This document shows positions 1 to 64,000 of a stretch of 64,000 bases of DNA, piece after piece. The notes under the pieces are model-generated. The model saw only the letters and a list, made by a program, of their open reading frames with translations, was not told where the DNA came from and did no database searches. How positions within the stretch are numbered: the stretch's first letter is position 1; each line of letters opens with the position of its first letter. Origin of the DNA: Macrostomum lignano. Lineage: Eukaryota. The position numbers were made by a program, and so were the translations under genes. Where the stretch lies: positions 1-64,000 of the forward strand of contig NIVC01000779.1 of assembly GCA_002269645.1 (NCBI GenBank), written 5' to 3'.

Positions 1-1673
1 AAACTATTCGGGTTCACTCAAAAAGTTTTAAAGAAAATCTGCGAAGCCTGTAAGTATCCTACGAATGGCCGTGACAAACTTTTCCTTGATGAGAAAACTC
101 TCGATCTAGTGCCTCCAAGCATGAGACCATCACCCGGAGAGATCCATGCACTAATGTGAGAGAGAAGCGACAGAAGCGTTATCTGACGACAACAGTCGGG
201 CGCTGTACAACAAATTCATGATTGAAAATCCAAACGCCAAGATCAGTTGGCAACCTTTTACCGATGGAAGCCATGGCATCTGGTAAAGCCCCGCTTGTGC
301 GATCGCAACCTCTGCATGTGCATGCAGTGCACAAACTTGGAGCTGCTGGCAAAAGGCATGCACTCGGCAGGGCTGACCATCACCACCAACTTGCGTGATC
401 TTCTAATTTTGATTGTCTGCTCTGACAAGTCAAATGCCTGCCTTTTGCGACAGTGCAATAAGAGTGTAAGAAGTCGCCCATCACTTCTACGGCAGCAAGT
501 AAGTCGGAGGTGACATTCCACGCGTGGCGACCACGGACTGGCGGCCGTAGTGGCGTTGAAGTCATCCGGGAGACTCTGAAGAGTGAGGACGCTGTAAAAA
601 TGTTCCAACAACACCTGGAAAGATTTGCTGGTCACCTGATGCGGCTCAGGAACAGTATTTGTGATTGTCGTCTAAAGTCGACGCTGGAGCCCGGACATCT
701 GGTGCTTCACGTCGATTTTCGGAAAATTACGGCGCCAAGTATTAACAAGGAGGTGCAGGCGACCCACTTTGGGGACCAGGAGCAGATTGTAATTCACCAG
801 GGCGTTGCGTACATAGCAGGCCAGTCACGCGCGCCTCTTGTATCCATATCTGGTGAACGCCAAAAGACTGCTGATGCTATTGCCGCTCACCTGCAACAGT
901 TATCCGCTTTCAAGCAGAAGTTTCAGTGACATGGGAACGCCACTTACACGCATCTCTGTAATCTTGGATTCACCATCGAGCCAGTACAGAAGTTGTAAGA
1001 TGGTTTATATATTCCATCGGCTGCTACTCCGCTTAGAAATTTTTAACTGGCATTGGATATACACAGAAGCAGGGCACGGCAAAGGTGCGGCTGACGGAGT
1101 CGGTGCTGCTGTGAAGCGCCGCTGTGACCTTGTGGTGGCAACACGCAGCAACGTTGTGACACCAGAAGATGTCTTGGATGCTATTAAGACTGACAATGCA
1201 CTGAGAGTGCTGACGTGGCACGTAGAAGCTCGCGACATCAACGAGTTCACGAATGTGTTGCTCATGCTGAACCTGAATGAAATGCCCGGGGCTTCAAAGA
1301 TGCACCACGTCTGGAAGTCTGAGCGAGGTATTGAATACAGGGACCTTTCGTGCGTCTGTCCAGCATTAGTATCATGCACGTGTGACGAGCCGAAGGTTTG
1401 GGAGCCGCTCAAAACAGCAGTATCGACTCGGCTAATGCTAATGCTGATGCTGCTGCTGGGAGTGATGCGCGTCGAGGTCGAAGCAGTGGACGTGGTCGTG
1501 TCCGTGGACAGGGCCGTAGACATGAAGGGGTGAATAGCCATGCAGCTACAGAAGTTGAGGTATGTGAGGCGGATGTCTGCCTAAAACCAAATGATGCAGT
1601 GCTACAGTGGATCCAGTGCGATGGCTGCGGCGCAAGTCACATTGTGAATGTGCTGGCTTTCCCCAAAAACTAA
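1..1673 (+). pseudogene. Frameshifted DDD/E cut-and-paste transposase (Sola-like, tentative) with C-terminal PHD-finger remnant; 5' end outside the window
   Basis: Stitching + frames gives KRYL..T..ALYNKF.IENP.AKIS / ATFYRWKP..RNLCMC..CTN, VDF(SENY..KY)NKEVQATHFG..Q..IHQGVAY, ILDSPSSQYR, WIYTEAGHGKGAADGVGAAVKR, an RG-rich linker and C..DVCLKP..VLQWIQCDGC..SH. At least 5 frame switches (~250, ~510, 716-743 compensating pair, ~925, ~1430). The family name is from recalled motifs and needs an HMM check. Confidence 0.75.
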
Positions 1674-4600
1674 AATTTTGTCCGGAGCATACTTTTGCTC
1701 AGTTTCATGCGCCGTAGAGCCATAGTGTTTTTTACTTGCATGTGGACAATTTGCCAGCTAATGCCAAAGCTGCCCTTCCTTGGAACAGATCTCACAGGGA
1801 ACACGACTTACATGTGAGTAAAATTTGCTTTTGGTGTAATTAAGAATTCAGCAAGGCGGTAGGCGCATTTAAAATGGCGTGTACAATACTAGCAAAGAGT
1901 GAGAACCATGTGTAGTACATGTCTGCCGCAGAATTCTCAGAGTATACTTTATATTATTCTGAAAACATTATAACATGGGGCTGTAAGTCTTAGCCCCACA
2001 TGGTCCTTATGTTATTTCACAAAAAAACATACAAATATCACATCACAAACCATCACAAAAGAAGGGGGTTTAATCCCACTTATTGTTACCAAATTCCTTA
2101 GGCGACTGGGGTTTTCCAAGAATTGTGGGGAGAATTTCTATTTCTAATAAGAGTGTACTTTAAGGACATTGGTAGCGTTTCAATGCCCGAGCAGTAAGAC
2201 ACTGCATGTTTATATCTAAATAGTAAGACATCCTACGAGTATTTATGACTGGAATTAGCTAATTAGGATAGGAACAAGGCGGCGGACTAAAGTTGCCTTG
2301 AAAAACAGGACGCACTACTTTAGGGGACTCTATTGCCTAATAGGGAATACCGGTGGGGAATGATAGGGTGCTATTGCTGGATCGAACGTCCTTTAGAGAG
2401 GAGGGCAGTACGCCTAATAGACAGGAGATCTTGGAGATAGACAAGACGCCTGGTAGACAGTACATCTGGGGAATAGGCGGAACGCCTGTCAGAAGTCTGG
2501 GGGATTAGGCAGGACGCCTGTAGGTCTGTACTGTACACCATGGGGGAGAAAAATGTGGCAACACGCCCACTATATTGAACAAAATGTTTTTCTGGGAAGA
2601 GGGACAAAACGACCAATGAAATAAAGAGCAATGACTTTTTATTTTCAGAACAAAAAGTAGACACTCAAATGAGGCACGAGTCCAAGGCAAGCAAATGGAG
2701 CAATTGCAGGCAATTCCGAAGTTGGTTTCCATTATATTTATTTTATTTTATTTATAGCAAGAAAAGTGGGGTCGATGGTGCTGGATACATTAAAACAAAA
2801 TAGTGTGCTTTATAGTATTAGTGCTTTTTCAAAAAAGTTCGATTACTAAAAGTTATAAAAAATGTGAAAAAATTAAACTTTATTTGTACATAATTTGTAT
2901 GGTTTTAAATAGAGATATACTACTCGTAAAAAGAAAGTTACTGATGCAAAACTATACTATTTGAAAATATACATAATGTTTGTTTAGAATATTAATTATA
3001 TGTGTAAAATATTTTTTGAGATCTACATAGCATTTATGGAATAGAATAACTATTCCATTTAGTTTCATAAGCAATTTTGCTCTTTTTTCTTTTTTCTTTT
3101 TTCATATGTTATCATTTTCATGAAATTATTGTGTGTAAAATTATGCTGTACTTCTGTTTGTACTACTTTTCATTTAAAAAAAACAAATTCATGTTACTGT
3201 TATTGTTTATTGTTTTTTCCAGATACCATTCGTCAGTTTAAGATGTAGGTTTTTAATGCATTTATAAATTATAAAAACAGTGAAATTTTATATTTTTGCT
3301 TGTAAAACACATACACGACTGTAAACCGGGCACATTTTTTTTGCCTGTGTTAATATTAACAACAAAGACTACATGAGGCTTCTGCTCATTTAAACGATAT
3401 AATTTCTTACTAATAAATATTAATGAATTAGTAAGGCCCATTCTTACATTTTTGAATTAACAGATGTTAAATAGTTAAATGCAGTAACGGCTTGATTACT
3501 ATTATACAAGGTAGACGAAAAGTACTGCACAAATGACTACACTTAGTTAATGTTATAACGCAGTTTGAAAAGTCTCCTTAGAACTAAAGATAACTTTCTG
3601 AAACAAGTGAAAAGATAATATGCGTTATACACGTCCACTGCCATCACCAAAAAATTGAGCTGGCTGATCTAAATTAAAAACCGTATAGTGTAATCAATTT
3701 TGACAGTATAACAAACACTAATATAAATAACACGATTTCAAAGTGTTATTTGTACTAAAGTTATTTTTAACTTCATTACAACATATTTTTTATAAATTTA
3801 ACATTATTTCCTATTGATTCTAGCTCTAGTTTTTAGACAAGTGCGGTGTTTTTTTACGTAAATAAACAAATGCCGATTCACTTGCAAAACCAGAATTTCT
3901 TGTGCTTTTAATATGATATTTCTAACACTTGTAAGCACTTTAACCATTTTTTCTTAAAAAATAAACTATTTACTTATTTAAAAAAATTGCCCACAAAAAA
4001 GGAAAAAGTTTTGAGAATGACCCACCATGTAAATAGTACTGTCATTATTTGCATGGTAACTAAAATAAATACTAGTTTTATATATTGTATATTACTTATA
4101 GCTATGGTCCAATTACATTTGGTCACAAATCCATTCTTTTGAAGGTGAATTAGTTGCATTATTGTTTGTTTCTTTTGAAACACTATTTGTACTTTGCATT
4201 ATTAATAGTATGAGCTAACTAATAAAAAATGCTAAGCTATAAACACAAACAAATAAATCAAGCCTAAACTCCATTTACTGGCTTTAGTAAGTTTAAAGTC
4301 TATTATGAAAATAAAAGATACTGGGACAAATATTGAGAAGTCCTTGTCCCTGATACTGATAAGTGATAAGATAACTATTTATAAGGTATTTACCTTAGTT
4401 ACAGTGTAAATAACACCAGCAATATATACATGGTACCGTGCAAACAACGACTGCCTAAATATAGAATGCCAATTCAATCATAATGCAAGAAATTTGTAAC
4501 TGGTAATTGCCAATATTTGCCTGGGCCTACCTACCCTGCTGCTGGTTAATTTTGTAGCCACATGCAGTTTGGATCATGGAGTTTGAATGCTAAACAGGCT

Positions 4601-7600
4601 ATAGTCAATCTGGAGACAAATAACCAACTGCAGCCTGACGAAAAAAGGTAAAGTGTAAAAAGTTACCCAGATTTTTGCAAAAAACGTTACCTGAAAATTT
4701 TCTATAAAATATGTTGTGAAACTTGATAAAAACTGCGGTCTCTGTTAAAAAAGCTAATAAATAAAAATGTACTAGTAAAATGTGATCTTAATTTTTATTT
4801 CTGGCTGAACCAGTAAAAAGCAAGGTAAGACTTTACCCAAAAAAACTTACCCGTAATTACCAGGTCCTTACCTGTAATTACCCAAACAAATAATGCTGCA
4901 ATATTGTTTATTTGTTTATGCTTTTAAGGCATCTATCCTTAAGTAAGCAGTAAAAGTTGGCAATAAGAAGTCGAAGTACTCCCACTTTTGTTTAAATTTA
5001 TTGTGGTTTTTGAAAACTAGCACCGAATTAAATGTTCAAAGACCTTCAGGACCTCCAGAAGAATTTTAGTGCCTAAATGCAATCATAAAAATGGACTTTT
5101 TTCCCTAGTGTTCTTTTCTGTCTCTCTCAATGACTCTGTGCTTGTACTAGCTAGAGATATACAAAATAAATATTATGCATTTGACTGTATTGTATTATAT
5201 TATCTAGGTTTAGAATTTTCACCAAGCATACTCCTTTGCCTGGTGAAACCAATAAGTATATTTGTTTGGTTTGAAAATTAAGGTACATAGATAAAGGTTT
5301 ATTACCTCTTTTCAATAGCTTCTTGCATCTCTTATTACTATAAACAACAAAACCATTTGCAATGGTACCTTGGTTACCTAACATAACTATTTTGTTAAGA
5401 AAGTCTATACAGTATTCTATATTCTATATATTCTATATAGTACTCTATACAATAAGTTTTAAGCATTTTTAGCTAGGATCAATCTAAGTACTTACAGTAC
5501 TGGGAGGAATATTTTCTATCTATATTTACTCATAAATTATTTGTTCCTACCTGTTTGAAAGATTTAACATTCAATTAACCCTTTGATATATGAGCTAAGC
5601 ATATAAGAAACTAATCTAAAATAGGAAAAATTTAAATGCACATTGAAATTCTAGATATATCATATATTCCATTGTTACCAGTTTAATTTTGTTCTTTTCT
5701 AGCTTCTAACTTTAAATTTAACTCCAACTCTAACTTCTAATAAGGATAATAATAAGTTATAACATTAAACTATTTATCATTTAGCCTTATTCAAATAAAT
5801 GAAAATATTAGAATCCCAATTCTTTACATAGTCTAAAAAGCAACATTAAATTTTATGCTTGTAAAACTTTGGTTGCACAAACCTTTATTAATTTTGAAAT
5901 AGCATTTAGTTAGCTTTTGAATAATTTTCTGTTTTCATGTTCCCACTTGACTGATGGTTCTGGGGGTCTGCTAACTCTATCTTGGTATCAAAAGTCACAA
6001 CTAGTAGGCTTTTTTATAGAATTTTCCTTCTACAAATAGCATCTAACACACATCCCTATCTCTCCCTTCCTTCTTTTGGATCTCAACATAAAAACGTTGA
6101 CACAAAATTTATGAAAGCTTGCTATCTTACATTGCTGTTCAAAATCCAAGGCTTTCAAAGTTCAATGGAGAAAGCCCTCTTTTTTGGCCTTAGACTTCTT
6201 TATTCGAAATTGGCAGACTCAGGCGCATTTGTTACTTTCTTTTCATGCATCAAAGAGTTGCTTTGTCCAAATCCGGAGACAAATAGACTAGTCTTTGTTT
6301 TAGATGAGTGCTGTTCAATCGATTATTCTCTATGCACTGTTTTTGCTGACCACTATTTTCACTTTCTTGGTAGAGAACATTTTATGTTTAACTTTGAAGA
6401 ACAGGCACGCAAAGCCAGTTTGAATTTGTCGATTTCTGCAGAGCAAACAGACTGCAATGTCAGCCATGCAATGGGATGTGTTTGGACAACTGGGTCTTTT
6501 AAGCCAGGCAGACTTGGAAAGTTTTGATGCAATATTGTTGGAGATAAGCAAAAACTGGTCTGAACATGGAACATTTGGTAAAATGATAGCGTACTACATT
6601 CAGGTGCATATATACAAAAGACAAAAATAGTGGCTTTATTAAAGGATTTGTTAATCTCTACTTTCCCTGTTCCATAGTAGTAAAAAGGCATCTAAAAATT
6701 AAATATCTTCATGACCACATTGACAACATACATTAAATTGAAAGGTATACATGTAAGGGTGCAGGCACTGTCTATCCATGTTTCAATGATGCAGAATTTT
6801 TTATTATAAACATTTTCCCTTCACAGAATTCAGTATATTACGTCTTCCTAACATCCTGTAGGACAAGGCTGAAAAATTAAAGCAGAAGGCTAGCAACTTC
6901 AAACTGGCCCTCACCAGTATTGATTCATCAAGGCAACAATCTCAAGAGAGACTTAATTGGGAAATCAAGGCATTCTGAACTCGTCAATATCATTGCCTGC
7001 TGAGCAACACTCTGGTGGAATTCAAATCTTGTGTTCAGTTCGAGCTTAAGGCTGAGGAAGATGCCCTTCATGGAGTTGGTGACTACCATCTGCAACGAGG
7101 TTGGAGCTCGCACCTCGTTGCTAATGAAGATTAGCTGCATTTTTCTCCTGAGGAGAGAGCCAGTTGATAAAAACTATTCCTTGAACGACATAAGTAGTCT
7201 TTAAATGAAAATTTGTAGACACCTTAAAAATGCATTCATTCATTATGGAGAATAGAAGTGGAAGAGTTAAATTTACAGAATGAGACAAATGATTGAAATG
7301 ATACAATTGATGTTTACTGGTACCCTCGTAGCTTAATTTTTTAGTTCTGGTTTATCGTAGTTAAGCGAATATGACATAAACAATGAATAAGGGCTTATCA
7401 TTTCAACAGTTTATTCCTATTTTGAACTCACCATACTAGTGGTCTAGACAAGGGCCGTATCCAGATTTTTTGATGGGAGATTTATTTATTGTTTAGGGTG
7501 CCAGACACAGAGAATTGGTACTATGCTTGAATGAAGTTGAGGGTACATATATCCAAATCCTTCTTCGTCACAACCCCTTGTCGAGACCCATTTATACGGC

Positions 7601-8161
7601 TGTAATAAGTGAGTACATATTTTAAATTTAAGCTTCCGCGTTAAGAATTCAGTTTTGTCCCGGCAGCGGCAACACATGGGATGAAAAAAATCCCTCTCGC
7701 TTATGTTGACCCCCTCAAAAGCAGATAGGAGAAACTCTGGTCAGACCCGATGACATGCTCTTGGAAGTTAGGCCATGGGAGAATGATCATCCACTTATTG
7801 TGGCCTTTCCGTCTGCTGGGTGCAAAGGGCAGATGTGCAGGGCATGCTTGTGTCCTATTGTTACTACTTCTAAAATACTGCCACATTGTTCTGTTGTTGC
7901 TCATCTCGAACAGCATTTCCACTTGAGGCTGACCCAAGGCAGCAGCGACAAGCAGCATCTACATATCACTGCTGCAATGCGGAAAACATTTTACCACCTC
8001 TGCGCAAAGTGCCTCGTAAGGCGATTTGGACAGAAATTTTTCAGACGATGCGCGTTGAGTTTAGGCCAGATGCTGGGAAAGAATTTTCTAGTGTTAAAGC
8101 CGCATTCAATATTCATCATCCAGACCTATTGTAGATAGTCACTGAGTCCGATTCTACACTT

Positions 8162-8376
8162 GCTCTTAAAGCATGCCTATTTCTCAGTCTCATCTTGCAG
8201 ATGCTACCTGCCCTTAAAGCGTGCCTATTTCTCAGTCTCATCTTGCAGATGCTACCTGCTCTTAAAACATGCCTATTTCTCAGTCTCATCTTGCAGATGC
8301 TACCTGCTCTTAAAACATGCCTATTTCTCAGTCTCATCTTGCAGATGCTACCTGCTCTTAAAGCGTGCCTATTTTT
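8162..8376. repeat. 48-bp minisatellite, ~4.5 copies
   Basis: Unit GCTCTTAAAGCATGCCTATTTCTCAGTCTCATCTTGCAGATGCTACCT repeated; 16-aa periodic ORFs on both strands. Confidence 0.95.
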
Positions 8377-9242
8377 CTACCTTTAGTCAAAGATTTCAAC
8401 ATTACAACCATTCACTTGTGTGATGACGTATTTGCGATTATCTTGTACTCATATGATATATACGACAGACTACACTTTGATCAATTGTTTATCATGTGTG
8501 AAAAGTTAGTCAGATTCCTATAATAAGTTAGTGATTCTTTTTATACGCTACCTGAAGTTTTCTAGTACCCAAATGCCAATGCCAAAAAATCATATAGTTG
8601 GATACAGTTCCATTTTGATTTAAGACAATTTGTTGTTTCAACTGCCATCTCTAAGACCTATGACATCTAGCTTTCGCAAATTGTTACCTTGAAAGAAGGT
8701 TTTGTGTTTGCATTTTACAAATCAGTTGACCATTCAAACAGAATTTTTTGTGCAGCTATTTATTTCTCCCAACCTTTAAAACATTTATTTTATTTAACAT
8801 AATGCATAAAATGTCATTCCGTCTTACTGTTGTAAAGGAAGCAAAAAAGTCATTTGTTTGATTTTTATGGCAGCTTATTAGCCAATTTTAAGTAGAAAGG
8901 TACATTATAGCAAAGCTTTGCTTTCCTGACTTATGTCCACTCATAATTTGAGTATTGTAGGAGTCTACTGGAAGTCTGGCCTGTTGATTTTTTGTTTTTG
9001 TTTTTTGTTTTGTGATGAATTTCTTTTTATGAGGGATGTCCAAAAAGTAGTCATATCTTTGACCACAGACAAATCTGAAATGGCTATAGACATAGAAATT
9101 GAAAACCCATTTTTTTGCTTGCCAGTGTACTTGTATGTCTATTTAAGCTGCCATTTTAGTTGTGTGGTAACAGTTTGGGTATCCTAAAGAATAATCAGTT
9201 TTACTCAGCGATTACTTTTTGGACACCCCTCATAGCACAGCG

Positions 9243-9650
9243 CATAAGGGTTAGAGGGGCAGAGGAGAGGGTGATAACTTGACAGTGGTGGCTTGAAGGG
9301 ATAAGGAGAGAGGGTGAGCATAAAAGGGAAAAGGATGGGGTTAGAGAGGCAGAGGAGAGGGTGATAACTTGACAGTGGGGGCTTGAAGGGATAAGGAGAG
9401 AGGGTGATCATAGAAGGGAAAAGGATGGGGCTAGAGGGGCAGAGAAGAAGGTGATAACTTGACAGTGGGGGCTTGAAGGGATAAAGAGAGAGGGTGATCA
9501 TAGAAGGGAAAAGGATGGGGCTAGATGGGCAGAGAAGAAGGTGATAACTTGACAGTGGGGGCTTGAAGGGATAAAGAGAGAGGGTGATCATAGAAAGAAA
9601 AAGGATGGGGCTAGAGGGGCAAAGACGAGAGGGTGATAACTTGACAGGAA
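9243..9650. repeat. 90-bp purine-rich minisatellite, ~4.5 copies
   Basis: Recurring GGTGATAACTTGACAGTGGGGGCTTGAAGGGATAA; 30-aa periodicity in the minus ORF 9205-9591. Confidence 0.9.
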
Positions 9651-11518
9651 AAGAGGGTGGGGGTTCAACTAGAGGACATAGTAGGGCTAAAAGGGAAGAA
9701 AAGGTACTAAAAGAGGATGGAGGCTAGAGGGTAGGAAGATAAGGCTAAAAGAGAAAATATGGGGTTGGAAAAGAGAAAAAGTAAAGGCTAAAAAGGAAGA
9801 TGGGGTAAGGCTAGAGAAGACAGTGGTACAACAAGGGAGAGAGGGTGGTCATCCCCCCTTAGGCAGAGACTGGATCAAAGGGGAGACCAAGCAATTTTTT
9901 GCCAAAAACAAAGCCACTTCTTTATCTGTCTCCTGGGCCTTTACCTTTTAGAATCTCACTTTTCAAAAAATTTTATTGGGAAATGTTGCATTATTGGGAA
10001 AAGAGAATAGGCGCTTGAGGGAAAAAGTTAAAGGCTAGATTAGAAGAAAAAGTCAAGGCTAGAAGTTTATTATAACTTTTTATATATTGGCAATACATAG
10101 CTAATAGCTACTAGCTAGTCTATAGATTTTTCTATAGTTATAATTGTTAAGGAAAATTATTTTTAAATGTTTATAAAATTTTATAGTAACATTTATTAGG
10201 ACTATCATTTGGTTCAAATAAATTTCAACCTTGAAGGTGTCTAATAATAGTTAGATGAAATTTATTAGCAACTCAAATAAATAACTAGGCTTAGGCCTAA
10301 CACTTCATATTGATATTGACTTGTTAAAAATATGATAGTTTAAATATTATTTTTAATTATATTAATATAGGCCTAAATAAATTGGATTTACTATTGTAAA
10401 TATATTGAAATCTATGTAGAATTTCCATACAATACAGCATGCTCTTATCTTATTATGATTTAGGTATATTTCTACTTTAGATGTTCAAAAGACCATTTGT
10501 TGAAATATTTTAATGTAAATATATTATAAGATATAATATATAGGCCGGCATAGTTCTAGTTCTAGTTTACTGCGTTAAATTATTTTGCCTTCTATTCAAG
10601 GGTAGGGGGGTTGGAATATAACAAAGTAAACTAGAACTATGCTTATAGGCCTGCTTAGGCCTAATTAAAAAAGGAGTAAATTAATTTTAGAATCACAGAG
10701 AAAAGACACTATTATTATAATTATTAATATTATATTTAGAACACATTTTGATATAACATAAAACTAGGCCTATCTAGATATATAATGGGTATAATATAAT
10801 TACAAAAAAATAATCAATGAAATATAAAACTTTGTATTAGTTAAGTCTAGGTCTAAGAAATATAATAATAACTAGGTAGTTTTGATCTATTACCACTGGC
10901 ACTGTTATCATTACAGGCCTAGAAAGCTAATTAGGCTAAATAAGCAGTTGCATGTTTGCCCAAGAGACTAAACCATTTGAATTCATAGTAGTAGGGCCTT
11001 TGAGTTTAAATTCATTTAAATAATAAAAAATGGTTTGGAACTTTGGTGGTTATGTAAATTTCAAAGAAGTCTAGCTAAAGACAAAGTCTAAAGAGCAATA
11101 AATTATAAATAAATCTGTAAAAAATTGGCAATAGGCCCCTATTTAGCTAGTGGTAAAATTAAAGATTTAGGCCTATTTTAGGTCCAAAGTCAGTCCAACA
11201 ACATGAATAGGTCCATACCATAGGCATAGCCATAGGATAGAGGATATAGATATTATGCAAATTAAACTACATTACTGCATATAATAGAATTAGAATAGGT
11301 CTAGGCTAATGCCAAATTATAATATTAATAGGCCTATGAGTATGACTAGGTGAGGTGGGCAACTTCGTAGACTATTAATACATAGGTTATTAGCTAGCCT
11401 AGCCCTACATTTTTGCTAGGTAGAATGGAATTTTAGCTAGTAAGCTAGCCAGCATGGAATTATACAGTTTATAGATAGTTTCGTAACTAGCTCTCTAGCT
11501 TTTTTCTAAGAAATAATA

Positions 11519-11665
11519 TCACCCGTGTCAACTTCTACACAGGAGCCTCAAAGTGCTCAAAGGCATAATAATACGGGTAGAACTATCCATCGAAGGGTAT
11601 TTATTATCTGCCTTTAGGGCTCCCGTAAAGAGGTATTTTTGAGCCCTACGTTGTGACACGGGTGA
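11519..11665. mobile_element. 147-bp foldback MITE-like element
   Basis: 12-bp TIRs TCACCCGTGTCA (11519-11530) and TGACACGGGTGA (11654-11665); internal inverted segments AAAGGCA..ATAATA / TATTAT.TGCCTTT and GGAGCC / GGCTCC; TA-like flanks. Confidence 0.65.
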
Positions 11666-11689
11666 CTAAATTTAGATACTAACTAGCAA

Positions 11690-12800
11690 TCTACGCCCCC
11701 CGTTGGGGAGCCAAAGAAATGCAATACACGTTTTTTTAATAAGCTACATGTATCCTTGAAATCTTAAAAAATCTCCTGTCAAACCTTGTAAGCCTTGACA
11801 TGTCAGTAATTCCCCCCCACAAGCTTTAACATATCAACTTCCCCCCTTGAGCAATGCCCCCAATAAACCTTGGAAATCTAAAAATATCTGTCAACCTTCT
11901 AACCCTAACCCTAGCCTAACCCTAACCCTAACCCTAACCCTAACCCTAACCTAACCCTAAAGCATTGAAATTTCATTAATTCTCTCTAAGAGTCATTATA
12001 GCACTTCTACAGCATTATAGCGATTCCCTGCAAGCCACGACATCGTAGGGATTCCCAAATGAATCTCTTAACTTCGACATGAAGCTTCTTTTATTTTTTA
12101 CATTACGCTTTTTTATCAGCGATCCCTCCCCTGAGGAGGCATCAAATAATGTAATAAAAAGTTTTCAATAAACTACATGTAGCTTCTGACTTTAGCCTTG
12201 AAATCTCATTTATACCCCGTGAGCCTTGACATCTCAGCTATTCCCCCCCCGTAAGCCTTAACATGTCAGCGATGGCGCCCATAAACCTTGAAATCTGAAA
12301 AATCCCCTGCTAACCTTGAAACCCGATAAAATATAACCCTCAACCCACACCTGACCTAAACCTAACTTTAACCCAACCTAAAGCCTTGAAATCTCAGCAA
12401 TTCTTCTCCCCTAAGCCTTGACATTTTAGTGATTCCTTCTTTAAGAATAACAGCGCTATAACGATTTCCACCAAGCTTTGACATCGTAGCAATTCCCAAA
12501 TGAATCTTTTAACTTCGACATGACTTTTCTTTTATGTATACATAGTGCTACTTTTATTTTTTACATAACTCTTTTTCTATCAGCGCCTCCCCGTGGCGAG
12601 CCAACAAAGAATGCAATAAAAAAATTGAGTAAAGTACATGAACTTTGAATTAGCTTCTGACTTTTGCTTTGACATCTCAGAAACCCCCCCCCCCGTAATC
12701 TCAGTTATTCTCTGAGAGCCTTTACGTCTCAGTTTTTCTCCCCAGCACAGCATTATAGCTGCATTTAATTTTTCCATGACACCCTTCATGTCTGACATGA
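11690..12800. repeat. About 2.5 diverged tandem copies of a ~430-bp dispersed element carrying a telomere-like (CCCTAA)n tract
   Basis: Copies at ~11690, ~12115 and ~12578 share GCCTTGACATCTCAGCAATTCCCCCC and AACTTCGACATGA motifs; (CCCTAA)~10 at 11899-11960 and a degenerate equivalent at ~12335-12380; related fragments at ~22970-23040 and ~40080-40200. Confidence 0.7.
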
Positions 12801-14312
12801 CGCTTCTTTTATTCTACCATGATGCTTCTTAATTTTTTAAATGACACTTTCATTAGTTTTTAAATGAGGCTTCTATGATTTTTTCATGACGCTTCTATGA
12901 TTTTTACATGACGCTTCTATGATTCTTTACATGACGCTTCTATGATTGTTTACATGACGCTTCTATGATTTTTTAAATGACGTTTTTTTGATTTTTATAT
13001 GACGCTTCTATGATTTTTTACATGACGCTTCTATGATTTTAATATGACGCTTCTATGATTTTTATATGACGCTTCTACGATTTTTACATGACGCTTCTAT
13101 GATTTTTTAAATGACGCTTTTATGATTTTTACATGACGCTTCTATGACTTTTTACATGACGCTTCTACGATTTTTATATGACGCTTCTACGATTTTTTAC
13201 ATGACGCTTCTATAATTGTTTACATGACGCTTCTATGATTGTTTACATGACGCTTCTATGATTCATTACATGACGCTTCTATGATTTTTTACATGACGCT
13301 TCTATGATTGTTTAAATGACGCTTCCATGATTGTTTACATGACGCTTCTATGATTGTTTAAATGACGCTTTTATGATTTTTTAAATGACGCTTCCATGAT
13401 TGTATACATGACGCTTCTATGATTGTTTACATGACGCTTCTATGATTTTTTACATGACGCTTCTTTGATTGTATACATGACGCTTCTATGATTGTTTACA
13501 TGACGCTTCTATGATTTTTTTACATGACGCTTCTATGATTGTTTACATGACGCTTCTATGATTTTTTACATGACGCTTCTATGATTCATTACATGACGCT
13601 TCTATGATTGTTTACATGACGCTTCTATGATTCATTACATGACGCTTCTATGATTTTTTAAATAACGCTTCTATGATTTTTATATGACGCTTCTATGATT
13701 GTTTACATGACGCTTCTATGATTGTTTACATGACGCTTCTATGATTGTTTACATGACGCTTCTATGATTGTTTACATGACGCTTCTATGATTTTTACATG
13801 ACGCTTCTATGATTGTTTATATGACGCTTCTATGATTTTAATATGACGCTTCTATGATTGTTTACATGACGCTTCTATGATTCATTACATGACGCTTCTA
13901 TGATTTTTTACATGACGCTTCTATGATTGCTTAAATGACGCTTCCATGATTGTTTACATGACGCTTCTATGATTGTTTAAATGACGCTTTTATGATTTTT
14001 TAAATGACGCTTCTATGATTGTTTACATGACGCTTCTATGATTTTTTACATGACGCTTCTATGATTGTTTACATGACGCTTCTATGATTGTTTACATGAC
14101 GCTTCTATGATTTTTGACATGACGCTTCTATGATTGTGTACATGACGCTTCTATGATTGTTTACATGACGCTTCTATGATTTTTTACATGACGCTTCTAT
14201 GATTTTTTACATGACGCTTCTATGATTTTTTAAATTACGCTTCTATGATTGTTTACAAGACGCTTCTATGATTGTTTACATGACGCTTCTATGATTCATT
14301 ACATGACGCTTC
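12790..14312. repeat. ~23-bp satellite (ACATGACGCTTCTATGATTGTTT), roughly 65 copies
   Basis: Directly visible tandem array with variable T-run length. Confidence 0.97.
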
Positions 14313-14699
14313 TTTTTAAAATGTCTTTTAGTTTTCCTGACGTTGAAAAGCTTTAATTAAAAAAATTATACTCTATGAAAATTCGAACCATCGTCGCTGC
14401 ATTTAGCAGTTCAGTTTCAACACTTTAAAATCCAAGCATAGAGTAAATCACACGAAGCAGTTATGACATAATCAGTTTCTCAGTCAGTCAGTATCAGTTA
14501 ACAATATGGTTACGCAATCTAAATCAAGTCTGGTGCTACGCTTCCACACTGCATTATTAATTTAAGTCGGAGTTACAATTCAGTTATGATGCAATCTATT
14601 TCAGAATCAGAATTCAACCAGTCAGTTTTTTCTCTAGCATTCTTACAATGCATTTCAAGTCGAAAAGTTTGCTTGACCTTTGCAAAAAAGCATGTTTTT

Positions 14700-14829
14700 C
14701 GAATATTTAATGCCTTTAGCATCGAGCAATTTCTTAGCCACGATGCATGTACAGTCACGGGAAAATTTCTGATCGAACAGTGCAAGTTCGAACAAAATCG
14801 GTCCAGCCATTTTTTCTCTAATCGATCAC

Positions 14830-14862
<33 letters not shown>

Positions 14863-14881
14863 CCATTTTTAGTATATTGGA
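14700..14881 (-). mobile_element. 5' end of a non-autonomous Helitron/Helentron-like element with (TATC)n microsatellite
   Basis: Minus strand reads A|TCCAATATACT...(TATC)n...AAAATGGCTGGACCGATTTTGTTCGAAC, the layout of invertebrate non-autonomous rolling-circle elements; 3' CTRR end and hairpin not located. Confidence 0.45.
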
Positions 14882-17254
14882 TAAGCGCAATTTACAACTT
14901 CATACTAAATGCTAAAATAATTTATTACGTCTATTTTACTGATTCAGTGCGTGAAAATAATTTTCAGATTTTCAAAACGATATAAGTGAAACTTTGTTTT
15001 TCTATGTTTCCTAAAACTTAATTTTACTTTAACCATATTTTAAATGCTTTATACTACATTCTAAGAAAATTATTCAAACTTACTACTACTACTACAAAAA
15101 TGAATGCCTACTAAGAAAATGAAAGCCATAAAAATGAATACCATGAAAACTGCAACTGCTAGAGTTAGGCCTAGTTGGCAATGTTGTATTGATAATATCT
15201 TAGGCCTATCCTTAGGCCTATCAGAGCTTCTCAGCAAGCAGTTTTGGCACACCTACTGGCTTAGCCAGATAATTTTTATTTATGGTGACACTTTGCAAAT
15301 AAAATGCATCATTATACTTAATGTACTAATACTAGGTCAAAATGAGGCAAAAATTAACTGGCTGAATTTCAATCAAAATCTAAGTGGAATTGGTTCTACT
15401 TAGGCCTATTATTATATTAGTTCTATTACTAGCCTAGTTCCGCGCGCTTGTATGCCTGCTCAGTGCTCAGGGGAGTTGGCGGAATGGGCAGTAATGCCTC
15501 TCGCTGGTTATGTGTTGATGTTGCTTAAAGTGCACCAGGGTGCACACACCCCCTGCCTCTAATAAAAAATAGAATTGGTGGTACTATAAATTGGGTGAAA
15601 GTTCTAAGATGTATGCAAGGTGATTTTTGATTTGCCTAGCATGTTGTTTCATGAGTGTAATATTAATATATGCATATGCTGCATATTATTATGCATGTTA
15701 TTCTGCAGTCTTCTGCACAATTTTATGTATCTTATTCCGCACATTTTCTGCATATCTACTTTTTAAATATATGAAAAAATATAGTAATAAAAATATGTTT
15801 TAATATATAATTACTAATAGTAGTAATAGGCCTATGTAACATGACAAAGCTACAAATCTATCTATAAATGGCAGTTCTCTTAATTCAACTTAGGCCTACT
15901 AATAACTGCTTTGTTTCTTTGATTTAAATTTGCTTATTTGTGTATTTTGTTTCATTTTTTGCTAATTAATTATCTGATGTAGGTTTTCAAACACTATAGA
16001 GTCTATAGTATGTTTTGTTCAAGTTTTTTAACCATTACATTAGTGTGATCTTTTCATTGTTGATATTGATAAGTAGTCACTTTTCTCAATTTTTTTCTCT
16101 ATCCTCTTTGCAATGTTGCCTCTGCATACAACTCATTTCTAACTCAATTTATAACTTTGCAATTATAGTAGGCCCTACTCTGTTGCCAAATAGCTAAAAT
16201 AATTAGAGCCTAGAGCCAAATGCCAAAGCTAACAGGGAGTATTAAAAATCCCTTGTTATTACTTTTTAGAAAATGTACCATAAGTCTATCATTATCAAAA
16301 GTATTTAGCTTTTTTAAAATGTTTATATAACTTTAACATCAATTTTTAGTATATTGGAGTGTTATATTTGTGACAAAGTGAACAATAATATAGTTATAAA
16401 GTATGCTATTGCTGAGAATGTATAATTTATTTTTATTTAATTGACAGCCATTTTACAATCAAAAGAGGCAGGCTTTTGTAGTATTTAATGTATAATATAA
16501 TGAAGGAATATCAAGAAGGGCCTTTAGTCTAGCATGTAAAAGATTAAGTTTTTGCAGTATAGACTGTAGTGTATGATTAGTCATAGGACAATAATTGTGC
16601 TTCAAAATAATACATTTTTAAGATACAATGAAAACAAACTTAAGTAATGATTAGATTAGCTATGAATAGATCAGATTAATTAATTAAGATTACATTGAAA
16701 AGTCATAAATATCAATGTTACACTTGAATAATCTATTAAGTATTGGACAGACAGAATTTGACACTGTTATACCTGTCTCTCTTCTTGAAAAATGGCAAGC
16801 TCGAATGTAGAAGCAGTGAAGCACCCAATTCTACTTAGATAATATTGATCAAATGTTCAAGTAAGGCTTTAAAAATATGCGAACAGTAAAAAGCACCAAG
16901 TGTAAATGCAAGATTATTATAGTTCAAGTCATGCATTTAGACTATTAATATTTGGTAGAATAAAACATTGATTAGCAAATAATTAATCATTGCAAAATTT
17001 TCAATAAGATTATTGGCTAGTCAAAATCAGCACAAACACAAATTGCCAACTACTATAAAGTGAGAATAATAATTATATAATACATAGATAGGTTGATAAA
17101 AATAATAGGAGAATTCAGCACATGGGAAGACACTACCGATGCAACAGAGTTGAGAAGGCAAAAATGATACAGAATACATCTGCTGCAGAGTGCAGCCTCC
17201 AATAGGTCATTTTTATTTGATCTGAGAAAGGCTTAGAGGTGAACCATTTGAGAG

Positions 17255-17495
17255 CACAAGAAATGCCTGTAGACAAATTGCCTGTCAAGATTTGCCTTCA
17301 GGAGATTTGCTTGCCAAGAGTTGCCTATTAAGATTTGCCCACAGTGCATTTTGCCACAAGTAAATTGCCTGCTGAGTTTTGCCTATAATGCTTTTTCCTA
17401 CATGCGGGCAAAATGCAATGCGGGCAAATCTCAGTAGGAAAAGCTTGGCAGACAAATCTTGATGGATAATTTGTTTGTGGGCAATTCTCATAGAC
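17255..17495. mobile_element. Foldback/MITE-like element with ATTTGCC/GGCAAAT subterminal repeats
   Basis: GTAGACAAATTGCCTGTCAAGATTTG (~17270) is inverted relative to CAAATCTTGATGGATAATTTGTTTG (~17455); a second right-end copy CAAATCTTGATGAGCAATTTGTCTAC lies at ~18065. Confidence 0.5.
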
Positions 17496-19774
17496 TTTAA
17501 CCATTCCATGGCCTAACTTGTTATGTTTGAATTGGGTTTCAATGATTTGTTATATATTTATACTAGCATACTGCATGTTAACAAGTTAGCACAGTAGAAT
17601 CCCATACAATAGAAATAACCCCAATGTTGTACGATGAAAGATGAGTTGGTAGATGATGCAATCAGACTGAGAGTGAGTGACAATTAAATGTGTGATGCAT
17701 AGCATACTTTAAATTTACCCCCAAGCACTGGTGTGCGCCTGCCATAACACCCCCTCCCTACATGGGATTCTGAATCATATGTCAAGTTCAAAAGTTAATT
17801 CAAGCTCAGTTGTTGACTCTTGCCTCAATCTGGATACCGCATTGGTGGCCGACACACATGGTTCAATCTCCATGGCATCGGCTAGGCGTCCAGTGGTTGG
17901 CAGCAGGACTAGCATTCTGCCTGGCTAGTTCAGTTAGGTCCATAGTGGTCCCCAGGCCTTTATCATCGCTGCTTGCAGTGTCACGACCCTCTTGCTCAGT
18001 CAGGATGCAGCGACATAGATGCCAACGCTTGCCATTCTCAAGTAGACAAAAGATCAAGACAAAACAAATCTTGATGAGCAATTTGTCTACAAGCAATTCT
18101 CATGGACCCAAACCATTCCATGGCCTATATGGTCTAGGAGCAAAATGTCTATGGCTGAAACAATGTATGCGTAAAACAACTGGTTAACATAAATAATGAA
18201 TTATATATTATATAAAAATTTAGTTATCTACTAAAATATGCAATTAAAAAGATAGTTTAACTTATTCTCTTATATTTTTCTAATTTAAATCTTATAACAA
18301 TTATCAAATTTAGAAATTCAGAAAAAGAACTTTGAAATATAGATATATCCACATATATAGATATATGTGGAAATTGCAATGAAAGTATATATTCATTTAA
18401 AATATAAAAGTAGCCTTGACTCGTTTATATAATTTGTTTTAATTAACCTGTTCTTTCAACTATATAGCTAACTCTTCTTATAACATAACAACCTCAAATA
18501 TTATGCTTGACTATAGATATGTTTTGTGCATAGTGTAGGAAAGGCCATAGGATTTAGGAAAATGTTTTTTTTTCATTGAAAATTCAATAAACATTTAACC
18601 TAGAGCAAAGCAAAGCAGGGCAAGATGGGGCAAGGATAGGTCAAGGCAGGGCAAAGCAAGGCAGGTCTACTAGGTCCAAGACAGTGGGATATAGGGAATA
18701 GCAAAGTGGTTGACTAGACTGGCATGCTAGAACCAAGCCATGTTGCTTATTTGTTGGCTAATCTTATAATATGGATCTGGATAAAAATGACTAAATGAAT
18801 AAATTGGACCTTAGGGCAAGTCAGAAATTGTAACTAGGCCTTTTTCAAGACATCAAGGTTAATTTTTAGTCTGATTTACAAGGAATTGGGGCATTGGGGC
18901 AGATTTTGAGTTTTGGGACATCAAGGCAGAAACTTTTTTGGTCTTAAATATATTCCAAGGCATGTATGCCATGATCTGGGCTATAGGCCCTATTATAATG
19001 GTTCCTAAAGATTTTCCTAGGTGATTTTGGCAAGAGGTTTTGACAATTGCAACAGGATCTATCAAAGCAGGTTTTATTGATAAAACTTGCAATGGTAACT
19101 CAATGACAATCAATGGCAATGGCAACTAAGGAGTTTTGAAAGTAGGGACTACTTAAAGTAGTTCTGCATTATTGTACTTTTAATCTCCTATTCTCCTTAC
19201 AATCTGCTAATAGCTTTTGTTTATATCCCTGCAGCCTTAGCCTTCTATTCACTAGCCTGCATGTTTAAAAGAGTACTAAATCAGAGCAGGACAACTGGGT
19301 TATGATCTTCAACTGACAAATATCTTAGCTACAGATATTACTACTTGCAAATGAATGATTGAATTATTGCAAAGCAGGATCAGGATCCTGGTGGTCAATT
19401 TTGGGATTTTTGAATCCTATACAATTGTGATCCTGGGTTTAGGATTATTATTAGGGATTTTTTTGTTTATTCCATAAACAGCTCGTAATTTGTTTTTTGT
19501 TTTTTAACTGCCTTTGTTTTTTATAAAAAATACTCAAAATTTGTTCAAAATTTGTTATGTATATATATATTTCACCTGTCTTTTGCATGCTAATCTCAAA
19601 AGTTTATTGTAAATTGGCTCAGCTGGTATCAGAAATCATGTAAACAAATGCCTGCATCACAATCATCATCAGCAGCATACTACTGTTAACTCATAGTAGT
19701 TGAAAGCGCTAATCAAGTGGATTTCTAATTGTCTTCATTAAATTTTATTAGCCATTAGCAGAGTCCAGTCCCAC

Positions 19775-20224
19775 ATGCTTCGGTCTATCCGACTACTTCA
19801 CCGCGGCTCATCGATGGAGGCGACCTCATCGCCGCCTCGGCCTCTCCTGACCTCCATGGTGAAGAATGGCATACTGATCCTAGTGTTCTATGGCTTCTCC
19901 ATCACATTGACATTCTGCAATAAGAAGTACATCACAATGTATCCGTATCCACTGTCCATGACTATCTGCCATCTGTTAGTGAAGTTCTGCTTGGCTTGGC
20001 TGCTCCGCTCCCTGCTGCAATGGTGGCGCCAGACGCCACGGCCCGAGCTGCCTTGGCGACCGTATATTAAGCGGGTAGCGCTGACTGGCGTGGCCGGCTC
20101 GTTAGACATTGGCCTGTCTAATTGGAGCTTCGAGTTCATCTCGATATCGCTGTACACGATGACTAAGTCTAGCGCTGTCGTGTTCATTCTATTGTTTGCC
20201 ATTGTCTTTCGAATTGAAGAGCGG
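19775..20224 (+). CDS. SLC35C2: SLC35C2-like nucleotide-sugar transporter (TPT/DMT family), coding exon 1
   Basis: FYGFSITLTFCNK...YPLSMTICHL...DIGLSNWSFEFISISLYTMTKSSAVVFILLFAIVFRIEE; ends at phase-0 GTGAGT donor (20225); AG acceptor at 19760-19761 just upstream of the ATG. Confidence 0.92.
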
Positions 20225-20544
20225 GTGAGTTCGATTGAGCTTCTTCTGTTAACTAATTGGCTTATTAAACTTCTAGATTATGAATACTGATCCAGTAGCG
20301 TTTCCCAATTGCAGTGAGGTAGATATTATCGAGTATGCAATTAATATTCAATTAAAGGCAGGTAAAAAAGGAATTAACCGCTTTTGTGTTTAATTTTTTT
20401 CATATTATTACCTGGTGTGATTTGTGTTTTAATGTCTGCCCATACTTTATAATAATGAAAAACTAATTGAATTCGAAACAGGCTCACAAGTATCTTTGTT
20501 GAGAGCATCTTAGCGTATAGGTTTTGAATATTGCGAGAAGAAAG

Positions 20545-21225
20545 GATCCCCACAGATGATCTGACCATATATGGAAGCAGGGATTTCCCACAGTTTTTAT
20601 TATTTTTGGAATCAGGTATTCCCCACAGATTCTCTGATTATTCATGGAATCAGGGATTCCTTACAGATTCTCTGATTATTCATGGAATCAGGGATTCCTT
20701 ACAGATTCTCTGACCATATATAGAAGCAGGGATTTCCCAAAGATTCTCTGACCATATATGGAAGCAAAGGATTCCCCACAGATTCTCAGACCATATATGG
20801 AAGCAGGGATTCCCCACAGATTCTCAGACGATATATGGAAGCAGGGATTTCCCACAGATTCTCTGACCATATATGGAAGCAGGGATTCCCCACCGATTCT
20901 CTGATCATATATAGTAGCAAAGGATTTCCCACAGATTCTCTGACCATAGATGGAAGCAGGGATTCCCCACAGGTTCTCTGACCTATATGGAAGCAGGATT
21001 CCCCACCGATTCTCTGATCATATATAGTAGCAAAGGATTTCCCACAGATTCTCAGACCATATATGGAAGCAGGGATTCCCCACAGGTTCTCTGACAATAT
21101 ATGGAAGCATGGATTCCCCACAGGTTCTCTGACCATATATGGAAGCATGGATTCCCCACAGGTTCTCTGACCATATCTGGAAGCAAAGGATTCTCCAAAG
21201 GTTCTCTGACCATATATGAAAGCAG
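20545..21225. repeat. ~38-40-bp intronic minisatellite (ACCATATATGGAAGCAGGGATTCCCCACAGATTCTCTG)
   Basis: About 16 tandem copies within SLC35C2 intron 1. Confidence 0.93.
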
Positions 21226-21689
21226 TGATTGTGCTGTTGCTAACGTTCTTTAGTTTAAGTAAAAATTGAGTACAGTGGAAAACTTTCTCTTTAAATTCTA
21301 ATCATAATAGTCTGCTTTTTTGTTACTGCTTTTGTCAACCTCAGCATAAAACCCTGAGAAGTAAACTAGGCGGTAAGTTACAATTAATGATATATTCTTT
21401 ACTACATAGATAGATAGATTGCTGGTATATTAAAGTAGGGCATTAGTATGGTTATTGTTTTCATCAAACCTTTGCCTTGTTCCACTAAACAGTTGTGCGC
21501 ATACAAGCATAAAAAAGATTTGGTTCCTGCATTAAAGAATCGAAACTAATCCAAGCCAGTCGCAAGCTTTCGCGCGCTTAGTTGAGAAAACCTGCATTCA
21601 ATTGAAGAATGGTGGCTTCAAGTGATCAGTCGCTGATTAAACAAACGGGATATCGTCAACAGAGCCAACCCCTGTCATCTTCACAGTGG

Positions 21690-22090
21690 CGCTTTCATAA
21701 ATCCGAAATTTCACAATGCTGGAACTTCACAGTCTCGAAATTTTATAAACTTGAATTTTCACAACGCCAGGATTTCACATCAAAAATAAAAAAATCAGCA
21801 TACTTAAAAAACTCGAATTTTCACAAACCCCAAATTTCAGAAAGTCGAATAGTCTCCTATCTCTCCAGTGTATTTCGACGTTGTGAACTTTATGGTTTGT
21901 GAAAATTCGGGTTTGTGACGACCCACCTCTCCAGTGTATTTTGACATTGTGAACTTTCGGGTTTGTGAAGACTCACCTTTCCAGTGTATTTCGACATTGT
22001 TAACTTTCTGGTTTGTGAAAATTCGGGTTTGTTAAGACTCCCATCTCTTCAGTGTATTTCGACATTGTGAACTTTCGGGTTTGTGAAGCG
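21690..22090. mobile_element. Palindromic foldback element built of short subrepeats
   Basis: GAATTTTCACAAACCCCAAATTTCAGAAAGTCGAATA (~21815-21851) is inverted relative to TATTTCGACGTTGTGAACTTTATGGTTTGTGAAAATTC (~21871-21908); the right arm is reiterated about 4 times. Confidence 0.5.
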
Positions 22091-23124
22091 ACTCCTTTCA
22101 CAGACACCCTGCCCCAGCGTTGCAGCCGATCAGCTCTCACTGTCACCTTGAACCTGCGCCTGATCATATACTCCTACACTGTCTTCAGTCTGATGTCTAG
22201 CATCTTACCTCTCTCGATAGTCGCAATGACCAACGCGTATACTTCACATTCGAAATTCTGTGGCAGGTATGAGTGGATTTTGACAGCGCTAGTCTTGAAT
22301 CGTGCGAAAATTTTCTCAAATCGAATGCAAGTTTTCTCAACTAGCTATACTAGCGGAATTATTTTCCTCTATATGAGATGGATGCAGCTAGACTTTGAGC
22401 CAATATAGCGGTCAATGATGACTGATATGTGCATTTGTTATATAATTTTTCCTGTGTACATTTTCTAATAAATCTGTGCTTGTATCCCTGTGAGTAGACT
22501 GGTCCAGTTGCGATTTTTGCTGTTTAGGAACAGAAATACAGCCGATTTTCGCCCTAATTACCCTAATCTCCTACTCAAGCTGAATAAAATTTTTATTGCT
22601 CACTTAGAAACCTTGGTAGACAAAAATTTGATGCTACTGTTACATTTGGTAGAGCTGCTTATTTAGCACACGAGAAATTATTACAGATGAAATGCTTTTA
22701 TGGTAGTTATGGTTTAGACAGAGTAGACAGTCTGACTTCTCGCGCCACGACCCCCTGAATCTGATTTGATTGGACGAGAGATGGGGTGGATGAACTGATT
22801 GGTCACTTAGACAGAGAGTATGATGTACATTGATTGCGCGTGGCGAGGGACAGTTGAATTGACCATTAGATATTAGACTAGCAAAATCTAGTGCTCCCCC
22901 TTCTGGGCGCCCAATAATCAAGGGACAAAAATTATTAACGTGATGAATCCTGTTTTCTTTGACACCTAAACAATTCCCCCCCCGTAAGCCTTGACCTCTC
23001 AGCAATTCCTGAGTCAAGTACGAGTAAGCCTTGACTTGCGTCAGAGCGCCCTCCTGAGAATGCTGATTTCACTATACCAGCAACTGAAAGCAATATTGCA
23101 ACACGCCGCCTCATCCAAACGCAG

Positions 23125-23553
23125 CGCTGGTCTCTGATAGCCGTAGTGCTGCTCATCTCAACCGGGCTGCTGTTATTCACTTACAAGAGTACGCAGTTTC
23201 ACACTGGCGGATTCCTGCTCGTACTATTGGCCTCGTTTGTGTCCGGCGCCAGGTGGACAGCGGCTCAGGTTGCTACGCAACGGGCAGAATTAGGCTTAGC
23301 CAATCCCGTTGACATGATCTATCATGTGCAGCCCTGGATGATCCTGGCACTGCTGCCTCTGGCCGTGGTGTTTGAAGGCGTCGAAGTCGGCACCACGGCG
23401 AACGCTTTTCGGGCCGACTCCGCCGAGGCGGCTCTGCGCACCCTGGGTGCCCTCACTGGCGGAGCCCTGCTGGCCTTCGGGCTGGAGTTCTCCGAGTACC
23501 TGCTCATCCACCACACCAGCTCGCTCACGCTGTCCGTGTCCGGCATATTCAAG
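23125..23553 (+). CDS. SLC35C2: SLC35C2-like, coding exon 2
   Basis: CAG acceptor, phase 0; RWSLIAVVLLISTGLLLFTYKSTQF..GGFLLVLLASFVSGARW...ELGLANPVDMIYHVQP...SSLTLSVSGIFK followed by GTAATC donor. Confidence 0.95.
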
Positions 23554-23565
23554 GTAATCATATTC

Positions 23566-23962
23566 ACTGACTGACTGACTGACTGACTGACTGACTGACT
23601 GACTGACTGACTGACTGACTGACTGACTGACTGACTGACTGACTGACTGACTGACTGACTGACTGACTGACTGACTGACTGACTGACTGACTGACTGACT
23701 GACTGACTGACTGACTGACTGACTGACTGACTGACTGACTGACTGACTGACTGACTGACTGACTGACTGACTGACTGACTGACTGACTGACTGACTGACT
23801 GACTGACTGACTGACTGACTGACTGACTGACTGACTGACTGACTGACTGACTGACTGACTGACTGACTGACTGACTGACTGACTGACTGACTGACTGACT
23901 GACTGACTGACTGACTGACTGACTGACTGACTGACTGACTGACTGACTGACTGACTGACTGA
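23566..23962. repeat. (GACT)n microsatellite, ~99 units, in SLC35C2 intron 2
   Basis: Perfect tetranucleotide tract starting 12 nt after the donor. Confidence 0.99.
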
Positions 23963-24160
23963 AAAAAATAGAAGAGAGACAATGGCCTGAAAGACCTGCG
24001 TTAACTGGGTCCCTTGTGGGCCACACTGTGTTCTTACTTCTAAAGCTAGAATGTGTTAGTGAGTGCCTAAATAAGTGAATTTCTATCTTTAATGCTCAAA
24101 TTTATCAAATTATAATGGCAAGAAAACTGTAATGTTTGTTTAATTCTCTTCAATTCCCAG

Positions 24161-24290
24161 GAGATCTGCACTATCTATCTGGCGTCGCAGATCCACTCGG
24201 ACCCAATCACTGTGGTTAATTGGATTGGCATGTTCACCTGTTTAAGCGGCATCGGGCTGCACTGCGTACTGAAATTTGGTCGCCAAGCGC
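24161..24290 (+). CDS. SLC35C2: SLC35C2-like, coding exon 3 (may instead read through to TGA at 24335-24337)
   Basis: TTCCCAG acceptor; EICTIYLASQIHSDPITVVNWIGMFTCLSGIGLHCVLK matches the last TM segments (human [38 protein letters not shown]); GTGAGT donor at 24291. Confidence 0.9.
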
Positions 24291-24570
24291 GTGAGTTACA
24301 TTCAATGCAACACGAATTCTTGGAAGATTTCCCGTGAAAAAAACTAGTGCACTTTTATTTCTAGTTTATTGTATGGTTTCTACAAGGACTACTCAAGTAG
24401 AAGGATGGGAAACTGTTTCAGGTTTTGCTGAAACATACGCTATGGAGATGAGAGGTTTTCATTTTTCAGCACAAAAATTATTGCTTTTGATGGGAGGCAG
24501 ACCCAATGTTCATCTTTTAATGACTTGCCTTTCTTATGACTTTATGGATATTCATAAAGCTTTTCGTTTA

Positions 24571-24866
24571 GGTGGTTGTAGCCTGGTGGTTAGAACGTCG
24601 GACTCACGATTTGAAGGTCCGGAGTTCGATTCCCGATCCCACTGGAACAATTTGTGCCCTTGAGCAAGACACTTAACTCTGAATTGCTTCAGTTCACCCA
24701 GCTGTAAAATGGGTGCCAGCATTAGCTGGGATAATTGAGGGTGTGTGTGGCGACCTCCCAGCCCTTGGACTGAACAGCCGTACGCAGCCTTCAGATGCGC
24801 CGCGCAATAGCTGCGGCTGAGCTGTCGGTTGCACATCTGGACATTAAGGTGTAATCAATCAATCAA
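24571..24866 (+). mobile_element. tRNA-derived SINE with conserved central domain and (ATCA)n tail
   Basis: A box TAGCCTGGTGG, B box GAGTTCGATTCC, then GTGCCCTTGAGCAAGACACTTAAC and CACCCAGCTGTAAAATGGGTGCC (resembles Deu/Nin/Meta-type SINE cores), ending in ATCAATCAATCAA. Confidence 0.85.
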
Positions 24867-25539
24867 TTCTATGTTAATTTTATATCAAACGCACATTCGG
24901 ACATGTACTGTGCCTAAAATCATAAAAATGGCACAGCTCGACACAGGTGTTTTGTGAATCAATTTTATTATTCTTAGCTTAATTACAGTGTGTAGCAAAA
25001 TGCTAATAAATCATTAGTTAGTAGGCAAAATATATGTTTAAGTAAAGGATAACGCAGATTTGCTTTTCCGCTACTCTTAGTAGCTTTTGTGCCGGAAATG
25101 TTATAGGGTTGTGGGGATTTCCCATGCCATAAGTACTCCATGTTTATGTTCACAGATGACTCAAAATTAACAATTCATAGAAATCTTAAAACTTAGAAAA
25201 TCTCGATAACTAAAACTAAGTTTCGCGTCCTACTTAAATCGTTCTTAGATTCTTAGCCTTCAAAACTATTCGAATTCTTCGCTAATCCAATTTTCAGGCC
25301 TGGAGATTCGCAGCGCTCGAACAATTACTTCGCTGGCTAAAGTTGTAGGCTATTTAGCAATTTTATTGATTATCGCCAATCTGCTACTTGGGTGAGTAGT
25401 ATGCTAAATGCTAATAATTTGATCGGTTAGCTATATTTAGATGCTTAAAAGTCTATGTTAGTTATATACACGTTCTCGTATTGCACCTTAGAAATCGTAA
25501 AGTACTACTAATGCATTAAATCTCCCTCTCCATTTGCAG

Positions 25540-25568
25540 CATCATCTAGTTGTCCGCACGATCTGTGA
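25540..25568 (+). CDS. SLC35C2: Possible short terminal exon of the SLC35C2-like gene (..PSSSCPHDL*)
   Basis: Pyrimidine tract TCTCCCTCTCCATTTGCAG; phase-1 join with exon 3 gives an open frame ending in TGA; no homology support. Confidence 0.3.
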
Positions 25569-26157
25569 CTATATCATTTAAATAAATAACGCGTGCACAA
25601 GGTAATTAATTACCTTTGATTTTTATCCTGCTATATCGTATTCCAATGCGTTCTTGTTATCGAATTGTCAGAATTCTGGCAAATGATGTTATTTAATGTG
25701 CCTTCCATTTGCTTATTACTCGTAATAAGTTAAAATACTGGTTTTTCTTCTTCAATGCTATTTTTAATACAGGTACAAGTAAATTGGATTTTAATTGTTA
25801 GTTATCAACTTTTTCATTAACACTTTGCATGCCTCTTTCTATCCCATAATATATATCGTAATAGATGTATTTGTTCAACTCTTTTAGATTGCATTTTCTA
25901 CTTTAATTACGTATGCTCCACTTTGGCATCGAATAGATTACCTTATTGATTGATGTGTACAATAATACAGTACAGGCGGATTGTGTTGTGTTTATTAATT
26001 AGGGTTAATTTCAATCCAATTTAGTGCTTAGTTTATGAATTGGTTTTGGTTCTGTTTAACATTGTAGTGTGTAGTGCCTGAGTGTCTAGCTGTATATCAA
26101 GGCTTTGTCATTATTTTTTTTGTGAATGGATTCTTATAATTTAGTAAACCACTGTAA

Positions 26158-26404
26158 ACACCCCAATTATCATTTAGTGCAGCGCCACCCACCCCCAATT
26201 ATCATTTGTGCCGCCAGCCCACACCCCAATTATCATTTAGTGCAGCGCCACCCACCCCCAATTATCACTTGTGCCGCTAGCCCACACCCCAATTATCATT
26301 TAGTGCAGCGCCACCCACCCCCAATTATCACTTGTGCCGCTAGCCCACACCCCAATTATCATTTAGTGCAGCGCCACCCATCCCAAATTATCATTTGTGC
26401 CGCC
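26158..26404. repeat. 63-bp minisatellite, ~4 copies
   Basis: CCCCAATTATCATTTAGTGCAGCGCCACCCACCCCCAATTATCA... repeated; 21-aa periodicity. Confidence 0.92.
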
Positions 26405-26481
26405 TAGTAGCTCTTCGAGTTTTGTGGACTTTTTCACCCCTTAGCTTATGAATTTATCATTATTTATATTATAACGCGGTA

Positions 26482-26512
<31 letters not shown>

Positions 26513-27324
26513 CGTATTATTCAATATCACTCAGTGTAAAAAGATTATAATTGACTCGTTTTTCGGGACTTCCGCATAGCTACTTTTTTTTCTAATGTCA
26601 TTCTCAGATTTCACGGTGGACTAATTTTATAGTTTATAATTTATGCATTACTTGTAAGTCAGTTAAATATATAAATGCACTTGCAAACAGAGCTGATTTA
26701 ATTTCAATTCTGTATATCTATTACGCGCCATGACGTGATCGGATCAGCTTTCAATTTTATTAAATCATTTTCGTAATTATTAACTATTTATATAGGCTAC
26801 TCACAAGTAGTATCATACATGAACCCGCGAGATAATGGTTAAGTACTCGTAGTACGATTCCAGTGCATTACTCGAGACGATTGCTACTAATTAAATTGCT
26901 AGGTCAATGCAGATCAGTTTATTTATAAGTAAAAGGAAAATAAGCGAAATAAATATAGTTATAACAAAATACATAGCAACAGAGAAGAAAGTTTTTGTAG
27001 AGTTTTACATAAAATTAAACGCAAGAAATATAAAAATTAAAAATACGTGTGATAGGATGGAAAATACAAACAAATTACAAGTAAAGTTAATTAAAGATTA
27101 TTCGATAATTCGATAACATGTAAACGAATAATAGCATGACTAAAATGCCTGGCATGAACAATAGCAGTTTCGAAATATTTTAGGAAAAATAGCACCTCAA
27201 ATAATTATACTCCGACTCCGTATGCTTCTAACAAAATGTGCATTGTGGACTTGGCATTCATGGTTATGGTCCTAATAGTCGATTAATATTTCAACTAAAT
27301 TGGGGCAGTTACTTATCTCATAGG

Positions 27325-27712
27325 AGATCACAGAGTCCCTCAGATTCTTGGGTCAGTGAGTCACAGAGTCCCTCAGATTTTTGAGTCAGTGAGTCACAGA
27401 CCCTTAGATTCTTGAGTCAGTGAGTCACAGACCCTTAGATTCTTGAGTCAGTGAGTCACACAGAGTCCCTCAGATTCTTGGGTCAGTGAGTCATAAATTC
27501 CCTCAGATTCTTGAGTCAGTGAGTCACAGACCCTCTGATTCTTGAGTCAGTGAGTCACGGACCCTCTGATTCTTGAGTCAGTGAGTCACAGAGTCTCCCT
27601 AATTCTTGGGTCAGTGAATCACAGACCCTCTGATTCTTGAGTCAGTGAATCACAGACCCTCTGATCTGGGGTCAGTGAGTCACAGAGTCCCCCTAATTCT
27701 TGGGTCAGTGAA
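27325..27712. repeat. ~31-36-bp minisatellite rich in TGAGTCA
   Basis: About 12 copies of GAGTCACAGA(GT)CCCTCAGATTCTTGAGTCAGT. Confidence 0.9.
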
Positions 27713-27806
27713 TATACGGCTGTTTATATCCCATTGCATAATTGAGTAGAGCTGTCGGGAGGATCTTACTGCGTCAATTAAAGAGTGAAATTTATATGTT
27801 GACCCA

Positions 27807-28379
27807 TTAGCCCTGCTCCGAGAGAGCATACCCGGGCACAGGTGTGGCAGAGTGATACCACATTGAGTCGTTGGCCGAGGCAGACGCAGACTTGGAAGTC
27901 GCGGACCTGCTGCGGCCGCACGGCAGAGTCAGCCTGGTCAGCTTGCAAGCCGGCCGCAGTCGGAAATGCGGCCTGGGTCGGAATGGCGCCGATGGTGGCG
28001 TTTTAGCGGCACTGGTGCGCGGCATACGCAGCAGAACGTGCATGCTGGTTAGAGGGATGGCATCTGCTAGGCCGGATACCCCTAGCAACCGGCTGAAGAC
28101 CAGCTGGCGCTGCTGTCTGCTGGCCGCGCCAACTTCCAAATCGTCATCAGATTCGTCTCCGTCAGCATCCTCATCGCTGCTGTAGTTCTCTTTGTCATCT
28201 TCATCATGAGCCTGTTCGGCCTCGAACTCGGAGGTGTCAGCAAATTCTAACAGCACGGCTTGGTCCAGACTGAGCAGGCTGGGGCCGAATGCCAGCATGA
28301 TGGCGTCAGAGTGCGAACTGGCGTGCAGAACGGCTGGCACCACTTCAGCCAGGCAGCGAAGCATTCGCTCCTGGTGCAC
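27807..28379 (-). CDS. MAD2L1BP: p31comet/MAD2L1-binding protein-like HORMA protein, exon 2 (C-terminal)
   Basis: CAG acceptor, phase 0; IMLAFGPSLLS.DQAVLLEF...LVFSRLL...PLTSMHVLLR...PFRPRPHFRL...LTLPCG...DSMWYHSATPVPGY parallels p31comet (VLILLGGNALSPKEFY...WFRPKLNYRV..LTVTLSCG...DYIWFQAPVTFKGF). Confidence 0.78.
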   Translation of the reverse strand: MHQERMLRCLAEVVPAVLHASSHSDAIMLAFGPSLLSLDQAVLLEFADTSEFEAEQAHDEDDKENYSSDEDADGDESDDDLEVGAASRQQRQLVFSRLLGVSGLADAIPLTSMHVLLRMPRTSAAKTPPSAPFRPRPHFRLRPACKLTRLTLPCGRSRSATSKSASASANDSMWYHSATPVPGYALSEQG

Positions 28380-29648
28380 CTGGCCAGGGAGTTGCAATTG
28401 AAGTAAACATTGTCAAGTCACATTCACATTTTTCAGGATGCTTATCATGTACGCAAATCTATATTTTAATAACTTAGTTCATCACAAATGTCACTTGCAG
28501 CAATGCACTTATCTACTCTTCTTCAGCAGCAAAGCCACCAATTTTTTGCATTTATAATAGTAAAATAGAAATATTATTTGTTTTTTCCTGATATTTAAAG
28601 TTGCTAAAGCTGCTAAAATTGTCTTTGCCTTTCCACAATTAGCATCAATGTATGCACTGTTTCAACAACCCCAGGCTGATTTAGATTAGAAATTATTGAA
28701 AACTAAATAAATTTAAGACATAGAAAACTTCCCTTTCTGTGTACAAGTTTGAAATGCTTATAACTATTGGCAGACACATGGCATTGCAATAAAATTTTAT
28801 GCTTCAATAAAACAAATTTGAAAGAGAATATAAATAAAAATTTAACTTATTTAATAAACAATCCTATTGTCCACAATGAATACAGTCCAACAAACTTCAC
28901 AACACCCCTTGTATAAATCAATGCTACTAAAAGATTTTGAATATAAGTAGCTCTCAATTTTCTTACCAATTATTCTATTTACTTTTCAACCAAGTTATAC
29001 ATATGGCATTATGGTATAACTTTATCTTTTAACTTTAATTTGACTATTCTGTTAACTTTATTCATCAAATTGTCTATATAATTTTTTCAACTATTCTATC
29101 AACTTTTCCATTAACTATTTTATAAACTTTTATGTTTACTGAATAGAGAGTGATTTTTGCACAATTCATTTTTGTAACTTTTTGATACATGCTTTGATTG
29201 AGAAATCAAGCATGTTAAAATTTGCAGCCAAACATATTTACAAAAAATAAAAATCATTTTAGTAGAATAAAATAAATTTAAAAACTGAAAATTGATAGTG
29301 TTGGGCACTAGTCAGTTAATAAGTGTTAATATGTTAAGTTATACTTATATATAGATATATGCTTATTTATTTAAAGATAAAAAATATCAAAAAAAATTTT
29401 TATGCAATTGGTTTTAGCATGCCAAAACCAATACAGCCAATTATAAAAATATTATAATAATTCTAATATGCTTAATTTGTTAAATAGATTTAATTATATG
29501 AGAAACACTATTTTTAAAAATATATTTTTAGGATTCTAAGAACTTAAATTAGGTCTAGGCCTACACTACCTAGACTGCTAGACATGAGCCTAAAATATAT
29601 TTTATTTTATTTTATAAAATTAATTTTATTATAATTTATAACACTTAC

Positions 29649-30326
29649 ATTTCTTTTAATATGTAGAATTGGAGATGGAGCTACACATTGAATTGCAAAG
29701 CTTTTTTTGGCTGATTCTAGTAGTGAATCAAATGTTTGAGAAAAACCAATTGAGATATTCATAGAAATTGAATCAAATGTCTCATTAATAAAAGATACAT
29801 GGAGCTCATCTTTAGCATGAACGAATTCACACATAGGCTTTTTGCTTGAAATAGCTAACAATGGAGCCTTAAGATTTGCTGATTTAGCCTTTCCTTTGCA
29901 TTCAATGGGACTTGTATAACAAGTGAACAAGGTAGTAGAATTCACTTTGTCAGTATAATTTTTACTTTGCAAGGTTTGCAATTTATGCTCAACTGGACTT
30001 GCAAAACATGTAAACATAGGTTTAGCCTTAGCGTTGGATGAAGGTGGAAAAAAATTTTTTGCTGGTGTAACAGACAGTGTTGTTGACATATGAAGACTGT
30101 TGCCAGAATTCGACACTGGTTTCTTCTCGTCTTTGGGCTTGGATAGTTTGTCAGGAGCAGGAACTAGCATCTTGACTTCCTTTTCAACTTCTTTAAAAGA
30201 GGGACATTGGCCCTTGATGAAAAACACAAAGGCAATTAAATCACACAGGAAAACAGACTTATTGGCGCAACGGTATTCAGGAAGAACGAGGTCTGCCTCG
30301 GGTTCGTTGCTGTTGCAGTTCATCAT
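29649..30326 (-). CDS. MAD2L1BP: p31comet-like, exon 1 (N-terminal HORMA helix plus long Ser/Pro/Lys-rich insertion)
   Basis: ATG at 30326; VFLCDLIAFVFFIKGQCPSFKEV resembles p31comet FTCELLKHIMYQRQQLPLPYEQL; phase-0 GTAAGT donor at 29648 joins in frame to exon 2 (416 aa in total). Confidence 0.65.
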
Positions 30327-31873
30327 AGAAGATTCAATTAATTAAAAAAATTTATTAAAAACAGTCAGTTCTGGTGAAGTTTCTTTGTTGGAACGCTAAA
30401 GTTAAATGGATTACGGGACGATTATCCTCTAAATCTTGTTTGCAAATACAAACGTCGTGTGCGCACACGTGCACGTTCTATGACCAGATTTTCGCGCTTT
30501 AAGATTTTTCAAAAAATTAAATAAGTTTAAGGTTTAACAAATAAAGCAAAGTATTACCAATACTGCAAATGTTAAAGTTTTTTATTTAATTTAATTTTCT
30601 AAGCAAAATCATAAATAAAAATTACTTTTTGCTCCAAGTCACTCACAAAAAGTGTAAAAATGCGAGTTTGCACTAATTCAAGTTGCTCTAAAAAGTTCTA
30701 AAAAATTAAATCTTAAGCAGTTTGTGAAATGAAATGTAGATTTCCTTTTCTTCTAAATTAGTTTTTTATGTTTAGGGCTTAATTCTGTCTCAAAAAGCTG
30801 CCACTAAAGTTTTCACAGGCATGTCTATTGGAAACTTAGTTAGGAAAGTAGTTACTTGTCTAAAATTAATTTCCTTGGATTATCTTCTTAGCAATCTTAG
30901 AATTAGAAATTAGTAATTCTTAGAATTATAGGGTCTGGGTCTGGGTATGAGTCTGAATATAGATCTAAGAGGTCTACAAACTTTGCTAGCCAAGAAAGTT
31001 GCCAGCTGAAGGTTGTTAGCCAAGAAATTTTCCTGCCAGAAGCAGAATGTTGCTAGCCATAAAGTTGCTAATTGAGAAAACTTGTGGGCCAATTGTATAT
31101 ATTCTGCAATAAAGTTCAGAATTGAGAATTTTAGCAGTTATCTAATCGAATAAATGATTTTAAAATTAGCCCCTTAGAAAAAAATATGAAGTATGGGCCT
31201 AGTGTGCAGAATAATGTGTGGAATAACATGCAAAATAACATACATAATGTTACACTCACTAGACTAAGATATACCCTTGTCTTGTTTTTAAATATATATT
31301 CAGTTGCTAAAAGTTAAATAACATAAAGGTTTTTTATAGAGCTTAGTCTAGTAAAAAATGAATCAGTAGGCCTATTCTGCATGTTATTCTAGATCTTATT
31401 TTATACTTTATTCTGCAAATCTACTTTATTACTTTATTTATTATGCAATACTTGGTTTCCTAGCTTTATGTTTGGTACTAAAAACTACTAAACCAGGCTA
31501 CTAAAGTATTGAAAACAAATCCTATCTACCAAATCCCATATACTAAATTGTTTTGTTGGTATCTATGCCAGTTCTCTCAATTCAACTTACTAACTGCTCT
31601 GTTTCTTTGATTTAAATTTGTTTGTTTGTATATTTTATTTCATTTTTGTTAGTTAATTAACGGACATAGGTTTTTCAAATATTATAGTATGTATGATAGT
31701 AATTTTTTAATATTATAGTAAGTTTTTTAGCCAATACATTAGTTTTTGTTTATTTAATGTTAGGAATTATTATTTATATTAATTAAAGCATAAACTTTTT
31801 TCAAGCTCTTGTTATTTCTAATATTGTGCAGTCTCAGTCTTAGCCTCAGCCTCTAGACAATGCCAATAAGTAG

Positions 31874-32219
31874 CTAAGGCACTAATATAAAGTTTTTCAA
31901 CTTTAGTATGATTAGCAAAGTTGTAGCAATCCAATTTTTCGCTTGTAGGTAAGATTGTATCACAACAAGTGCCTTGATAATGTGCAAAACAAGGCTGGTA
32001 TACTTTTTTGTCACTATATTATTTAGATCAATAAACATGCATTTAACTTTGTCATTCCCATGTGGGAGTACAAGTAGGGCTTGCATTATACACATGAGAA
32101 GTGGCCAATTGCCAGCAGAAAAAACTTTGTTCCAGAAGCTTATCACATTTGTATTCTCACTAATAGAGAAATCTATAGCATTACTGGCAATGTCCTACTA
32201 ATGAAGTCTAGTCTCAATC
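31874..32219 (-). pseudogene. hAT transposase pseudogene, C-terminal dimerisation domain (3' part of interrupted gene)
   Basis: ISFWNKVFSAGNWPLLMCIMQALLVLPHGNDKVKCMFIDLNNIVTKKYTSL..HIIKAL matches the hAT pattern FW..W..L..A.L.LPH.NA..ER.FS.LN..TK.R.SL. Confidence 0.85.
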
Positions 32220-32699
32220 CAGGGACTAGGCCTACTCAAATATTGAGATGGGAAACTAGGCAAATCATGGCAAAGTTTTTACGAGGCTGTTTAAATCTAT
32301 GGCCGCGCCAATGCAGCAGTAGCTATTTCAATATTTCAATAAATCTTCAATAAATTTTATATTTTATTATATCTGTGAATTTTAATATTCAGGTGCTTTT
32401 ATGAACTATGTATATTTACTTGAAAGTCATTGGAAAAATAGTTCATAAAACATATAAGATAACATGAAGGACTATTTGTAAGGAGTGAATAGTGAACATG
32501 GAACAGACAAACAATAAAAAGTTAACTCACACAGTGGATATGAGTATTAAAATATGGGAAGTTTGAACATATATATACACAGATAGGAAAATGAACAGAT
32601 GCAAAAAAATATTTAACAGATTTAAGCATTGAATAGTTAGGAATACTCAATAGATGTAAACTTGTCTGTTGCGCAATGTCATGCACTTCTAAGTTTTTT

Positions 32700-35600
32700 G
32701 TCTTTCTCTCTTGAACAGTGACAGATAATGGAGCCACCTTCAATGATCTCTAAACAAGTCTCTTAAAGAATGTGTTTGTTGCTCTTCGTGCCACACCTTA
32801 GATGTTGAAGTCAATGTAATGGAAGAAATTTTCAGCTATAGTTGTAAATAGTGTCTACACTCTCGTTGCACAAATGGGTAAGTGGGCAGTGAAACATGTG
32901 TAGCAAAGAGTTAGAAATGAAAACAGCCACTCTGGGGGTGCCGTAGCTTTCCCTGCAATAGTAACTGAGTAAATTCACTGGCTTCTTCTTTTGTGCTATC
33001 CACAAATTCTCTGTCAATGCCTTCAATTTTCTCCTTGACACAGATACAGCCAAAAAAAGATCCATTTAGTATTCGTATCATCACTACTTCAGCACACCAA
33101 AAATACAATTAGTCGAGGGCTATATACTAATTAGATACAGCAAGAAAAGAAATCTTACTAGCGATGAAATAAAGGGAAGCCTTTTCTGAGAGAGTGATGC
33201 CATCCAGTGTTGCCACCACTGCGATTTTTTATTGCTCAGCGATTTTTTATCGCTCAGCAATAATTTTGTCTATTTTGCTCATTTCCTGCGATTTTTCGTG
33301 AACACCAGTCCTTTCAACTTTTTTTCAAGTACTGTGTTTCATTTTGTGCTCAATTAAAGTGTCATGAATGTCATCAATATAGCGTGAGGCTGTGCAAGCC
33401 TCCGGTTTTGAAGCTCGGCAAAAGGAGATTGAGCATGCTGCGGTTGAGCGAGCACTGAAGAAGGCTGCTGACGAGGCAAGTTACGTCACTTGCAGTTGAG
33501 GTGAGAGAGAAGTCGCCTCTTGGTAGGGTGGCGGTTTCGACTGTTGCTGAGTGTATGTATGCCTGTCTTCCCTTAAGAAAATGCTTGTGTTGTATGACTA
33601 CTTCACTGATTTGGCATAAATGAGAGTTGCATGCAGTTATTGCAAATTGTAGTAGTTTTTTTAGTCAAATAGAAGATGGAATTAGAAATGGAAAGCTAAA
33701 AAAGAAAGTTGTTTTTGCATCCTGGCACCTTTTTTCAATGACAAAAAAGAAATTTGTTCCTGCAATTTTTTTCTTATCCTGCAATAATTTCTTTGGTTGC
33801 TGTAGTGGCAACACTGATACCATCAGTATTTGATGGCCAGCTGTCTAACACTGTTAGCTCCTCTTCAGAAAGTTCCGCGGTGCAACATGGACTCTTATTA
33901 TGGTGATAGTTGTCCAATTCAAGACTTGCAAAAATTTTTCATGCGTCTTAGTTGCACAATCAGTAGGACTTGCTTGACAGATATAAAATAATTGCTACTG
34001 CTCATCTGCCAATAGACTCCAAACTCTCCTTCTAGAGAATCGCTCTGAAAATTCCCTAGTAGAACATAGGAAATATCAGGATCCGAGAGCAGATCTTTGC
34101 AAAAGTCCACCATGCCACGCAAAGAATACAAAAAAGCCAACTTAGTCTCAGCTGTGAGACATCGGTAGCAGGCGTGCCCTTTTCCACACTGTGACTATTC
34201 AATAGACTTGGCAAAATCTTTTAAAAACCTGGTGTTGTTGTCATGAACAGAAAAAATAGGTCTCCTGCTGGGATCATTAAATCAAACATATAGATCTGGA
34301 TTCTTGCAGTTCACTATGTTCCACAACTTTAAAATGGTCTCCACAAAGCTAGCAGTTTCACAATGACTGTCGCACTTAAGTGCAGCTGCCATTTTTTCAT
34401 CAAAAACTTGCAAAGCTAGACTTACTTTTGTTTTTTGAATGCTAGATGGGTAGCAAGCTTTGAAGGTTAGACCAGATCGCTTTACAATATGATTTTCTTT
34501 GCTTTTGTATACTCTGATCAAATTGTTCCACTTGCCGATATAGTCTGTCCATTGCTTGGTACACGGAGTATGAGTATTCCATCTTTTTCTGTTTGCCAAT
34601 TGTTTCTAAGGCATTTCAACAGATGCACTGAGTTGTTTATCATATAGAAAATGGACTCCTGTGAGGGATCTCTGCCAATCCAGGGCTTGATGTGAAGGTT
34701 GTCACAAAAAAAGAGAAAAACACTTTCAATTCATAGGATGGTTATTGCAAACCAATGCAATTATGCAACCGCCTTGATTGTTGATGATGCCTATGCAGTG
34801 ACTTAGCTGATGTCGAAGAAAGTCTGCAGCCAGAAGAAAAATGGGCACTAATTGCATGACAAATGGCTTTCCACCAAAAAGAGGCTTTACCATGATGTCT
34901 AGAACTGTTCGTGCAGCCTGACTAGGATTGTTGCTAGCACATCCCATCAGATGTTTGTACCAGTATTGAATAGAAGGTTGTACATACATTTCATCAAACA
35001 TCAGAACGCAATTTTGCTAAGGACCAAAAATCTTTGAAAAACCAATTGATCGCGTAATTTTGAGTACATCATTCTCCGTGCCCACCTCTCCCCTTCCTGC
35101 AAGTTGATGTCGTAGTGTGCGCTGATGAGGCAATGGAATGAGTGTTCTAATATATGAATAGGTGGAGCTACTGATCAGGTAAAGTAAGGCCAACTTCCAG
35201 AATCTGGATCTATAGTGCTATAGTGTTATATTTGCAAGCAGTCGGTGAGTCTAGTGTTAGCTTTAACTCTTCAAGCAAGAATTTAATAGTTGGATTCTTT
35301 AGCATTACGCTGTCAATGGTGAATATGTTGCTTTTCATGAAATACAAAATCTCATTCTCAACTGAAAACTCAGAGTTGTTGCATCATACAATAATTGCAT
35401 CCAGTTGTGACCAAAACTTCAGCGTGGGTTGAAATCCAAGTAGGTCGCAAACACTAATTGGTATGTGCATTATGTAGGCACAAACAGCAAAATTTGGCGA
35501 AATAAATAATCAAACAAGCATGTTGCCATTGGAGTCCAATGAAAACATATATAAATCCTGCTGAAAAAATGTAACCACTAAGGTGTGGCTTTTGACTATT

Positions 35601-36211
35601 TCAGAGTCCTATACAGAGTCACAGAAACCATTCTATGAAGATATGGTGTCGCTCAGCTGAAACTCCTCTAATTCATCTGCTAAGCCACCTTGTGCGTCAG
35701 AGAGAACACCTCTCGTCTTCACATCTCTATTGCATTCTAAAATGTAAAAACATATATGGTGGGATCTTTGAGAAAGTTTAGATTATATGAACTAAATGCT
35801 AAAGTCTAAAGTACAAATAGGTATTCAAAGTAGTCATACCTTGGTTCTGAACCAGGCAAGACGGAGGAACACCATTGAAAATAGAAGGCGGATCCTTTGG
35901 TGTCTCAAATTGTTGCTTTTCACCATTGTTGTGTCCAGTGGCCAGTGTTTGGCGCAGATTCCCATGTGATCTGTTATGGACTGAAAGGCGGAATAAAGGA
36001 AAAAACACTTGCGAATAAAGAAAAAAATTGCATATAATATATTAGCACAATTTACCTTATAGTAAATAGCACCTACCTCTAGGATTTTTGGCAGAGTCTT
36101 TTTCCATCGCTTTTGCTCAACCGAGTCCTTTGGAAACAGATGGACTTTTGTAGCTAATCGTTCGGACTCGTAATTTGACTTGCAGCCAACAATGCTGCAC
36201 TTTCTTGGCAT
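32700..36211 (-). pseudogene. THAP9/P-element transposase pseudogene (THAP domain split by a 96-nt intron at 36076-35981)
   Basis: MPRKCSIVGCKSNY..VHLFPKD...W...ITDHMGICAKHW..PKDPPSIF (THAP); FDEMYVQP..VLDIMVKPLFGG; HLLKCLRNNW; KVSLALQVFDE; YVLLGNFQSDSLEGEFGVYWQMSSSNYFISV; GKLRHP; ARRATNTFFK. Multiple stops and frameshifts. Confidence 0.92.
33205..33816. mobile_element. 612-bp non-autonomous TIR element (hAT- or P-class) nested in the P transposase
   Basis: Perfect 12-bp TIRs CAGTGTTGCCAC / GTGGCAACACTG; 8-bp TSD ATGCCATC (33197-33204) / ATACCATC (33817-33824); subterminal GCGATTTTTT and GCAATTTTT repeats. Confidence 0.9.
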
Positions 36212-36479
36212 TGATGCCAACAACACAAGCAGAAAAATCGAGCTTGTCCTACGTGTCTGCCAGAAACTTAGCTGCTGTAATATAATGCAAGCATCCTTGC
36301 TAGACTGCAGTGGAAATAATGGTATCACAAGCTTCAAATAATAGAAAATAACCATAGACAACAAAGTATCGCTCAATACAAATTAGCCAGCCAGCCTCGT
36401 CAGCTGCTAACAAACCAGCCTTGTAAAAACTTCGCAATGATTTGCCTAGTTTCCTGTCCCAATGTTTGAGTAGTCCCTG

Positions 36480-38010
36480 TCTCAACCCTTAAGCTATCAA
36501 GCTTAGACTCTAGTATAGATACTAGCAAATTCTTTGCAATAGGGCCTAGTGAGAACCCATTTAACAAATTTGCTATTAAGCTAGTTCACTAGGTTTAGCA
36601 GCTAGCAAGGACGAAGCATTGGACTGGCCAGAGGCAAGTAGTCAAGCAGCTTAGCAGTCCCAGTCTTGAACAAATTCTTCATAGAAGTTAAGCACTTTTT
36701 CTGATCTTTGATTCACAAGAGCTCTGCTATCCCCCCCAACCTTGCCGAACATATTAAATGGATATTTATTTCCCTACTCGCGTGAAGTGACTCAGAATTG
36801 AAAAAGTAGATATACCTGGCATCTCTATCATTCAAACAACAGCTTAAATTGTTCATGAGGCTTAAGAACCTCAGCTAGGAAGTTGAAAAAAAAATGCACC
36901 TTTGGGTCACATATGTTAGTCTTGATGCTCTCAAAGTTTGCTCCTTTTAGTTTCAACTCTAAAACATCCTAGATCAATGGCTACAGCAGTTGCAGGACTC
37001 ACTTAACAATGGGCAACAGTTGCAGCTAGTGAGTCTCAACTGGTTGCAAGAACACTAGCTGATGTATCTTATCAAACTCTCTAGCATTCATGTGCAGTTG
37101 ATCCCTCTTAGTCAGTGCAAATTTGAAGTAACAATAAATATTGCACATTAAAGTCTTTACTTTGATGCCCAAGTCAACAGTATCATATGCATATTTGGTA
37201 GCATTATGTATTTATACATCCACCTATGTCAACAACATTTTGCAGCTGCTCCTAGAGATGCACTATGAGACCAGACTTTGCACTTTGCATTATATTACAG
37301 TTGTTGGTTATCATTCCAACATACCTTTTGACATCTAGAGCACAATTGGTGATTGTATCTAATACCACTATTGCCATGTTCTTAGCAGTCATTGACAACA
37401 AGGCTAGTAGGTCAATGCACAGGATATTGATATTCAAGTGAGAAAATAAGTGCTGCAGTACAATACCTAGATACTTTGTACCCTTATTTGCCTTGTCTTA
37501 TTTGCCTTATTTGCCTTATTGTACCCTTATTGGCAGATAACTTTGCATCTTTTAGCATAACCTCTTTCATGTAGAAAAAGAAAGCATTGGTAATTAAGTA
37601 CACCATCTTGGAATGGTGTGACTACATTGCAGGCGGCACTTTTGAATTAGGACAGATAGTATGCAAATCAGTCAAGAGGTCTTCTTTGGACTTGAAACTT
37701 CTATTTTTTAGAATGGTCCTAATGCAACAACAAATCTCACTAGCCTTAAGCAGTTCACTTTCTGCATTGCCATTACATAGCCTTTCATTTGAGTCTTTGT
37801 CATGCTGCAGAAATGTCCTCATGCTTGGCAGAAATTGAATGACTTTTCAAGTTCATGATTCTGATGCAAAAAAGTCTTGCTTGCACCACATGCATGTAGC
37901 CATTATTTCATTTTTCTGCCATGCCCATTGGCCAATAAGGTATCTGTTTTCATTTTCAACCTTAAGCCAATTTTCATTCCAGTGAATGTTCTTTCTTGGC
38001 ATTGATGTAT
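36480..38010 (-). pseudogene. hAT transposase pseudogene, 5' part (zinc-finger-like N-terminus and catalytic core)
   Basis: HWNENWL...W..KNEIMATCMWCKQDF; ASEICCCIRTILKNRSFKSKEDL..ICPNSKV..M..SKMVYLI; GMITNNCNIMQSAKSG (cf. DNCNVMRG.KSG); FLQPVETH*L (cf. TRWL). The frame resumes after the P-element TSD. Confidence 0.8.
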
Positions 38011-38994
38011 TAGGAGAATGGGCTGAAATGTTCAATAAATAGATTGGTTATTAATAGAAACTTTTCCTAAATTTTAATTGCTAATTGTTTGACTGCTGAA
38101 TGCATCTTTGTTATAATATTGTATTACAGTATTACTATGCCATAGTATTAAAATTCCTATCTGTGCCTGAAAAATCTAGTATAGTAGTATGCATACATGC
38201 GCAGCTTCCCAAATTCAGTTGGCCGTGCAACTTATTTTAACAAAAAATGTGACAGTTTTTTGGCCAAAAATGCGACTTACCTGTGAAAGAAACCCTAAAG
38301 CAAAATTAATGGAATTTTGGGTAAAAATGCAGGAGTAACTATGACTGTCTTATAAGGGCTAAATACCTTATCATCTAATTAGTACTACATCTATTCTTTG
38401 GGCTGGGCATTTTTGCGACTTACCTTGGTTGGCCGACTGTTGTGCATGTATGGTAGCATGTCTATAATTTGTGCACATATGTAAGGAAAATAGGAAAATT
38501 ATTCTAAGAAATCAATTGTAATTAGGAATTTCAATTTGCATATATTTTACACCAGAACATTAAGTTTAAATTTGAGTAAAGTGTGCATAAATAGACTAAA
38601 CATGCTTAGTTTATCAGTAAAAAATGAAAATTCAAAAATTTAAAAATTGCACCTCTGCTTGACAAAAATTTGCGCCTGCCCTTAGAAATTGCATATTTTC
38701 ACCTCAATCACACTACTGGCTACAAGGGCCTATTACTATACAAGCTCTTAAAACCCAGTGAATTCTAATCCCTAAAACTATTTTGCATACATCCCTAAAT
38801 TTAAAGTGAACTCAGATAAACACCTTGTTAATAATAATAGTTAAAAAAGATGTATAATAAAAGTTATAGTAAATTTATGTTAAATTATGATTTAAGCCAA
38901 GCATTGATCTTGTTAGTTGGGGTTGTCACAGAATAATAGGCAATGCCTGTCTAAAACATGTATTAGCAAACTCTGGCCTCTGTCTCTGGTTCTT

Positions 38995-39655
38995 TAAAAT
39001 TTCTATCTTCTGTCTTATTTCTTCTATCTTTTCTTTTCTCTTTTCTCTTTTGTCTCTCCTCTCTTTCTTTTCTTCTTTTCTGTCCCCTCCTTTCTCTTTT
39101 TTATCTCATCTCTACTCTCTTATCTCTCCTCTTTTATCTCTGTTCTCTTATCCCTTCTCATTTCTATCTTCTCTCTTATCTCTCCGTACTTCTATCCACT
39201 TTCATCTCCTCTCTCATCTCTAATCTGTATTCTTATATTTATAATCTCTCCTCTCTTCTCTTAACTCTTTCATCTTTTCTCTATTCTTTCTCATCTCTGC
39301 TTTTTCTTCTTTACACTCTTATCTCATCTATCTTCTTTTTATTCTCTCCCCTCTTCTCTTCTCTGTTTCCTTTCTTCTCTCCTCTTTCTCCCTTCCCCTC
39401 TCACCTGTCTTCTTAATTCCCTCTCTTTTTTGTCTATCCTCTCCTCTATCCTCACTCTACTTCTCTCTCCTTTTGTCTCTTATCTCTTCTCTCTCCTCTC
39501 TCCCTTCTCTTTATTCTCTTCTCTTTTCCTTTTTCCTTTCTTCTTTTGCCACTTCTCTCTCCTTTCCTCTCGCTTCTCTCTCCCCTCTTCTCTCCTTTTA
39601 TCTTCTATCCTTTCTCTCATACCCTTTCTTGCCTATCCTCTCTCCTCTCCTTTTG
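38995..39655. repeat. CT-rich low-complexity (polypyrimidine) tract
   Basis: About 660 bp of nearly pure C/T. Confidence 0.95.
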
Positions 39656-40307
39656 AATTTAAATAATGCAAAAATTTAGCTTCTATACCTAACCTTTCAT
39701 TGATATAATTTATAATAGCAATATCAAAATATTATATTGCATGTACAAAATTACTATTCATAATTATCAACTTCTATTTGATGGTTCACTAATAGCAATA
39801 TAGAGAAATTATTTTATATAATAAACAATAAAATGTGTTCTCTAATATACTACTATTAGTAAAAGTAGATTCTGAAATAGATTCTGATAGACTGAAATAT
39901 TGGACAGATCTTTTTTAGTATTCTAGTAATACTCTAGTAATCTACATAGTAATCTAGAATCTAGTAATCTAATCTAGTAATCTAGTAATATAAAGTAGTA
40001 CTAAGTAATTTTAGTAATCAGTGTCCCCCATTAGGAAGCCCAGCAAAAATGGAATACAAACTTTTGAATAAACTTTACATGCAGCTTCTGACCTCAGCCT
40101 TTTCATCTTAGTAATTCCTACTGTAAGCCTTGACGTCTTAGCAATCCCCCCTATTTGCCTTTATGTTTTACATGACTTTTTTTATTCTGACATGACACTT
40201 CTTTTAGTATGCTATAGGTGCAAAAGCCAAGGAAAATTATATTTGTCTTTAACCCGCCATGTTTGTTTCAGTTTGAATAAAATCTGCCCTGTGAAAGACA
40301 ATTGGGC

Positions 40308-40700
40308 ATGTTAAGCAATTTTTGGCGCCGGCGTAGGCTACTGGGCTCATTCCTAGTTGCCGCATTCAGTCTGTATATATGCTGGGCTATTTATGCTTTG
40401 GCATACACTAGTTACCTGGCTGAAAATCCTCTACCTGAGATTGTTGTTGAGCCACCATTGGCCAAATATGCCAGAGTGAACTCTAGGCTAAGCATCAATC
40501 CTGACTCAGCTGCCAAAGCTAATGCTAATATCAAAAAGGCCAGTCCTCAGCAGGAGCGGAAAAAATCCATGTTTCATTTAGACGTGAGAAATCCACCATC
40601 TCTCCCAGATGGTCACGTGTCACTTAATGTGCCACACAATGAGCTTCGCAAGGTGCCATGGTGCGATAAAATTGATTTAAGCTCGCCAATTTCTGCTCAG
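40308..40700 (+). CDS. Glycosyltransferase family 92 (GALT-1/DUF23-like), exon 1: cytosolic tail, TM anchor and stem
   Basis: MLSNFWRRRRLLGSFLVAAFSLYICWAIYALAY is a type-II membrane anchor; ends at phase-0 GTAAGT donor (40701); TTTCAG acceptor at 40270-40271. Confidence 0.8.
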
Positions 40701-40924
40701 GTAAGTGCACTTATGAAATTTACAGTGAAATGCACTTGGTTTGTATAGACTATTGCATTCTGCCATCTGGCATGCCAAGAAAATTACTAATTTGATGACG
40801 AGGCACTTTCATATTTTAAGACAGTTAAAGTTACTCCAGCCGTTTACCCACATTGTCAAGATTTATCTATTAGAACACAATTTTCACATTTGGATAAAGC
40901 TGTAAGATGATAACTGTATGTTTC

Positions 40925-41810
40925 CCCGAGTGAGGGGGTCATCTGACGCCTACGCTACTATTTCATTGACAATTGGGAGGTCACCTGACCCCTACGCCAC
41001 CATTTCATTGACAAGAGGGTCACCTGACCCATGGACCACCATTTCATTGACAAAGGGGTCAGCTGACCCCTACACCATCATTTCATTGACAAGAGGGTCA
41101 CCTGACCCCTAGACCATTTCATTGACAATTGGGAGGTCACCTGACCCCTACGCCACCATTTCATTGACAATTGGGAGGTCACCTCACCCCTACGCCACCA
41201 TTTCATTGACAATTGGGAGGTCACCTGACCCCTACGCCACCATTTCATTGACAAGAGGGTCACCTGACCCCTAGACCACCATTTCACTGACAAGAGGGGT
41301 GACCTGACCCCTCACACGATTATTTCATTGACAAAGGGGTCAGCTGGCCCCTACGCCACCATTTCATTGACAAGAGGGTCACCTGACCCATGAACCACCA
41401 TTTCATTGACAAAGGGGTCAGCTGACCCCTACACCATCATTTCATTGACAAGAGGGTCACCTGACCCTTAGACCATTTCATTGACAATTGGGAGGTCACT
41501 TGACCCCTACGCCACCATTTCATTGACAAGAGGGTCACCTGACCCCTAGACCACCATTTCATTGACAAAGGGGTCACCTGACCCCTACACCACCATTTCA
41601 TTGACAAGAGGGTCACCTGACCCCTAGACCACCATTTCACTGACAAGGGGGGTGACCTGACCCCTCACACGATTATTTCATTGACAAAGGGGTCAGCTGG
41701 CCCCTACCACCAATTCATTGACAAGGGGGGTCACCTGACCCCTCACGATTATTTCATTGACAAGAAGTTGACTCCTAGACCAATATTTCATTGACAAGGA
41801 GGTCAGCTGA
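40925..41810. repeat. ~40-46-bp intronic minisatellite with palindromic GGGTCA-NN-TGACCC core
   Basis: About 20 copies of TTTCATTGACAAGAGGGTCACCTGACCCCTACGCCACCA in GT92 intron 1. Confidence 0.95.
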
Positions 41811-41885
41811 ACCCTCTCCCCCTCTGGATCCGCCGTCGCCCGCCCATCCTCAAACCTGTCATCCCCTATTCTGCTTATAATAAAG

Positions 41886-42187
41886 GAGCTCCGCTTTCTG
41901 AGCATCCACCCAAACGACAAGGACGTGCTCACTTACTCGGCCTACTACGATCGGCGCGAGAAATCCGGCCGGCCAGTTGTCCGAGCTGTCGGCATCGCCC
42001 TGGCCGGCCGGGCCAACGGCCTGCTCTGCCAATTGTGGTATCGCCGATACGCCGATGTGATGGCTGCTGTGCCAGCCAGCGTGGAGGTTGTGCCGGAGGG
42101 CAACGGCAGGCGCTACGATTCCGTGCTGCTCAGCTGCGAGAACAGGGCGCCTGACGGCGAGGCGCCCTACGCCGTGTCTTTTGCCAG
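41886..42187 (+). CDS. GT92 glycosyltransferase, exon 2
   Basis: AAAG acceptor, phase 0; DVLTYSAYYDRR...VVRAVGI...LLCQLWY...VPEGNGRRYDSVLLSC...PYAVSF, typical of the GT92 N-terminal domain; phase-2 GTAAGG donor. Confidence 0.9.
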
Positions 42188-42214
42188 GTAAGGTTTGGGT
42201 GCCATTGCCAACCC

Positions 42215-43015
42215 AATCCTGACTGAGGGTTAAAGATCCCAATCCTGAAGGGTGAAGGTTAAGGATCCCAATCCTGAATGGTGAAGGTTAAGGATCCCAA
42301 TCCTGAAGGGTGAAGGTTAAGGATCCCAATCCTGAGGTTAAGGATCCCAATCCTGAGGTTAAGGAACCCAATCCTGAGATTTAATGATCCCAATCCTGAG
42401 GGTTAAGGATCCCGATCCTGAAGGTTAAGGATCCCAATTCTGAGGGTTAAGGATCCCAATCCTGAGGGTTAAGGAAGGATCCCAATCCTGATGGTTAAAG
42501 AAGGATCCCAATCCTGAAGGTTAAAATCACGATCCTGAAGGGTGAAAGTTCCAATCCTGAAGCTTAAAGATCCCCATCCGGAGGTTAAGGATCCCCATCC
42601 TAAGTATTAATGATCCCAATCCTGAGGGTTAATGATCCCAATCCTGAGGGTTAATGATCCCAATCCTGAGGGTTAATGATCCCAATCCTGAGGGTTTAGG
42701 ATCCCAATCCTGAGGGTTAATGATCCCAATCCTGAAGGTTTAGGATCCCAATCCTGAAGTTTGAAAATCCCAATCCTGAGGGTTTAAGGATCCCAATCCT
42801 GAGGGTTTAGGATCCCAATCATGAGGGATTAAGGATCCCAATCCTGAGGGTTTAAGGATCCCCATCTTGAGGGTTTAAGGATCCCCATCTTGAGGGTTTA
42901 GGGATCCCCATCTTGAGGGTTTAAGGATCCCCATCTTGAGGGTTTAAGGATCCCCATCTTGAGGGTTAAGGATCCCCATCTTGAGGGTTTAAGGATCCCA
43001 GTTCTAAAGGTTTAC
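42215..43015. repeat. ~21-24-bp intronic minisatellite (AAGGATCCCAATCCTGAGGGTT)
   Basis: About 35 copies in GT92 intron 2. Confidence 0.95.
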
Positions 43016-43100
43016 GGTCCCAGTCCGAATGAATCCTAAAATGCCAATCCCAGTTCAGGATCAACAAATATTTAGAAATCCAGTGTCGTGTTTTTGCCAG

Positions 43101-43329
43101 ATCCGCCTGCGCCCAGCCCAACGGCATTCACTCTGTGCGCCCTTTGCCGGCTGAGCCGGTTGGCAACGGTCGCATCGCCGTGTGCGTTACTCCGTTAAAT
43201 CTGCACTACGATAAAGTAGACGAATTGGTGCAGACTTTCGAATTGAACCGGTTGTTTGGGGCCGATTGGTTCTTTGTGTATAATCATACTACTAGCGAGC
43301 GAATGACCAAAATGCTGGCTAATGAGCAG
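43101..43329 (+). CDS. GT92 glycosyltransferase, exon 3
   Basis: TTTTTGCCAG acceptor completes an AGA codon; IAVCVTPLNLHY..VDELVQTFELNRLFGADWFFVYN; phase-0 GTAAAG donor. Confidence 0.92.
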
Positions 43330-43449
43330 GTAAAGTTTGCAAATAACTTCATCTGTTTATATTCTTAGGCAATAAAGTTCTGTTAATCCGGTTATTAACC
43401 ATGATAAAAAGTGTGCGAAGTTTTGAGCTTGTAGTGACTACATACTGAA

Positions 43450-44938
43450 AGAGACTAGCTGAGGGACCATGGTCCATCATGAGAGACTAGCTGTAGGACC
43501 ATGGTCCATCATGAGAGACTAGCTGAGGGACCATCATGAGAGAGTAGCTGAAGGACCATCATGAGAGACTAGCTGAAGGACCATGGTCCATCATGAGAGA
43601 CTAGCTGAAGGACCATGGTCCATCATGAGAGACTAGCTGAAGGACCATGGTCCATCATGAGAGACTAGCTGAAGGACCATGGTCCATCATGAGAGACTAG
43701 CTGAAGGACCATGGTCCATCATGAGAGAGTAGCTGAAGGACCATGGTCCATCATGAGAGACTAGCTGAAGGACCATGGTCCATCATGAGAGACTAGCTGA
43801 AGGACCATGGTCCATCATGAGAGACTAGCTGAAGGACCATGGTCCATCATGAGAGACTAGCTGAAGGACCATGGTCCATCATGAGAGACTAGCTGTAGGA
43901 CCATGGTCCATCATGAGAGACTAGCTGAAGGACCATGGTCCATCATGAGAGACTAGCTGAAGGACCATGGTCCATCATGAGAGACTAGCTGAGGGACCAT
44001 GGTCCATCATGAGAGAGTAGCTGAAGGACCATGGTCCATCATGAGAGACTAGCTGAAGGACCATGGTCCATCATGAGAGACTAGCTGAAGGACCATGGTC
44101 CATCATGAGAGACTAGCTGAAGGACCATGCTCCATCATGAGAGACTAGCTGAAGGACCATGCTCCATCATGAGAGACTAGCTGAAGGACCATGCTCCATC
44201 GTGAGAGACTAGCTGAAGGACCATGCTCCATCATGAGAGACTAGCTGAAGGACCATGCTCCATCATGAGAGACTAGCTGAAGGACCATGCTCCATCATGA
44301 GAGACTAGCTGAAGGACCATGCTCCATCGTGAGAGACTAGCTGAAGGACCATGCTCCATCATGAGAGACTAGCTGAAGGACCATGCTCCATCGTGAGAGA
44401 CTAGCTGAAGGACCATGGTCCATCATGAGAGACTAGCTGAAGGACCATGGTCCATCATGAGAGACTAGCTGAAGGACCATGGTCCATCATGAGAGACTAG
44501 CTGAAGGAACATGGTCCATCATGAGAGACTAGCTGAAGGACCATGCTCCATCATGAGAGACTAGCTGAAGGACCATGCTCCATCATGAGAGACTAGCTGA
44601 AGGACCATGGTCCATCATGAGAGACTAGCTGAAGGACCATGCTCCATCATGAGAGACTAGCTGAAGGACCATGCTCCATCATGAGAGACTAGCTGAAGGA
44701 CCATGCTCCATCATGAGAGACTAGCTGAAGGACCATGCTCCATCGTGAGAGACTAGCTGAAGGACCATGCTCCATCGTGAGAGACTAGCTGAAGGACCAT
44801 GCTCCATCATGAGAGACTAGCTGAAGGACCATGGTCCATCATGAGAGACTAGCTGAAGGACCATGGTCCATCATGAGAGACTAGCTGAAGGACCATGGTC
44901 CATCATGAGAGACTAGCTGAAGGACCATGGTCCATCAT
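43450..44938. repeat. 32-bp intronic satellite with 12-bp palindrome GGACCATGGTCC, ~46 copies
   Basis: Unit CATGAGAGACTAGCTGAAGGACCATGGTCCAT; the variant ACCATGCTCC occurs in blocks. Confidence 0.97.
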
Positions 44939-44983
44939 GAAGCCAGTAATCAGTTTCAGCCCTCATTGGACGCCAAATTGCAG

Positions 44984-45622
44984 TTCGCCAGGGACCTCAC
45001 CATCCTGCCATTCCACCCGCCCGTGAAAGTGCACGTGTGGCCGCTGCCGCCAGGCTACACTGAGGACGTGAAGTACTATGCCCAGATGGCCATGCTGCAG
45101 GACTGCATTATGCGAGCCTCGGCAGACTTTGAATTTGCCGTATTCACCGACATGGATGAAGTGATTGTGCCCAGGTCTGCAGGTTTTAATAACTGGCGAG
45201 ATCTGATCCGGACTAAGATGCCGGACCTTGGCACTGGCGGCCTGTCATTTCAGAACACATTCTATCGGCTAGAATGGCCCAGCGATCCTCAGATAGCCGC
45301 CAACGCCACCATTGCCGGACTGAAATTGTCGGCCCTATTAAAGCTACGCCGGGAGGCGGTTATTTATTCGCACGGCTCCAGATCCAAGATGATTGTTAGG
45401 CCTCATTTTGTTAGAGTCATGGGCGTGCACAATGTCTGGCGCTATTTCAGCGGCAGCACGGCCTCCGTGGACTTCAACACTGCCGGCATGCATCACTACA
45501 GGAGCTGGGAGGGCGGCGGTGAGAAGAGCTTTGTGCAGGATCCGGTTATGCTGCGATACAGAGAGCAGCTGGTTGCTAGGGCTCTACGGGCCAGGACTGT
45601 GCTGGGCCTGCCTGTTAGCTAA
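44984..45622 (+). CDS. GT92 glycosyltransferase, exon 4 (catalytic DxD; alternative acceptor at 44960)
   Basis: YYAQMAMLQDCIMR...FAVFTDMDEVIVPR...FQNTFY...RSKMIVRP..V.VMGVHNV...MHHYR, then TAA. Confidence 0.93.
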   Translation, partial: FARDLTILPFHPPVKVHVWPLPPGYTEDVKYYAQMAMLQDCIMRASADFEFAVFTDMDEVIVPRSAGFNNWRDLIRTKMPDLGTGGLSFQNTFYRLEWPSDPQIAANATIAGLKLSALLKLRREAVIYSHGSRSKMIVRPHFVRVMGVHNVWRYFSGSTASVDFNTAGMHHYRSWEGGGEKSFVQDPVMLRYREQLVARALRARTVLGLPVS

Positions 45623-45689
45623 CTGATTGATGAGTAGCGGTCATTTTTTACCTAAGTTATCTCCTGTCACCCCTGCCTAATCCCACACT

Positions 45690-47090
45690 CCATGTGTATC
45701 TGTCCCCCATGCCCCATATTAATCACCATGCCTAATCCCACACCCCATATGTGTCTCTCCCCCATGCCTAATCCCACATCCCATATGTGTCTCTCCCCAT
45801 GCCTAATCCCACACCCCATATGGCCATATGTGTCTCTCCCCCATGCCTAATCCCACACCCCATATGTGTCTCTCCCCCATGCCTAATCCCACACCCCATA
45901 TGTGTCTCTCCCCATGCCTAATCCCACACCCCATATGTGTCTCTCCCCATGCCTAATCCCACACCCCATATGTGTCTCTCCCCATGCCTAATCCCACACC
46001 CCATATGTGTCTCTCCCCATGCCTAATCCCACACCCCATATGTGTCTCTCCCCATGCCTAATCCCACACCCCATATGTGTCTCTCCCCCATGCCTAATCC
46101 CACACCCCATATGTGTCTCTCCCCCATGCCTAATCCCACACCCCATATGTGTCTCTCCCCCATACCTAATCCCACACCCCATATGCGTCTCTCCCCATGC
46201 CTAATCCCACACCCCATATGTGTCTCTCCCCATGCCTAATCCCACACCCCATATGTGTCTCTCCCCATGCCTAATCCCACACCCCATATGTATCTCTCCC
46301 CCATGCCTAATCCCACACCCCATATGTGTCTCCCCCATGCCTAATCCCACACCCCATATGTGTCTCTCCCCATGCCTAATCCCACACCCCATATGTGTCT
46401 CTCCCCATGCCTAATCCCACACCCCATATGTGTCTTTCCCCCATGCCTAATCCCACACCCCATATGTATCTCTCCCCAATGCCTAATCCCACACCCCATA
46501 TTAATCACCATGCCTAATCCCACACCCCATATGTATCTCTCCCCCATGCCTAATCCCACACCCCATATGTATCTCTCCCCCATGCCTAATCCCACACCCC
46601 ATATGTATCTCTCCCCCATGCCTAATCCCACACCCCATATGTATCTCTCCCCCATGCCTAATCCCACACCCCATATGTATCTCTCCCCCATGCCTAATCC
46701 CACACCCCATATGTATCTCTCCCCCATGCCTAATCCCACACCCCATGTGTATCCCCATCCGCATCCCTAATCCCACACCCTTTATGTTTCCCTATCCCTA
46801 ATCCCACACCCCATATGTTTCCCCACCCCTAATCCCACACCCTATATGTTTCCCCATCCCTAATCCCACACCCCATATGTATCTCTCCCCCATGCCTAAT
46901 CCCACACCCCATATGTATCTCTCCCCCATGCCTAATCCCACACCCCATATGTATCTCTCCCCCATGCCTAATCCCACACCCCATGTGTATCCCCATCCGC
47001 ATCCCTAATCCCACACCCTTTATGTTTCCCTATCCCTAATCCCAGACCCCATATGTTTCCCCATCCCTAATCCCACACCCCACATGTCTC
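45690..47090. repeat. 35-37-bp minisatellite (ATGCCTAATCCCACACCCCATATGTGTCTCTCCCC) 3' of GT92
   Basis: About 38 copies starting ~70 nt after the stop codon. Confidence 0.97.
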
Positions 47091-47744
47091 CCCGTTCTTG
47101 TAACAATCTTGAATTTCTCCAGTCAAAAATTTCCATTACACGCACTAAACGTGGCAAATTAGTTAATTTTAAAGAAACAATACAGCTCATCGCATTAAAC
47201 TAATACAGCATGAGTGATGCGTGCAACGCCAAATTGAAGCATCATTTTATTTGCTGCTAGAGTAGAGAAACAAGCGAATTGTTTTCATTTTCTTACAAAA
47301 AATATAGCCTGCAATTGTACGCTAGATCTCCAAAGAAGCCTACTTATAGTAGGCTAATAATTTTTATATATATAATAATTTTTGGTTCTATGCTTTTTAC
47401 CCTTTTTATGTACAAGTACAATTGTACATAATCCTAATGGCTTAATAATATGATTAAAATATACTTAGTGCACACGGAACAAGTGCATATTTTTTAATTA
47501 TTTTAAACTCTCGCCTTTAATTTGTTTTGTTAAAAAAAACAAAAAAAAACTGTTCTTAGTATTTTAATACCAGTCTAATTTAATTGCTGAATAAGCACAT
47601 CATCTACTAGAATGACTTAGATAGGTCAATTAGGCATATATGCTTAGTAAGTAAAAATAGTTTTCTACTTTCAATTCAGTAGTAAGGAAGAACACAGAAG
47701 CTATTTTATAAATAGGACTAAGGTTTAGGCAGAGATAAAAAGAC

Positions 47745-48035
47745 TTGATAAATTTAGAAGCCAAAGCTTGCAGACGTATAACGGCTTACATAGAAATATA
47801 CATGGCTGGAGCACAGAGAAAGGCAATAAAATTTGGGCGGCAAGAGATTTCCTGTGAAAAGACGCGGTCGGATGGGGTTTGGCTGGGGGGAAAGGAGGTT
47901 AGAGGCCTTCGTCACTTCTCTATCCACCTTGCACACCCCGGGCTGTTGATGTACAATGTCTGCTAAACAGAATGTACATTTGCCCTGCACTGATAATAAA
48001 GAGTCACGTGGCTGCTATTACCTACTGCTACTCAG
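47745..48035 (+). pseudogene. Possible piggyBac transposase C-terminal remnant
   Basis: Across frames: DKFRSQSLQTY, TRSDG..HFSIHL..YNVC and KQNVHLPC..NKESRGCYY resemble the piggyBac Cys-rich tail (R.DG..HFP...C..C..KCNVHLC...R.CF); no TIR or TTAA found. Confidence 0.3.
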
Positions 48036-48796
48036 GCGGTTCAAATATTTACCGTTTTCACAAATAATATGCTATTTTCTCTACTTGCTACTAAACAGTA
48101 GAACAATGCGACCAACTGTGAATCGCATGAATTGGCATTGAAACTTGGAATTTAATTGAAAGTATTGATTTGTGATACTATTAATTTCCTCTGCTAATCC
48201 TACTAATGATTACTGGCTTATTTTATCTCAATCTACAAGTAAGTATAACGCGTCAAAACGCGATTGAAAGATTTTTTCTCTGCTTGTTAGTGCCAAAAAT
48301 TATAATGTCAAGCAAACCTTCTGTTGCTATGTTATACTAATATTCTAAAATTTGATCTTCTATTTATGGTTGCCTTTAGTTCCTTCAGTTCTGGCTGCAA
48401 CACATTTTGTATTACGCGTATTTCATAGTTAATTCTCTCGTTTTACTTTTAAAGGCTTACAATAGCATGAAAGAGTCCTATGTTCGATTGTATATTTCTT
48501 TAAAACTCATTAGTCTGTTGGTGTTTTATCTTCATTTTAAACAAACCAATGCTTTACGACTTAAGTAGCTAATGTCCTTTTCATACCAGCTACCGGAGAT
48601 ACATTCACGCGAAAATGCCTTCTTGGTTTAACTAACTTTTTTCTCTTTCCTAAATTGTTTCTTTAAAAAATATATTCTGATACATTTTCCTTCTCTGCTG
48701 TCTAAAGCTTGCTGTTGCAAAATGTGAAATCGTCAGATTCTTGAATTTACTAGCAATCAAAGCAAATTCTTCTTTATTTTTATTAGCAGACTTGTA

Positions 48797-49395
48797 TTCA
48801 GTGCCACAGTCACAGTCACATTCAGTGCCACAATCAAGGTCACATTCAGTGCCACAATCAAGGTCACATTCAGTGCCACAGTCACAGCCACATTCAGTGC
48901 CACAGTCACAGTCAGATTCAGTGCCACAATCAAGGTCACATTCAGTGCCACAGTCACAGCCACATTCAGTGCCACAGTCACAGTCACATTCAGTGCCAAA
49001 GTCACAGTCACATTCAGTGCCACAATCAAGGTCACATTCAGTGCCACAATCAAGGTCACATTCAGTGCCACAGTCACAGTCACATTCAGTGCCACAATCA
49101 AGGTCACATTCAGTGCCACAATCAAGGTCACATTCAGTGCCACAGTCACAGCCACATTCAGTGCCACAGTCACAGTCAGATTCAGTGCCACAATCAAGGT
49201 CACATTCAGTGCCACAGTCACAGCCACATTCAGTGCCACAGTCACAGTCACATTCAGTGCCAAAGTCACAGTCACATTCAGTGCCACAATCAAGGTCACA
49301 TTCAGTGCCACAGTCGCATTCAGTGCCACAGTCAGTCAGATTCAGTGCCACAATCAAGGTCAAATTCAGTGCCGCAATCAGTCAGATTCAGTTCC
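48797..49395. repeat. 24-bp minisatellite with an 11-unit (264-bp) higher-order duplication
   Basis: Units CACATTCAGTGCCACAGTCACAGT / ...ACAATCAAGGT; the rare GCCAAA variant recurs at 48995 and 49259. Confidence 0.95.
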
Positions 49396-50422
49396 GCAGT
49401 TATTGCGAAACTTACATTAATTTAAAGTCAAGAATCAACTCAATCAGCTAGCGGGAAAGATAACTTGGTGTCGCACAGGTTGTATTTATAATTATATAGA
49501 TAGCATTCAGAAGCTAGGTGTAAATTAGACAGTAGCGCGAATAACAAACAGCAATAAGTAAATAGAAAAAATGTGCTTTTTTATGAGAAGCTAAAAAACA
49601 GGCAAGCAGATAAACAGATAGATTGTATTAGTGAGTTATGAAGAGTCAAGGGCGCCTTAAGTACTCGTAGGACGAGAAACTTCATTTCTTAGAACCGTTT
49701 CTTAGAAAAGTAATTTTGAAGGCATTTATGCTTAATTAAGATGTCTAAAAAAACTATCGCTATTTTGGTGCCGAACCCAACGCCCCAAAAAAACTTTTTT
49801 TCTTAGAAACGAGGCTTTCCATCCTATCTAAGCGAGCTCATAGTTAATGACAGATTGTAGCTGGACACAAGTACATAGTTTGGTATTCATATCTATGCTA
49901 CAATATGAGCGGTGCGATTGCTAAATAATATTTTAAAGGAGTTACATATAAAACATGTGTCTATATGTTTATATATGTTTATCAAAATTGTTAAGCTATA
50001 CATTTAAGACAGAACGGCACAATACAACAAATTGAATTAAGCTTGTTGTCAAAAGCTATTATACGAGATTGTCTGTCAGACAGATTATAGTAGATTTTGG
50101 GGGGATTGCGTTTTACGCTCGTAATCCCGAGTAATCAGAACTTTACTTTAAAGTGACAACGACAATTTTTTATCAAATCAAGTTTTTTTAAATAACGTAT
50201 TCCGCTGTTAGTGCTGTTACTTTTAGTAGTATCGATCGATATGCGCGTCGTGTGTATGCCATAGACGACTGGGCTGACGATAACTCTTCTGAAATAGTGA
50301 GAACATCAGACAAGCTTCTGCAGACTGCAATAATACATCAGACAACCTGTAGACTACAGAAGGCAATACGAGCAGCTTACTCACTGGGGAGCTGGTGTTT
50401 CTGGATCCTTCAATTCGGCCGC

Positions 50423-50915
50423 TTAGAAAGGAAACTTGAAAGCGGCGGCTGCGGCTGCGGCGGCGGCTGCCGACTGATGCTGGTGCAGCTGGTGCTGCTG
50501 ATGATGGTGCTGCTGCAGGTGCTGCTGCTGCTGCTGGTGATGATGCGCTTGATAAGCCGGTACCACCTGTTGATCGCTCATGTAGCCTCCCTGATGCAGC
50601 TGTTGCAGCTGCTGCTGATGACGCTGCTGCTGCTGCTGCTGCTGCTGCTGCAAGGAGGAAGAAGGCGACGAGCCAGCCGAAGAAGCCGCTCCAGATGTTG
50701 AGTTGGCGGTCGCGGCAGCCGCGGCGGCTGCAGCGGCGGCGGCGGCAGCGGCGGCAGCCAAGCTGTCGTATTTGACTGGCGAAGACGAGGTCACCGACTT
50801 GCAGCCGATCGGTGACACCTGCGTGGGGTCCTTGTGCTTGGCCAGGTGCTTGTTCAGGTACGTCTCCGAGTTGTAGTTCTTGCCGCAGACCCGGCAGACG
50901 AGTACTTTGCTGTAC
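50423..50915 (-). CDS. rotund/squeeze/LIN-29/ZNF384-like C2H2 transcription factor, last exon (final finger plus poly-Ala/Gln/His tail)
   Basis: CAG acceptor completes AGG; YSKVLVCRVCGKNYNSETYLNKHLAKH (cf. rotund-type CGKSYTQETYL.KH), then an A18 run, Q/H runs and AAAAAAAAAAFKFPF*. Confidence 0.9.
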
Positions 50916-51099
50916 CTGCGCATGTATGGGGTTAGTTGGAGGGCCTCATATGCGGATGTTGTTTTTAGTGTCTTCGGTCTGCATGCTTCTACTGAAAGTA
51001 GCACGGAGAGCTTTCTTAAACCATTTTATTTGGAATTTCTCGCTGTTAGGAGATACTTTCTCACCACCAGGCCCCGTACCAACCCCCAAAACCTGCACC

Positions 51100-51742
51100 A
51101 GTCGTCACACCCCACACCAGCTCCACACCACCCCTCACACCCCACGCCAGCCCCCACACCAGCCCTCACACCCCACACCAGCTCCACACCACCCCTCACA
51201 CCCCACACCACCCCTCATATCCTACACTAGCCCCACACCACCCCTCACACCCCACACCAGCTCCACACCACCCCTCACATCCTACATCAGCTCCACACCA
51301 CCCCTCACACCCTACACCAGCTCCACACCACCCCTCACATCCCACACCAGCTCCACACGACCCCTCACACCCCACACCACCCCTCATATCCTACACTAGC
51401 CCCACACCACCCCTCACACCCCACACCAGCTCCACACGACCCCTCACATCCTACACCAGCTCCACACCACCCCTCACACCCCACACCAGCTCCACACCAC
51501 CCCTCACACCCCACACTAGCCCCACACCACCCCTCACACCCTACACTAGCCCCACACCAACCCACACCCTACACTAGCCCCACACCAACCCACACCCTAC
51601 ACCAGCCCCACACCAGCTCCACACCACTCCTCAAACCCTACACCAGCTCTCACACCCTACACAAGCCCCACACCCCACACCAGCTCCCACACCCCACACC
51701 AGCGCCCACAATCCACACCAGCCCCCACACCCCACACCAGCC
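51100..51742. repeat. ~30-bp C/A-rich minisatellite filling the zinc-finger gene intron
   Basis: CCCCACACCAGCTCCACACCACCCCTCACA copies run up to the GT donor at 51745. Confidence 0.93.
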
Positions 51743-51745
51743 AAC

Positions 51746-52146
51746 CTGTTGGTGCTGTGCTTGGCCGCAGCGTGAGTGTCCAGTTCATCCTTCGAGTCAA
51801 AGCACATGTAGCAGGCCTCGCATCTGTGCGGCTTGTCCTTCATATGCTGGCGCTGGTGGCTCTGCAGGTTGCTCATCTGGGTGAAACTCTTGGCGCACTG
51901 CCAGCATCGGTAGGGCTTGTCGCCCGTGTGGATTCTCTCGTGCTGCTGGACGTGTGACAGCTGGGTGAACCGCTTGTCGCAGTACTTGCAGCCGTACGGC
52001 TTCTGACCGCTGTGAATTCGACGGTGCTGGCTGAGGTAGGCGGAGGTTGAGAACTGCCTGCCGCAGGTGTCGCAGTGAAATGGCCGCGGATCGGCCTTGT
52101 GCACGGAGCTGTTGTGCAGCAGCAGGTCCTGCTTGTTGAAGCACAG
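51746..52146 (-). CDS. rotund/LIN-29/ZNF384-like zinc-finger gene, internal exon with 4 full C2H2 fingers (acceptor at 52146, or at 52175); upstream exons not identified
   Basis: LCFNKQDLLLH..VH, RPFHCDTCGRQFSTSAYLSQHRRIHSGQKPYGCKYCDKRFTQLSHVQQHERIHTGDKPYRC..SNLQSH..DKPHRC..CYMCF; the YLSQH/QLSH.QQH/SNLQSH signatures are characteristic of this family; phase-2 GT donor. Confidence 0.93.
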
Positions 52147-52255
52147 CTGATGGGATTCCAGGGGATGGGGATGTTCTTGTGAGTTTTATCAGTTGCATAC
52201 CGAAGTGGCCTTGCTTTACAGTAATAACCATAGTGACAGCACTAGCAATCGCTAA

Positions 52256-52738
52256 CATAGTCAGAAGCGCGCATAGTCAGAAGCGCGCATAGTCAGAAGC
52301 GCGCATAGTCAGAAGCGCGCATAGTCAGAAGCGCGCATAGTCAGAAGCGCGCATAGTCAGAAGCGCGCATAGTCAGAAGCGCGCATAGTCAGAAGTACAC
52401 AGAGAGAAGCGCGCATAGTCAGAAGCGCGCATAGTCAAGCGCGCATAGTCAGAGGCGCGCATAGTCAGAAGCGCGCATAGTCAGAAGCGCGCATAGTCAG
52501 AAGTACACAGAGAGAAGCGCGCATAGTCAGAAGCGCGCATAGTCAAGCGCGCATAGTCAGAGGCGCGCATAGTCAAGCGCGCATAGTCAGAGGCGCGCAG
52601 AGTCAGAAGCGCGCATAGTCAGAAGCGCGCATAGTCAGAAGCGCGCATCGTCAGAAGTACACAGAGAGAAGCGCGCATAGTCAGAAGCGCGCATAGTCAA
52701 GCGCGCATAGTCAGAGGCGCGCAGAGTCAGAAGCGCGC
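52256..52738. repeat. 16-bp CpG-rich satellite (ATAGTCAGAAGCGCGC)
   Basis: About 30 units interrupted three times by AGTACACAGAGAGAAG. Confidence 0.95.
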
Positions 52739-53684
52739 GTCAATCCTTAGACAGAACGTGATTCCCCTCGCCAATCAAAGTATCTATTTGAATATTTCAA
52801 TAGACAGATGGATTAGGACCAGCCCTATCAAAGCCAACCTATTTCTAGATTAACTTTTTCTATTTTTCCAAGCGTAAGGGGCGCCGGCCTTGACAACAAA
52901 AAAATGAGAAAAAAATCCCCACCCCCGAGCAGTTTGTTACAGAAAATTCCACCGCAGACTGATCAAGATGGCAAATTTTCCCATACAGACGGAGTAACAA
53001 AAAAGCCCCCAGTTCGAATTGGTAGCCATATAGATTCAGGTCGACCATATTTTTTCAAGATCCCCAAGAGACAATATTGGACACAACCCAGAGATCGATA
53101 TATTTGCAATTGGGTCAGTTGCCATAGCTATGCATCTTCATATACCGATCTAACTGCTACTTAAATAATATGCCAGCCTATTTGAGATTAAGAAAAAAAT
53201 CACAAATTAAAAAAGGCGTCTCTGTGCGAAGCGAGCGACGCTGGAGGCCAAGCCGCGAGTCTAGAGGTCACAGCGGGGGGTTGGTAGGGAGGCTCGGGGA
53301 GGCCCCCTGTTTGCCATCTTCCTCATTGTGTGAGGGGTCGAAAAAAGAAGCTCAAATTAATAAAGCATTCGGGTACTCCGTTTTTTATGGGATCTGCCAA
53401 CCACCCATCTGATTCGGTAGACGATATAAAAAGTCATGCTATGCGCTCGCCAATGCAAATACCTGCGCTCGCATTATGCACGCAGCCGGGGCTGGGGTGC
53501 ACGGCAACACCTGCCGTCTAGCGCTTAATTATCTCCGGTCCGTGGTCTTCGAGGCTGTCTAGAAGAGGCTATAGGGCTTTAGAAAAAAACTAATATGGAC
53601 TATGGCATATGCCATATGTTACCTGTGGCGACTGCGATGGCCCACACCAGTTAAGCATTGCTTAAAAGATTGCTAATCTAAACA

Positions 53685-54815
53685 ATACACGGATGCAGGA
53701 ATAGAATGGATTGCTAATCTAGCCAATACACGGATGCAGGAATAGAATGGATTGCTAATTTAACCAATGTACGGATGCAGGAATAGAATGGATTGCTAAT
53801 CTAACCAATACACGGATGCAGGAATAGAATGGATTGCTAATCTAGCCAATACATGGATGCAGGAATAGAATGGATTGCTAATCTAACCAATACACGGATG
53901 CAGGAATAGAATGGATTGCTAATCTAACCAATACACGGATGCAGGAATAGAATGGATTGCTAATCTAGCCAATACATGGATGCAGGAATAGAATGGATTG
54001 CTAATCTAGCCAATACATGGATGCAGGAATAGAATGGATTGCTAATCTAGCTTACATTAATGCAGGAATAGAATGGATTGCTAATCTAGCCAATACACGG
54101 ATGCAGGAATAGAATGGATTGCTAATCTAGCCAATACACGGATGCAGGAATAGAATGGATTGCTAATCTAGCCAATACATGGATGCAGGAATAGAATGGA
54201 TTGCTAATCTAACCAATACACGGATGCAGGAATAGAATGGATTGCTAATCTAGTCAATACATGGATGCAGGAATAGAATGGATTGCTAATCTAACCAATA
54301 CATGGATGCAGGAATAGAATGGATTGCTAATCTAACCAATACACGGATGCAGGAATAGAATGGATTGCTAATCTAGTCAATACATGAATGCAGGAATAGA
54401 ATGGATTGCTAATCTAGTCAATACATGGATGCAGGAATAGAATGGATTGCTAATCTAACCAATACACGGATGCAGGAATAGAATGGATTGCTAATCTAGC
54501 TTACATTAATGCAGGAATAGAATGGATTGCTAATCTAACCAATACACGGATGCAGGAATAGAATGGATTGCTAATCTAGCTTACATTAATGCAGGAATAG
54601 AATGGATTGCTAATCTGGCTTACATTAATGCAGGAATAGAATGGATTGCTAATCTAGCTTACATTAATACAGGAATAGAATGGATTGCTAATCTGGCTTA
54701 CATTAATGCAGGAATAGAATGGATTGCTAATCTAGCTTACATTAATACAGGAATAGAATGGATTGCTAATCTGGCTTACATTAATGCAGGAATAGAATGG
54801 ATTGCTAATCTAGCC
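53685..54815. repeat. 41/40-bp minisatellite, ~27 copies, with polarised variants
   Basis: GGATTGCTAATCTAGCCAATACACGGATGCAGGAATAGAAT on the left; the variant ...CTTACATTAATGCAGG dominates the right end. Confidence 0.96.
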
Positions 54816-55734
54816 TGCATGGATGAATGAACAAAAGCGATAGACCAACAATAAACTGAAAAAATACTTTCGAAAATGTCAAAATTTTGGTTTATTTTTG
54901 ACTGGACCTCTTCAAAGGGAATCTTCTGCACATCAGCTCATCCTGTACCCGGCTTCTCCAGACCAGGGTTTCACCTGAGCGATGCTGAGTAACTGCAATT
55001 CTATTATTGAGCATGTTCGGGACAACAATGGGCTTCCTTTGTTGGCAGTTGTGTAGGGTAGGGGGGGGGGGCTCGATTCCGAGCTCATCCCTCATTCTAT
55101 AAAAATCTTCGCCTCCGTCCCGTTCATCATAGCCCTGTCCTCTCTTGTGTCCGAAAAAACTCGCAGAAAGGATCGAGAGATAATAGGGAATAGGGGGAGC
55201 TCAACCTCCCCCTGCCCTGCTCTCGACCTCGGCGTGTTTTTTTATTAGCCTCACAAAGAAGAATCGAACCCCTGACTTAGCAACCAGAGAGGACCAAAGA
55301 GAAAAAAGAGCGCGAGCTTTGTGGAAATTAAAAAAAGCAATGCAAGCGGAGGAAACGCGGGGACCTCATCGTCTGTCTATTTCTAGTCACGCAGTTGAGC
55401 AGGCGGCTGGCTGGCCGGAGGCAACACAATGCTCTCTCAAGCAGCAACCAGTGCTTCCACTGCTATCAGCTAATTCGACTGAGGCAGAATAAGCCGCTAA
55501 CAATCTTTGTAAAATGTATTTTAATCTTTTCAGTTTTTGAGCATTTGCTTTGACTTTCTGCTTTCTCCGAACAATATTGTTCAATCTGTTTTCGTATTGC
55601 ATTCTATAGGCACTGGCAAAATGATGGCATTATTTATATTTGATGCCATTTTTAATCAAGAGGTGCCATTTTTGATAGAGAATGTCATTTTTGATGAAAG
55701 GATGCCATTTTTAATTAAGGCTTGCCATTTTGAA

Positions 55735-56190
55735 TGATCGGTTGCCATTTTATATGAAGGGTTGCCATTTTATATGAAGGGTTGCCATTTTATATGAAGG
55801 GTTGCCATTTTATATGAAGGGTTGCCATTTTATATGAAGGGTTGCCATTTTATAGTAAGGGTTGCCATTTTATATGAAGGGTTGCCATTTTTAATGAAGG
55901 TTTGCCCTTTTCAATGAATGGGTGCCATTTTTAATGAATGGGTGCCATTTTTAATGAATGGGTGCCATTTTAAATGAATGGGTGCCATTTTTTATAGAGA
56001 ATGTCATTTTTGATGAAGGGATGCCTTATTTTAATGAAGGGTGCCATTTTTCAGTGAACGGTTTCCATTTTTAATAAAGTGTTGCCATTTTTAATGAACG
56101 GTTGCCATTTTTGATAAAGTGTTGCCATTTTTAATGAACGGTTGCCATTTTTGATAAAGAGCTGTCAATTTTAATCGAGCCGAGCCATTT
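55735..56190. repeat. 20-bp minisatellite (GTTGCCATTTTATATGAAGG), degenerating outward
   Basis: Perfect copies at 55741-55860 with diverged copies on both sides. Confidence 0.9.
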
Positions 56191-57037
56191 TGAAACAACC
56201 AACTCGTAGCTTACTAGAAAGATCTCCAGGGCACCCCAAAAAATTTCTAATTTAAGATTCCACTTTTAAACACCAATTTGCATTCAGTACACAAGGCATT
56301 CAGTACAATAAAGTGTGTATCAAACGTATTAAAGGCAGTCAGTCACCGCTCTGCATCAGTCAGGCCTGTTAACAATTTACTATTGGGCATAATTTCGGGG
56401 CAAATTCGGTTCATTCGAAAACGCGAAAGGACACAAGAAATATAGAAGCAACATCAGCAGCAGCAGCAGCAGCAAAGAGCCGGCAAATGTCGCTTTGCTC
56501 TTAGACAGACGACTAATTGGAATGGGGAAAAAGTTGGGGCGAAAAAGTTAACGAGGGTTAGCGGTAAGGGACGGTTTTGCGACGCCATGGGGGAAGCCCA
56601 CCCATATGCGGAAGAGGAGAAAAGCTGCTATGGGGGGAGCCGGCCGGCGTGCTGGTTGAAGTAACCGAAAACTGCGCGTTGGAATTAAACCTACAACACC
56701 GTCACAACATGGGCCATGGATATAAGCTCTGAATTTTCGATTGCGCAGTTTCAGGCAGTCTGTTTTTTAATAGGATTCTTGTCTTTAGATAGACTTTCGG
56801 CGCCACTTCAGACATCAGTTTTGGCGCCATTCTTTAATTCATTTTAGCGCCGATTTCAAATTCATTTTAGCGCCGATTTCAAATTCATTTTTAGCGCCGA
56901 TTTCTTAAATTCATTTTAGTGCCATTTTTGAGGGCATATTTCAAATCTCCTTTAAAACTTGATAAAATAAACTTTGGTTATTGTTTGGCTTTTAGATGGC
57001 ACTTTGACGCCTCCTCAGAAGTCCATTTGGCGCCCAC

Positions 57038-57283
57038 TAGGGGGCGTCGCCATGAATTTATGGTGGGGGGGGACGAAGCCAAGAATTCTGCATAACTAAA
57101 TTCCTATTTTGAGAATATGTGCTCTTAGCGCTCACTTTGGCCGTCTGATGCAAAATTATTGATTTCTACAAGGGGTAACAAGGTGGGGTGGGGGGACAAA
57201 GCATTGGCATGTCCCTCCTATAGCTTCTACTAAGGGACATGCCCCCCCCCTGTCCCCCCGTTGGCCCGGTGGCGACGCCCCTG
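57038..57283. mobile_element. 246-bp hAT-type MITE
   Basis: 14-bp TIRs TAGGGGCGTCGCCA / TGGCGACGCCCCTG; perfect 8-bp TSD GCGCCCAC (57030-57037 and 57284-57291). Confidence 0.88.
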
Positions 57284-58150
57284 GCGCCCACTCTGAGGTC
57301 CACCTTGGCGCCCATTTGAGGTCCACCTTGGCGCCCCTCTGAGATCCACCTTAGCGCCCCTCTGAGGTCCACCTTGGCGCCCACTCTGAGGTCCACCTTG
57401 GCGCCCATTTGAGGTCCACCTTGGCGCCCCTCTGAGATCCACCTTAGCGCCCCTCTGAGGTCCACCTTGGCGCCCACTCTGAGGTCCACCTTGGCGCCCA
57501 CTCTGAGCTCCACCTTGGCGCCCACTCTGAGCTCCACCTTGGCGCCCACTCTGAGGTCCACCTTGGCGCCCACTCTGAGCTCCACCTTGGCGCCCACTCT
57601 GAGGTCCACCTTGGCGCCCACTCTGAGGTCCACCTTGGCGCCCACTCTGAGATCCACCTTGGCGCCCCTCTGAGATCCACCTTAGCGCCCCTCTGAGGTC
57701 CACCTTGGCGCCCACTCTGAGGTCCACCTTGGCGCCCACTCTGAGATCCACCTTGGCGCCCCTCTGAGATCCACCTTGGCGCCCCTCTGAGGTCCACCTT
57801 GGCGCCCACTCTGAGGTCCACCTTGGCGCCCCTCTGAGATCCACCTTAGCGCCCCTCTGAGGTCCAACTTGGCGCCCACTCTGAGCTCCACCTTGGCGCC
57901 CACTCTGAGGTCCACCTTGGCGCCCACTCTGAGCTCCACCTTGGCGCCCACTCTGAGGTCCACCTTGGCGCCCACTCTGAGGTCCACCTTGGCGCCCACT
58001 CTGAGGTCCACCTTGGCGCCCACTCTGAGCTCCACCTTGGCGCCCACTCTGAGCTCCACCTTGGCGCCCACTCTGAGGTCCACCTTGGCGCCCACTCTGA
58101 GGTCCACCTTGGCGCCCACTCTGAGGTCCACCTTGGCGCCCACTCTGAGG
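57284..58150. repeat. 23/24-bp GC-rich satellite (TTGGCGCCCACTCTGAGGTCCACC), ~36 copies
   Basis: Directly visible; explains the periodic minus-strand ORFs. Confidence 0.97.
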
Positions 58151-58894
58151 TAGACCGTTCGCTCACCAGACTAGAAAAATTCCCTTTCACAACACGGAAT
58201 TGTCAGTAAAGTGAAAAAACTTGATGAAATTAATAGAATCTGTTGCATTTAAAAAAATCCCATTGAAATAAAAAATGGGCACACAGAAAAACCAGGGGAT
58301 CAAACCCAATCCTTTCATCCAGTTGACCCACTTCCGTTTGCAGCAACAAATTGAATAAAAAATTTAGGCAGATCTGAAACCCCGTCTAGTTGAAAGCATG
58401 CTGAAATAGCTACCATTTATTTTTACAACTCATTGTTTCAACCCTCCAACCTAAACTATCCGCAGAATCTGGTCCTAAGACGCGTTTCCTGCAATTTCGG
58501 TTATACCGAGAGACGGCTTCAAGGGAAACAGGGGGAGCTGAAGGAAGGAAAGAAGGTATGTAAAAAAAGCAAGTCTTTTGGAATTGGATGCATTAACAAT
58601 ACCAGAATGGATAAAAAACGTATGGCTTGAGCGCGTATTTTTTCATTATAACATTGCCACATGTTACCCGACGGACTCCATCCTTATTGAGGCTGATTTT
58701 GTTTATTTAAGCTAAAAGGAAGCCACCGTCTACTGCCTATATGACTTTTAGCTCGGCTTTTAACTCTGAGAATCGGGTTAATTCTTCTTAATTGTGTGCT
58801 AGAAAGTCAAACAAATATTATATTTGCTTTGGATGCTGGACACGTGTGTTTTCTCACTGAGGGTGATGGTGTAATTCTGAAATTTAGATAAACT

Positions 58895-59288
58895 AGTCAG
58901 TCAGTCAGTCAGTCAGTCAGTCAGTCAGTCAGTCAGTCAGTCAGTCAGTCAGTCAGTCAGTCAGTCAGTCAGTCAGTCAGTCAGTCAGTCAGTCAGTCAG
59001 TCAGTCAGTCAGTCAGTCAGTCAGTCAGCCAGCCAGTCAGTCAGTCAGTCAGTCAGTCAGTCAGTCAGTCAGTCAGTCAGTCAGTCAGTCAGTCAGTCAG
59101 TCAGTCAGTCAGTCAGTCAGTCAGTCAGTCAGTCAGTCAGTCAGTCAGTCAGTCAGTCAGTCAGTCAGTCAGTCAGTCAGTCAGTCAGTCAGTCAGTCAG
59201 TCAGTCAGTCAGTCAGTCAGTTAGTCAGTCAGTCAGTCAGTCAGTCAGTCAGTCAGTCAGTCAGTCAGTCAGGCAGTCAGTCAGTCAG
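58895..59288. repeat. (AGTC)n microsatellite, ~98 units
   Basis: Near-perfect tract; reverse complement of the (GACT)n tract at 23.6 kb. Confidence 0.99.
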
Positions 59289-59339
59289 GTTTTAATCAAA
59301 GCTTTGATCTAAGCCTTTAGTGGTCTGCAAAATAGGAAG

Positions 59340-59900
59340 GTTGGAGACGGTGCTGCTACGAGGTACTCCAGTTTCTGGCTCTGTAAATCGCCTCGGTTGA
59401 GGCGAGTTGCAGACAGACCCCCTGGCGCCATCGAGTGCCGCTTCTTACACACAGTTGAAAAGTTGCAGAAATCATTTCATATTCTCGAACTGCAGAGGCG
59501 ACACTGAGCGGCCGATTTTTCCCACTTTAATCCAGCAATACGCGGAATCGTTTGAAGACTTGTTGCGCATAAGAGGGGGGTGGGTTATACCGTGGACAAT
59601 CAACGCTAACACCTAGGCAGGTTAGGGTAGGTGAGACTCTTCTTAATTTTTTGACTTCATTCCCTGCCCAAGTCTATCGTATATAAATGCGAGGCCAAAT
59701 AATTCCCCAAAAGCAGACTGGGCGGCGCCTTGCAGCGCGAAATCGATTTCCCTGCTGCGTTGCCCTGCAGCTAACATTGAAAAAATTCTCCCATAAGCTG
59801 TTGGCGGGCATCGGGATTGGGAGAAAAGGATTCAGCGGTTGATTAAAGCTGGGAAATTGGGGAGAAACTTCCCAGACTGTGAGGGAAGATGGTGGCCACA
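59340..59900 (-). mobile_element. Degraded non-LTR retrotransposon (LINE) reverse-transcriptase C-terminal fragment
   Basis: Minus-strand pieces AYGRIFSMLAAG..REIDFALQGA and CLGVSVD...KRFRVL..SGKNRPLSVASAVREY resemble LINE RT (YADD..LQ.A; YLGV..D..KR..L...PLS); stops and frameshifts present. Confidence 0.4.
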
Positions 59901-60014
59901 CTTGGTTCGGGAAATGATGGAATTTGCTTTCGGCAGGAAACTTGATTTTGATTGAGTTTTTTTTAAATCGGATTTAAGAAGCATGGGAATTTTGAGGTAG
60001 GACCAGTTTGGGGT

Positions 60015-60575
60015 TCGGTGAAACTGTGATTGGTGAAGATTTGGTTCGGTGAAACTGTGATTGGTGAAGATTTGGTTCGGTGAAACTGTGATTGGTGAAG
60101 ATTTGGTTCGGTGAAACTGTGATTGGTGAAGATTTGGTTCGGTGAAACTGTGATTGGTGAAGATTTGGTTCGGTGAAACTGTGATTGGTGAAGATTTGGT
60201 TCGGTGAAACTGTGATTGGTGAAGATTTGGTTCGGTGAAACTGTGATTGGTGAAGATTTGGTTCGGTGAAACTGTGATTGGTGAAGATTTGGTTCGGTGA
60301 AACTGTGATTGGTGAAGATTTGGTTCGGTGAAACTGTGATTGGTGAAGATTTGGTTCGGTGAAACTGTAATTGGTGAAGATTTGGTTCGGTGAAACTGTG
60401 ATTGGTGAAGATTTGGTTCGGTGAAACTGTGATTGGTGAAGATTCGGGTTAGTAAAACTGATTAGTGACGATTCGGGTTAGTGAAACTGTGATTGGTGAA
60501 GATTCGGGTTAGTAAAACTGATTAGTGACGATTCGGGTTAGTGAAACTGTGATTGGTGAAGATTCGGGTTGGTGA
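60015..60575. repeat. 31-bp minisatellite (GGTGAAACTGTGATTGGTGAAGATTTGGTTC) made of 15+16-bp subunits
   Basis: About 14 near-identical copies followed by diverged ones. Confidence 0.96.
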
Positions 60576-61149
60576 CACTTTAGATAGGAAAGTTAGATTT
60601 AAGAAATGGTCAGTGAAATAGAAATGACATATATCTGCAGAAAAAGTGCAGAAGCAGAAAGCTCCCACTGAATAAAGAAAAGTCAGTCATCGCTAGTGAA
60701 GTGGCACTGGAACACCTTGTATTCAGCACATTTAAGCTAACAAGTTGTAGAAATTAAAAAAATCATCTCATCTCTAAAACTATACAAGGCATTGCCCTAC
60801 TCGACAAATATGGATTGTCAATTATAAGAAGGCCATTAACGGATGCTGAGGATTTCCAAACGCCAGTCCAGTTGGTTGTTTAGCACGTCAATCAATCAAT
60901 GAGTGCGTGGATAATTGGGGGGAATACTGCTACAGGTTGGTAAATTCTTTAGGGAAAAAAAATGGCACTTGGATGTTTTTCTTATGACAGCTAAACCCAG
61001 CTAATGGGGCTTGCAGTGCGTTTGATAAAAAAATCCTATAAAATAAAAGACAATTACCTGTCATTATGGTAATGTGACTGACTGCATTAGCAGAAAGGGC
61101 AAGTCTCTAAGTTAATAGTTCTATAGACTCAGAAATGATCGCTAGATAT

Positions 61150-61275
61150 AGAATTGTCGCCCTAAAATATTTAGATTTGGCGCCCTAAAATATTTAGATT
61201 TGGCGCCCTACAATATTTAGATTTGGCCCCTTAAAATATTCAGATTTGGCGCCCTACCATATTTAGAATTGGCGG
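61150..61275. repeat. 23-bp minisatellite (ATTTGGCGCCCTAAAATATTTAG), ~5 copies
   Basis: Directly visible. Confidence 0.85.
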
Positions 61276-61855
61276 TTGTTTATATTCAATTAAAACGCAG
61301 CTTGGCATACTTTCAAATAAAATTTTACTCGTTAAAATACGAGTAATTCAGCCAGCACCAATAGGCTACAAATGATTACGTAATCAAAAGGTTTGACCCG
61401 TAGCGCAACCAATGGGATCGTATGCGGGATTTTTCATAAATTTTCTCATTTCTATTAGGAACCAAATCAATTGGTGAAAAAACTTCATGTCCTAAACAGT
61501 GAAAGAAAATTAACTGCCTGCATACTCTCTCATTTCTGCTTCTGGTGGCTGTCATGTCTCGATAGAATGAAATCACAAATAATTCAAACACATGCAGATT
61601 GCGGTGCATATTCTGCTATAATTCGAATAGAAAGAGTTTCACATTGAATGCAGAAATCCATCCATGCAAGGGGAGAGTGCTAAACCAGTTCCAGTTTCAA
61701 GACACTGCATGGCTCTGCAGAGAGAGAATAAAGTGAAAACAACTGCCTCGGCTGCTGCATAGCGAACTTCTTCATGGCTGAGTTCGTGACTGAAGAAATT
61801 CGTGTCTCTCGGCCGGTTTTCCTGACCGCGCACGGAATCGCGCACGGTACTCTGT

Positions 61856-62483
<628 letters not shown>

Positions 62484-63254
62484 GCAAGCACAAGAGTCGA
62501 ACACATTCAAATGCTACCACAAAAGTAGAACTCAATCCCAATTTCCAGTGTTGGGCACAGTTAATGACAATTTTAATTTTCTTTTATGGTAAAAGCATTA
62601 GCGCAGATGTGAATTTGTGCACTTGATCATCCAAGTCAAGAGAGAGAGGGGGAGAGAGGGAAGAGTGTTCAGTTCAAGAGACGTGTGACTCCATAGTCTG
62701 ATCCTTGTGCCCGCTGCTGCTCTTCCTGCTCTGAATGCTGCATCTCAGCTTCTCCCAGAGCTGAAGCGGCTCCCCAAATCCATGGCGCAGCAGGGGGGGG
62801 GGGGCTGCGGTTTTCTAAACTGATCCTGAGGAAGTCGCTTCGCTTCTTTGAGGAAAATGCGTCTGAGAGAGGGGGGCACTGATTGACAGGGTTGGGTGGG
62901 GATAGTAGCTGCGGAGGCTGTCAATGCGGCCTCAAGGCCTGCTTCATCATACAAAGGTCTGGGACAGAAATGCGGATTATTCTAAAACTCAGTCATAGGA
63001 GGTGGCCTGCAACCCCCAGCCTTGCCCTTACCCGCCTCAAAATCTCGCAGAGGGAATAAAGAATTATTTTCAAATCTTTCAGCACATGAGGTGGAGACAA
63101 AAATACTTTGCCCGGCGATTATGGGAATTTTTAGCATATTTACTAATCTTTAGTAAACAGGCGAAGGTGTACAGTCCTAGAAAATTCGGGTTGGCTTTAT
63201 TTTTAAATAAAGAATTATGATTGAGATTAAGGTTTTGAGCTGATATTCTTTAAG

Positions 63255-63430
63255 TGTGAAACTCTCAAGGGTGAGATCTCAAACTGCTGAGAGTCTTAAG
63301 GGTGAGGACTCAAACGGCTGAGAGTCTCAAAGGTGAGATCTCAAGGGTAAGACTAGAGATCTCAAACTGCTGAGACTCTCAAGGGTGAGATCTCAAGGGA
63401 GGGGACTCAAACGACTGAGACTCTCAAGGA
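63255..63430. repeat. Degenerate ~30-bp tandem repeat (GTGAGATCTCAAACTGCTGAGAGTCTCAAGG)
   Basis: About 5 diverged copies. Confidence 0.75.
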
Positions 63431-63914
63431 TGAGGTATTAACGGAGAAGACTCAACAAATCTCCCTAGAGAGGAGAGGCCGCACCCGAAGCGAAGTGTGT
63501 CGCAGTGTTAGAAAAAAGGGTATTTAATAAACTCAACAAACATGGCTGTTGAATGAAACCATACATATTACAGCAGCCATATATATATATATAGTCACGC
63601 TCGCAAAAGCAACAATAGGAGCACTTATAATCCGTGCCAAATTAGAATTTGCGCCCGATTCTGGTTGGTTTCCATGATACACCTTCGTGAGAAGAAACCA
63701 TTGTTTTGGGCATACGCGCAGATTATTGCTTAAGCAGCTGCGGTCCACATTTTGATTTGGATTTTATTAATAATCTCTGTTCTCTGAGAGATTTCTTTTT
63801 AGAAAAAAATGGTTTTCGAGCGTATGAGCTGGAGTAATGCATTATTGTGCAACAGTTTGGCATGCAATTTGAAGTGCCGATTACAAAAGGGGCACCAATT
63901 GTATAGAAGAGGGG

Positions 63915-64000
63915 TGCAAACTTCAGGGGAAAAGGGCGACAACTTCAGGGAAAAAGGGCACCAACTTCAGGGGAAAACGGGCGCCAACTTCAGGGGAAAA
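63915..64000. repeat. ~22-bp tandem repeat (CAACTTCAGGGGAAAAGGGCGC) running off the window end
   Basis: Four copies visible. Confidence 0.85.

What the first reader, a model, noticed from the sequence alone, without database searches (positions are those of the whole stretch)
15870..15930. Second, independent GGCCTA insertion seen between paralogous hAT-flank sequences
15872-15930 (CAGTTCTCTTAATTCAACTTA[GGCCTA]CTAATAACTGCTTTGTTTCTTTGATTTAAATTTG) aligns with 31569-31620 (CAGTTCTCTCAATTCAACTTA-CTAACTGCTCTGTTTCTTTGATTTAAATTTG). The same 6 nt are added in the same context (TA^CT) as in the P-element TIR. Two identical insertion events in unrelated sequences within 17 kb argue for a specific, recurrent mutational process.
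Basis: seen in the sequence. Interest (0 to 1): 0.75.

Follow-up and report, generated by a model that had tools for sequence, protein, structure and literature searches.

The report
Transposon excision scars: TA becomes TAGGCCTA
The extra GGCCTA is real and is one of about fifteen identical TAGGCCTA palindromes in this stretch of an animal-like genome; they are most likely the small scars that a cut-and-paste transposon leaves at a TA site when it jumps out again, which is a known and ordinary kind of mutation, here unusually dense and uniform.

Summary
The sequences sit at the stated coordinates. Copies A (15868-16066) and B (31565-31750) are true paralogues: 75% identity, E 4e-29. A reads CAACT-TA-GGCCTA-C-TAA-TAA-CTGC where B reads CAACT-TA-C-TAA-CTGC. 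The difference is therefore 9 nt (GGCCTA plus a TAA duplication), not 6.

The P-like element (32220-36479, 8-bp TSD TCTCAAYC) shows the same thing. Its left TIR is CAGGGAC-TA-GGCCTA-CTC and its right TIR is CAGGGAC-TA-CTC.

TAGGCCTA occurs 15 times against about 1 expected. After masking tandem repeats it is the most over-represented 8-mer in the window. Only these two sites have a paralogue, and in both the paralogue has plain TA.

TA + 4 nt + TA is the form of a Tc1/mariner (Minos-type) excision footprint. A candidate donor lies in the window: a hairpin MITE (17203-17515) and a second end (18127), both ending ...CCATGGCC|TA. A second TA-N4-TA word, TACTCGTA/TACGAGTA, is also enriched (7 vs 0.54).

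Best reading: these are recurrent transposon insertion-excision scars. Polarity is inferred; no further family copies could be reached. The "hAT" label is unverified. Interest is moderate to low.

The parts
15868..16066 (+). Copy A of a ~190-bp dispersed repeat (family unidentified)
   Evidence: blastn against copy B: 75% identity, E 4e-29. MAFFT alignment A1.
15891..15898 (.). TAGGCCTA in copy A. The extra GGCCTA is 15893-15898 (equivalently TAGGCC at 15891-15896). This is the scar of the finding.
   Evidence: The paralogue has plain TA.
15900..15905 (+). TAATAA: tandem TAA where copy B has a single TAA. This is the other 3 nt of the 9-nt difference.
   Evidence: Read directly.
31565..31750 (+). 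Copy B of the repeat.
   Evidence: hAT identity not confirmed.
31588..31589 (.). Unoccupied TA in copy B, homologous to the scar site in copy A
32220..36479 (-). P-element/THAP9-like transposon with a decayed frame, flanked by the 8-bp TSD TCTCAATC (32212-32219) / TCTCAACC (36480-36487)
   Evidence: THAP domain. TNP-like RNaseH_N and GBD, weak. Homologues at 49-52% identity carrying PF21787. TIR arms. Bounds and TSD.
32227..32234 (.). TAGGCCTA inside the left TIR of the P-like element, 8-15 nt from its tip
36471..36472 (.). Unoccupied TA at the homologous position of the right TIR (CAGGGAC-TA-CTCAAA on the minus strand)
17203..17515 (+). Candidate donor family: a ~310-bp hairpin MITE. Left end TA|GGTCAT (degenerate); right end ...AACCATTCCATGGCC|TA.
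   Evidence: Folds as a long hairpin, z -4.6.
18064..18127 (+). Second copy of the same right end, ...AACCATTCCATGGCC|TA. Similarity to the first copy stops right after GGCCTA.
   Evidence: 81% identity over 64 nt.
10292..11336 (.). Cluster 1 of TAGGCCTA: 10292, 10368, 10656, 10765, 11168, 11329. It also holds 8 one-mismatch variants and TAGGCCCCTA at 11132. Two sites in the window are nested in an older, mutated copy: TAGGCT-TAGGCCTA at 10286 (this cluster) and TAGGTC-TAGGCCTA at 29550 (outside it).
   Evidence: Not a tandem array.
15166..15834 (.). Cluster 2 of TAGGCCTA: 15166, 15201, 15213, 15401, 15827, then 15891. Sites 15201 and 15213 are one 12-nt tandem duplication.
29556..29563 (.). 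Isolated TAGGCCTA, abutting TAGGTC
31367..31374 (.). Isolated TAGGCCTA 200 bp left of copy B

Best explanation
TAGGCCTA is the excision scar of a cut-and-paste transposon that integrates at TA, duplicates that TA, and has GGCC (GG...CC) at its tips.

Proposed mechanism, all steps inferred:
1. The element inserts at a TA, giving TA-[GGCC...GGCC]-TA.
2. When the transposase cuts it out, the staggered cut leaves the element's terminal nucleotides as 3' overhangs on the flanking DNA.
3. GGCC is its own reverse complement. A 4-nt overhang anneals perfectly, or two 2-nt overhangs are filled in and joined. End-joining therefore gives the same product every time, TA-GGCC-TA, a net gain of GGCCTA at a former TA.
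4. One such visit hit copy A of the dispersed repeat at 15891. Another hit the left TIR of the P-like element at 32227. About a dozen more hit unique AT-rich DNA between 10 and 32 kb.

Shown: the indels, the over-representation, the clustering, and the presence of a TA-flanked, GGCC-ended MITE.

Inferred: the direction of change, that this MITE family (or its autonomous partner) is the donor, and the cut geometry.
For: (1) Form. In both comparable pairs the filled site is TA+GGCC+TA and the other copy is plain TA. [quoted passage not shown] A 6-bp footprint is reported for Minos (PMC10992017).

(2) Abundance in unrelated unique DNA. There are 15 sites against 0.98-1.2 expected. After TRF masking it is the top 8-mer of the window, p 3.5e-25 on both-strand counts. 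The flanks of the sites share no similarity with one another, so it is not a motif carried by one repeat family.

(3) Tight context. 15 of 25 AGGCCT are flanked T..A, p 2e-10.

(4) Candidate donor in the window. Two ends read ...CCATTCCATGGCC|TA, and their similarity stops after the TA. A left end reads TA|GGTCAT, with alignable arms and a hairpin fold of z -4.6. It lies between the two clusters.

(5) A second member of the class. Among 136 TA-N4-TA words, the only other strong outlier is TACGAGTA/TACTCGTA, 7 dispersed sites against 0.54, p 1.6e-6. The best TA-N5-TA word is TAGGCCCTA, 3 against 0.27, as expected for occasional imprecise repair.

(6) Other TA-flanked TIR elements exist in the window, so TA-duplicating transposons live in this genome.

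(7) A 100-bp MITE with an 8-bp TSD TATAGGCC (10545-10640) has inserted into a decayed scar. The scars therefore span a range of ages.
Against: - Polarity is not demonstrated. There are only two copies of each family and no outgroup.
- The left tip of the candidate donor is degenerate and its placement is ambiguous: TAGGTCAT at 17203 or TAG at 17234. The chance of a one-mismatch TAGGCCAT within the expected ~80 nt is about 3% (my estimate).
- TA could be part of the element rather than a TSD.
- No Tc1/mariner-type transposase was found in the parts of the window I scanned.
- Scars outnumber resident elements about 7:1. They are packed 6 per kb in two spots, tighter than ordinary local hopping explains.
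- The 7-mers TAGGCTA/TAGCCTA expected from a 3-nt stagger are not enriched: 11 against 8.7.
- The composition of the Minos footprint (4 terminal nt + TA) is from my memory of Arca et al. 1997. I did not read it here.
Confidence: 0.6

Rival explanations
1. TAGGCCTA is ancestral in both transposon families (a motif near their tips). Copy B and the right P TIR each lost GGCCTA by slippage between the two TA repeats that flank it.
For: The octamer contains a 2-nt direct repeat (TA...TA), which could mediate a precise 6-nt deletion. Transposon ends often carry short repeated motifs. The P TIR has a second CTAGGC about 30 nt further in on both arms.
Against: It needs two independent, exactly equal deletions. 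It also needs the same octamer to be ancestral in two unrelated elements. It does not explain 13 more perfect copies in unrelated unique DNA, the T..A context bias, or the second enriched TA-N4-TA word.
Confidence: 0.12
2. TAGGCCTA is a protein-binding palindrome (for example a dimeric factor or insulator site) kept by selection. The two dense clusters upstream of the SLC35C2-like gene would be regulatory modules.
For: It is a perfect 8-bp palindrome. There is strong clustering: 6 sites in 1.3 kb and 6 in 0.85 kb, p 7e-5 and 1e-6 per TA. Fifteen copies are perfect, with no overall excess of one-mismatch copies (19 against 22). The clusters lie 4 and 9 kb upstream of a gene.
Against: Binding sites arise by point substitution, not by a 6-nt insertion at TA seen twice. 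Two sites lie inside dead transposon ends. Cluster 1 does contain 8 decayed one-mismatch copies, as neutral sequence would. This reading is compatible with scars later being co-opted, but it does not explain their origin.
Confidence: 0.1
3. These are templated micro-insertions during break repair (polymerase-theta type) or slippage, copying TAGGCC/CTAGGC from a nearby template.
For: A TAGGCCTA lies 64 nt upstream of 15891. A CTAGGC lies 30 nt inside the P TIR. The pairs TAGGCT-TAGGCCTA, TAGGTC-TAGGCCTA and the 12-nt tandem duplication show local copying of the unit.
Against: It presupposes earlier copies, so it does not explain where the motif came from. It does not explain why the product is always bounded by TA. 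Most sites have no template within 50 nt.
Confidence: 0.07
4. This is an assembly or sequencing artefact, or a chance indel between two old, 75%-identical repeats.
For: The A/B alignment has several other gaps. No reads were available to check.
Against: The same octamer appears 15 times against 1 expected, and only in non-coding AT-rich DNA. It matches no systematic error type I know. The one-mismatch decayed copies and a MITE inserted into one of them show the motif has a history in the genome.
Confidence: 0.03

Closest known systems
Tc1/mariner excision footprints (Sleeping Beauty C(A/T)GTA; the Minos 6-bp footprint)
   Same: A TA target is duplicated, and a few terminal nucleotides of the element are retained between the two TAs after end-joining. 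The net gain is 5-6 bp at a former TA, with one stereotyped product per family (PMC3878927; PMC2874221; PMC10992017).
   Different: The retained letters are GGCC, which is self-complementary. Both ends therefore give the same palindromic scar, which may explain its uniformity. No Tc1/mariner transposase or intact autonomous copy was found here. The scar density (15 in 64 kb, 6 per kb locally) and the scar-to-element ratio are far higher than I know to be reported (my knowledge).
Stowaway-type MITEs and their mariner-like partners in plants
   Same: They are short, hairpin-forming, TA-flanked non-autonomous elements. [quoted passage not shown]
   Different: The TIR sequence is different (GGCCATGGAATGG...) and the host is an unidentified, animal-like genome. 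Only one full copy and one end were seen.
PIF/Harbinger and Tourist/mPing elements
   Same: Their TIRs also begin with GGCC (mPing GGCCAGTCACAATGG, from memory).
   Different: They duplicate 3 bp (TAA/TTA) and mostly excise precisely (PMC4561436). Here the duplicated unit is TA in both polarised cases, and the flanks of the MITE ends read TAA, TAT and ATA.

Membership tests
Tc1/mariner-type excision footprint | The filled site is the target TA duplicated, with a few nucleotides between; the homologous empty site is a single TA. | tested here: met
   A against B: CAACT-TA-GGCC-TA-C against CAACT-TA-C. P TIRs: GGGAC-TA-GGCC-TA-CTC against GGGAC-TA-CTC.
Tc1/mariner-type excision footprint | The nucleotides between the TAs equal the terminal nucleotides of a TA-flanked element resident in the same genome. 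| tested here: inconclusive
   Two right ends read ...CCATGGCC|TA. The left end, TA|GGTCAT, is degenerate and its placement is ambiguous. Only one family copy and one extra end are available.
Tc1/mariner-type excision footprint | The filled state is derived: the site was first empty, then occupied, then scarred. | not testable with these tools
   There is no third copy or outgroup in the window.
Tc1/mariner-type excision footprint | A DD(E/D) Tc1/mariner/pogo transposase whose element carries the same TIRs. | tested here: not met
   No such domain appeared in the ORFs scanned with Pfam. The scan covered selected ORFs of 75 aa or more in 1-40 kb and a few beyond, so absence from the window is not absence from the genome.
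hAT transposon (the label given to the element next to copy B) | hAT transposase / hATC dimerisation domain. | tested here: not met
   Pfam gave no hit at E<1 for the 31874-32190 frame or the upstream pieces. The protein search gave no hit at E<1e-3. Only my visual impression of an hATC-like stretch remains.
hAT transposon (the label given to the element next to copy B) | Terminal inverted repeats with an 8-bp TSD. | tested here: not met
   No inverted partner of CAGTTCTCTYAATTCAAC was found at up to 3 mismatches in the window.
P-element / THAP9-like transposon (32220-36479) | THAP DNA-binding domain plus a TNP-like RNase H and GTP-binding insertion domain. | tested here: met
   THAP E 4e-4. 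PF21787 and PF21788 are weak in the decayed frame. Homologues at 49-52% identity carry PF21787, E 5e-79.
P-element / THAP9-like transposon (32220-36479) | TIRs and an 8-bp target-site duplication. | tested here: met
   TIR of about 62-69 nt, 84-89% identical. TSD TCTCAATC/TCTCAACC, 7 of 8.

The most novel reading that the evidence does not exclude
The TAGGCCTA palindromes are not passive scars. They would be products of a self-reinforcing process: each scar, which carries the transposon's tip sequence next to TA, recruits the transposase or a domesticated relative. New insertion-excision cycles would then pile up at the same kilobase, as in the nested TAGGCT-TAGGCCTA and TAGGTC-TAGGCCTA and the 6-per-kb clusters. 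This would build arrays of identical palindromes that the host may then use as binding sites.
Probability: 0.08. Interest if true: 0.7.

Novelty: new member of a known kind. Interest (0 to 1): 0.35.

Why it matters
If the reading holds genome-wide, this genome keeps an unusually clean fossil record of transposon excision. It would be one stereotyped 8-bp palindrome per visit, countable by simple word search and datable by its decay.

That would allow three estimates for a Tc1/mariner-like family: excision rates against insertion rates, target preferences, and hot spots. It would also show how a self-complementary tip (GGCC) makes end-joining deterministic.

For annotation, it warns that recurrent identical micro-insertions between paralogues, and a top-ranked palindromic word, can be transposon scars. 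They need not be a new mutational mechanism or a regulatory motif.

Tried and rejected
1. Finding the genome or more family copies.
- The look-up of encoding contigs on four window ORFs found nothing.
- The three protein searches gave only distant hits: SLC35C2-like 44-48%, P-like 49-52%, hAT-like none.
- One metagenome scan with a 21-mer from the repeat returned six chance matches with unrelated flanks.
- Rfam and tRNA scans of the window were empty.
- The organism stays unidentified.

2. Intact donor of the form TAGG...CCTA with 16 or more of 24 matching tips. None was found apart from an internal match inside the P TIR. The donor candidate emerged only from the half-sites.

3. Cluster as a tandem array or a single repeat family. 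Rejected: TRF finds only trivial microrepeats and one 12-nt duplication, and the site flanks do not match each other.

4. Footprint from a 3-nt stagger (TAGGCTA/TAGCCTA). Not enriched, 11 against 8.7.

5. hAT or hairpin-type footprint (palindromic copies of the flank). Rejected because GG/CC is absent from the empty sites.

6. PIF/Harbinger donor. Rejected because the duplicated unit is TA, not TWA.

7. P-element or hAT 8-bp TSD equal to TAGGCCTA. Rejected because the empty sites have only TA.

8. Literature search for TAGGCCTA and for the MITE tip found nothing relevant. The review of Minos by Pavlopoulos et al. 2007 is not held.

Full report
**1. The observation**

Copy A (from 15872) reads CAGTTCTCTTAATTCAACTTAGGCCTACTAATAACTGCTTTGTTTCTTTGATTTAAATTTG. 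Copy B (from 31569) reads CAGTTCTCTCAATTCAACTTACTAACTGCTCTGTTTCTTTGATTTAAATTTG.

A self-comparison of the window shows that the two are real paralogues: 15868-16044 against 31565-31743, 75% identity, E 4e-29. MAFFT carries the similarity on to about 16066 / 31750.

The copies differ at this spot by 9 nt, not 6. One reading is GGCCTA plus a tandem TAA (A: C-TAA-TAA-CTG; B: C-TAA-CTG). The other, chosen by MAFFT, is one 9-nt gap and one mismatch. Both readings cost two events.

No third copy exists in the window. The 18-mer at the start of the repeat matches only these two places at up to 3 mismatches.

**2. The companion case**

- It has a THAP domain.
- It has weak TNP-like RNase H and GTP-binding-insertion domain matches in a frame broken by stops and shifts.
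- Its homologues, at 49-52% identity, carry PF21787.

Its inverted arms are 32224-32292 and 36413-36481. The 8-bp duplication TCTCAATC / TCTCAACC fixes its tips at 32220 and 36479.

With the tips fixed, the left end is CAGGGAC-TA-GGCCTA-CTCAAAT and the right end, read inwards, is CAGGGAC-TA-CTCAAAC. An ungapped alignment, which MAFFT preferred, would move the left tip 6 nt away from its target-site duplication. The 6-nt indel is therefore the correct reading.

**3. How unusual is the product?**

Both events create the 8-bp palindrome TAGGCCTA.
- It occurs 15 times in the window against 1.03 expected from dinucleotide shuffles; none of 100 shuffles exceeds 4.
- After masking tandem repeats with TRF it is the single most over-represented 8-mer of the window (30 both-strand counts against 1.96 under an order-3 Markov model, p 3.5e-25). 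Homopolymers come next.
- Of 25 AGGCCT hexamers, 15 are flanked by T and A (p 2e-10).
- The flanks of the 15 sites do not resemble each other. Only 15891 and 32227 have any paralogue in the window, and in both the paralogue has a bare TA. Every site that can be polarised against a relative (2 of 2) shows TA against TA-GGCC-TA.

**4. Distribution**

- All 15 sites lie between 10.0 and 32.3 kb (p 7e-6 given where the unmasked TA dinucleotides are).
- Six lie in 10.15-11.45 kb and six in 15.10-15.95 kb (p 7e-5 and 1e-6).
- The clusters are not tandem arrays and do not match each other. Sites 15201 and 15213 are one 12-nt tandem duplication, so there are 14 independent sites.
- One-mismatch variants are not in excess overall (19 against 22 expected). 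However, 8 of the 19 lie in cluster 1.
- At 10286 and 29550 a perfect copy starts on the last TA of a mutated copy: TAGGCT-TAGGCCTA and TAGGTC-TAGGCCTA.
- A 100-bp hairpin MITE with the 8-bp duplication TATAGGCC has inserted into another decayed copy at 10541-10651.

The motif has therefore been arriving over a period of time, and repeatedly at the same places.

**5. What makes TA into TAGGCCTA?**

TA + 4 nt + TA is the anatomy of an excision footprint of a TA-duplicating cut-and-paste transposon. The transposase leaves a few terminal nucleotides of the element as 3' overhangs on the flanks. [quoted passage not shown] A 6-bp footprint is reported for Minos (PMC10992017). That this footprint consists of four terminal nucleotides plus TA is my recollection of Arca et al. 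1997, which I did not read here.

The model predicts a resident element with TA|GG...CC|TA, ideally TA|GGCC...GGCC|TA.
- A blind search for such pairs with matching tips failed.
- Listing the TAGGCC half-sites showed two ends reading ...AACCATTCCATGGCC|TA, at 17515 and 18127. They are 81% identical over 64 nt, with similarity ending right after the TA.
- The first belongs to a ~310-bp element (17203-17515). Its arms align in inverted orientation, and it folds as a long hairpin (z -4.6).
- Its left tip is degenerate. MAFFT places it at TA|GGTCAT (17203), followed by a 29-nt insert. An alternative placement at 17234 is possible.

Because GGCC is self-complementary, a 4-nt overhang from either end pairs perfectly with the other. 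Alternatively, two 2-nt overhangs are filled in and joined. Either way the single product is TAGGCCTA, which would explain the uniformity.

**6. Independent support for the class**

- Among the 136 TA-N4-TA words, the only other strong outlier is TACGAGTA/TACTCGTA: 7 dispersed sites against 0.54, p 1.6e-6. Two of the seven share flanks, so there are perhaps 6 independent sites.
- The best TA-N5-TA word is TAGGCCCTA (3 against 0.27).
- No TA-N2-TA or TA-N3-TA word stands out, and TAGGCTA/TAGCCTA are at expectation. A 3-nt stagger is therefore not indicated.
- Two further TA-flanked TIR elements are present, at 9028-9234 and 21579-22343.

**7. What remains open**

The direction of change is inferred, not shown.
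- I could not obtain further copies of either family. The organism is unidentified.
- Its SLC35C2-like and GT92 genes and its P-like element have only distant relatives in the protein collection.
- No window ORF is on record in the assembly index.
- The one metagenome scan returned chance matches.

The rival that TAGGCCTA is ancestral, with two precise deletions, cannot be excluded. It needs more coincidences and leaves the other 13 sites unexplained.

A selected binding-site palindrome would explain the clustering and the perfection of the copies, but not their arrival as insertions. Scars could of course be co-opted later.

Templated repair could account for the local doublets but not for the origin of the motif.

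The tight clustering and the 7:1 excess of scars over resident elements are the least comfortable facts for the simple scar model.

The 'hAT' label for the neighbour of copy B is not supported by any test I could run.

**8. Verdict**

The best-supported process is an ordinary one: insertion and excision of a Tc1/mariner-like, GGCC-tipped element (confidence about 0.6).

What is noteworthy is the degree: a scar that is the top 8-mer of a 64-kb window. The kind is not new. I rate it a new member of a known kind, interest about 0.35.

Noticed in passing
window 2234, 2921, 23019, 25717, 26844, 49662, 61338: TACTCGTA/TACGAGTA occurs 7 times against 0.54 expected (p 1.6e-6). It is the second strongest TA-N4-TA word, which suggests a second scar type from a CGAG-tipped TA element. 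Sites 26844 and 49662 share the flank TTAAG-TACTCGTA-G. No donor with CGAG tips was found in the window.
   Followed up: partly
window 17203-17515 and 18064-18127; possibly 7767-7790: A hairpin MITE family with tips TA|GGCCATGGAATGGTT and internal (A/G)ATTTGCC repeats. A 14-nt identity (AAGTTAGGCCATGG) at 7765-7778 may be a third, truncated end.
   Followed up: partly
window 10536-10651: A ~100-bp hairpin MITE (TIR GCATAGTTCTAGTTTACT, with a TTCTAG duplication in the left arm) flanked by the 8-bp direct repeat TATAGGCC. It is an element with an 8-bp TSD (hAT/P type) that landed in a decayed TAGGCC site.
   Followed up: no
window 9028-9234 and 21579-22343: Two more TA-flanked elements with 15 of 16 matching tips: TGAGGGRTGTCCAAAA and GTTGAGAAAACYTGCA. 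The second lies in the intron of the SLC35C2-like gene.
   Followed up: no
window 32212-36487: A P-element/THAP9-like transposon of 4260 bp with ~65-nt TIRs and an 8-bp TSD. It is inserted in the reading frame of an older, unidentifiable decayed element (minus strand, 31874-32190 and 36490-39000). Its own frame is broken by several stops and frameshifts.
   Followed up: yes
window 23566-23962 and 58895-59288: Two ~395-bp arrays of a 4-nt repeat (GTCA)n, 99% complementary to each other, in inverted orientation 35 kb apart. The first abuts an exon-like ORF of the SLC35C2-like gene.
   Followed up: no
window 40000-64000: The right-hand 24 kb is GC-richer (44-49%) and consists largely of different minisatellites, with periods of 12, 16, 20, 24, 30, 31, 32, 36, 39 and 41 nt. 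A GT92 glycosyltransferase exon lies at 44927-45622, between two arrays.
   Followed up: no
window 19775-20290 and 23146-23574: Two exon-like ORFs of a triose-phosphate-transporter family / SLC35C2-like gene. The best relatives are only 44-48% identical (vertebrates, Drosophila), so the host is a eukaryote poorly represented in the protein collection.
   Followed up: partly
window about 3500-4700 (ORF containing WHWIYTEAGHGKGAADGVGAAVKRR): A long ORF with a GHGKG..DG.G..KR motif that I associate from memory with transposon-derived proteins. There was no Pfam hit.
   Followed up: no

Follow-up and report, generated by a model that had tools for sequence, protein, structure and literature searches.

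Excision of a Tc1/mariner transposon involves a cut in the non-transferred strand that lies a few nucleotides within the element; in the footprint that remains, the first 2-4 nucleotides of the transposon, or the last 2-4, stand between two TAs (PMC6943129, PMC3878927). In Sleeping Beauty footprints, which read TACAGTA/TACTGTA, the duplicated target TA stands on both sides of the terminal bases that the element left behind; these footprints originate from the 3' overhangs of staggered cleavage followed by end joining, and their form is identical at every excision site (PMC6943129, PMC3878927). For Tc1 and Tc3 of Caenorhabditis elegans, overhangs of 2 nt are given, at least as outlined in PMC3878927 after Plasterk 1991 and van Luenen 1994. 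The hAT and P elements likewise leave short donor-site scars after cut-and-paste excision, but these footprints keep the 8-bp target site duplications (TSDs), vary by site and are not TA-specific. The hAT elements add flank-derived palindromic nucleotides through hairpins, and P elements leave longer remnants of their terminal inverted repeats (TIRs). The Tc1-like element Minos of Drosophila hydei reportedly leaves a 6-bp footprint made up of TA and CGAG/CTCG.

The sequence analyzed here is a 64,000-nt stretch of Macrostomum lignano DNA (contig NIVC01000779.1, positions 1-64000, assembly GCA_002269645.1), referred to as the window; positions without a prefix are those of the window. The left TIR of a dead P element in this stretch carries the palindrome TAGGCCTA at 32227-32234, formed by a 6-nt GGCCTA. 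With a probability of about 0.76, we consider this GGCCTA to be a scar left by another transposon, one of the Tc1/mariner type that moves by cut-and-paste and targets TA. As in Sleeping Beauty, the TA is duplicated and would bracket the terminal bases of a departed element, the form is the same from site to site, and an origin from 3' overhangs and end joining is proposed for the GGCC scar as well (PMC6943129, PMC3878927). Unlike in Sleeping Beauty, 4 nt (GGCC) instead of 3 lie between the TAs, and the core is self-complementary. The M. lignano scars are fixed or segregating germline sites with a putative donor, whereas the Sleeping Beauty footprints are experimental products.

The other systems differ in further ways. 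Tc1 and Tc3 share the TA target and the retention of 3' overhangs, and a 2+2-nt retention (TA-GG + CC-TA) would also yield TAGGCCTA. However, their ends are CA...TG, and a 2-nt model cannot yield TACGAGTA or a GGCCGGC variant, both found here, so that a 4-nt stagger probably fits better. In contrast to hAT and P footprints, the bases added in M. lignano are the same everywhere. The likeness to Minos, as that footprint is reported, lies in a net insertion of 6 bp made up of four terminal nucleotides and one TA. The scar at 32227 differs from it in having GGCC and not CGAG, and the M. lignano sequences examined showed neither a transposase nor a TIR resembling those of Minos. A second enriched word of this genome, TACGAGTA/TACTCGTA, is what we take to be literally the Minos-type footprint word.

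The host P element and its termini

The host of the scar is a decayed P element located at 32220-36479, with its coding sequence on the minus strand and interrupted by many stops and frameshifts, as seen in the frame map. In a Pfam profile search, the N-terminal THAP domain (PF05485) of the transposase scored 29.1 bits against a cut-off of 23.9. The stitched, frameshifted pseudo-protein matched PF21787 (TNP-like RNaseH_N) with 24.0 bits and PF21788 (GTP-binding) with 23.9 bits, both slightly below their cut-offs. Homologues detected in a protein search, with E-values down to 7.5e-80, were annotated with the same two domains. The THAP domain, the TNP-like RNase-H and GTP-binding insertion domains, the TIRs and the 8-bp TSD all indicate membership in the P-element superfamily, in agreement with the assignment made in the preliminary description of this stretch. 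The best protein relative was 49% identical and none was higher. Because of this low identity no P-family consensus could be built, and orthologous copies of the locus were used as a substitute test.

The left TIR (32220-32292, plus strand) forms the 3' end relative to the transposase and contains the scar, while the right TIR (36412-36479, minus strand) aligns to it without GGCCTA. The two repeats are about 65-73 nt long and 87% identical, and GGCCTA is the sole indel between them. The left end reads CAGGGACTA[GGCCTA]CTCAAA, positions 32220-32240 being CAGGGACTAGGCCTACTCAAA and the sequence from 32220 onward CAGGGACTAGGCCTACTCAAATATTGAG. Read as its reverse complement, the right end (finishing at 36479) is CAGGGACTACTCAAACATT, or CAGGGACTACTCAAACATTGGG at greater length. 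The six inserted nucleotides were assigned to 32229-32234, with their placement ambiguous within 32226-32234. ACTAGGC is found again in the second sub-repeat of the TIR. A search for further copies of the TIR within the 64-kb window found none.

The element is flanked by 8-bp TSDs, TCTCAATC on the left (32212-32219) and TCTCAACC on the right (36480-36487). The left flank of the same insertion on another contig of the assembly (L004, see below) still reads TCTCAACC, and the duplication is perfect between that flank and the right flank of the window.

Comparison of the locus copies and polarity of the insertion

The locus is present in three copies, all taken from one assembly and compared at assembly level: copy A is the window, copy B is contig NIVC01000955.1 (L001) and copy C is contig NIVC01000516.1 (L004). 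Two exons of the window, at 19.8-23.6 kb, code for a transporter of the SLC35C2 kind that is 100% identical to M. lignano BOX15_Mlig019756g1; copy C was reached through a member of its 90% cluster. The three copies are either homeologues of a partly duplicated genome or uncollapsed haplotypes, and their relationships are mosaic. The window and L004 are 99.1-99.9% identical over 7-20.5 kb, the window and L001 are 99.66% identical over 27.9-33.5 kb, and L004 diverges from the window by about 2.5-5% over 27.7-32.4 kb. Around the P-element end L004 is about 95% identical and therefore usable as an outgroup, with the window and L001 as sisters. A second, unrelated M. lignano locus was available in three contig copies (L003, L005 and L006).

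The same P insertion in L001 (L001:23660) and L004 (L004:25562) reads CAGGGACTACTCAAAT, like the right end of the element in the window, and contains no GGCCTA. The junction is ...GTCTCAATC followed by CAGGGACTACTCAAATATTGAG in L001 (L001:23660) and ...GTCTCAACC followed by CAGGGACTACTCAAATATTGAG in L004 (L004:25553). At the position of the scar, L001, L004 and the right TIR of the window all read CAGGGACTACTCAAA. The filled state at 32227 is thus derived by comparison with the sister copy, the outgroup and the other end of the same element, and the change from TA to TAGGCCTA is recent, private to the window copy and later than the P insertion. The insertion must be young, since it sits within the block that is 99.66% identical between the window and L001.

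In the opposite polarity, TAGGCCTA would have stood in the ancestral TIR, and a deletion between the short direct repeats CTA...CTA would have removed GGCCTA from the right one. In its favour are the 3-nt microhomology (CTA) in ACTAGGCCTACTC, which could mediate such a loss, and the ACTAGGC in the second sub-repeat. The orthologous left TIRs of L001 and L004 lack GGCCTA as well, however, and three identical losses would be needed where a single gain in the window suffices. Together with the near-identity of L001 around the site, this effectively refutes a deletion. Polarity is proven in this way for the TIR site at 32227, and the remaining polymorphic sites are comparisons without an outgroup.

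The insertion is also not a product of slippage: the duplication is limited to the TA, and GGCC has no local template. The preliminary description had held that a 6-nt GGCCTA created a palindrome in the left TIR only, that it was added after the P insertion and that simple slippage did not account for it, and had named an ancestral TIR with TAGGCCTA as the finding that would speak against this. The orthologous copies bear out the former and do not show the latter.

Recurrence and polymorphism of TAGGCCTA

In the window, 15 copies of the word TAGGCCTA were counted where 1.03 would be expected, and the maximum in 100 dinucleotide-preserving shuffles was 4. Markov models of order 1-3 gave similar expectations of about 0.7-1.0. 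When the unrelated locus L003 was added, 17 sites were observed against 0.81 expected, and L003 alone had two against 0.09. In a scan of all TA-N4-TA words in the window and L003, TAGGCCTA was the most over-represented one. The flanks of the sites are AT-rich and show no mutual similarity, with a maximum identity of 13/24. TAGGCC half-sites with no TA next to them were not enriched (10 observed, about 12 expected for all TAGGCC), and a literature search for TAGGCCTA returned primers and oligonucleotides only.

Besides 32227, three clean TA/TAGGCCTA differences were found between locus copies and one between paralogous repeats. The site at 11168-11175 is filled in L004 and empty in L001 (GATT-TA-TTTT), and that at 15201-15208 is again filled in L004 and empty in L001 (ATCT-TA-TCC). 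In the second locus, L003:18407 and L005:22830 read CATG-TAGGCCTA-GG and L006 reads CATG-TA-GG. The fourth case concerns a dispersed repeat of about 150 bp, one copy of which has TAGGCCTA at 15891-15898 (CAACT-TA-GGCC-TA-CTAA), while repeat comparison showed a plain TA at 31588-31589 in its paralogue (CAACT-TA-CTAAC). Each filled/empty pair (32227, 11168, 15201, 15891/31588, L003:18407 and L005:22830) is exactly TA versus TA+GGCC+TA. Insertion of GGCCTA at TA is therefore a recurrent event in the M. lignano genome.

The 6-bp indels between the copies agree with this. Eight of the 11 such indels between the window and L001 are tandem or near-tandem duplications, and the other three are all GGCCTA at TA, which again separates these events from slippage. 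The same pattern was seen between the window and L004, where one of three 6-bp indels is a GGCCTA-at-TA event.

Of the window sites, eight are in common with L001 and 13 with L004. This bears on the reading that GGCCTA entered NIVC01000779.1 as an error of assembly or polishing, for which it can be said that the 32227 site is private to one contig and that exact-ORF look-ups in read assemblies were empty. Such a wide sharing of sites between contigs, and the presence of the same event in two of three contigs of a second locus, speak against it. Long-read errors are mostly 1-nt indels, and a specific 6-nt insertion that forms a palindrome is unlike a typical error of this kind. An artefact is thus very improbable.

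The sites common to all three copies include those at 10292-10299, 15166-15173, 15213-15220 and 15827-15834. The first of them makes up TAGGCTTAGGCCTA together with 10286-10291 and has the look of a nested double scar. The same look is shown by TAGGTCTAGGCCTA at 29550-29563, in which a one-mismatch copy is followed by TAGGCCTA at 29556 and which is also present in L001 and L004. Both 14-mers differ from TAGGCCTAGGCCTA by a single mismatch, which would be the outcome of a later insertion into the TA of an older scar. The site at 31367-31374 is also found in L001 and reads AAGGCCTA in L004. At several other sites L001 carries a 1-nt variant, namely TAGGCATA at 10368-10375, TAAGCCTA at 10765-10772 and TACGCCTA at 11329-11336, and it reads TAGGCCTT at 15401-15408. 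At 10656-10663 it reads TAGGCC-(18 nt)-TAGGCCTA, which may be a scar with filler or two scars.

Irregular forms were detected as well. TAGGCCGGCATA at 10541-10552 is a possible non-canonical scar (GGCC+GGC), and TAGGCCCCTA at 11132-11141 is a variant inside a complex indel relative to L001. The 5-nt variant TAGGCCCTA was counted three times against 0.29 expected, at 16169-16177, at 18984-18992 and, on the other strand as TAGGGCCTA, at 36540-36548. A 5-nt GGCCT insertion is located at L003:18349 (AATA[GGCCT]TTGG), and an insertion of TAGAGGCC is private to L001. The 5-nt forms and TAGAGGCC, like the nested 14-mers, fit the variants expected from error-prone joining.

The distribution of TAGGCCTA is very uneven. 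All 15 window sites lie between 10.3 and 32.2 kb, and 12 of them fall within about 2.3 kb once a window-specific Helitron-like insertion is removed. Such clustering would need a hotspot or local hopping. It could also be read as a sign that TAGGCCTA is a functional palindromic motif, e.g., a protein-binding site, kept or multiplied by selection, the TIR copy being incidental. The 12 perfect copies are indeed upstream of the SLC35C2-like gene, and the first 1.2 kb of that stretch contain nine more copies with a single mismatch. Selection would nevertheless leave unexplained why an exact 6-nt insertion with TA duplication appears at unrelated sites such as a dead transposon and a second locus, or why a parallel CGAG word exists. 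A functional motif is improbable as the cause, and any function would be secondary to the insertion process.

A second footprint-type word

Among the TA-N4-TA words not explained by simple repeats, TACGAGTA/TACTCGTA came next after TAGGCCTA, with 11 occurrences in the window and L003 against 0.59 expected. It too behaves as a polymorphic 6-bp insertion at TA, since L003:6523 and L003:19320 are filled where L005 has a plain TA. The word scan located TACGAGTA (TA+CGAG+TA) at 2234-2241, 23019-23026 and 61338-61345, and TACTCGTA at 2921-2928, 25717-25724, 26844-26851 and 49662-49669. The TACTCGTA at 26844-26851 has 19 nt of context in common with 49657-49675 and may be the end of a repeat and not a scar. 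That at 49662-49669 adjoins a 159-bp inverted-repeat unit (49668-49826).

Irregular relatives also exist for this word. A 7-nt insertion at 19479-19485, with the minus-strand reading TTA[CGAGCTG]TTTA, is absent from L004 and may be a non-canonical CGAG-type scar. In L005 the form TACGAGCGTA was found in the context TC[TACGAGCG]TACGG. Judged by their letters, both would fit two imperfectly joined CGAG/CTCG overhangs.

Proposed mechanism of scar formation

The duplication of TA around the insert, the derived state at 32227 and the recurrence at unrelated TA sites are the features of a Tc1/mariner footprint, and these, like the polymorphism between copies, were observed directly. For the transposon origin and the cleavage geometry we propose the following course. 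A TA-targeting element would have entered the TA of ...GGGAC-TA-CTCAAA... and duplicated it. At a later excision, the non-transferred strand would be cut a few bases inside the element, each flank would keep a short 3' overhang of the terminal bases of the element (GG, GGC or GGCC), and end joining would seal the break as TA-GGCC-TA. The same process may have acted at many TA sites across the M. lignano genome, and a second family with CGAG...CTCG ends would have left the TACGAGTA/TACTCGTA scars.

The uniformity of the product could be explained by an element ending in GGCC...GGCC, since its 4-nt GGCC overhangs would be self-complementary and could be joined by simple annealing and ligation. 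The same word would result if 3-nt GGC overhangs paired through GC, or from 2+2 retention. The presence of the CGAG type alongside, and of the GGCCGGC variant, would speak for the 4-nt stagger.

Two other excision modes were considered and rejected. PIF/Harbinger elements with GGCC-type ends would duplicate TTA/TAA, and the filled sites are YTA-GGCC-TAY and not TTA-GGCC-TTA. A hairpin (P-nucleotide) origin as in hAT/Transib elements does not agree with added bases that are identical everywhere and are not palindromic copies of the flanks.

The preliminary description had offered two mechanisms, of which the excision footprint of a TA-targeting element is the better fit. Its statement that no mechanism had been described was wrong, as TA plus the terminal 2-4 nt plus TA is the textbook Tc1/mariner footprint (PMC6943129, PMC3878927). 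What is described here is most likely a footprint of a known kind, and it is mildly unusual that two stereotyped TA-N4-TA scars are so dense and so polymorphic.

Elements of this superfamily have moved recently in the genome. A mariner-like element of 1.48 kb at L005:12370-13849 has TA flanks, 30-bp TIRs and an ORF with a DDE_3 match (30.7 bits, cut-off 28.6) that contains WDNARPH...YSPDFNLCD. It is absent from L003 and L006, and the Tc1/mariner superfamily is thus recently mobile in M. lignano.

Search for a donor element

No element of the form TA-GG(CC)...(GG)CC-TA or TA-CGAG...CTCG-TA with convincing inverted ends was found in about 150 kb of non-redundant M. lignano sequence, comprising the window and five loci. 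The search returned only an internal match of the P element itself, pairs of scars and one unit of 159 bp at chance-level similarity. This unit (49668-49826) reads TA-GGACGAG...CCATCC-TA with 20/28 inverted ends and could, as a weak candidate, be a miniature element with TA flanks and GG...CC ends; by our own estimate over all TAGG/CCTA pairs, its inverted match is at about chance level. Another weak candidate, for a GGCC-ended donor family, is a fold-back repeat at 17229-17513 whose right end reads ...CCATGGCC-TA at 17513. A second copy of this end is located at 18064-18127, with ...CCATGGCC-TA at 18125.

A Pfam scan of all 91 ORF segments of at least 75 aa in the window gave no Tc1/mariner, hAT or PIF domains, and exact-protein look-ups of the window ORFs found none on record. 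No single locus among the six combined the element, its footprint and the empty site as alleles.

Several elements were examined as donors and rejected. The mariner-like element L005:12370-13849 has CTYC termini, and the window-specific Helitron-like element is of another type. The same decision was reached for a retroposon-like copy-specific insert with a 7-8-bp TSD, a copy-specific fold-back insertion, a copy-specific long-TIR element ending in AATGTGAGGG and two copy-specific elements with 5-bp TSDs.

If TA sites underwent a stereotyped process of repair or insertion with no transposon ever present, this would explain why no donor turned up in about 150 kb. The process might consist of a TA-specific nuclease or break followed by GGCC addition, or of template switching with other TAGGCCTA sites as the source of GGCCTA. 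The strong clustering of 12 scars in about 2.3 kb favours such a process, and local templating would suit the new copies that lie beside older ones (15201/15213 and the nested 14-mers). However, no TAGGCCTA lies within 850 bp of the TIR site, and the unrelated 4-mer CGAG behaves alike, with the variants CGAGCG and CGAGCTG resembling two joined element ends. We know of no donor-independent process that places GGCC at TA. The footprint mechanism, on the other side, predicts the anatomy of the scars exactly (PMC6943129). We regard a donor-independent process as unlikely; the missing donor, the unenriched half-sites, the lack of a Tc1/mariner domain in window ORF segments of at least 75 aa and the clustering leave it a small but real chance.

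Significance

In itself the result is modest, in that a 6-nt palindromic insertion with no apparent mechanism now reads as a textbook scar of transposon excision, a recent one that is confined to a single copy of a triplicated locus. Apart from tandem or near-tandem duplications, all 6-bp indels between the locus copies are TA-N4-TA scars, and these scars are about 20 times commoner than chance in a regenerating flatworm model.

There is a slight possibility that TAGGCCTA and TACGAGTA are the product of something unusual, either a stereotyped process with no donor or elements so efficient in excision that scars are their main trace. If so, 6-bp TA-N4-TA scars would be a dominant class of short germline indels, with hotspots, one of them being the cluster of 12 sites that precedes the SLC35C2-like gene.

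For the reading as Tc1/mariner-type excision, the pattern suggests that there are, or were, two or more TA-specific transposon families of high mobility, with the ends GGCC and CGAG. Such an enrichment of an 8-mer can stem from mutation and not from regulatory function, which calls for caution in reading similar words. The scars are also easy markers for polarising differences between the duplicated segments of the M. lignano genome.

Insertions and other differences among copies of the window locus

A 3.2 kb insertion (window 11683-14881) was only found in the window copy. The locus-copy comparison displayed contiguous sequence at this site in both L001 (NIVC01000955.1) and L004 (NIVC01000516.1), the other two copies of the locus, with the L004 flanks at 99.5-99.9% identity. 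Read on the minus strand, the insertion starts with TC and ends with CTAG, and a CCCCAACGGGGGG hairpin is located 11 nt from the 3' end. As it is inserted between host A and host T, we regard it on its sequence as Helitron-like and very recent. It harbours a tract resembling (CCCTAA)n as well as 23-bp repeats arrayed over 1.5 kb.

Within the P element, the decayed transposon of this locus, L001 carries a private 900-bp insertion (L001:24919-25818, equivalent to window ~33475). This insertion contains an inverted copy of the neighbouring flank (GGCGACTTCTCTCTCACCTCAACTGCAAG...) in its interior, and is more suggestive of a fold-back or repair-type event than of a simple transposon. Directly left of the P element, a segment of ~440 bp (window 31772-32210) was detected in the window and L001. 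It is missing from L004, where GGAATTATTA abuts the P-element TSD GTCTCAACC.

Scar-like sequences, and elements at the second locus

The arrangement TA-CGAG-(50 nt)-CTCG-TA was identified at window 50062-50123, and its inverted repeat is limited to the four terminal bases. It may represent a CGAG-type scar that took up filler DNA, or else a pair of scars lying close together. An analogous arrangement, TAGGCC-18 nt-TAGGCCTA, is located at L001:3963-3994.

The second, unrelated locus is represented by the copies L003, L005 and L006. A mariner-like element with TA flanks, a 30-bp TIR (CTYCGGCTGTCCGGAAAGTCGTGAGAATG) and a DDE_3 ORF was found in only one of the three copies (L005:12370-13849), and the 'empty' copies display TG, not TA, at its insertion site. 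Two further elements of 3.6-3.8 kb, both private to L005, share the TIR GGGT(N5)CTCAAA and are flanked by 5-bp TSDs, CTGTG for L005:4734-8358 and GATAG for L005:18184-21968. At the site of the former, L003 and L006 both read CTGTG-TAA-CTGTG, which resembles an excision footprint of this TIR family.

Other features and relation of the copies

Frameshifted ORFs with a ...EAGHGKGAADGVGAAVKR... motif (window 462-1530) had no Pfam match; their nearest relatives were JGI metagenome proteins with just 40-44% identity, and they are probably an uncharacterised transposon-derived gene. Minisatellites of 16-41 bp are extremely abundant across window 40-64 kb, with arrays such as those at 40933-41815, 42223-43026, 43450-44940, 45726-47087, 53668-54815 and 57282-58151, among others. 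A long tetranucleotide array of (ACTG)n spans 23566-23962; together with another of (AGTC)n, at 58895-59288 and 35 kb away, it makes up an inverted pair of 394 nt.

The window, L001 and L004 are mosaically related across window 7-34 kb. At 7-20.5 kb the window is near-identical to L004, and at 27.9-34 kb it is near-identical to L001. At the sequence level, this mosaic pattern implies recombination or gene conversion among the copies, or a mixed haplotype/homeologue assembly.
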